Positions 1 to 64,000 of a stretch of DNA of 64,000 nucleotides are shown piece by piece. This stretch comes from Laetmonice hystrix (taxonomy: Eukaryota): positions 45,260,001 through 45,324,000 of the forward strand of contig OZ249437.1 of the NCBI GenBank assembly GCA_965235115.1, written 5' to 3'. The translations under genes and the position numbers were made by a program. The notes beneath the pieces were generated by a model. The model saw nothing but the letters and a program-made list of their open reading frames with translations, was not told where the DNA came from and ran no database searches. Within the stretch, counting starts at the first letter, position 1; the number at the start of each line of letters is the position of its first letter.

Positions 1-1864
1 AAATTTAGGTACAGGAGAGGGGTGTGGCTGTGCAAGGTCACTTGGTGTGACTTTAGCTACCCTCGTAAAAACTGTTTGCAATGATTGTTCATTAGTGGCC
101 TGCAAAGCATCATAAACCAAACAGTAATGCTGACTACACACTGATCTTATAAATAAAAAATAAAAAAATTATCACAAATCGTCTGACACATTATGGAGGT
201 GGAGGTACTTGAAATATCTGCATACAACAGGAAGTCTAGCTCAGGTAAAAATAGCTTTTCTTGAAGTGACCTTTCCAGCCGCCTGCCAACTACCCGTGGA
301 CCACTAAAGTTCCCCCAGTAACACATGAGTCAAAGGTGTTGCTGCAAGGTTGCCAGTCCCCTCAGCAGATACCTCCAAACCCGCAGGTTGGCCAAAGTGG
401 GTGAAGTTAGGATACATGAAGTCCCTACACACATTGGTTACCCCTCCCTCAGGTCGAATCTCGGTTTGACTGGCTAACACTTATTCACCATGTGGGCTGC
501 AGTCATAATTGAAACCAGCTGAGCAGTACCTGTGCTACCCCCTAGCGTAAATTTAGCTCAACTTGATACTTGACAGCTGCATGCTGACTGCTGCCCTACA
601 AAAAGTCGGTTAGCGGAATGATTGGCAGCTGAGTTTTTTTCTTGTACACAGGGAGTGTAGACCTATTTACATCCAGGTCATTCTGGTTGCGCTGGTAGCA
701 GAGGGTGGGTTAAAAACAAAAAAATGCTGCAGAATGGTGTTTACTTGAACTTGAAAAGAGCCATACATATGAGATGTTTACTGTTGCAGTAGCACACGAT
801 CCCATGCGGTTGTGCTTTTGTGGGCATGCCAAACGGCAAACAAGATAGAAAGTTGTATTTATTTTACAAGGATATGGCATTCATGCCATGTAGCAAATGT
901 CAAAGGTCAACCATGTCAACATGGAAGCTAGCAACACAAAAGAGGCAGTGCATTTCTTCTACATTAACAAATGGTCATTGACGTGTATACATAAACGTAA
1001 AACGGTTAAAGGTAGAAAAGTCATGACAAAGTTTAGTACAGCACAGACCAGATGAGGTCAAGACTGTCTTCTCAGTTATCCGTCATGAATCTCGTTCAAA
1101 GTTAAACAATGCTTTCTTATTAGCGGTTGGATAGGTGAATTACTAGGCCAGCCTTTATCCTTATCTGTACCAATATATAGCCATGGTTTTATCTATCTGA
1201 CCCGTGGACTGCAAGGTTTCACACACAAGGTGAAGCTAAAACACGGCGGAATATCCAAACATAAAATCTACCATTTAGAGTTGGCTTGATAATATATGTC
1301 AGTAACTCAGTTATCGTTTTGATAGGGCAAACATTTTTTGGTCCCGGGAAAAAATACCAGGCCCTTTTTACGTCAGTGTAAACCTTTTACGTCACTCAGT
1401 GTAAGCCCTGTAGACATGAGGAACAAGTAGCACCATGTAAATTCTGTTGAGAGAGTAGGCAAAAGTTTATTTCCTACACTCTGATTTATCGTGTGAACTA
1501 CTGAAGCATGCTACTGCTCTAAATAGGGCATGACTGCAGTTAGAAGTCAAGTGCAATTTATTTACAAAATACAGGACAAGGTCGAAGCTACATACAGAGT
1601 ATTTCAGTCAAGTCATTCATGACCGTTTTGATAAACTAAGGAGTACTGACATTAAAAGGGGTCAGAGCATAATATTTTCAAAATGTCTAACCGGGTTAAG
1701 TCACTGCCATCTTGAAAAACAAAAGAGGATGCTGTAGTGTTTGAATGAACTTGGGATTTAGTGGTAAAATAAAAATATTTAATACCATATTTAATATTTT
1801 TAAGGGCCATAATTCAAAGCTAATACCACTGTAGGAAATACTTGCCTAATTTTGGTTATTTAAG

Positions 1865-12370
<10,506 letters not shown>

Positions 12371-12694
12371 CAGTCGGCAAGTCAGGCTGCAAGGCTTGTA
12401 TTATGACAGAACTACACCACTGGCGGCTGAACTGTGGTCGTGCTACGACCACCAGAAACCCAACCTTCGAATGAATGGACAGTCCAATCAATAAGTGATA
12501 CCGGTACAACATAACATGAGGACTAAGCAAAAAATGATGCATGCTTTATTTCTATAATTAAGTAGAATTAGGGAGTAACCAATGAGAGACTGGTTTTTTT
12601 TATAGATTCTACATTTTTATATTGCATAATGTATGTTAATATGATTACATATGAGAAGAGAAACTTGAGAGCTAAAAAACCTGTACCAAACTGC

Positions 12695-13165
12695 AGACTT
12701 GATCAGGAAGACAGAACTGTGTAAGATGTCAAGCGATTTTCATAAAGTTCCATATGAATATCCCGGTAATGTCTGCATTGAGTTTCTTGCTCTGACCAGA
12801 CAAGAAGTGCTAGACTTGATTAGGAAGACAGAACTGTGTAAGATGTCAAGCGATTTTCATGAAGTTCTATATGAATATCCCGGTAATGTCTGCATTGAGT
12901 TTCTTGCTCTGATCAGACAAGAAGTGCTAGACTTGATTAGGAAGACAGAACTGTGTAAGATGTCAAGTGATTTTCATAAAGTTCTATATGAATATCCCGG
13001 TATAATGTCTGCATTGAGTTTCTTGCTCTGACCAGACAAGAAGTGCTAGACTTGATTAGGAAGACAGAACTGTGTAAGATGTCAAGCGATTTTTATAAAG
13101 TTCCATATGAATATTCCGGTAATGTTTGCATTGAGTTTCTTGCTCTGACCAGACAAGAAATGCTA
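12695..13165. repeat. Tandem repeat, 4 x ~117 bp, downstream of the GLDC stop
   Basis: Unit AGACTTGAT.AGGAAGACAGAACTGTGTAAGATGTCAAG... restarts at 12695, 12812, 12929 and 13048; copy 3 has a 2-bp insertion. Confidence 0.95.
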
Positions 13166-14899
13166 CTGTGATCTTTGGCAAACTTAAGTCGCCAGCCGTT
13201 TCAGAAAAATATAGTGCCATATTATGACACATTTGATCACAACATCAAGAGGAGCGTTTTCAGTGGCTCCAATGACGTTACTATTATAGGCTGCCATGTA
13301 GTCTGTACTACCAGTAGGTAGGCGTTGTATGCCACGATGGCTTCAGTCAGACAGGGGTACACTGGAAAAGGCAATCTTCTTTAAAACCTTCCAAGGTTTT
13401 ACTTAGAGAGAGATTCATCAAGAGTCCATGAAATCCACGAATGAGGGTGGAAATTTCATGTCAATTACCGGTACTGCCCAAGCAGGTAGAAAGAATATTT
13501 CTTAAGCAGACTTTGACCATACCACTAAATAATATGTTTATGGTTCTGAAATTTCTTGCCAGTGAGGTCACCTATTTGCCTCATAGTATACGTACAATGT
13601 TCTGCATGTACTATATGGTTTATATGTCTTGCCGCATAGATGCTGCTGTAACCTCGCATGAAACCTACAAAATGGGAGTCGGACAGCTAGAATTCTCAGG
13701 ATGATAAGAAGTCTCAAGGATGGGCTAAACACCCCCTCCCCCCTCCCCCTCCCCCCCCCCCCAAAAAAAAAATCCCTTTCGCTGGGTCATCACACTACAA
13801 TAATTGTATATGCAGGGATTAATACCCTTTTTAATGGGAATTATACGGCGCTTAGGATAAGGGGACTGCTTTTATGTATATGTATATCATGTATTTGTGA
13901 GTGTTGAAGAGGTGCTGCAATGCTTCTTGGCTTATCTACTGGATATACCACCAGTCTCTGTAATTCTCTACTTAGATTGCTGCTGTTTGGATCAGCCTGA
14001 GGGCTAGTGTAATAACTCGCAAAATAGTGCTAGTACTACTACAGCTCATGGCTGTAAATTTTGTTAAAGAGGTAGTTAGAATAGAGGCAAAAAGATAAAG
14101 AATCGTAAAAGAATTTAACGCTGTTGTTGGATTCGTCTTATTGGAATGGTATTGCACTACGACATAGCCATGTTAGCATTGACAGACATTCGCTGTAGAA
14201 GTGTCTGGAGCGTCATGACGACAAATGAAGACGGTTCCTCAGCAGCCGATATGTTCACATTATTAAAACACAGACCACTGTCGGGTCTGTCATACAATGT
14301 CTTGGCCCAGTGAGGCGCTTTTTTTCTCCCGAACGTCACTTCTCCGCAAATAAATGCACTTGTCGACCTGGCGTGGTGCAGTACAAAAACCTGGTTCAGA
14401 GTTCCTAATCTGCTCCGTCCTAAATCTTAATCACGGAAATGTTTCGCTTTTGAACAGTCCCTTTGGAATACAAATGTAGTCACATTTATCGATCGCCCCC
14501 TTGTAATATTAATACTACTCCATTTGAATTAAGCGGGCGATACATGCTGCGACTTAGGACTTTTTGTCCCAAATTATTTGTCATGTCCGACCTGACGATA
14601 CGTCGCCGACGATTGTTGTAGGGTGTGATACACCGTAACACGTCCCGACAGACTCTCATGACTGTTTTTAGCGAAAAATCGTAGCGTGTATCACCCACCC
14701 GTAATCCATGCTAATATACAGTAATTGAAAATGCCGACCATTGCGCTCAAATTGTCAGCACCATCCCATAATTACTATCCCTTCAAGGGATTCCGTCGAT
14801 CGACAATTCCAACATCCTTGCATGTCTTGTAGTGGAAGTGGAGAGAACACATGCACACAACAGACTGGATTTCCCGCGGTTTATTCATCTGTCAACTCT

Positions 14900-14977
14900 C
14901 AATCACTCAATGGCTGCTTGTAGTGATGGAAGCTTGCAATCACTCAATGGCTGCTTGTAGTGATGGAAGCTTGCAAT
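14900..14977. repeat. Perfect 37-bp tandem duplication
   Basis: CAATCACTCAATGGCTGCTTGTAGTGATGGAAGCTTG occurs twice, followed by CAAT. Confidence 0.9.
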
Positions 14978-15521
14978 TTTAATAGAGCGATTGTTTCAAA
15001 TACAGTGGGACGAACAAGAAACGAAGTACTGTCTAAATATATATTTTTATTTATTAAGGTATACTGTATTTTACGGCATAACTAGAGCAATAGACACAAT
15101 GATCGTATTTTCAGAATGAGTACAGTTGGCTGCCCTTCTAACAATGACGCAGTCTTCCCAATTTAGCTTTGTACGTCTATACCCAGAGCTTTCAACATAT
15201 GTAAAATAAGTACATGTTTAAGAGCGTGTAATTGGCTGACACGTCTCAGAAGGCACAGTGAAAGTAACTGCAAGCATCACAGTAAACATGTTTACAAAAG
15301 TTATCACCTTCATGTATATAACATTTTTTCACACGTACATACACACATATAACATATATATGATTCCTGAAACGATAAAACGTGTGGCGACAGATTTCCG
15401 ATTGAAAGATTAACTCTATGTCAAAATAATGCACCACAGTTCTGAACTTGTTTCATAAATAAGATGCGGTCCTTATATGAACAAGTCCTAATAAAATGAC
15501 GTGATTCTTGTACACTGTACT

Positions 15522-15872
15522 CAGGGTTCCCACAGAAATCTGATAAATCAATTCCATGACTTTTCCATGATGAAATGACTTCCACTTTTGAACTTGATAA
15601 AAATCATCATGGAAGAATGATTACGAGAGGACACCACACAAACTGTAATGCAAAAATATGAATAAATGCAGACTTGAAAACGGTTGGAAGACTGCCATAG
15701 CCAGGGAAAACAAACTACACGAGAATATGATGCCATATGATCAATTCCATGACTGTTCCATACCTTTTTGCTTTGCATTTTACCATTCCATGACTTTTTT
15801 GAAAATTCCATTTTTCCATGACTTTCCATAACAGTGTTTTTTTCAGGATTTCCAGGATGTGTGGGAACCCTG
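15522..15872. mobile_element. Non-autonomous DNA transposon, 351 bp, 13-bp TIR, 6-bp TSD
   Basis: TGTACT|CAGGGTTCCCACA ... TGTGGGAACCCTG|TGTACT, with internal TTCCATGACTTT repeats. Superfamily not assigned. Confidence 0.75.
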
Positions 15873-15976
15873 TGTACTGGTATGCCTGCATGCAATACAT
15901 TTTAATGCTGACCACTTGCAATAATATTATTGTTGGACAAGCTGGTTTGTTGGGGTAACATAATTCTGCAACTGTT

Positions 15977-18900
15977 TCAAACGATCTTACTGGGAGGGAA
16001 CATTGTCAAACTTTTGTGGAAGTCCATGATGTGACTGATTTGTTTTGTTGCAATTTCTTTCTCCAGCGGCAAAAAGTTCCACTCGGCAGGCGTGCCCAGA
16101 TCTGCTTCATCAATCTCCTTCACATCACTATCCTCCTCATCTTCCTCCTCTTCCTCCTCTTCACTGTCTTCTTCACCCTCACTACACTGTGAATTGTTGC
16201 CGCTTCTTTTGGTCTGGCATGGATTCTCTTCATCCTCGGAGCTGTGGTCGTCAGAGATGGTTTCCCAGGAGTCGTTGTGAACACAGTCGTCTGCCGAGCC
16301 TACTGTGACTGATCGCTTCCTCTTGTGACCCCTCTCGCTATCCTTGTTCCCTTCAATCTTTAACACATACATTACTTACGTTAGCATTGGTTGTCCACCA
16401 TAATGTCAGTCACTAAGATTTAGGTGGCACATACTGGATATAGAACATTTCCCAGAGTACCATGTAATATACTCTGCACAAAATTTTTTTTTTCTACCAC
16501 TCTGCACAAAATGATGTTTCCCACCACTGTAGTCTATTTTGAGATAGATGTATTGTACTCAGAATAGGACATTATTTTTATTTAAGAACATTTTATTTAT
16601 TTTTTTATTTAAGAACATTGAATGGGTGTCACACAACACAACTTCAAAAAGGGTGGGAAAAAACTTTTCGTGGAGACTATAGATTAGGATGATCTGTAAA
16701 GAAATTGTGCTACTTTTTAATATAGTTCATCTATGGCCAATATATATCCTGAGCACATACTGGAATCCACTTTTATAACATTTAAAGCGTTAAACATGAC
16801 GACATTACTCACCTGCACACTAAGTTTCTTGTGTTTTCCTCCAGCTGGGACGTGGTCCTTATACCATTTTCTTAACTCATTCAGGCTCATCTTCTCCAGG
16901 GCTTCCACCTGCGTACAACACAGAATTGGGCAATTGTCAAAACTCCTTAAATAAAAACATGGCACTTCATTTTGTAAAACGCTCTGTTCTCTGGAATTCT
17001 GTCCTTACCTGTCTCGATAGCCTATTGAAGACATATTCTTGGTTGGTGACCTCGGCCCAGTTACGACTAACCTCCTCTCCCAGGTGAGGGTCCTCGCACT
17101 GCTTCAGTGTTATGAGAGACGCCACCTGGTGAACACATAAAGAGTTCAGTCTCAGGTTTATGATTACCCAATCTAGGGCTCCTACATCTGTGTCATAAAA
17201 CTCAATTTTTCAAGGGATACTTATATCCGTGTGAAACAACCTGTTGCTACCGGTCATGGCCTTCATTCATTGGTTATAAAAAAGCCTGAAATCTTCACTT
17301 GAAATGTTAATACAAAACAAAACAAATGACAAACCAATGTTTTGAAGTCATCCTCTGTCATTTTATCCATTATTTCCTCAAATTCTATCAGGAACTTTTC
17401 CATGTAGCTGTCCAACTCACTCATTCTGCAATAAGATTAGCCATCAGATGGTGCATGTTATTTACTAGTATAAAACAGTCTATCCATAAGTCATTAGGAA
17501 ATAGCACATTATTATATATTACATGGTATATGGCTAATTATCATATAGATAATTGTCATATGTTCACCAAACTTTAAAACCTGCCAGCGATACCCCTAGT
17601 GTGGTACATGTATATGTTAGTATTTTATAAAACTACATACAGGCTTTGCTTTAACCTACACAAATTTGAAAATCACTATATCTTTTATACAGTGCCCACA
17701 CATATTCTTCAAGACTTGTCTATGCGATGCAAAGTTAAAGATGCTGTCAGCAGAACTTTCTCAGAAATAAATGGTCTGAAATGTACTATTAAACAAACCA
17801 CCTACGGGAATTTATTGGCTTGGCTACACACAGTAACAGACAAGCCCAATATTCCACTTGTGACGCGATTTGTACAAAAGACAACATAACCAAGTTGATG
17901 TTTTGTCCGCAGTATGTCAAAACATGGCTCTTCCATTCGAGTCTATATCAAACATGGAATAAAATAATAATTTAGTCACAGGTTCCGGGAAAATGAAAAA
18001 GTACAGGAATTTAGGATTCTTGTAAAGTCTCAATTTTTACACATATCCACCGATTCCGGATAAGATGGTAAAGGCACAGTTGGCACAAGACATAAATATT
18101 AATTAATTATATTAATATTAATATTAAGTGGGAGTCCACAATAAATTAACAATCCAATGTTAAAGGCTAAGGGAACTTCCTTGACATTAATGAAGTATAA
18201 CAATAACGCTCACAATAAGTAACTCATTGAGGCAGGACTCGTAGAGTGAGGCTGGGCCATGTTGATAGTAGTTTGTGATAACTGAGTTGCAGTCAGCACT
18301 GTTGAAGTTCTCTGCACGTATGTAATGCTCCCCTGCTGGGACAGCACCCACTTGTTCCTGACAGAAAATAGATAAAAGATCACAGACAAGCCCCAGCAAA
18401 AATAACGAAAACACAGTGGGAAGGAAATGTCTCAAATTCCCTAATTTCCAAACACACCAAAAAAATGTTTTTTTTGCTCTTTTTTACCTTTTTTCTTTGC
18501 TCTTCAGGCAGAACATGACAGCCGAGTTGATCCAGCAAATATTTCTCCAACTCTTTAGCCTCTCCAACTGTGATATTGCCTTGCACTAGACCTTCAACAT
18601 ACATTCTGGACTTGAAGTCCTTTGCAAAGTCTAGCAACATGTCCACTGTTATCGAGTCAAGAACCTGACGCCTGTCAATGGTAGAGCAATATGGCTCCAG
18701 AAGCAGACTCAACCTCAGCTCTCTGAAATGAAAAAGGTCAAAAGGTCAAAAAATGAAAAAAATACGACTTAGCAAATTCCGATGTTCAATTCCCTCAAAT
18801 TCACGGAAATAGCAAGGTACAAAGTCATCCTCTGTGATGCCTCAGTGCAGTCGACTACATACACCGACACCTTTTAGTAAATTTTTAATTCTTACTTTCC

Positions 18901-21900
18901 TTCAACTTAAACAATTAAACCACCTTTTCTAAACTCCTAGAATTTTTAAAGTTCTACTTGTAGCTAATAGGACTGACTAATTTAATCTGAACTATTCACT
19001 CAGTAATGATGGCAGATGTGTCCATAAACCACAATGACCAGAAAAGAAAAACAAGTGTCCTGCAACTCACGTGACCATATTTTTGGGCTTGATGTAATGG
19101 TTGTAGTAGACCCGGCGTTGTTGGTCAGCCAATGCTTCAAACACATCTTGTTCACAGGAGAAGTTGGCAATGTAATCAACAACGGTCCGGAACAGATCCT
19201 GTGTGTCAACATGACAGGAATGTTTTCATATCCCTTTGGTTTAAACTACTCCATCTGGGGAAAGCTAAAAGGTTTCCTATTATTTAAAATTATTACCTTG
19301 GCTATTATGTATCAAAACTTCACCTCTTGAACAGCCTAAATAATTAAAGGATAGAGTCGTTTTGGGTTGGTTTGTCCAATTGCATAGGTACTTAAGACAA
19401 ATTAATGATCATTCACGATTAAACCCATGCAGTTTCTGCTGCCAGATGTTTCACACTTACTGGTAGTTTATGATTGAACCCATGAAGTTTCATCTTCAGA
19501 CCTTGACTGTCTGGTGTGAAATCATAACTGTTGAAGAAATAGTAAGATGATAAACATGATTAGTTGTGAGCATTTTAGTTTCTCTAACCTACCAAACATG
19601 TAGCCAGGATCTGAGAAACTGAAAGAAGTAGTTCACTATCTCAACACCAGAGGTCTCTCTTACTCTCTTATCATCCAAAACAAGGTTCTTAAAATAACCT
19701 TTCCTAACTCCTGAAATAAATCACTATATTAACTTCATTCCAAGAACTTTGGTTTACTCTCATCACCTGGCTCAAAATCCCGTCCCAACGAAGAAAACAT
19801 TTAAGAAAACTTCATGAGATGTACATATTCTTACCTGAGTTGAGCAACATCAGCAGCATATGCTATCTCAGACAGGTTGTGTTCAAGTACCCGTACAAAG
19901 AGATCCAAAAGTGTAAACCTGTAAATTAAAGGTAATACAGCATCAGTGATAACTGCTGACGTCACATCAGAATAGAGTAGGGTACAACAGAATAGTAGGG
20001 TCTGGAAAACATCTGAAAACGTACATGCTAGTGCATGCTAGGAGGGAGGGATTGAAATGTCAGCCATGCAGGTTTGTGTAACAGAGCATAAATTTATGAG
20101 GGACATTTTAAGTTGATTTCTAGCAATCTCTATAGTGGCGTAGAGAAATTGGCTAGCTTTCAATTATTTAAGGCTTACGTTGTGGCCGACTCCGACACCA
20201 TCGGATTCCGTAAATGAAAGCAAAGGTAGGCTGAAAACAGTGAAGATATGACGGCTATATTTTATACCACATTGTCAACCTCTTTACAATGACCAGTTCA
20301 CTGATCAACATCCACATGGCTCTTCTCCCACACCAATAATAATGGGATACAGATAGTCTCACATGTCACATCATTTTTATTAAAGATATTCTTCCACATC
20401 TCCCATTATGAATGACAGTTAGTTTAAGATCATAATAAATCTTCGATCTTTTCACAGCTTGCAAAATTTCAGATACATTTGCCTTTGTCAGACATTACCC
20501 CATGGCAAACAAAGAAATGAGATTTGCACAGCTGAACTGATAAACAATTGGAACAAACTTTACCTTTCGGTATGTTAAACTTATTGTCCTTACAGTACCA
20601 CAGTCTGCTTTGGTCATTTTCTTTTATGGCCTCTGGGTACTGCAACAAACATCAACTTAGTGCCAATACTGGTAGAATAAAGTCATAAAACACTGACAAA
20701 CAGATTACCAGTAGTTCATTACAATTACAAATAATAAGTAAATTAAAATTATTGACTAAGTCTATACCTTTGACAGATTTAAATTTTCAGGGACCTGCAC
20801 AGAAAGTAGAATTAAAACCTCTGGATGAGCATTTCTTTTTTCAGATGTACATCAATTTCATATCACCAACCTGAGTATATTCCTTATCAGCATCCCTGAG
20901 AGTAAAGTCTGTGGCTGTAAGAGCAAAGTACCAGCTGACACAAATATATCAACATATTTCTTATCTATGGATAAGAAAATCTCATTTGGCAAGAATGACT
21001 TCATTTGCAGAAATTACAAAATTAGTGAAATACACATTCCATAACAAAGCTGACAATATAGATTCCCTGTGGGTCGCTTGCTAAAACACTAACAGGCACA
21101 CTTGTTGAGTCCCGATGCCTGATTCTTGCCGACCACCACTGTGCTCATTTTAAGTCACTCACCAATATAAGTGTTTTCATGGGGAAGGTGAAAGGCAGGA
21201 TTCTTATCATCTTCTGTAACACAAATAATATGACAAGTTAAATCACACTTATTTTGATGAGATGAATGATAGCACAATAGTTTGAGTCAAACAAAAATTA
21301 AATGTTAACAAGACGAGGAGGGGGTGGCAAACAATGTATCCACGGCACAACTCACCTTTCCAGGCTTTTAGCCAATGTTCAGGAACATCTGTTAGATAAG
21401 ATGAGAAAACATTGTCAGCATATCAATAGGATCTGCTAAATCTTACTGAGTGAACTTGGACATGACCTATCTAACATACTCGTTTGCTACTCAATCTTAT
21501 CAAACTGAAATCACACACATGTATGCCTATCAAGGGAAAAGAAGGATGGTAACATAAAAGAATGAAATTAAGCTCACTCGGAACCACTTAGCCTTAAAAC
21601 CTTTGACCTCATGGACAAAGATATAGTGTGACTCTCTTATGCAAATGATATTTCAAGATGTTTTGATTCAGTACCTTTACCTCCCTTGAGGGGTCCAAGC
21701 AAAAGTTACCAAGATGGGTCACAATGAAAAAAGAATAAAGCCTACCACTGGCAGAGAAGGGCATCCGGAACCAAGGCTCCATCTTATCACAGACACCATC
21801 CTCAGAAAATCTCTTCGAATAGAGCAGGAATGAAGCCGACTCTGGTAGAAGTTTGTTTTGACAGGAAGCAATGAGATCCTCATCATACTCAGTGAGTAAC

Positions 21901-24900
21901 AATTCTCCTGTCAGGTAGTCGGTCGGAGGATACAGCTGCATGTTCTCAGCAAGTTTCTCAACCGTGTCTGCCGGGTCGGACTGTCAGGACAAATGTTACA
22001 GGAGCCGTTAGGATTTTCCTTCAGGTATACTTATACTACTGTTCAAATTTGGTCATCACATATTCTTGGAATAATTCAGGTGTTTTGTTCATTTTAGCAT
22101 CATAACATTCCACAAAAGATTCAACAAAAAATGGCACTGCTTTATCATATTTCCCAGGATATTACAAAAATGCATTTATTATTGAAATTAACAGTACTGA
22201 AGAGTAAATCTATACTGGCTTGTTAATGCTGTAAGTCAACATTATCATTAATGTACCTCTTCCTGCCATCTGAAATCGTTGGCTTCAATCTTACAAATCT
22301 CATCATACACTCGACGGTTTGGCCCAACCTGCCGCAACATGTTCAGGTAATGAAATACTGCTGTCAACACCTGCAAAATCGAAATTTTCAAGTTTTACAA
22401 ATTTTACAACCCAATTGCCACAACCAGCCACACAGGCTTACTCTTGTTTTATGGTACATGTACTTTGTTTTATCCCTGTGTATTATTGAGGAGTCTGGGA
22501 AAATCCATTGTTCAAAGATGGCTTCACTTGTCAGTTGTGACCACTGGTTGTAACTGACCAGTCAGACCCTTACAGCACTGGTCCTATTATGTCATTTAAT
22601 GAAGTCAGACTCACATATGACTCACCTCAAATACATGGTCCATGCCCAATTCTGTCAGTGTGATACTGATACTGAAGATGGCACAAGTACTGTTGTGTTC
22701 AAAGCCACTCTCACTGTTCCCACCACACAATGACAGAGCCCACACCCTGCAAAGATAATTCCATCCACTCTCAACTCCAGCCTATATCATTTAACAAACT
22801 ACTGGGGTAGTCATCAGAAAAAAAAGGACACTGACCTTTTCTTGAGGTAGGAAAGTATGCTCCCTGCGCCCTCATGGCCAACCAACCATCCAATGTAATG
22901 TAATGGCTTCACCCTGAAATCAACAATTAAAGGCTCAAGAGACCCTGGTTGTAACTTTTTTTGAAACACACAAACATATTCACAACCATATTCATATCTT
23001 TATAGAGGAAAGTATCATCAATTAAATAAAACCTTTTTTTGATTTAATCTCACATAATTAGCTCCATTAACAGCTCAATAACTACAAGTGTGCGATATTA
23101 TCATACGAAAGGAAAGCTGAACTTACTTGTAGTTTTTGAGTAATGAAGGCAAGGACCAGGTTACCTCGACTTGATGAACGTTCTTGACAGGAACTGCCTT
23201 GTATAACTTACAAAATCCGTCAGTTTCAAACGGGTTTTCCTTGTCATCAAAAACCACCTTCTGAAGTTGGTTATTAGGGACTTTTGAAAATATTGCCTCG
23301 ACCCATTCTTGAAGGGTGTCAAGTGAATGGAGAGACTGGATTGCAAGTGCCATATAGTGTGAGGAGTAGGCCTTTTTGTGAAACTCCCTGAGAACCTGAT
23401 AGACGTCAACTCCATCCTTTTCCGGCTGTATCTTCAAGGATTCTTTGTTACCTGAAAGTATGATTCCAATGTATTTCTGCCTGATGCCAACAGAGGCCAT
23501 CACTTTATACATTAATCGAGGAGATTTATACCTTTTCCTGGATACAAAGCTGCATTTGTACTTTGAGATAATGAATACAATCTGTACCCCACATGAATTT
23601 TCCCATTGGGTGACCATCTCTTGCCAGGCTTCCCAGGAATTGTTCCTTGCGATTTCGATCACTTTGTAAGGCCATATCAAATTCTGCATCATAAGAAAAG
23701 ATGGAATAAAATTACATTTTTATCACAGACAACACTTGATCGTTTAAGAAGTATGATTTACTATCTTTTAAAAATAAATTACAAATTATAATTGTTAGAA
23801 AAATGTATAACTTTCCTTTTGTTCCCTTTTCCAATTTTGAGAGAATATTTTGCATCTATACTTACCACTGTCCACAGCCTGTATCTCACGATCAACACTA
23901 CCTTTCTTCATGAGAGGAGAAATGAAAAACTGGGCAAACATATCCAGGGCCTCATACAGATGAGTTCGGTTGATATCAAAGTAGAACACTGTCTGAAACA
24001 TAATTCAAACATCATTTGCTGGTATCTTTTTCCACATTCAGGAAATTATTTTGAGTTTTTCATGTTTCATTTTGCTATGAATCAGAATTAGACATGTTAT
24101 GTGGTATAACACAACCTGTGATCTGCCAGTTATACTTACCCTTTCACAATCAGTGAATGCATTTGATCCTCCGCCATGTTTCTTTATGTACGCATCAAAT
24201 TCATTCTCATCAGGAAACTTCTCACTTCCCATGAAGACCACTGTTTAACAAACAAAAATGCTGATCCCAGTATCCCTTTATTACTTATGTCATAACCAAT
24301 AAAATACCCACATGTAATGTCACCACCTTTAAATCACTATTCAGTTCCTTCTGGTCTCCAAACAAGTTAAGATTTCCTCATATGAACAGTGTCTGAAAGG
24401 AGCAGCTCACCAACAGCTATAAAAAGACACCACCCCATCAATTTCTAGCCCTATAATGATGCGTTTCTAAATGACTGAATAAAAAATGCAGACCTCTTCT
24501 GATCGGGTGAATAAAAGATCTTGCGTACCCCTATAACAATATCAGAACCACCAAGTAAATCTGCCTATGATATACCCAGTAAATGTTCTCTACTTCCGTT
24601 GTGGCAGTTATTTTCCAGATTTATCATTTTTTAACTTATAGACAAGAAAAAGAAATATATTTGAAATGAAAAGATAAATTTCTCCTAGGCTAACATACTG
24701 TGTTCTAGGAAGTGGGCAAGTCCAGGGGCCTGCGGAAGATCGGAAAAGCTGCCAACTCCCACACTCAGTGCAGCTGCAGACTTCAAAACAAAATAACAGA
24801 TATTTACAATAAATGTATCTACATATCTTTACCATTGTGCTTTTAGCTCATGATCCCTCCATAATGTACACTATGCTATTTTCAGTTAATCAAAAAGATA

Positions 24901-26139
24901 AAATATCTAGTTTACATTGGACCTGTCAGTCAAAATCTCTGAGGAAAACTTATGTTAAAGTTGTAGAAACCAGTGATATTTTTTTAGACATAAAGACTAG
25001 TAATATCAATGCATGCCTACCAGTTTTTCATTCTGTGCACTTCCCTTCTCAACATCATTAGCCTTTGAATTTTTGGTCTGGTCAGAAATAAGCAATGCTC
25101 TGAAACCACTGTCCAGCTGGATGGCTCTGTAATAAACACAAAAATGAAGTGTTCATATTGCAACTTAAGTATATGCTTATATAATATTTCAGCCTATTAT
25201 CTTGAAACACTTCCATAAAAATATCTGAGAGCAGTGGCTTGTTACGTTATGGACCCCAGGAGGTCCACTCTGTGACCCCTTAGGCTATGGCCCTATTTCA
25301 CAATCTTATATTTTTTCATGCAGAAAAACGGCCATTCTGCCGGAAAGATCCCTCTACTTCTGGTGCGCATGCATATTTATCGCACTTGTGGACTGTAGAA
25401 ATGTTTCCTTTATACTTATAGCCCTGCTGGCAGGCGTTTAACGGCACTATTGTGCTGGCATTACCGGACTGACTGACCCTCGGACTGCCGGCACAATACT
25501 CACAATCCATTGAACAGTTGCCAGTAGAACTATGAAGTCCACAACTGCAATAATTGCACATGCGCACCAGAAATACTGGGATCATTCCAGTAGAATTGCC
25601 GTTCGAGAATCTTGCTGTCTTCCGGCAAAATAACCAATGCATTTCTTTTATGCAGGCACTACTGGTTCCATAATTAATAAACAGCTCGGTAGAAATTTGA
25701 AAAGTCTGGAAGCAAAATACAAAGATAAAATCCAAAGCAAATAGAATTTGCAAGAATACCAGTATTTAAATATTACTAAGTTAATATGGCTTATATAATA
25801 CTGGTACCGGTATAATGTAAATAATTGGCAGTGCATATTTAGCCAGCAAAGATTAAAGTCCTAAAGATTAAATTGGGTGTAAATTTGGTGTTAATTAGAT
25901 AAATATATACACTGCCTAAATAATATTACTTAGGCCTAATTAAATTTAAATTAGTAGATGTATATTACAACTAGATCTACAACTTACAGTACAAGTTACA
26001 ACTAATGAATCAATGTATAAGAAAATCACCCCTTGCTTTGCCACAAGTTATTAAAAAAGTATCAGTCAATATTTACGTACCTATACACTCTTTTGTCATT
26101 TGGAGACTTGACAACATCGTCTAATTGTCTGACAGGCAT
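15977..26139 (-). CDS. NRDC: Nardilysin (N-arginine dibasic convertase, M16A metallopeptidase), 26 exons, ~1059 aa from the first in-frame ATG
   Basis: Exons: 26139-26081, 25126-25021, 24780-24699, 24240-24140, 23992-23866, 23683-23588, 23451-23127, 22913-22836, 22746-22626, 22370-22257, 21980-21746, 21388-21356, 21213-21163, 20914-20871, 20639-20564, 20230-20179, 19918-19835, 19527-19461, 19198-19071, 18722-18488, 18357-18214, 17942-17806, 17425-17335, 17125-17009, 16908-16813, 16357-15977; total 3180 nt, in frame. Inverted zinc motif GLAHFLEH, VFMGSEKFPDEN, KPLHYIGWLVGHEG, and NRDC-type EGLVQGN, CEDPHLGEEVSRNW and IMDFHKSLTMFPP. Confidence 0.93.
25334..25631. mobile_element. Degenerate inverted-repeat element in NRDC intron 1
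   Basis: TGGTGCGCATGCATATTTATCGCACTTGTGGACT (left) matches the reverse complement of AGTCCACAACTGCAATAATTGCACATGCGCACCA (right); outer ends T.TGCCGGAA. Confidence 0.4.
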
Positions 26140-26925
26140 TTTAACACTGGCCGAGCCTGAAGCTGAATGCAAAGCTCGGACCCACTTCCCAATCCCACTG
26201 GCACTGCCACGGCAATGCAATGGTGAATGGATCAACAACACAGTGACACAACGAGGGGCCCACTGCCCACACAACGCCGCTTCTTGACAGGACTCAGGAG
26301 CGAGGTCCAGGTTAGGACGACACACTAATCGTCGAGTCCGGTTTGGCCTAGAGATCTTTCTTAAGATCAACGAAAAAATGGACGCTCTACGCGTATTCGT
26401 TTGCACAATTAGTGCATAATCAAGGGGTAGGCCCTACCGTCCGCGTGTTTCTGCCAGGCTGCGAGCCGGCAAATCCCAGACTGCTAATCCTTACCGAACT
26501 GCTCATTTGACCAAAGTGATGGAACTCTGCGAGGGTAGGTTCACCCTGAGTCGTCCACTACCTTGAGTCGACCACCCACCCTAAATCAAAACCATCTGAC
26601 CTCTGGTGGATGATTCAAGAACCACAAGAAAGAGTAAAAAATGGGCTTTCAGATGATATTAGTTGTAATGGGTTGGCCCTAACCAATGCAGAGTTAATGG
26701 GGTGGTCGACTCAAGGTGGGTGGACGACTCAAGGTGAATCTACCCGATATGCGCTCAGCATGCTCAGGGTTTTCAGCAACAGTCTAAAACAACCTGCGTA
26801 ATTATGATTTAGACTACATGTATTCTTGATCACAAAATACATTTTTATAGGCCCATCTATGCACAAATATATTTTTAGGTGGCCAAGTGGCGCTTCTTTT
26901 AGGTGAGGTAAGGGGCATTTGTCGG
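26140..26925. promoter_or_regulatory. Putative bidirectional promoter between NRDC (-) and the EF-hand/MTBD-like gene (+)
   Basis: Divergent start codons about 790 bp apart, CpG-richer than flanking introns, CCAAT box near 26683. Depends on the tentative first exon at 26926. Confidence 0.5.
26533..26745. mobile_element. MITE-like element (213 bp, ~45-bp TIR) inside the divergent promoter region
   Basis: GGGTAGGTTCACCCTGAGTCGTCCACTACCTTGAGTCGACCACCC (26533-26577) matches the reverse complement of GGGTGGTCGACTCAAGGTGGGTGGACGACTCAAGGTGAATCTACCC (26700-26745). Confidence 0.7.
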
Positions 26926-29900
26926 ATGGCAGCGCATGTTGTTTACAAATGGCCGAGTAGTGACGAACAGCGGTCTCAGCCAGACTAACGTTTAGCCGTT
27001 TAGGCAAGTATTCGGAAGGATTCCTTCTCTTCTAGCATCCTATCCGGAATGCAATCTGATCAAGTTACCGGCTAGGGCCGTATCGAGCAATTGTGGACTT
27101 AGATTTAGAAGTGTTTCCTTCTGGCTGCCGCTTTATTATAGCATAACGTTAGCCATGCCCATAGTCATACTCATAGTCATAGCATAGGTAGTCCGCCTAA
27201 CCGGCTAGCCTAACGTCGTTACAAAAAAAAGTTATGCTTAAGTTATGCTAAGTTAATAGTTAGGCCTAGGCCCCCCTAGATCTACACACTTACCGTACAG
27301 TTAACGTTACAGTTACAGATACCGCTAGGCCTAACGTTACTTGATCTTGGACTTGGGATAAGTTAGTTGCCCCCCCCCCCCCCCCGGCCCCGTGCCCTTT
27401 TCTGAAGCGATCGAAGGACGCCCCTGCCCCCCCCCCCCATGATTCTGAAAGAACTGCCCAGGCTTTCTTTTTGACAAAGAGGTGCCCGTTTAAAAAACTT
27501 TTGATAAAATGATAAATAAATAAATCAAGGCAGTGTATATTTAGCGGGCAACGGTCTTAGTTTGACTAGTTACCGAATGCAAATTAACAAATTGCTTGGG
27601 TTAGGGCAATTAGGGTCGGGCCTCGGCTAGGGTTAGTTGTATTTTTATCTCAAATTCTTGAATTTGGCTGGGTGTTAATTAGGTGATAATTGGATATTTG
27701 GCCCCTTACTTAGTAGACTTTTTTTATGGGTCGCACTTTTCCCCCGCGGACTACCACAGTCTGGCACAGAATACCGAGGCCGACCGCAGATCACCACAGA
27801 CGACTGCAGACCAATGAGCGTGTACCACTGTGGATCACCACAGACTAGTTTAAAGGTGCTATTCGTGAAAAAAAATTCAATTTTTTTATTTTTAATTTTG
27901 TTGACGTTTATGTGATCCCACCTATCATGGAAATAGATTCAAACCAAAGGAAATCCAAATTTTTCATGGATAACGGCACAAATGGGGCTCTCTCAGAAGG
28001 CCTGTGGAGACCCTGACACGCCCCACCGTAGGAAATGGCTCTATCTCGGTGCGCACCGAGATAGGTTTCAAATGCTGCACACAAACTAATAGAAGGTTTA
28101 TCAGGCCAATGGTATCGGTAGGAATTTTTTCTAGTACTATGTGCACAATGTATGATAGGAGAAATGTCATTCTGTGCGAGACGAATAGCACCTTTAAAGA
28201 CCGGGGATCTAACGGGTGAAAACAGAAGAGTGGCAACCCCCCCCCCCCCCCCCCCCCCCCCATCTGCCTATATTTTCTGCTCTAAACTTAGCCAGTGTAG
28301 CTCAACCTAAATTTGCAGTCATCCTCGGTAGCCTGCAGTAAAAAGTGAGGCGCGTCAATTCTTCTTTTTTTTTATTGGGTACATCCTAACTTCGCAGAAC
28401 TCCATTCATGCACATTACACCAGGTGAATATGTTCGATTATTCTTTTTGTTGTTTATTTTAGTGAGGTCATTTTACAGGTCTATGGAATACTTTTTGAAA
28501 TGGGAACGCTGTCAGCAGAAGGTCACCAGTACTTGGTGGAACAGATGTTTACGGACAACGATAGTAGCCATACAGGTGTGCTTAGTGCCTACCAACTACA
28601 GGGGATTCATGCTGACATGCGCCTTGGTGGAATAAGCATGCCACAGGTTTGTACCTATGTATAATCCTTTATCAGTTAATGCAAAGTCATCTATGCTAGT
28701 TTGAAACAATAGAGTCTGCATGATTTCTGAATGTTTTGCATCCTAGTAGTACACTTAATGTGCCAGGCCCTCACATAACAATATCTGTTTTCCAGGTAGA
28801 GGCCGCAATACAATACACTTGTGTTGGTGACGATGGGTGTGACCAGAGTGAACTCATTGATGTTCTCCGGGAGATGGACCGAAGGTACTTCCTGGTACAG
28901 GATTTCCGTTGGGAGTTCTCCATGCTGGACTACAACCAGTCTAACACACTCTCAGAGGACCAGGCTAAGTAGGTATTTAGTTAACAAAGATCTGTGCTGA
29001 ATTCTAACAGTAAACTCAGGGGTCTCATTCACCTCTGCTGGTTTTTTATCTGTGACTGTCATCCTGTCTTTTCCATAGCTGCATCTGTGATATATACAGG
29101 TTAATACTTCAACCAGGTGGCTCGTTCAATCTGTACACGGAGCGTGTTTCTCAAAGCAGCAATGGGAGAAGTTTTTACGTGGCAGAGTTGTACCAGCTAG
29201 TGGTGTCAGCTTTGCTGAGATAGAAGTTCTCCTTTGTGATATTCCAAGTTGGAGTAATATATTGGATGAGGAAGTAGAAGAGAGACGATTGCATGAAGGT
29301 AGGCTGCAGTAGATATTATGCAAGTTCTTAAAGCAAAAAATCGAAAGCATGCAAATTCTAAAAATAAATCGCAAAAATATAAGGCAAAAGATCTATGTGA
29401 AAGGAATTTGTCAGGTGTAAAATATAAGGCAAAAGATCCATGTGAAAGGAATTTGTCAGGTGTAAATGTTATGGAGATATGAAGCATTGTTGGTTTTGAA
29501 AGAAGGAAAAATGCATCTTTTTTTCTTATAGAGCAAAAGCGAAAACAAATGGAGATGGCACATCGTGTAAAGGAAGAGAGAGAAAAGCGACATAAACAGC
29601 GTGCAGATGAGAAGAAAAGAAAAGAAGAAGAAGACAGGAAAAAACAAGACTCTGAGAACCAAAGAAGGCTTGAAGAAGAGGTAACAAGTTATCAGAATTC
29701 AATGCCCTTCCAGGTGGTCATGTAATTGAAATCACTAGCTTTTGTTTTTCTCCTATTTTATTTTAAATGATACAAACAATTGCATGTTGGTAAAGGCTAG
29801 ATTATCCTCAGCTCATGACAGGTAAGGTTGAATGATAAAAGACCGTCTTTAATTTTAGGGTGTCTGGGGAGCCTGTCACAATAAATGCCACAACCCTCAT

Positions 29901-32900
29901 TTTGCATAGTTGAGATCATCATCACTCGCAATTAAAACGAATTTCGTTCTGAAGATTGAATTTGAGAAAACTGTACCACCTTTCAACCTGGAAAAATATT
30001 GTGATATTGTTTGCTTAATGTGTCTCAAATAACATTGATTTTGCTGTCATTGATTTAACTACTGCTAGGCTATGGATAATAATCCTTGTGCTTCTCTAGC
30101 TTGAAAAAGAACTGAGGGAGAAAGAAAAGTCTGAGGAGGCAAGGCGAAGGAAGCAGTTGGAGGAAGAAGAAGGTAAATTGTAGTTTCACTCTAAGAATAT
30201 TCACAGCAGGCCATAAATAATTACACTTATTACCTTATATACCAGCGTTTGGTTTTCTATTGATAATTTTTTAATGAAGATGTACATCTTGACTTAGACT
30301 TTTATATTCAACTTTAATGGTAATGTGTTTTAGTTTGAAAAAAGTTTTGATTTGAGGTACATATTGGCAGTAATTTGGGCAAAGAAATCTCCTATATTTA
30401 GTTTCAGATACCTTTGGAGTATAGGAAACTTTCTCATGCCAATGTTATTCTAATCAGGAGATTTACATTTTCTTCTTAGAAAGGGGAAGAAGGGAGGCAG
30501 AGGAACGAGAGAAGAAATACCAAGAAGAAAAAGCCAGGGAAGAAAGCATAAAACAACAGGTAGATGATTAAATATTGTTTGAACATGTTTTCTGAAAATT
30601 GCTTTGTAGGTGATAATAAAAACCAACATAAACAAATGAACTGCCAGAAACCTGAAGGAACTCATACACCAGTTTACCATGAGTGCCATCTCACATGAGC
30701 TGGAAAATGCTGTTTATCTCATTTTAGTTCTCAATACACAATGAAATAAAAAAACAACAACTAATGAGTTGTCTATACTTTTGGAAAAGAAACCGTTTCT
30801 GTCATCTTATGCAGGAATTGTTGGAGCTACAGCGCTTAAAGGAACTGCAGGAGAAAAATCAACAGGAGGAGGCAGAGAGAAAACAGAAGGAGGAAAAGGA
30901 AGCTATGAAAGATGAAGAGATACTCAAGGTACATTACTCCTAGGGTTATGAATATCAAATGTCAACAAAGTACAAATCTATGTCTACATAATGTGGCTTC
31001 AACACAGAAGGTATCTGAGATACACGTAATAATCTAAAGGGATCACAGAATCAAAGTTCGAAGATGATGAAAACAAACAAAAAAATTGCAAAGTAACAAG
31101 TTAAAGGACACGAGAATCTTGTTGCATTGCGGTCTTTCCTAAGTGGAGTTCTTGTGCATGAAATATTTTATTTAACATGATACAGAATTTGTTGGTCGTA
31201 TCTCTATTGCGCAAAATCTTTGAGGACAGAACCTTGTGAGGTGCTCAAATGAATGCATTATTGTATAGTTTAGACATAGATGTATTTAAGATTTAAGAGT
31301 GAAATTATGGTGCTATGAAATTAAAATAATGAATAGATATGATGGTGGGGTTTCTTCATAGCAAGCTATCAAGGATGAGAAGGACTCTGCAGAGAAGATT
31401 GAAGAGGCGAAGAAGAAAGCTCAGGTAGCCAAAGACGCACGATCAAAGAAAGAACATGAAGATGAGGAGAAGAGACAGCGACTGAGGAATAAAGGTAGGG
31501 TCTGACCATATTCTATATAACAGTGGTAGAGAACTCGGTGATTGATCAGCTAAAATAGAGACAAAGGCAGGTCTTTAGTTTACTGATGTATACATTCCTA
31601 ATGATATAGACGTTGATGTTCTTCACTTTAGAGGCTCGTAACAAACGTATCAAGTATCAGCTGAAGGTGGCAGTAAAGACACGTGACCGTGGGAAGTTGC
31701 CAGAGGCGGCAAAAGAGTTTAAAGAGGCCAAGCTGCCAGACGATGACCTCGACCTGGAGAAGGCTGAACGGATTCTCAAGGAATGGACTGCGCGAGATGG
31801 TCAGTTAATGAAAGAATTTGCAAATATGTTGTAACCATCTTTGCCACAAAGTTAAGGGATAGAAGTTGATGTGTAACTGTACTCACTCTACTTTGCATCA
31901 AGAGTCTACTCACAAGAGTCTTATTATACCCTTCAACTACTGATTGTACTTACAGCCAGGTGACATTTTATCATGCTTTTACATTAATATATTGTAGGTC
32001 TGACGAATGCAATGGACAAGAGACACCTAAAAGAACTGGAAAGTGCTATCAACTTTGTTAAGAGAAACAACTTTGAGCCTCAACTTGCCAAGGAAATGAT
32101 TGAGGCAAACAAGATTCTCCTTCAGCTTCGGCGTCTTGAGAGAATCCGGGCCGAGATCCTTGAATTAAAACAATCCACCGTGGCCGAGATCCGTAGTTAT
32201 CAGAAACCACCAACAATTGTACACACGGTCATGATTGCAACATTCCTCCTCCATGGCCACAAAGAAAAAGAGACAAAGGTAGGAAAAATTTGGAAATGTC
32301 ATAACTGGCAAACTTACATCAGGCAAAGTGGAATCTAAATTAAGGTAGCAAGGTGTCGTCATCAACAATCACTTGGCTCAAACCATGGTGTCCTATGTTA
32401 CTGCTGGAAAAAGATGAGTGAAATGGAGAGAGATATATATAATTATAATAAATGGCAGTTGGCCGCTCTGAAAGGTTCTGCCTGGGATACACTCAGACAA
32501 TGAACTGACTGTTCCGTCTACTCTACGACACTATGGCTGGATCACAGGTTTCAGAGCACCTCAACATGACAGTATAGGTTCAGGACTACCTGTACCATTG
32601 TAACATTTCTTTATGCAGTCAGATACTGACAGTGACGAAGATGCCACTGGTGAGGTATTAGAGGTAAAATAAAACTTCATCGATACATACATGTGGCACC
32701 GTTTAAAGTGGTAGCATGAGAGTAGTATTTGATTGTGCATGAGCAATATTTTTTCACCCTTTTCCACTAAACATACTTGCTTGTGGGAGACACTTTGAAT
32801 AGAAAATCAACAAGGTTTATTTTAAAAAAATTTTTAGTGTAACTGTTTCATGGTTCAAGAATTTAACAAATTTGTATGCTCTTCTTTGGAATCTGATGCT

Positions 32901-34026
32901 GTGAGTTAAAGGTGGTTATATAATATCGAACCTGCAAAGGTTTGAGGCCATGTCGCAAACGAAGTAAGGTAGTCAAGAAAACGTTTGAGGATGGTTTGAC
33001 ATAGTTCTAATTGGTTGAAACTGGCATCAAACTGATTATATTGAACTTTGTGAGTCCTCTTCACATATCACTGACACTATAGCCTCACTGTACAAGTGTA
33101 CCGGTACTTCCATCACTGCATATGCACCGAGTAATGCATGTATGCTGATTTTATAGAGCTAAAAGAGGGATTCCATATATTTGAATTCAAACTTTCTAAA
33201 CAATTCTTGCTGTTCTCTATGTCATTGTCTATCCCTTGAAACCGGCCTAGAGAAAATAGAAAGGGGTACAAAGGAAACTTCTGACATCACAGAAAGTATT
33301 CCAGATCGTGTATATGCTAGTTTGTGTTGGGGAACCATTGGTATCTCATACATAATCCTCTAATTTTGCCATAGCTAAACATTCAACATTATTTTATAAA
33401 CAGCTTTGTTTTTTGGTTCATTTACGCTCTGATGTAGGATTGGAAAAATGTGCAAGCACTGGTGGGAAAGACAGGGAAAGATGGACTGAAGCGACGCTGC
33501 CTCCAGTGTGAGCCACACAATCTGAACCCTGAAGCTGCTGCTCGTGCCAAGGTCCTCCTCGGTCAGTTTGGACTAGATGACGTTCGTGACGTATCAGCCG
33601 GGGCAGCCACCTTCTACCTCTGGGTAGGTGTTACCTTACATTTGGAACACAGCACAGCCAGGGTCAGCATACCACAGTACCAATATGAACCCCTTCACCA
33701 AGCATCATTAAGTCAGTCAAGACTGCATAGCAAGACTTCTCAGATTAACAAGCAGAAAATAACGACAAGCAATCAACCAATTTCCCCCCTTTGAACCCCA
33801 CTGTACTATGTGGCCAGGCCCGTCAGAATATAAGAGCATTCCTAGATATGATACTGTATGTGTTGCTCAAATATAAATATCCTTTGTAGAAGTCAGTCAT
33901 TACTGACTTTTCACGTGGTGTCTCTAGTTCTATAAGCACAGGAAAAGAATAATAAGCCAACTGGTTTTGTTGCTGTAGAGTTCAACAATGATTGAAGAGC
34001 TGGAGGCCAAGCAAGCTGCAGCATGA
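26926..34026 (+). CDS. Uncharacterised ~603-aa protein: N-terminal EF-hand-like region, long E/K/R-rich helix, C-terminal dynein microtubule-binding-domain-like fold
   Basis: Exons: 26926-26956 (tentative, weak donor GTAGTG), 28398-28423, 28479-28646, 28796-28968, 29117-29298, 29532-29680, 30100-30172, 30480-30559, 30815-30928, 31362-31494, 31632-31799, 31998-32278, 33438-33623, 33979-34026 (TGA); total 1812 nt, in frame. EF-like loops FTDNDSSHTGVLSAYQL and MLDYNQSNTLSEDQAK. C-terminus AEIRSYQKPPTIVHTVMIATFLLHG...DWKNVQAL...VSAGAATFYLW. Confidence 0.85.
27854..28193. mobile_element. Kolobok-like MITE, 340 bp, TTAA TSD
   Basis: TTAA|AGGTGCTATTCGT ... ACGAATAGCACCT|TTAA: perfect 13-bp TIR. Confidence 0.75.
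29374..29466. repeat. 45-bp tandem duplication, intronic
   Basis: AAAATATAAGGCAAAAGATC(T/C)ATGTGAAAGGAATTTGTCAGGTGT starts at 29374 and 29419. Confidence 0.9.
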
Positions 34027-36406
34027 TGGAGCAGCTCCCTAAGAAGATGCAGCAACCCAAGCGACAGACTCAGCAACAACACAAAAGTGAAATCTACTGT
34101 GATATCTCTTCTGTAATGTTCAGAAAAATAAAATTAATTGCCCGACTTCAAGTTGAAGGGTATTTAGTACTGAAGAAAGGTATGCCTCACTTCCTTTTTG
34201 GCAGTAGATTTTAAATTGTTATTGATTCTAACATCAAGTCTGCATTTTATGATCATATAAAGCCACTGGAGTATTGACATTTACAGGTATATTTGTAATC
34301 AGGCGTGTATGTTTTGTACTTCTTTTCTGTAAGTGCTGGCCTGTTGGCCTTTTGATCGCTTATTCGTAAAAATGGCTGGCCCATTATGCGTGACCGTCTC
34401 CAGTCTATTTTGACTTTGTTGTTGATACAGTAGCCATAGATGCTGTCAAAGTATGCCAAAAATATGATATAAATATCTAGATGTCACTTGGGCATTCAAT
34501 TGATTTAATAAAGTAGTGTAAAAGTTTGGCCAGATTGCAGTCGTTTTGGTTTACAAGTATGTTGAAAAAACTCAGCAGTTCCTTTTTTGAAGGGGGGGGG
34601 GGACATTGACAGCAGTTCTGTTATTAGAATAAGGGACGCTATGAGGGACTGGAACAAATCCCCCCAAATTTGCATTCTAAAGGTAACAACACAGCTTCAC
34701 ATGTGTAGCTGCCCTTTATTACAACACTGGCCATTAAACGATTACCTTATTAACACATGCAGTTACCACCTGATCTGGTATCTTTCAATACTTCAGGTTT
34801 ACACATACACTCAGAAGTGATAACATTTTGGACTGTAGTTAAGAACGAACGAATTTACGTTGTGTCATAATTCATTCAATCTGTATGTGAATGGGCCCTC
34901 TCTGAGCTTACGTATGTCAAAAATCCAAAAAGGTCCACATTCTATTGTTTCTTCAGTTGCATACAGATCATTATCACGTACAGTTCAAAGCAGTATTTGA
35001 CCCACCTTCCACCACGTGTCTTTTTTTACGTAGTTACATTATACAGCATTAAACAAGTACAGTTCGTCAAGAGCATTTTGTACTTGCAGTGAAAGAGAAA
35101 TTGTGTTTTTTAGCCATTCACCAAATTTGTTTTTGTTCAAGGAAGTGTTAACAGATTACAGCCTCCTGTAACGTTTTAGTAAACACGTCACCAATTCGGT
35201 ATCATCAGAGTAGAACCTTTACATAAATAAATGTGCCAAAGATGTACACAACAGTAGTTTTGAGAGAGGAAGCCTAACCACCATTCTTGTGACTGTATAC
35301 AATGTAATTTCAACCATTACAAACATTTATGTGCTGCAACATCACCTCTGAGAAAATCGCTACTTGGCAGCTTTGTTTCATTACTAACCTAGTTATTACT
35401 TTCATAAAGCCATTCATGCTGCTAACCTAGGAAAACTCAAGACTGCACTCGGTACCATGTTACTGACAGCAGGTGCTAAAAATGGTTTCAAGGTTTTCAC
35501 ACTCTTTCCCCACCACAGCTTTCACCAGAAGTTCTACGCTTACAAATCTCAGCTCACTTTTTGAACTTGTTGCCGAAGGTATTCTTTAAAATAGAGAAAA
35601 CAATCAATAGCAGAATCAATCGGCGATCATGCTAGAGAGTTAATTCTCTGTAAAAATGTAATAAAATAAAAATAGCAGAATTTTAGTTGGGTTTGGTTTC
35701 GTTATTTAAGGACGGCCACTAGAACGTCGAAGCAATGACAACACTTGATAGAAGAATCATACTCTCCAAGGTATAGCAGCCTCAACATGCATACATCAAC
35801 ACAGATACAGATCTGCCTCTTTATATTATAGACTTCATTTACATCAAAACAAAGCTCATGCAATACATTCTTTGAAAACGGGTAACCTTTCTGCAGCGAT
35901 ATATAACTACTGCAGTTCACAAACATATTAAAATGTTTGACCTGTCATGATCTCCATATTAGAATGGTACTGCGGCTTATAATCTATCTTCTACCCGGAC
36001 GTATAACTCCTTTCTTTGAGTTTGTCACAATAATGTACTTACAGAGTAACCGGTATTTCAGTTGATAAACTCCACAATGCAATGTCAATCCAGTTTATAC
36101 TGGTTCACCAGAAGATATTTTACTTCAATCTCTGTGGTCTTCCCACTTATCCTGGCAACACTTTGGTCTTCCAGTTCAGTTTCACTGAGCAATTCATTCA
36201 AAAAGACTGACATCTTGTAGATGAGATACATTATTCGATTTTAAATAACACTGACTTGAAATAACCTACAATTGATATGACGTTGGTTGTATGATGCTCA
36301 CCGATGTCCTGGCACTTCGACAAAGATCAATCATTTTCCAGTGACACAGTCATATTATCACATCTGCTCAGAGGTTCTGGTTCCCTTTATGCATCCTGCC
36401 AGATGT

Positions 36407-39400
36407 TCACTTTAGATCCAGCATCATGGAGGTAGGGTTTTCTAGATACGACTTCCATAAATTGGAAAAACGTGCCATGGTGGCGCCATCCACTATTCGA
36501 TGGTCTGCAGACCAGCTGACTTGCATGACATGTGCAGGGTAGATGGAGCCAGCATGATCAAATCGTGGCAGTTTCTGCAGCATGTAAAGAATGGACATGA
36601 ATTAGGATTATTCATGAAGAGTAGGACTGACCACTTGTTCACTCATCCTTACTTAGAATGCCAACTTTGTGACTCTTGACAGGCAGAGGTGACCAGTGAA
36701 AGTGGGGAACTACATGCTCATTTAACAATGAAATTTGTGCCTTGTGATATCTTATTAAAAATCAAATCGTAGATTTACAACTACTTGAACATGGTGGTTT
36801 TTTTTCATAATCAGCAATTTGTATGTTTTTTGCTCAAAATCTCTGGACAAAGAAAGTTGTTTTTTAATCGTGGTACTATTGTAAACGGCACAAGTATAAA
36901 AAGAACTTCACTGATAGTACTTGCCTGCATTTTTCCAAGGGCCCCAATTGCAACTGCAGGTGGCATAATGACTGGTTTAGTATATGTACCTCCAATCTGG
37001 AATGAAAACAATCAGGATTTATATAATGTTTAATAATCAAAATAGGAACTTCAGAACCTAAATCAATTATCCCATCAAACACTTTTTCTACCCGTAATAA
37101 GAAAAGCCTATCGGCAGTGGTTGCTAAAAGACAAACTTACAGTGCCAATGTTAGAGAGTGCAAACGTGGAGCCTGTGAGGTCTTGTGGTCCAAGCTTTCC
37201 AGCCGAGCCCAACGAGATCATACGATTCATATCTGTGGCAATCTCAAACACACTGTGAGACTGGACGTTTTTAATGACTGGCACCAACAAACCCTCAGGG
37301 GAATCAAAGGCAAAACCTATGTTGTGTGCAGCCTGAAAGAGAAATATGTACATGTGCTTGAATTCAAATTATATAACTCAGTTTGATGTTAAATAGAAAG
37401 ACTGAACATGAACCCCCTTTTGGGTGAACCCTCTTTCAGAATTATGACCCCCCACATTTACATAGTGTCTAGGTCTAGGCTTACAGTAAGACCATCCTTC
37501 CCCCAAAAGGCACAACACTACCCTCTAACGGAAGCTGAAAAGTTACAGAGCCAGAGAAGATGACGACCAAATGACATCATAATAAAGACACGTTCACAAT
37601 TTCCGGGGGAGACCCCACAGACCCCCCTCCCCCTGGAAACGAAGTCCCCCCTTTGAAAAATCCACCATAGAGGATGATAGAGCCCTGCTAACCTTGTATG
37701 TTATCTTCTCGCATTTCTCATCCACCGTGGCATTTAGAATTGGGAAGTGTATTAAGGCCATTGAACATGCCTGAAACAAAATATAGTCTGCTCCTAGAAA
37801 TTGTTCAAGGTATGTCACAAAATCAAGGATAATACATTTATCTTTTGTTTTACTGAAGTGAAATAGCTATTGTGTCTGAAGTTATTTAAGTAAACGACCT
37901 ACTCTGCATGACATGTACTTTACTTATGCATTACTACTTTTGCACCTTTTAGTTTTACTGCACAACTCATGCAATGTTCCCATTCTTAATTCTAGAAATG
38001 GACAGCCTAGAACAATAGCCACCTTCACAAAGATAGGCATGTAGGAAAACTTGATGCCCCGTTGTTCCGACATCTCTTTCAAGTGACCTTTGACTTCAAC
38101 CAATTTGGTCAGGTCAATCTCGTCACAGTAACCAAAATGCGGGATATTCTGAGCCTCAGTCATCATCTTGGCCATGGCTTTGCGGACTCCCTTGATTGGT
38201 TCTGTATGGTCCTTGAGGTCAATGACTGGCGAGGGTCTCACTGGAGCTGCAGGCGTTGGTGGGGCTTTAGGTTTGGTTGGTGCTGGGGATGCTGCCACAA
38301 CTGCAGGTTGTGCTTTTGCTATGTGCGAGAGAAGAAAAAGTTTACTACTGGTATCATTTAAGGAATTTTAAAGAGAAGGGTATCTCACAAAAGGCAAAAC
38401 TGCCTATACTGTATAATAGTTGTATATCATTTTGTGTTTCTAAAGACGTATTTTTAAAATTGCTTATTTTTCTACTCAGATCAAATCATAACGTGCAAAT
38501 ACAAACTTACCTGCAGCTGCAGCTGCAGCTGCCCCTTCTTTTATGTAAAGAAGAACATCTTCTTTTAAAATGCGACAATCTTTTCCAGTGCCTTGGACCT
38601 CTGCCAACTTAATCTATAACAGTATCCAAGCATAATTTTTTTTATTCATAACTTTAATTTTCATACCTTTATAATTACAATTTTTTTTACTGATAACCAT
38701 CTTCCAATTTCTATTGACACCTCAGTTAATAGGAAGAAGTAAAGAAGTCCCTGGAAAGGGTCACCAACCTTGTGCTCTATTGCCAGCCTTCGCACTGCTG
38801 GAGTGGCCAGGACCTTCTCTCCTTTAATGTCCTGCATCATATGTGCCATGGGGTCCGAGGAAGCAACGGCAACATCGCCTTGGTCAACCTGGCCCGACTC
38901 CATAGAATCTAATCACCCAACAAAATATGGCAACCCAATTTACATTTAACTCTAACCTGAGAATGATGAAACTTAATGCAAGTTAACAAACCTTAGCCAA
39001 GGCATTGCTTTTCAATATTTTACTTTCTTGTTTCATAAATCACCTAGGTCAGTTGAGTGAAACTTTCCCAAGCTAGAATATAGTACACCTACCCGTGGCA
39101 CCTTCATCCAGCTCAATGTCCACCAGAGGCTGACCAACAAGTGCTGTATCATCAACCTCATAGTAAAGGTTCCTGATGATCCCATCATACCGACTGGTGA
39201 TGGTCACCGATGCCTTGTCACTCTGGACCTCACAGATGCTGTCAAACTGAGAAACGCGGTCACCTTCTGACACAAACCTGACAAATACAATTGAAAACTT
39301 TTACAATTTATTCAGGTAATTATCTATGTACAGTAGACTTCACATATAACGGCTGCATATACCAGACAATCACCTATAACGTACTGAAACTGGAAGTCCC

Positions 39401-41768
39401 GGTCCCGTCTAACGATAATTCAAATTAAATGCGTATAACAGACTTCGCATATAACAGACAAAAATCTCTGGTGCTAATCAGTACGTTATATGCGAAGTCT
39501 ACCGTATCTCAAACATGTTCATAGGAATGATCGAGGACTGACAAATTATTAAATTTTGTTTACCTAGAAATGAAATTATGCTGACAAAATTTGACCTACC
39601 ATTCCTTCACATTCACCTCACGGATGCCTTCCCCGATGTCTGAGAGTTTGAACTGCACTATTTCACCATTGAAAACTGAAAGGACAAAGCAGATCTAATT
39701 ATAATACACCTTGTCTATTTGCTGTGTTATGTGTGGTCAATATGTTGTCACGTGGTATGATTCATTTTAATGCTGTTCCACAATACTAAAAACTATTGGG
39801 CAAACTATTGGCCAATCAGGTAATAGTTCCAGAAATGATGTCTGGCGATGTCATTTTTATGTCACTGGTGTCATTTGGCATGCACACACAATCTTTCACC
39901 CCATGGCAGGACAGCACATGCACTGTGAGAACTTTAAATGTCATGTAATGCTAAAAGTAACTTTAGGTGACCTGAATGTAAATACACACCTTGACTTGAA
40001 TGGATGAGCCTTGGCGTGAGAAGCCATGGAAACTGCTGCTTGTTCCTGTTAGTGCTCTCATAGTGAAGGTCAGCTTGGCAAACAGTCAAATACTGTCGAC
40101 ATCTTCGAGAGGCCTGGATCAAGAATCAAATATACAGGATCTAGTCAATTCTTACTTCAACTGTTAGTGCAGTGGAGGCCCACGGGACCTACCAAAGGAT
40201 CTCACAACCCCTTTAAAAAAAAAGATTTAAAATGGCCATGTCCCCCTCAGCCTAAGCCACTTTTGTGCCCCACCTAGGATCTCCCCCATCTTGATATGCC
40301 CTACCACATTACTTTTTTTTGAAATTGTACATTCAATCTGAGAGATCCTTGCCTTGGTAGGGTCGAAGACTTTGGCGTAATGCATTTCATTTTGATGGAG
40401 GGGGCAGCTGTTTGCCACTGTCCTTTAATTTTTTATGTGGCTTCCAAACCACAGGTGGCTTGTTTTAGATCTATTGTTATACAGATCTATATTATGGTCT
40501 ATGCCATGGCATAGGATACATTCCTTTCAACACTAATAATTAGTCATATCTCACCTGTTCCACCTTAATTATACCTGTGTGAGTGGATATTGAAAGGCAG
40601 TGCAAGGTTGAGAATCTGTTCTACCATGATGGATGTCTTCCGGCAAAATATTGCATTATCTAATTACTAATTAGGGCCTAGTTGACAACCGATTTAAGAC
40701 TAAACTAACACTAACCCTAGGCCTAACCTTAACCTTAACCCCAACATATGGTTTTGTGTCAGTAATTGGTCAAACTCAATACTTGCTGGCAAAATTACTA
40801 CTTCGACTTTTAAAACACTGATTACACGAATCTGAAATTTTAACATGGAGTCACTAGGGTTCAAAGCTAATTAAGTATTTGAGGAGTTTGGGGTGCTACT
40901 TGAATATTCCAGTAATCGTATTATTACAGGTTTTATTAATACCAGAACCAGTGACAGTAAGTTCTTTTCCCCCCTGTGGAACCACTAGCTGACTAGTACA
41001 AAAAGTTGTACACATGCTACGTTGCTACATGAGAAGTGCTCGTCACCTTTGATGTTTGTAGGATGTAGATGTTTTTATATAATTTACACTTTTAACTTAT
41101 TTTTTTACTATGGAACACTTGTCAAACAAGTTGAGTCTGAAATGAAGGAATTGAATTCAATTGAATATTATAATATAGGGGCCTACCGGGACATTTTTAT
41201 TTTCTATCAGTCTATACGGTATATGATTGGCAGGAATTTGATGAAACAAAGGCTGTCAAAGCTTGGAGAAGTTGGATTCTCTTGGCCTTATTATTTCTTA
41301 GGCTGGGAATGGTGTTAATTGACACTGGGTCTGGGAGATGACACGTACTTAAAAATCATTTAAAATGGCCCACTGTCTAGCTTATTATAACATAAGTATT
41401 ATTAAATTATTTATTTAATTTCCTATATAATATGAGCCTCCTACAACAGTACTTCTGTTTGCATGAGGGCGAGGCCGACAAACACACACCGTCACTGACA
41501 CCGCGTCAGTCGGTCGGAGGGTAACTCTCGTCAGGCACTGAACTTCTGAGACTGAGTCCCAGCCGCACGGCGCAAGGCAGGCTAGCTCTCGGCCTATCTG
41601 AATTACTAGTTTCTGAATGTTCTATGTATTCCCCTATTTGGCAGTCAAATTCATATTAATGTCATGTACCATTAGAAGATCCAGTGTACTCACCAGTACC
41701 CCACGTAAGCGTAAAAACCCGCGCCGGCACGCCCTGTCGACGACTTGCCTACCCACGATTGCTGCCAT
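36407..41768 (-). CDS. DBT: Dihydrolipoamide branched-chain transacylase E2 (BCKDH E2), 11 exons, ~502 aa
   Basis: Exons: 41768-41694, 40113-39990, 39675-39600, 39277-39093, 38908-38769, 38613-38511, 38318-38023, 37770-37693, 37332-37141, 36996-36925, 36574-36407; total 1509 nt. Motifs: [15 protein letters not shown], lipoyl site [17 protein letters not shown], binding domain ATPAVRRLA, catalytic [10 protein letters not shown]. Confidence 0.96.
36575..36924 (-). other. GC-AG intron (last DBT intron)
   Basis: Donor reads CAG|GCAAGT and acceptor CTGCAG|. The frame and the homologous ALGKMQ|KLPRFD junction require this donor. Confidence 0.85.
39331..39504. mobile_element. Pogo/Tigger-like MITE, TA TSD, in a DBT intron
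   Basis: TA|CAGTAGACTTCACATATAACG ... CGTTATATGCGAAGTCTACCG|TA: 21-bp TIR with 2 mismatches. Confidence 0.8.
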
Positions 41769-41910
41769 GTTGTGGACCTTCACTGCGGTCACGTGCGCGC
41801 GTTGTTCTCGCACCTGCCGCGAGGTCAAAACTAAAGCTTGGTTCGGGAGGCAGAGTATGAGAAAGAATTAAACCTTCAATAAGGTTCATATTGTGTTGAA
41901 ACCGTTCAGA
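41769..41910. promoter_or_regulatory. 142-bp shared promoter/5'UTR interval between divergent DBT and RTCA start codons
   Basis: DBT ATG at 41768 (-) and RTCA ATG at 41911 (+). Confidence 0.75.
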
Positions 41911-46250
<4,340 letters not shown>

Positions 46251-47446
46251 GTAAAAGCAGCCACTTATCCTGATATGATATCTATAGATATTGATAGATT
46301 CTTTCACTTTTAAGGAGACTACAAATTCAGGACGAAAGGTATTTATGATGATAAGGTTCTGGTCGCATATATATCATAAACTTTTGTATAATTTGAAGGT
46401 ATTTAAATATATACATGTATATATATCCCTTCGACGTGTTCCTCCGTAAATATTAAACAAAGGATGAGTTTTTTTAGTTTTTATTTCACTGAAAATGAAA
46501 TTATATAAACAGAATGCAATAGGTGTTATTTATATACATCAATGAGATGGAATGATGGAAAGCATATATACGTAGGTCACAACGCAAGATTTGAGTCTCA
46601 CAATCTTCATCAGACAATATTCTCACGGGCCGTCGGGTTCGCTTTTGTAATTTTTCCTTCAGTATTACCTTACTGAAAAGCTGCATACCGTACCTCTACG
46701 ACGCTCTACACCTTAAGTTGTGCTCAAATCACAGGATCACCTGGGTATAAATTCCTGTGTTTTTTTAATATGTATTTTGATTTGACCACGAGGTTATGGT
46801 AATTTTTTGAAGAGTTATTCCAGTAGATGAATGATTAATGAAATTACTGGTAGGTAATAATGATCATGTACTCAATAATTTGATTATCACAGTTTAGAGT
46901 CAGCGCCTCATGATATGTACAAAACGATGCTGTAGCAGGTCCTTGTCAGCCAATTCAACCAGAATCTATTCATCATGGTTCTGTTTTCTCTTGTTTACCT
47001 GCTAAATTGTGTGATATTCGTGATCCACTTTATACAAGTTACCTGTCCAAATTATACATATATATATATACATGTAAAGAAGCCGGTATGAAGGTTCTGT
47101 CTCCACCAAGGGCAAGTCACCCTGGAATCTTAAGTTATGTACAATGTATCTGTATTATGATTCCCTGTAATGTGGCAATAAAGTCTGAAGTTCGACGCTA
47201 TCACAGACATCTTCTCTTTGTCATTCAGGTTATAAATGCCATAGTCCCAAGGTAAAATACCTGGCAGGTGTGGGCAGTGGGTCACCATTTTATAAAACAA
47301 CTTTCTATGACAAGTATCGGCGATAACTTTCACTCAATGAAACCCCATGAAGCATGCCAAGCGTATGTACACCACATTCAAACATAAATCTCTCATAATT
47401 TCTGTACACGTCTGACTAGAATTGGAACTGGTTTGCAAAGTCTCAT

Positions 47447-50400
47447 TCACGTTATCCACCATAACGCAATAATGGCAACAATTAGGGTTACACTGAAGGT
47501 GTAGCTGTAATTCGTGGATGCGCCACTAGAGGCCAGTTTGGTCAAAAGTTCTGAGTTTGATATAAGCCTCTGCATGTCTTTGGCGTGTTTCCGTCTCGTG
47601 TCGTAGGAACGTAGCGAACCGTCGGTGTCGCTTTCATTGCTTTCTGAAATCAGAAACAAAAGTTCGGAGGTCACGTTTAGGTCTTTTAGTACATGTATAT
47701 CGAGGGCACTGTAAGATTATGACAGGGTCTGAGCAGGGGATCACTTTGGTCACTTCAAAAGTACATTATTCTTTTGATATTATGCTTTGATTGGTTCATG
47801 TTTCCAGTACAAGAGCACCGTAAAGCAATCTTTTTCTTATGTCAAGAGTCACTAAAGGTCACTGATGTGAACTTACCGCAGTTTTTAAAAGCATTTGAAA
47901 TGCAAGATAGTATTCCATACATGCAGCGACATATGGTGCAGTCGTCACGAAATATTTGCCCGTGCGGTATTCGGAGGCAATTTTGCTTTCGCCGTTCGCA
48001 CCAGCGTCCCTCATAATTCCTATGGAATAAGAATTGGTGAACAAAATAGTTAATTATCTCTTTTAGGTTAACCGCAATACAGAAATAAAAGTTCGACCCA
48101 ATTTCTAGGCAGATATGCAGCCCCTAAGGAGGGCGGTGAAATGTTCATTGAGGGCCACGTATCATGAATCAAGCAATCTGGAGTACTGATCCGCCAAATG
48201 TCCGGGGAAATCAATTTACAAGTGAGACATTAACTCCCATCCCCGTTTAATTGCCTTGGGCCTGCACCTAGTGATCTAGGTATAAGCAGGTAACTCATCA
48301 GTTGTCCTTCAACGATTCATTACTAGGATTAAACAGTGCAGTTTGTTTCAGTAGCGCCTTCCTGCATTGCTATACTGTACATCTGGTATATTTTGCGTGT
48401 TTTAATTTCGCGACTTTCGCATTTAAAAAAACGCGAAATCAAGAAACACCAAATGAACACTTGGAACTGAAGTCAAACCAGCCCAAAATGAAAAAAACGC
48501 GAAATTTTATTCACGTCAAATTAAAGTTATTTACAGTATACAGGCCAGACGAGGATAGCAAATTTACCTTGGACATGCGCAAAGTGTTCCTAATAGCGGG
48601 ACCCCGCCGTTTTTGCAGCAGTGTACTTTTCCATTGGGAGATACAATTCCTGTCAGAAAATAAACAGATGACATAACAGATTTATTATTAGAAAACAAGT
48701 TACAATGGCATAATTGGAAGGCGTGTCCAGTCCCGCCCCTTTAGCCCGCCAATACTTGGCCTGAAGTATCACTAACGGCAATTATCTGATCTAGGTAACT
48801 AATTCTTCTTAAAATATTACAGGGACGCAGCTGTGAATTAAGGAGAATAGGCCAACATGAGAGGAGAGGTGGGGAGCGTGGATGTACTGAAATCCCTCCC
48901 ATGTTTAGAAGTGTCTCCAGGAATAGACATGCCTGTTTTCACAGCTTTCTCCAGTATCCGAGTACTAGATTCACCCAAACACGCGCACCCCACTGCGTTA
49001 TTTCACCCCCTGCTAGCAATGAAACGGCAGGAAACAATGCAACTAATGGTTAAGGTTCCGTGGGATTGTTAAAGGCGTAAACTAGACAGTTTGACTACGT
49101 ATATGGTGGGGAAATATAGGCGTCTTCATAAATTCTAAGGAGGTGTGTGTGTGTGGGGGGGGGGGGGCACTAGATGCCATGTTTTAAAGGACCCGCGTGC
49201 GTTGTAACTTTGTAGCACAAGGAAAGTCAAAACAGTAATTTTCTTGTGTAGGCCTATTCACCCGAAATGGCTAATAGGCCTATTTTCCGTTCCATCTACT
49301 TTCATTCAGACGCATATGGAAAATATTAATTTAGATATTGGGCCTGGTAAGGTTTAATTTTGAAATGTTTAACATTTTGAGATATTAAAGAATGCAAAAA
49401 TGAAATTCAGCTGTAACTTTGTTATGGTTGTACATGGGTTTAATCCGTTGGCCTACCGCTAATGTGGCCTATATAGTATACAATATTAATAGTACAAATG
49501 TATATTCCTAGAACTACACCGGAACTTTCCCAGGCTTTGACGACGGCATAGCACAGGAACGTGAGAGATTGTAGGGAATGTCTTACCTGACCCGGGAGGA
49601 CACGCTTTATGACGACTTTGACTGGAGGTTTCGGCCGACGCTGACACTAGCGACCCCTTGGTCGGCTTAATGTGACGCGTCTCTTTATCCTTGGTTCCCA
49701 TGGCATCTGTTAAATGGACGCGGACTTGGTTTTTATTCGTGCAAATTAACATACATGTATTGCGAATCATATTATTTTCGGTTTAAATTGTGTAAATGTT
49801 TAGCGGTCCCAATAATATTGTTAGTTGATATTTTATAATTAATGCTTTCAAACATATTGTAGAGGGCCTAGAGTATAATGCTAAATCCTTGGTAGGCCTA
49901 TCATCTCTCTAAAACACAATAACTTTAAACATCAAAGGCGGTTTCTCTGTGTAAGCCTATACCTTCCTATCCTTCCTTCACGTCTCCCTTGCCAGTATAA
50001 GTGTTGCCGTGCAATAGACTATATAGACCTAGGACTGTCATGGTCCTATATATTTCCCACACCCACAGCGCCATTCCTTTAGTTCCCGCCCCCGCCCCCG
50101 CCCCCGCCCCCGCCCTTCGCATGCCGTATTGGGCAACTCGTATACAAGACGATAAGACGGGGCCGATTAAAGACCAAATACGATACGTTTCCAAGGCTGG
50201 TTCTATGGACGACAAAGTATATGATCATAAAGTTCACCTTACATATGGGGTTATATACGACTGGTACGTTTCTGTTGGCGAGGTGAGCGATATAGTTTTT
50301 GTCAATTGCTTCAATTGTCTGCATGTAATTATCGGATTATTAGTCAATCCCACGATTAAATACAGTCTTAGCAAAGAGGTGGCATTGTGTTGGGGACGTG

Positions 50401-52682
50401 ACCTGCATGGGTACACCATATGTGTAGCTAAAATAATTGTTGGTCATAATCTCTAAACTATAATGGCAGTGGGATAATTCAAGATCAGAGGATTTCGGAA
50501 CGATCAATGGACATGATAAACTTTGTGGGATGATGGTTTCTATATCGTTCACCTTTCATCTCAGATAATCTCAGAATCTCATAACGTGGTCCAAGTATAT
50601 TTCTGTTTTTAATTTCTAAATTTAATTCCTTATTAATTAAAATCGCGATGGCTATTATATTCTCCCCATAATGTTGATTCTAAATATCAGCTGAAGAGAA
50701 GAAATCGACAGACCTCTGAATACCCCCCTCCGGAAGAATAATTAACAGTAATTAACCTCTGAGTTTACAGCGTGGTAACATACAGTCTCATTAACACCAT
50801 TTGTATATTAAATGCAGCTGAGTTGATAATACATGTATTGTGTTTCCGAGCTCTTTAACACATCGTGTATTGTACGCTGATTTCCTGAGTGTCAGGAAAA
50901 CCTCACAGAGTGTTAAAATCGCACCATTTGTGTCAAGATCAATTACAAACGTGTATTGAAAGCCTTTGACCGCCAAGGACCCCTTTATCACTCTGTCTAT
51001 ATTATAGGCCTATATAAACCCAGCCATTACATGTAGGATTGTTTCGTCAGCAATCAAGTGTTAGGTAAAGTAGGCCTAAAGTAAAACAGCTGTTCGGACT
51101 TATGTTGGACAGCTCTTCCACGCGATCCCCGTCTAAATAAAATCTCAGGGGGAAGGGCTATATTTTCGTATGTTGCATGAGTTGGTCTTGCACGCGCTTC
51201 ACGGTTTTACTGCTCATGTTTCGACACCACAGCATCGGTCTATCAGCGTGGGATCTTAATTTAGTTATAGTATAAGCTTTAGCACAATTTACTTCGTTCG
51301 ACTGACTTACCTGTGTGGCAGCAAAGTAGTATTGTCAAAGTCCACCAACATATGCACGTCCACGGAAAGGATCTCCTGAATGTGTGAAATCAACAGTTAG
51401 TGCTATGTACATAAACTATGCCTGTATTACAGTATAGACCTATTATAATAATATTGCATAAGGCCTATACATGAAGTAGACCCAACTGAAAAAGAAGCAA
51501 CACGACATGGTATTTTAGGTCTATATCAGTGGCGGATTTCAGAAAAGGGGAGCGGGCACCTTTTGGTGGATAATCGGTGGCCCTTTTTTCGGCGGGGGGG
51601 GGGGGGGGGGGGCGTGTTTACTAAACATATAGGGTAGACATTTCTCCCATTTCTTTCAACGAAATTCCCTTATATTTTATGCATAAAACATAGAAAATAG
51701 GCAAGAGTTTGGAAAATGGGGGGGGGGGGGGCGGGTCCTTGTGATAAAAGTTACAACTATACTTCTGACAGCATCATATCTGCACATCTGTCAATAGGGC
51801 CTATATGATCTCAGTACCGATATTTGGGCGTACACAATGTCCACACGCGATATGCCTATACTGCTTTTGATGTAACTCCTGCAAGTTTATCTTATAGCAC
51901 TCGCTGGTTATTTATAACAGTTACCTGTGTGCATTATTGTATCGTGTATAGATCTATGCCTATATGCATTATGATACAGGTATACGCCCACATATAGCCA
52001 TGCACTTTGCGCATATGAGTCCGGCAAACTCGACTCTTTGAAGTGACACACATCAAACAATACAGTTACTTCTAGGTATTGACCTTATCCCTCCAAATAC
52101 TGTGCCCATTCTATTTCTATTAATAGCTCTATCAAACTTAGAAAAGCCCAAGGGATGCATTGTTTACAAATCCTGTGCAGTATTAGTATGTGGGTTTTGG
52201 AGTATTTTTATACCTCCCGCGCTCACCCACACTCACACCCACGGAGAGTCCTAGTCCCATACTCTTTACATTTACCTATGGACAGGGGGAGGGGCTACGT
52301 TTAATTTTGTTTCCGATGTTCGTACTTTAGAATATGACAACATAACATATCACAAAACAGCGAAGTTCACATTTCAGGATAGATCCATTTGTATTTCTAC
52401 AGTTAATAGACGGGGCAGAAACATTAATTTTATAGGGATCGCCGAGGGACGAGTATAGAAGTGTTGTTCACATACAGGCGTATAGGCCTATAGACAGCAC
52501 TTCTACTCATGCAGGGGATGGGACGGTAATACCTCTCGACGCGGGATTCCTAGAAATACGTTAAATATTCTTTCCGTGAATCGCCTTCTGAATATATTGT
52601 CATCATACAAGTTCTCTTTATCTACCGGTATATTCAACTATTAAAGGCCTACAAGTTAATCGTTAACTTACCGGACATACAT
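47447..52682 (-). CDS. EGF-CFC family protein (Cripto/Cryptic/oep-like), 6 exons, ~205 aa, signal peptide and GPI-type hydrophobic tail
   Basis: Exons: 52682-52672, 51375-51311, 49706-49587, 48649-48568, 48019-47877, 47643-47447; total 618 nt, phase-consistent. Signal peptide MYVRRSFPWTCICWWTLTILLCCHT; EGF-like CCKNGGVPLLGTLCACPRNYEGRWCE; CFC CLRIPHGQIFRDDCTICRCMYGILSCISNAFKNC; tail SSGASTNYSYTFSVTLIVAIIALWWIT. Confidence 0.88.
48373..48538. mobile_element. Second copy of the TA-flanked MITE family seen at 8791-8970 (EGF-CFC intron)
   Basis: TACTGTA ... TTTACAGTA ends and shared internal blocks. Confidence 0.75.
50085..50115. repeat. (CCCCCG)n hexamer run, ~5 units; GC-box array / potential G-quadruplex on the - strand
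   Basis: CCCGCCCCCGCCCCCGCCCCCGCCCCCGCCC read directly. Confidence 0.85.
50121..50741 (+). CDS. Candidate small (70-80 aa) gene nested antisense in EGF-CFC intron 2
   Basis: ATG 50121 to a strong donor GAG|GTGAGC at 50282 (54 codons, MPYWATRIQDDKTGPIKDQIRYVSKAGSMDDKVYDHKVHLTYGVIYDWYVSVGE). Optional 30-nt exon 50565-50594 and terminal exon 50691-50741 (LKRRNRQTSEYPPPEE*), all phase 0. TATA-like CTATATAT at ~50046. No homologue recognised. Confidence 0.45.
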
Positions 52683-54502
52683 TGGTGTTGCTACGGCGCT
52701 TTCAGATGAATTATATTGATGTGACATCCACAACATCCTCGATTCCCAAAACGTAACTCCAGTATCTCTGCGTCTATATTTCCTCACGTCTGCTCAATAT
52801 TCCAACTGCATGCTTTGACTCTGGTAAATGATCAATATGACGCTCAGAACGCGCTGGGTTCTCCACCGATGCTGACCTCCTGGTAAGTGGCCCGTAAGTG
52901 ACCACGGTCCACCTGGCTCTTCACCGTCCGTTTCACCTCAGTAGTGCACTAGCTGACCTGCTGCCCCTTCCCTTTGTGACCCCATGGCGGGTCACGCTCC
53001 TCTATATGCGCGTGGCCGGACCGATCGCCAGCACACCCCCTGCCACGAGCCCGCCCATTGTCAGCGCGCGCCAACCTCAGTTTTCACCCCTAGAACTAAA
53101 CGCAAACAGAGCCACAGCATGGGGCCCTGCGTGGACTGACAGCAAACGGCAGCCACGCTTCACGGTTTATCGGGAAGCAAACTCCCGATGGCATTCGTGA
53201 CATTTCGATCATCTTGTTGACCTATACGGTCAATACGGGCATGAGCCGGTTTGGAGGTGCGAGCATATGTTAGCAAAGTTTGATCGGCCTATAGTTCGAG
53301 CAGCGGATCCTGCAGGCGGGAGGGCCGCAAGAGCGTGCGCCGTCACAGACATAGGCCTATTAGGCTATATCGAACAAAATAACAGATGTATATGAGTCGA
53401 GAGGATTATTTTTTGGAACATAGCCTAATTAGGTACATGTATATCAGCGCGTATCCACCAAATTTGTTTGGGAGGAGCTCAAAAACGGGATTTGTTAAGG
53501 CTGATTTTGACATGGGATATGGGGCCTATAGTCGGATTTTGATCGATTCTCAGCTGTCCCTGACGTTTTAAGGGGGGGGGGGGGGGGCAAGCCGGGTAAG
53601 CGCCTCACCCCGATCCGCGCCTGCATATGGCCGGTTAATCTCTGATTAGCAGGCCTATGCAGCACCGTGGCATGAATAATCTAGGCGTGATTCTCAATCA
53701 TGAACTGGCATGAAATCTTCTGAGGTTGGAATTGTACACACCTCCTTATCCACATCCTGCATGGGTGGCGGATTGTGAGGGGGCATGCACAGCCCCCCCC
53801 CCCCCGAAACTTTTCAAAAGCAGGGTCTCTCCATACTGAAAGTTGAGTCGAGCTGACCCTTGCCCACCCACACAGCTGTGCCCCCCCCCCCCCCCGAAAA
53901 AAAACACCGCTGAACATTGCCGATGATTCAAACTATATTTTTATACAGTTTTTGGTGTTGGGGAAAAACACAAGTAGGCTTAATATACGTACAAACGGAA
54001 GATTAGTACAGGGGTCAGCGTTCACGGGGCTATAAAAGAGTGCATGGGGGCAAAGAATAAGTCAGGGGCAAAGACGTATGTCATGGATCTTTATAGCATA
54101 TATAGCAATTGAACAACACTTAAACTGGGAGGGGGTAGATTTTTTTTGTTGGGGGGGGGGGCAAATAGCCCCCCTTGTCAGTTCCTGTGAACATCCTTAT
54201 AAGTGTATAGCGTTCAGATGTAGTTTGAGCGGCATGTGACACGGCTATACGACAGGTGACATCCAAGGGGATCACACCTCACTGGAACACATGTCCCAGG
54301 ATACTGATCTCATTCCCCGCAGTATGCGGGTCAGTGACGTCCAGTGGTTGAGACTTCCTACTGTCGGAAGAAACAACCCGATAGGTCCTCAATGTACGTG
54401 CTCAATGTCATTTACTTCAATTTCAATATTGGATTGGCTTCATTTCATGTTCCAAATCCTATTTTCCTCGAAATGTCATTTTGTCAAAAATCTTATAAAT
54501 TT

Positions 54503-54653
54503 CAGTGGCGTATCCAGGGTTTTTGTTGTTGCTGCAAGGACCCCCCCCCCCCCCCCCCGCACTGGCAACAACATAACATGCCGGACATTTGATCATTTGC
54601 AACGTTTGGAACCACCACCCCACCACCCTCAGCAAATTCTAGATACGCCACTG
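54503..54653. mobile_element. MITE with CAGTGGCGTATC termini and poly-C core
   Basis: CAGTGGCGTATCCAG ... CTAGATACGCCACTG: 15-bp TIR with 1 mismatch. No convincing TSD. Confidence 0.65.
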
Positions 54654-55726
54654 CATTTGTAAAATACTTCCGCAAACAGTTCGATGCACCGAGACTGATC
54701 GGACCAATATTAATTATTAATGCAGCCGATTCCTTTATAGAGGCCAAAGATAATAGGCTAGAGAGCGAGAGAGAGAGAGAGACAGAGCAGAGACAGAGGG
54801 GTAGCGGTCGTGTAACGATCAACATTTTTTAATCATGTTATGAACACCTAGTGATGCGACACTGTTGGAATATAGCCAAGTTTTCTTTATTGACGATACT
54901 TGACGTACCAAATAATAGTACGTCAAGTCATGCTTAACATACAAACAACTGTGTGCTTAAATCATACACTTGTCTACGTGATCCGCCAGGGAAATGTTTG
55001 TTTATATAAAATCAATAAACACCCGTCACAAAATTCAAAAGGACTTTAAGTAAATCAATGAATAACAAACAAAGGTCAATGGCACGATAAACATTAAAGG
55101 TAGAAGTTACCGTCCCTTTGGGAACACGAAATACGCTATACTATCATCAGATCCACCCTCAAAATATGGGTAGAAATAACCTCATGACACTTGAAATCTT
55201 AGGGAATGGCAAGGGCTATTCCGAGGATGGGAGTTACTGATATATCCTGGCTCGTTTAAGAGTCACGTACCTGGTTGATATCATGTTCGGGAAAACTTGT
55301 TTTGTTTTGTATTTTGATTTTCTTAACTATCAGTATGTCTAGTCTGATAATGGTTTGTGGCTGAGCCAAAAAGATGGCCTTAACTCATCAATAATATCTA
55401 ACTATTATTTGCTCCTTTTACTTAGGTTGGTGTAAATCTTAAGCTACCCTACCATCAATGATCAGTGCATGAAACTATTAGATAGAGTGTGATACATTTT
55501 AAGTGAGATAATCGTTCACATAATATATAACACTTCTGCATCCGACATGGAAAATTCAATCAATGGGCATTCAAAATGAACACTGCAAAGGTAATGAAAA
55601 CGTGTAATACCAATATTTAAATGCATATCATTATACCATGGATGAAGTAAGAGCGCAGTAACAAACAAGTAGGACTCCTTCCTTATATGCATCCTTATCA
55701 TCCGATGCCCCATTTCCTGACTTATA

Positions 55727-58700
55727 TCACGAAGAACGCCAAACTTCATACAGGCAATAGCTGTTTCTTGTGTTAAGGCTGGATACCGAGGGACGGTAAA
55801 AAAAAATAAACGAAATCTACAGCTTATATAATATAAGTATATCAAAATTGCTATTTTGGAATTTCAGACCTCAATATTGTATAAAGTAATTATAGTAATT
55901 ATGTTATGATCATGCAATGTTCTTGAAAACTTCTATCACAGTCACATACATAAAACTGATGGTTATAGTGTAACACTGTAATACTGTATTCTTCTGTGTA
56001 CATTGTATTGGTGTATGTCAAACGGTATCATCCCGATAGCCCCCCGCCCGCTAGCCCCCCATTTAGACAGGGCCGAAGGTGTGAGAAATCTGTGCCGCTA
56101 GCCCCCCGCTCGGCTGTTCCACTATCAAGCACTACCCCCTTCTGAGACTTGGGGTGGTCAGCGGTCAGGGATGGTAAGGGCAAAGAACTTGCATTGTAAT
56201 GTATAGTTCTTTGTTAAGGGATAACTAAAAGGCAAGCGACAAATAATTAGGGGGTGTTACTAGATATATAAATGACTGATTACGGGTGTTACGGAACTGA
56301 ATCTGTATTATGGCGTTAGTTAGAATCACAGTTATACATTCAACCACTGCCTTACTCAGTACCAGTAGTATTGTCCATCATATGGCCAACCGCCTTCATA
56401 TAGGACTCCATCATTCTGTGGCATATCATAGTCTAAGCCTAACTGGTGCAATCGGGAGTCAATACTCTTTCTTTTGGGGGCTGGCTGACCTGCCTGCATC
56501 GGCAGCATATGAACCGCCAAGTCCCGCCGTTGACCCGCCCCCCCCCCACCAACTCCGTCCACGCCTCAGTGGTGGTGGGGGGGGGGGTAGTGTTAGGGAG
56601 TAGAACAGCCGAGCGGGGGGCTACCGGCACAAATTTCTCACACCTTCGGCCTTGTCTAAACGGGGGGCTAGTGGGCGGGGGGCTAGCGGGGGTAATCCTG
56701 TCAAACTATGTTATACTCCCTTCTATGTGCACTGTGTATTGTGATATCTTCTTGTACTGAATTGTGTACGTCTTTGTTTGTGTGTGTACACAGTACTATG
56801 TGTCTGTAATAAAAAACAAAACAAAAAAAGGCATAGGCTTAGGTAAAAAAAAAATACTGATGGTTTCTTATGGATTCTGGATCTCAAATAGACAAGGATA
56901 CGTCTCATGGAATGATGGAACATACACATCTTTACGTTTGAATTCACACCCCAGCGTCTTCAGGTCAGATTCAAACCTCATACGATAATCAACAGCACTC
57001 AAGCAGTTACCCTGTAAACGAAAACAAAGTTTGTTTAATGTTATATATCTTATATACAGTGTGAAACAGTGCCAGAGTGGTCTCCAAGCCCGTAACGAAG
57101 ATGATTTAATGAGAAATGATTAAAACATTTATTTGACAACGTTTCAGACCAGTCATGGTCAGAGTTAATGTAACATTATAAACTGAGGAATGGAAGTCGG
57201 AGAAGGAAATGTTTGCGTTTTATGCAATATATTGTTTCACTTCATTACATAGCTGAGTTACCCATGGCCATGACAGATAAATATTTGAGGTATTCATCTC
57301 TTTACAGTAAAACTGAAGATTCCAAAGGCTCTAGGTCCAGGTCCGGGGTAGCCTTACTTACTCTTGCCAGCAGTTTACCACCAGGAAGAAGAGCTTTCAG
57401 CGACAGCTCTGTGATTAGACTTGTGGTCTCAAAGTCATAGCCATGACCTGAAAAACACAGACATTTCCAATATAATTTCACAAACAGTCAGGAGATCTTC
57501 ACTGAGCAGATATATTGGAAAGGCCAACAAAAATTCATATTTTTGTCTTCCACCACAGATCTGCCCTATTCCCGAATAAGGTATCAAATGGGAAAAAAGC
57601 TCTCAGAAACGAAAATTTAAAATTACACCTAATACTAATTTTATAGAATTGAAAATACTAACCTTGCAGCTCTTTGTCTACAGGAAACTCAGTGAGGTCA
57701 TTGATGACGTAATCATACAGTTTGCCGTTCTGGATATTCTGATCGAGAACCTTGACACAATCTCCTATGATAATCTTGTAATTAGGGCCTTCATATTTGT
57801 CCATTGCATCTCCACAAGCACTTCGCATGTGTATGCGACATGCCTTTATGACCTCTTCATCAATCTGTCAATAAAATATGTACATACAGGCTTTGTGATG
57901 AACATTAACAACCTCACTCGCTCCAAGTCAAAGATGAAGGCTCATACAACAGTGCTTCATCCTCCAAGTATGAAAGTTGCAATACATACAAAAAATCAGT
58001 GCTACTCAAATATACTACTTCACCCGCTTGCAGCTCTTACAGGCCTCAACATTAGCGCTAGCCAAATGGTAGCATTTTTAGTGCATGAAGGAGGAACGTG
58101 CAGACTCCTAATTCTCAGGCTAGTGGACCACTCCCTGAGGCCAATAACTTTCATCTTCAATAGCTCTGTTGGCCAGTTCATCAAACTGCTCAATGTGGAG
58201 GTCTGTCTTAGAATTATTGACAATAATCACGAACCTCAGCCATGGTGATAAACTTTGGGTTCTCCTTGAGTAGTTCGTGAATGATGCCCCCGTCACCTCC
58301 GCCTAATATGAGCACCTCTTTGTCCTTGTAGTCTATATGGCCAATACCACATACCGTTTGTGTATACACCAGATCACTTTCTCCAAGCACTGTCAAAGGC
58401 AAGAAAACAATTATATGTTGTTAATGAATTAATCCACTTTTTTAACTGCACTGCTACCCCGCGTACTGCAACAAAGGTCGAGAACCATTTTAGGAGGGTT
58501 ACCCTCTAAAACAGGTTACAAAGAGAAAAATAACCGGTGAACATTGCACTTACTGAGGTCGCCATCTAGGAAGAGAACATTGCCATGTTCCCGAGAGTGC
58601 ACAATACGGATGTTCTGCCACATAGAGTTCTTTTCAAACACGGTTTGATCATAATCGTTCTCCATCAGTCTCTCGTCTGCTGTCACTGCATATGGCCAGA

Positions 58701-59208
58701 TAGGCTGTCCACGGCGTATCGGGGCATATAAACTGAAACAGTCATACAATATTGTCAGGCTCTAACAGACACTGGCCAGGCCATTCCAAAAATAGAGCTA
58801 CAATTTTTGGACAAGTCCTAAACTTGCAGTTTGGATGCATCAAATTCACATAACTTATATACCCGATCAGTGCACTTATTCCTAATTTGCTAATATTTTT
58901 CTCAGATATTGCCATTGGATTCTCATTTTTGTTACTTTTACGTTCCCCATATCTAATTCCTGGTCAAATATCACAAATTACAGGAGGAGTGAACCAAAAC
59001 ACTACACAATACCGGTAAAGTTCCTCCTCATAATACTACTAGTAATGCACCCCTGATTTTTGATAAAGGGTTCTTCTCCTGAGTTCAGGTAGTCTCAATG
59101 TACCAATACAGGTAACAGAGCCATAACATGTAGAAAATCTTACCTGTTTGATTCATGGCAAATATTCCCGAGATGTTTCTTCAGCTTTGACTCCAATACT
59201 CTGATATA
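55727..59208 (-). CDS. SMS: Spermine synthase; 7 well-supported exons, 5' exons tentative
   Basis: Exons: 59208-59144, 58732-58554, 58389-58235, 57864-57663, 57447-57362, 57011-56902, 55760-55727 (TGA). Motifs: APIRRG, QNIRIVHSREHGNVLFLDGD, GESDLVY, VLILGGGDGG, YDYVINDLT, VYVPSFHETYCLYEVW. Tentative upstream exons 62454-62349 (phase 1-2) and 60917-60839 (phase 2-0) fit the phase pattern but with weak similarity. Start codon not found. Confidence 0.92.
55761..56901 (-). other. U12-type (minor spliceosome) GT-AG intron, last intron of SMS
   Basis: 5' site AC|GTATCCTTGT (U12 consensus RTATCCTT). Branch point GCCTTAAC lies ~11 nt before the acceptor CAG, with no polypyrimidine tract. Confidence 0.85.
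56024..56698. mobile_element. Non-autonomous DNA transposon, 675 bp, ~100-bp TIRs, 8-bp TSD (Merlin/hAT-like)
   Basis: TSD TGTCAAAC at 56016-56023 and 56699-56706. Arms TAGCCCCCCGCCCGCTAGCCCCCCATTTAGACAGGGCCGAAGGTGTGAGAAAT... are inverted at both ends; termini begin GG. Confidence 0.8.
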
Positions 59209-62200
59209 CTACAAAAACAATCCAAACACATTAAGATAACAATGACTTACCTACAAAATAAAGATTGAGTAGGGGTTCAATTATCAGATACTGTATTGTT
59301 ATATATCTGATGACATATATTATAATAAATACGACAAGGCTAGATCATCCCTCGTGTCTTCTCTCACCAACAACATCACATCACTCAGCTCCTGACTACA
59401 TGCCTTGTTCTACTGAGTTCAGTTATTTTCAGATTTTGTATGCTACATGTATAACAGAACTACCGTTAGTGAGAAAAGGTCCCCCATAAGTTCTAGGTGG
59501 TCACTCCAACCAGGTTTTTCTCTACATTTTTTTTCTACATGTGGCTGTTTGGTAATCATAATCATAAAGACTCCTTCTGTACACCAAACGAATCAAAGAT
59601 TATCGGTTATCGTCTGAGTACACTTCTTGAAGCTCTATTTCTTAATGCATCAGATCACAAGGACGGTAGAAAGACATTTCTTTCATTCATTTTTATGCAC
59701 ATTCAGAATGTGCTGTGTGCAAGTCCACAATAACCAGACACATCCTTACAAAAGTGATATTCACACCAGTCAAAACAATTTACGAAAATTTGAGTGATGT
59801 CTCTCGTGCTGCAAACTGAGATTCCATTGAAACAAAGGATCCTTTTATAAGATGGACGATCTAACAAAGTGAGATGTTGAATACACTGAGTGGATAGATT
59901 TTCATCAACATTAAGATATTACAGACAATACAGGATCATAGATTTTGATGAACATTGCTGACATGATGCCTCAATAAAGCTAAACGTGCTCTAAAAGGAC
60001 TAGCACTCAATAATTGGCCTGGATTGAGTCAGATATTTATTTCTTCATCAACTGAAACGTGTAAGGTTATTATGCTGCAAGTCTTCCGTATTTCTATTTG
60101 GGAGCGAGTTCTTATAACCCTATAAAAATGACTGTGCTTTAAGAAAAAAAAAATCAAAAGCAGCACTTTTGTATCATACAAGTATTCTGAAAATATAACA
60201 ATGGTAACAGTGCATACAATTAATATATACTATGCTTTCCCAGCCCCACTGAGATTATTTACCGTATGTAAAATTTAGTTTTGATACCTTCCTCTAACAT
60301 CCAGTTACATGAACTGAGAGTGGCTGTTCACAATGAGCCCCTGAAGTTTACTCCCTGGCAGGCACTCTCTTCCCCATCTACAGAAACAAAGTAAAACAAC
60401 TTAAAACAACTTCCAAGGGAACATAGTTCACAGAACTGAAATGGAAACAGAACAACGTAATACAAAATAACACTTACTTAGAAAAGCAGTATGTATCTGA
60501 AAATTCACTCAAAACAGTAAACGAATGCCAACGGGAATGTGGGATTATGTAAAACAGAGCAGCACAGCCAGACGTATTTTTATGTGCATATGTATGGCTG
60601 TATGCATATAAACGGAGTGCATAGCCAAACATATGCATTCACGCACACACATGTATACAAACCAATTTATCGATGGAGCAGTTAAGGCAAACATATGTCT
60701 CCAATACGGAGGGCCCTTCACTACTTGGTCCACAAACTGCCAATGGCCATTAGTTTCTTAAACTGGCAAAGACATTTTCAAAAGGTGGATAGTTTGGGGG
60801 AATAAGACATCAAGATTTCTTCCAACAAGAGCACATACGTTGGCTACCAGGGTTGAATACACATTTACAGCACGTGTAGGAATCCAAATCATGGAAAGTG
60901 TCCCAGTATGAAAACCTCTGAAAAATGGTGCTAGACAAGTTATTCTTTGTGTCAAACTGATTTCGTGCCATTCAACACCATCGTGATGCGTTCATTCATG
61001 GAAGAGAACCTAGCCAGGAGAAAGTCATAATGCCACAACACCACAAATTACGTTTTTCCTCATGGATTAATAGAGGCACAACACTTCAATACCAATCAAG
61101 ATGCGCATAGAAACGGTCTAAGAGGCAGTGATACTCATGGACACACAATTCGTAATTGTATCATACTATGTGGACCTGTATTATATGTATATGTGCATAT
61201 GTATTGATGTACCGTATGCATACAAAGGATTGAGGGTGCATAGTCATGTATACATACAATGATACATGCACATATCAATATGCATAGAGCATTGTAGCAG
61301 ATCCGTTAGTCGTTACTAGCAAATATAGGTCCCCACTACATGGGGTGTACAGGGACTCGCAACAAATTTATTTAAGAGTTTCCAATCCTGAAACTGCCCT
61401 CATGTGGGCTTCCCCAAATTTGTTTTCTCCGAAACTGGTGACCTTACACCATAATATGCACATGTATACATGTGTATGTCTGGTGTATGACTAATTGTCT
61501 ATAGTTGTGTGTCTATATTATGTGTTTTGTGCACGTATAAGTAGCAACGAGAGGTCATTTTTTTCCTTTGTTAATTTTGTTGGTTTCTTTATTACCTCAC
61601 CTGGGCAATACAGTAGGATTCTTATACTTTTTGAATTTTGAGAAAATAGGCACAAATAATAAAGTTACGGCCATCAATGTGACTTTCTTTTTAAATGGAA
61701 ACTGGTCGGTAAAACAGGGGGGAATAAAGGCCCATCTCATGGACCCTTCATCTTCTCATTTTGGGCTGCACCCAGGTTCATTTTGGCTGACTTTTCAATG
61801 CAAATGGAAAACTTGTCACTGTATCCCAGAAAAATCCCAGAAAAAATTGAGTGCTGGGCGGTAGTATTGCACTAGTACCAAAGGCGCAAGGTTTTCAGTT
61901 GGCAAGGGGGGTGGGTGGGGGGGCCATTTTAGCCGACATTTTTCCAACCACTAAGTACTGTGAAAGGTGAGTATACATGGAGGCCTTGCACATGGTGGTC
62001 CAAATGTGATTTTCGACAAGCCTTTGCCTTTAACTGGCATAAATCTAGGAATTGTCTCTTCCCTATACACTGTCGTTCTAGCCTATTTAAAAAGCTAACA
62101 TCTAATAATACCCTTGATAATGGAAAGGTAGGAAGCCAACCGACCTACACAGTAACAAGTTTTACTTAGGGGTCAAGCAAGGTTCTATTTAAAAGAAATC

Positions 62201-64000
62201 CTGTCCCTTTAACAGTTCAAAAATAATAGAAACTGTAAAGATATCAAAAGACCCTTTCAGCATGTATTTCAAACGAATTCTGATGTTCTTCCTTTATTAC
62301 AGCACACCCCTGGGGCATATAACCAGCGCGTGTGGGCGGGGTACTTACCGGGTATTTAGGTACCAACCATTTGCACAAGTACTGCTATTCATATCCATGT
62401 ATCTGGTTTCAAAGCACTGCCTTTTCAATTTTACACAAGTTTCCCCCTTTAATTCTGATTCAAAAGTTTGTCAAGATTCCAACATTTCCCCCATACGGAC
62501 GGTAAGAAAATATCACATGGGTAGTAGAGTCTAGTACTGCATACAAGCATGCTGCCTGTTTGCGGCCTTGACTACTGGGTGCTTGCACATTTAGAAGTAA
62601 AGACAAGGACTACTTATAGTATCTAGTAGGAGGAAATTCCTGGGGTTTTAACTTGGTAAACAAAAAAGCTCATGCTAGGTATGAGAAACAAGAGAACTGA
62701 GGCAAGGCCTAGATCCTTTACCTCTTCAGAGAGCTGCAGCTTGCGATTCCCAACAGCATACAGCCGTTTCACATGCATGTCCTGGACAAAGGGGATAAAG
62801 TATTTTATGATATATGATTATATCAGGGAATTTTAATGACATGAATACTTGTTACACCTACAAAATTCTTATACTTTTGACCATCATGGGGCAAAGTTCC
62901 TGTGCTGTGCAAAGTAAAGTTACTTTACATGTACTTTGAATTGCATTTACTTTATTTTCAGAAACTTTAAGGTTTTCAGAATGGGTCTGAAGGTAATATT
63001 AACAGCAAGACCTATAATTCCCACGATGCTCACAAATATATATGGAAAATCTTTCTCCCTGATAACTACTTTGCTGATGTATACCACCTGAAATTAGACC
63101 CCCAGAAGTGTGGATGGAAGTGTAAGGATGAAGCTTCAAGCAGTTAAGCCAAAACTGTGGTTGTGTATTACTAAATATATTAGTTAAATAACGGCCTGAA
63201 GGGAACACAAGTCACAATGGCAATGCTTTGCCAGGAGACTTTACTGCTGACCGGCCTCTCAGACAAAAAGCAGCACTTAAGATTTAACTTTTTAAACATT
63301 TCTGTCTTCCTTTTTTTTGCTTCTAAATTAAAGTTGTCTCTTTCAAGGATTTTAGGCTACAATTCGTTTTATACTACTCAATTTTTGTTATTAATTAAAA
63401 ATATGAAGAACTGGGGTTTAAACATTCTTTCACATGTATTAATTGCCTTCTTGTTCATCAATTTGTAAATATTACTGAATCGGTTCCTTTAATGAGATAC
63501 TTCGTCTTGTTTTGAATGACTTTCAAGACCAACCTACCTCCACCTAATGAGACACTCCATCCCACAAATAATCTATTCCTTTCAAGTCTTTTAATTTTAC
63601 AATAAACTTCCAAATTTCATGGTTCTCAATCTAACATCAATTGGTGATTTTGTAAGCACCTTTTTCAGAGTGTTAACAATAACAAAGGGCTAGATAATCA
63701 GATAAATATCTTGAAAATCAAAAATTTCTATAAACATCACTTGTCTTCAGGCCACGACATATTAAAAGTATACGTGTAAATAATTACGACTTGTCCAAAA
63801 AACAAAATTTAGACATTGCTGATAAGAGTGTCTTTTTTTTTTTTTCTCGCTCATTATATGTCTTAACAAAATAGGAAGATAAACTTGACTATTGCTGATA
63901 GTGATATAACAGATTTCCATGGAATTTGGAACCCTGCTACCCTTGCATACTATGCTATTACTCTCACTCAAAAACGATTTTAATGTGTGCACTCCAAGCA

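What the first reader, a model, noticed from the sequence alone, without database searches (positions are those of the whole stretch)
28398..34026. Non-motor protein with a stand-alone dynein microtubule-binding-domain-like fold behind EF-hands and a long charged helix
Seen: the spliced ORF ends LKQSTVAEIRSYQKPPTIVHTVMIATFLLHGHKEKETKDWKNVQALV...DDVRDVSAGAATFYLWSSTMIEELEAK. Known: the dynein heavy-chain stalk tip (MTBD) has the pattern E-[VI]-[RK]-S-x3-PP-x2-V-x2-[VA]-[ML]-x5-LL-G-x(n)-DW ... S-x-A-[AC]-x4-W, which this segment follows from start to end. The gene has no AAA ring. It instead carries two EF-hand-like loops and ~185 aa of E/K/R-rich sequence typical of single alpha-helices. Inference: a possibly Ca2+-sensitive microtubule tether or spacer (head, rod of roughly 25-30 nm, MTBD), for example in cilia or sperm axonemes, that reuses the dynein track-binding module without a motor. 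I do not recognise a named gene with this architecture.
Basis: partly seen in the sequence, partly recalled or inferred. Interest (0 to 1): 0.85.

Follow-up and report, generated by a model that had tools for sequence, protein, structure and literature searches.

The report
Motor-less protein with dynein microtubule-binding domain
This is a real 12-exon gene for a 577-residue protein that carries a true homologue of dynein's microtubule-binding tip but no motor, behind a degenerate four-EF-hand head and a long charged helix. It belongs to an unnamed family conserved from sponges to amphioxus, and its function has never been tested.

Summary

**C-terminal domain.** The last ~125-180 aa are homologous to the dynein stalk tip and microtubule-binding domain (MTBD):
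- A family profile hits only dynein heavy chains in the PDB (57 of 57, best E 2.4e-11).
- The protein stops 15 residues after the last MTBD helix, so it has no return stalk and no AAA ring.
- No dynein gene lies nearby.

**N-terminal domain.** It is a four-EF-hand fold, but the loops are degenerate, so Ca2+ sensing is doubtful.

**Middle.** About 187 aa are 61% E/K/R, as in a single alpha-helix. Across 54 orthologues (the window's protein included) this spacer is 106-262 aa.

**Family.** Orthologues occur in sponges, corals, molluscs, annelids, brachiopods, nemerteans, bryozoans, echinoderms, amphioxus and ascidians. All are unnamed or misnamed ("trichohyalin-like").

**Same module elsewhere.** It also ends KY-like transglutaminase proteins (one paralogue in this genome), a CLCA-like protein and a membrane protein.

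**Function.** Microtubule binding is inferred, not shown. I found no paper that describes the family.

The parts
28500..28646 (+). Exon 1 (aa 1-49): start codon and EF-hand-like motif 1 (loop D-S-S-H-T-G-V-L-S-A-Y-Q)
   Evidence: gene model. N-terminus aligns with orthologue N-termini. Loop analysis.
28796..28968 (+). Exon 2 (aa 50-107): EF-hand-like motif 2 (invariant Cys at loop positions 2 and 8), the long central helix and the EF3 loop (D-Y-N-Q-S-N-T-L-S-E-D-Q)
   Evidence: Weak Pfam EF-hand_6 hit, 13.6 bits against a cut-off of 25.
29117..29298 (+). Exon 3 (aa 107-168): exit helix of EF3, EF-hand-like motif 4 (invariant Arg at loop position 1) and the start of the charged helix
   Evidence: The acceptor at 29116/29117 is the only one that keeps the frame.
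29532..29680 (+). Exon 4 (aa 168-217): E/K/R-rich spacer
30100..30172 (+). Exon 5 (aa 218-242): E/K/R-rich spacer
30480..30559 (+). Exon 6 (aa 242-268): E/K/R-rich spacer
30815..30928 (+). Exon 7 (aa 269-306): E/K/R-rich spacer
31362..31494 (+). Exon 8 (aa 307-351): end of the E/K/R-rich spacer
31632..31799 (+). Exon 9 (aa 351-407): first conserved helical-hairpin unit upstream of the MTBD-like domain
   Evidence: Conserved in all orthologues. By eye it repeats the pattern of the next unit.
31998..32278 (+). Exon 10 (aa 407-500): second helical hairpin, CC1-like helix, and MTBD helices H1-H2 (motif EIRSYQKPP..V..VM)
   Evidence: PDB phmmer hit to the DNAH10 stalk tip, E 2.5e-4. Exhaustive HMMER search gave 414 relatives. 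Profile and fold matches.
33438..33623 (+). Exon 11 (aa 501-562): MTBD helices H3-H6 (DW...GKTGK..LKRR...VRDVSAGAATFYLW)
   Evidence: Aligned to dynein H3-H6 in the profile alignment. The own-genome profile hit covers 33432-33638.
33979..34026 (+). Exon 12 (aa 563-577 plus stop): 15-residue continuation of H6, a CC2 stub of about 4 turns. The protein ends here, so there is no return stalk.
   Evidence: In 25 of the 26 family proteins that carry both motifs, the chain ends 10-57 aa after the start of the S.GAA..F.W motif; one has 198 aa.

Best explanation
The locus encodes a non-motor protein built from four parts.

1. A compact N-terminal four-EF-hand domain (aa 1-~155). Its loops are degenerate, so it is more likely a partner-binding head than a Ca2+ sensor.
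2. A ~190-200 aa ER/K-type charged helix that would act as a semi-rigid spacer of roughly 28-30 nm.
3. Two short helical hairpins.
4. A C-terminal domain homologous to the tip of the dynein stalk. It has a CC1-like helix, the six-helix MTBD and only a ~15-residue CC2 stub.

The fold and the H1 motif that dynein uses on tubulin are both retained, and a family-specific conserved basic cluster (GKTGK..LKRR) sits on the H3/H4 region. The most likely mechanism is therefore ATP-independent docking of the C-terminal domain on the microtubule lattice. Dynein binds the tubulin intradimer interface, and this domain would be expected to use the same site. The charged helix would then hold the EF-hand head at a fixed distance to bind another component. 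Without a long stalk or an AAA ring, the affinity cannot be switched by helix sliding, so this would be a static tether.

The same C-terminal module is fused to KY-like transglutaminase-fold proteins, a CLCA-like protein and a tetraspan membrane protein in other invertebrates. That fits a portable anchoring module.

**Shown:** the gene model, homology to the dynein MTBD, the fold, the four-EF-hand fold, the spacer composition, the phyletic spread and the modular reuse.

**Inferred:** microtubule binding, the binding site, the monomeric helix and the cellular location.
For: **Gene model.** Twelve AG/GT exons give one 577-aa frame. It is colinear over its full length with orthologues of 478-609 aa, at 46-52% identity to Lineus, Lingula, Plakobranchus and Apostichopus.

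**MTBD homology.**
- Exon 10 against the PDB: E 2.5e-4 to DNAH10 residues 3217-3291.
- A 25-sequence family profile against the PDB: 57 hits, all dynein heavy chains, best DNAH6 at E 2.4e-11. The alignment covers profile positions 5-157 of 171, from CC1 to H6.
- The sponge orthologue P0043 passes Pfam PF12777 (26 bits against a cut-off of 24).

**Fold.**
- The AF2 model has pLDDT 92.1 and pTM 0.82.
- 49 of the 50 best Foldseek PDB hits are dynein stalk or MTBD; the exception is 7jtk_C. The microtubule-bound mouse MTBD 6rzb_C gives TM 0.71 and rmsd 2.7 Å.

**Conserved basic positions.** These are the R of EIRSY, K-x-W, GKtGk..LKRR and vRD.S.

**Head.** The AF2 model has pLDDT 94.7 and shows four helix-loop-helix units. 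All listed Foldseek PDB hits are EF-hand proteins.

**Spacer.** It is 61.5% E+K+R, 12% hydrophobic, with one Gly and no Pro, and is dense in i/i+4 charge pairs. In 54 orthologues it is 106-262 aa (median 174), with E+K+R 0.63 and G+P about 1%.

**Not a dynein gene.**
- Pfam MT hits in this genome lie elsewhere; the nearest is at C2:48.9 Mb, against the window at 45.26-45.32 Mb.
- The neighbours are an M16 peptidase and a 2-oxoacid dehydrogenase E2, both on the opposite strand.

**Modular reuse.** The module sits on Transglut_core + Ig-like_KY proteins, a CD20-like protein and a CLCA-like protein. An own-genome paralogue has three Ig-like_KY domains.
Against: No experiment or expression datum exists for any member.

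- The window's own exons do not reach the Pfam MT cut-off on their own.
- By eye, on the alignment, the family has Gln at the H3 position that dynein fills with Lys/Arg. I did not tabulate this column.
- Net charge of the core is only about -5 to +10 across members, and +2 in the window.
- Two of the three non-dynein solved structures that share the fold look like radial-spoke proteins (probably RSP2 and EFCAB5; chain identities inferred). The papers I read describe EFCAB5's contacts as being with other spoke proteins; I did not examine RSP2's contacts (PMC11779644).
- No RNA run holding the locus was found.
- I found no vertebrate, arthropod or nematode orthologue among the named hits, so no inference from a model organism is available.
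Confidence: 0.6

Rival explanations
1. The MTBD-like domain does not touch tubulin. It is a protein-protein docking module that fixes the protein inside a larger cytoskeletal or axonemal complex. This is what the same fold appears to do in radial-spoke proteins. The EF-hand head and rod then bridge to a second complex.
Confidence: 0.25
2. The protein is a natural competitor or roadblock for dynein. A permanently bound, unswitchable MTBD occupies dynein's site on tubulin and so locally tunes dynein stepping or axonemal dynein rebinding. The head and rod would be secondary.
For: This is inference only. The fold is the same as dynein's MTBD and presumably uses the same site. The protein has no stalk or AAA ring to release it.
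Against: Nothing tests it. The strongly conserved EF-hand head (53% mean column identity) and the spacer, which keeps its composition and a bounded length range, suggest that the head's position matters, which a simple blocker would not need.
Confidence: 0.1
3. The exons are a fragment, pseudogene or alternative 3' end of a dynein heavy chain gene, or the likeness is chance.
For: None was found. One dynein gene of this genome (C2:48.9 Mb) has an intron 4 nt from the position equivalent to the family's intron before D-W. That would fit an origin by exon capture long ago, not present linkage.
Confidence: 0.01

Closest known systems
Dynein heavy chain stalk tip / microtubule-binding domain (Pfam PF12777 'MT'; e.g. 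mouse DYNC1H1 MTBD 3ERR/6RZB, human DNAH6, DNAH10)
   Different: It has no AAA+ ring, no linker and no long stalk. CC2 is cut to about 15 residues, and CC1 is replaced upstream by helical hairpins. A 3-residue insertion and a basic GKTGK..LKRR cluster follow H3. By eye, the H3 Lys/Arg of dynein is Gln. Affinity cannot be coupled to ATP.
The unnamed orthologous family, annotated 'trichohyalin-like', 'vicilin-like seed storage protein', 'golgin subfamily A member 6-like', 'caldesmon-like' or 'EF-hand domain-containing protein' (e.g. Lineus longissimus P0199, Lingula anatina P0188, Aplysia P0160, Magallana gigas P0181, Apostichopus XP_071837423.1, Branchiostoma P0216, Oscarella P0043)
   Same: The architecture is the same over the full length: four-EF-hand head, ER/K spacer, two hairpins and the MTBD-like end. 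Identity is 34-52%.
   Different: Nothing of substance differs; the window's gene is an ordinary member. The database names come from the low-complexity spacer and are misnomers.
KY-like (kyphoscoliosis peptidase / transglutaminase-like) proteins of marine invertebrates that end in the same module (e.g. Lingula XP_013389753.1, Pinctada KAK3098481.1, own-genome paralogue at G000:C2:28.45 Mb)
   Same: The C-terminal hairpin plus MTBD-like module is the same, at 35-50% identity. In the own-genome paralogue the intron lies at the equivalent point, just before the Trp-containing exon.
   Different: The N-terminal part is Transglut_core plus 1-3 Ig-like_KY domains instead of the EF-hand head and ER/K rod.
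EFCAB5 (mammalian sperm radial spoke 3 stalk protein) and Chlamydomonas RSP2
   Different: No sequence similarity was detected. EFCAB5 is about 1500 aa and has a DPY30 motif. Its described contacts are with other spoke proteins, not tubulin. I inferred the chain identities from residue ranges and did not check them. This is not an orthologue.
Toxoplasma ICMAP2 globular domain on intraconoidal microtubule (PDB 9YA2 chain L; identity inferred from size)
   Different: There is no detectable sequence relation. It comes from a different kingdom-level lineage. The paper does not call the domain dynein-like.

Membership tests
Dynein MTBD / stalk tip (PF12777 MT) | Six short helices H1-H6 at the tip of an antiparallel helix pair | tested here: met
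Dynein MTBD / stalk tip (PF12777 MT) | Significant sequence-profile similarity to dynein stalk tips | tested here: met
   Family profile against the PDB: 57 of 57 hits are dyneins, best E 2.4e-11. Orthologue P0043 scores 26 bits against the Pfam cut-off of 24. The window's single exons alone are below the Pfam threshold, but exon 10 gives E 2.5e-4 against the PDB.
Dynein MTBD / stalk tip (PF12777 MT) | Long CC1/CC2 antiparallel coiled-coil stalk linking to an AAA+ ring | tested here: not met
   The protein ends 15 aa after the H6 Trp. In 25 of 26 family proteins the chain ends 10-57 aa after the start of the H6 motif. No AAA domain occurs in any member scanned.
Dynein MTBD / stalk tip (PF12777 MT) | [quoted passage not shown] | not testable with these tools
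   The one complex prediction gave no verdict, which counts neither for nor against. This needs co-sedimentation or cryo-EM.
EF-hand (calmodulin-like four-EF-hand domain) | Paired helix-loop-helix fold | tested here: met
   AF2 model with pLDDT 94.7 shows four helix-loop-helix units, each with the short beta bridge. All listed Foldseek PDB hits are EF-hand proteins such as calpain PEF, calmodulin, centrin and sorcin. The profile against the PDB gives only EF-hand proteins, weakly (E 3e-3).
EF-hand (calmodulin-like four-EF-hand domain) | Canonical 12-residue Ca2+ loop (acidic or polar ligands at 1, 3, 5 and bidentate Glu at 12) | tested here: not met
   EF1: D at 1 (32/36), Q at 12 (26/36). EF3: D at 1 (34/36), Q at 12 (24/36). 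EF2: V/T at 1. EF4: invariant R at 1. The window has Q at position 12 of both EF1 and EF3. Pfam EF-hand_6 scores 13.6 bits against a cut-off of 25.
ER/K single alpha-helix (SAH) | Long stretch rich in E, K and R with i/i+4 opposite charges, few hydrophobic residues, and no Gly or Pro | tested here: met
   187 aa with 61.5% E+K+R, 11.8% hydrophobic, one Gly, no Pro, and 71 i/i+4 plus 49 i/i+3 opposite-charge pairs. The same composition is seen in 54 orthologues.
ER/K single alpha-helix (SAH) | Stable monomeric helix in solution | not testable with these tools
   This needs CD, SAXS or EM.
EFCAB5 orthologue | Sequence orthology and shared architecture (DPY30 motif, ~1500 aa, RS3 stalk) | tested here: inconclusive
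   Only a fold-level match of the C-terminal domain was found. No EFCAB5 appeared among the named sequence hits. I did not compare it directly with an EFCAB5 sequence.

The most novel reading that the evidence does not exclude
Animals possess a portable, motor-less version of dynein's microtubule-binding domain that arose from a dynein stalk tip before sponges diverged. It serves as a static anchor that fixes diverse cargo domains to the dynein site on tubulin. Those domains include an EF-hand head on a ~30-nm ruler, KY-like transglutaminase-fold enzymes, a CLCA-like protein and a tetraspan membrane protein. Bound there, it may compete with dynein. Vertebrates and ecdysozoans appear to have lost it, which would explain why it was never studied.
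Probability: 0.4. Interest if true: 0.8.

Novelty: new variant of a known kind. Interest (0 to 1): 0.65.

Why it matters
Dynein's MTBD is normally discussed only as the ATP-switched foot of a motor. This would be a conserved metazoan family that uses the same domain alone, fixed in one state. Several things would follow:

- It would be a new class of microtubule-associated protein.
- It would offer a natural 'locked' MTBD for studying how stalk registry sets affinity.
- It could be a natural competitor for dynein's track site.
- It explains dozens of mis-annotated 'trichohyalin-like', 'golgin-like' and 'vicilin-like' gene models in invertebrate genomes.

The fold-level matches to RSP2, EFCAB5 and ICMAP2 hint that MTBD-like modules are a wider and unremarked building block of cilia and other microtubule organelles.

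All of this can be tested directly with one recombinant domain and a microtubule pelleting assay.

Tried and rejected
**Complex prediction.** I folded the MTBD-like core (A1, residues 36-170) with alpha-tubulin (P0305, 1-436) and this genome's intronless beta-tubulin (L009, 1-426). The score was 0.00 and the tool gave no verdict, so this is neither support nor evidence against binding. The tool did not use my alignment.

**Pfam on single exons of the window.** No MT or EF-hand hit passed the threshold. Exon 11 alone against the PDB gave only chance catalase hits. The signal needs the joined domain or a profile.

**RNA evidence.** Only four runs, all from one study and of unrecorded library type (none on record as RNA), hold the locus. 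I therefore did not use read laying, and the splicing rests on canonical sites and orthologue colinearity.

**Shared intron with dynein genes.** One dynein gene has an intron 4 nt away from the family's intron before D-W, and others do not. This is not strong enough to claim exon capture.

**Literature.** I found no paper describing a stand-alone dynein MTBD family, these accessions, or an MTBD in KY/Hillarin proteins. The library lacks most subscription journals, so absence is not proof.

**Mapping tubulin-contact residues.** I could not obtain residue-level contacts from the papers I could read. I have not relied on remembered residue numbers.

**Earlier findings of this scan.** Nothing was on record.

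**Considered and rejected.** Part of a dynein heavy chain gene. Chance similarity. A real trichohyalin, golgin or caldesmon relative, because those names come only from the charged spacer.
Full report
**1. The gene**

I read 28200-34300 and joined the open segments at canonical AG/GT sites. This gives 12 exons on the + strand:

28500-28646, 28796-28968, 29117-29298, 29532-29680, 30100-30172, 30480-30559, 30815-30928, 31362-31494, 31632-31799, 31998-32278, 33438-33623 and 33979-34026.

- The ATG at 28500 is the start. The N-terminus aligns residue for residue with the N-termini of orthologues.
- The gene is bounded upstream by an M16 peptidase gene on the opposite strand, roughly 16-26 kb.
- It is bounded downstream by a 2-oxoacid dehydrogenase E2 gene, also on the opposite strand, near 38 kb.
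- No RNA run holds the locus. The splicing therefore rests on the splice sites and on colinearity with proteins of other species.

**2. The C-terminal domain is a homologue of the dynein MTBD**

Sequence evidence:
- Exon 10 alone (93 aa) finds the stalk tip of DNAH10 in the PDB at E 2.5e-4, aligned at residues 3217-3291.
- An exhaustive HMMER search of 1.84 billion representatives found 414 relatives at E<=1e-3.
- I aligned 25 complete C-terminal domains as A1 and searched the PDB with that profile. All 57 hits at E<0.01 are dynein heavy chains, aligned at the stalk tip from CC1 through H6. The best is DNAH6 at E 2.4e-11.
- The sponge orthologue P0043 passes the curated Pfam threshold for PF12777 'MT'.

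Fold evidence:
- AlphaFold2 on A1 gave pLDDT 92.1 and pTM 0.82. The first sequence is the Plakobranchus orthologue, about 70% identical to the window here.
- 49 of the 50 best Foldseek PDB hits are dynein stalk or MTBD; the exception is the radial-spoke chain 7jtk_C. Examples are 6rzb_C (microtubule-bound mouse MTBD; TM 0.71, rmsd 2.7 Å) and 6kjo (yeast MTBD; rmsd 2.4 Å).

The dynein MTBD is six short helices on an antiparallel CC1/CC2 stalk and binds the tubulin intradimer interface (PMC6629372). Here the chain stops 15 residues after the H6 tryptophan. In 25 of the 26 family proteins that carry both motifs, the chain ends 10-57 residues after the start of the H6 motif, and the spacing between the H1 and H6 motifs is 83 residues in most of them. 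So CC2 is only a stub. Upstream, CC1 is about 25 residues long and is preceded by two helical hairpins.

**3. It is not part of a dynein gene**

- In this genome the family profile finds only the window's gene and one paralogue, plus weak hits to true dyneins.
- All Pfam MT hits lie elsewhere. The nearest is at C2:48.9 Mb, and the window is C2:45.26-45.32 Mb.
- No AAA domain was found in the window's exons or in ten family members.

**4. The head**

- A 36-sequence alignment of the N-terminal ~170 aa (A2, 53% mean column identity) folds with pLDDT 94.7 into four helix-loop-helix units, each with the short beta bridge of an EF loop.
- All listed Foldseek PDB hits are EF-hand proteins: calpain PEF domain, calmodulin, centrin and sorcin.
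- Profile hits to the PDB are weak (E 3e-3) but are all EF-hand proteins.

So the head is a four-EF-hand domain, not just two loops. The loops are degenerate:

| Loop | Position 1 | Position 12 | Other |
|---|---|---|---|
| EF1 | Asp in 32/36 | Gln in 26/36 | |
| EF2 | Val/Thr | Glu in 35/36 | Cys invariant at position 2 and in 33/36 at position 8 |
| EF3 | Asp in 34/36 | Gln in 24/36 | |
| EF4 | invariant Arg | Glu in 35/36 | |

The window's protein has Gln at position 12 of both EF1 and EF3. From general knowledge of EF-hands, loss of the bidentate Glu at position 12 strongly lowers Ca2+ affinity. I therefore rate Ca2+ sensing as doubtful and a partner-binding role as more likely. Three Cys (two invariant, one in 34 of 37) and a near-invariant His (36 of 37; C57, C63, C146, H113 in Lineus numbering) might form a metal site. 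I could not check their distances.

**5. The rod**

- Residues 159-345 are 61.5% E+K+R and 11.8% hydrophobic, with one Gly and no Pro. They contain 71 i/i+4 and 49 i/i+3 opposite-charge pairs and have poor heptad hydrophobicity. This is the signature of an ER/K single alpha-helix.
- At 0.15 nm per residue, 187-204 residues give about 28-30 nm.
- In 54 orthologues (the window's protein included) the spacer has no conserved sequence. Its composition is kept (median E+K+R 0.63, G+P about 1%), and its length stays within 106-262 aa, median 174. This suggests that length and stiffness matter.

**6. The family**

- The N-terminal domain search and cluster look-ups found full-length orthologues in many groups:
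  - gastropods and bivalves;
  - a brachiopod, a nemertean, an annelid and a bryozoan;
  - echinoderms and amphioxus;
  - a coral, sponges and an orthonectid.
- AFDB clusters add an entry whose LOC gene name I take to be ascidian; the tool gave no organism names.
- The closest full-length relative is the Lineus protein (52% identity over 587 alignment columns).
- Every database name derives from the charged spacer: trichohyalin-like, vicilin-like, golgin-like, caldesmon-like, apical junction molecule-like.
- No named hit is from a vertebrate, arthropod or nematode. This is an observation from capped searches, not proof of absence.

**7. The module is portable**

The same hairpin plus MTBD-like end terminates several other kinds of protein:
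- proteins with Transglut_core and Ig-like_KY domains (KY-like) in molluscs and a brachiopod; the ascidian member (P0052) was not domain-scanned;
- an amphioxus protein named CLCA1-like;
- an amphioxus protein with a weak, sub-threshold CD20-like N-terminal hit.

This genome has one such paralogue at C2:28.45 Mb. It has three Ig-like_KY domains, and its intron lies at the equivalent point, just before the Trp-containing exon.

**8. Mechanism**

What is shown is a dynein-type MTBD with these features:
- an intact core and a conserved H1 motif;
- conserved basic residues (the R of EIRSY, K-x-W, GKtGk..LKRR and vRD.S);
- no means of ATP-driven switching.

The best reading is a static microtubule anchor that presents the EF-hand head about 30 nm away. 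I put this at about 0.6.

**9. What did not work**

- A three-chain complex prediction with tubulin gave no verdict.
- Residue-level tubulin contacts could not be extracted from the readable papers.
- A possible shared intron with a dynein gene is off by 4 nt.

**10. Novelty**

- Members are in public databases. A few are machine-labelled with the dynein stalk domain: one scallop fragment is even named 'Cytoplasmic dynein 2 heavy chain 1', and an ESM Atlas cluster carries PF12777 in half its members.
- Nine literature searches found no description of a stand-alone dynein MTBD family, of these proteins, or of the KY-like fusions.
- I class it as a new variant of a known kind. The window's gene itself is an ordinary member of an uncharacterised family.

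**Verdict**

- Interest is 0.65.

Noticed in passing
G000:C2:28453250-28458100 (- strand; loci L002, L004): A paralogue carries the same hairpin plus MTBD-like C-terminal module behind three Ig-like_KY domains (E 3.6e-53) and a transglutaminase-like region. Its intron lies at the equivalent point, just before the Trp-containing exon. It is the only other gene in this genome hit by the family profile.
   Followed up: partly
   Followed up: partly
N-terminal domain, window aa ~56, 63, 113, 146 (exons 2-3, 28796-29298): Three Cys and one His are invariant or nearly so across the window's protein and 36 orthologues (Cys 37/37, 34/37 and 37/37; His 36/37). Two of the Cys lie in the EF2 loop, so this may be a Zn or redox site.
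   Followed up: no
window 28237-28261: An uninterrupted run of 25 C lies about 240 bp upstream of the start codon. It sits in the 2-kb interval between this gene and the divergently oriented M16 peptidase gene, a likely shared promoter region (GC 0.45 against about 0.39 around it).
   Followed up: no
G000:C11:20.67-20.70 Mb and C8:7.81-7.84 Mb (loci L009-L017): These are tandem arrays of intronless beta-tubulin genes (445-446 aa, nearly identical copies). The one alpha-tubulin gene I inspected (L018) has an intron near codon 75, and the other alpha-type hits likewise start near profile position 63.
   Followed up: partly
L004:6700-10000 (G000:C2:28460700-28464000): A long tandem array with a 157-bp period (satellite) lies just upstream of the KY-like paralogue. 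It shows up as a ladder of identical 86-aa ORFs.
   Followed up: no
window 12699-13031: An ORF made of three near-identical ~32-aa units (...IRKTELCKMSSDFHKV.YEYPGNVCIEFLAL...). It is probably a tandem DNA repeat in the stretch between the GLDC-like exon and the M16 peptidase gene.
   Followed up: no
L020 (G000:C2:48917500-48918900): A true dynein heavy chain gene of this genome has an intron 4 nt upstream of the site equivalent to the family's intron before the D-W of helix H3. Other dynein genes checked do not. This is suggestive of old exon capture but is not an identical position.
   Followed up: partly
window 9475-9927 (+), 16000-26400 (-), 37924-38298 (-), 43729-44160 (+): The neighbouring genes are a glycine dehydrogenase C-terminal exon, an M16 (nardilysin/insulysin-like) peptidase and a branched-chain 2-oxoacid dehydrogenase E2-like gene. 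By eye there is also an RNA 3'-phosphate cyclase-like exon, which gave no Pfam hit on that ORF.
   Followed up: partly
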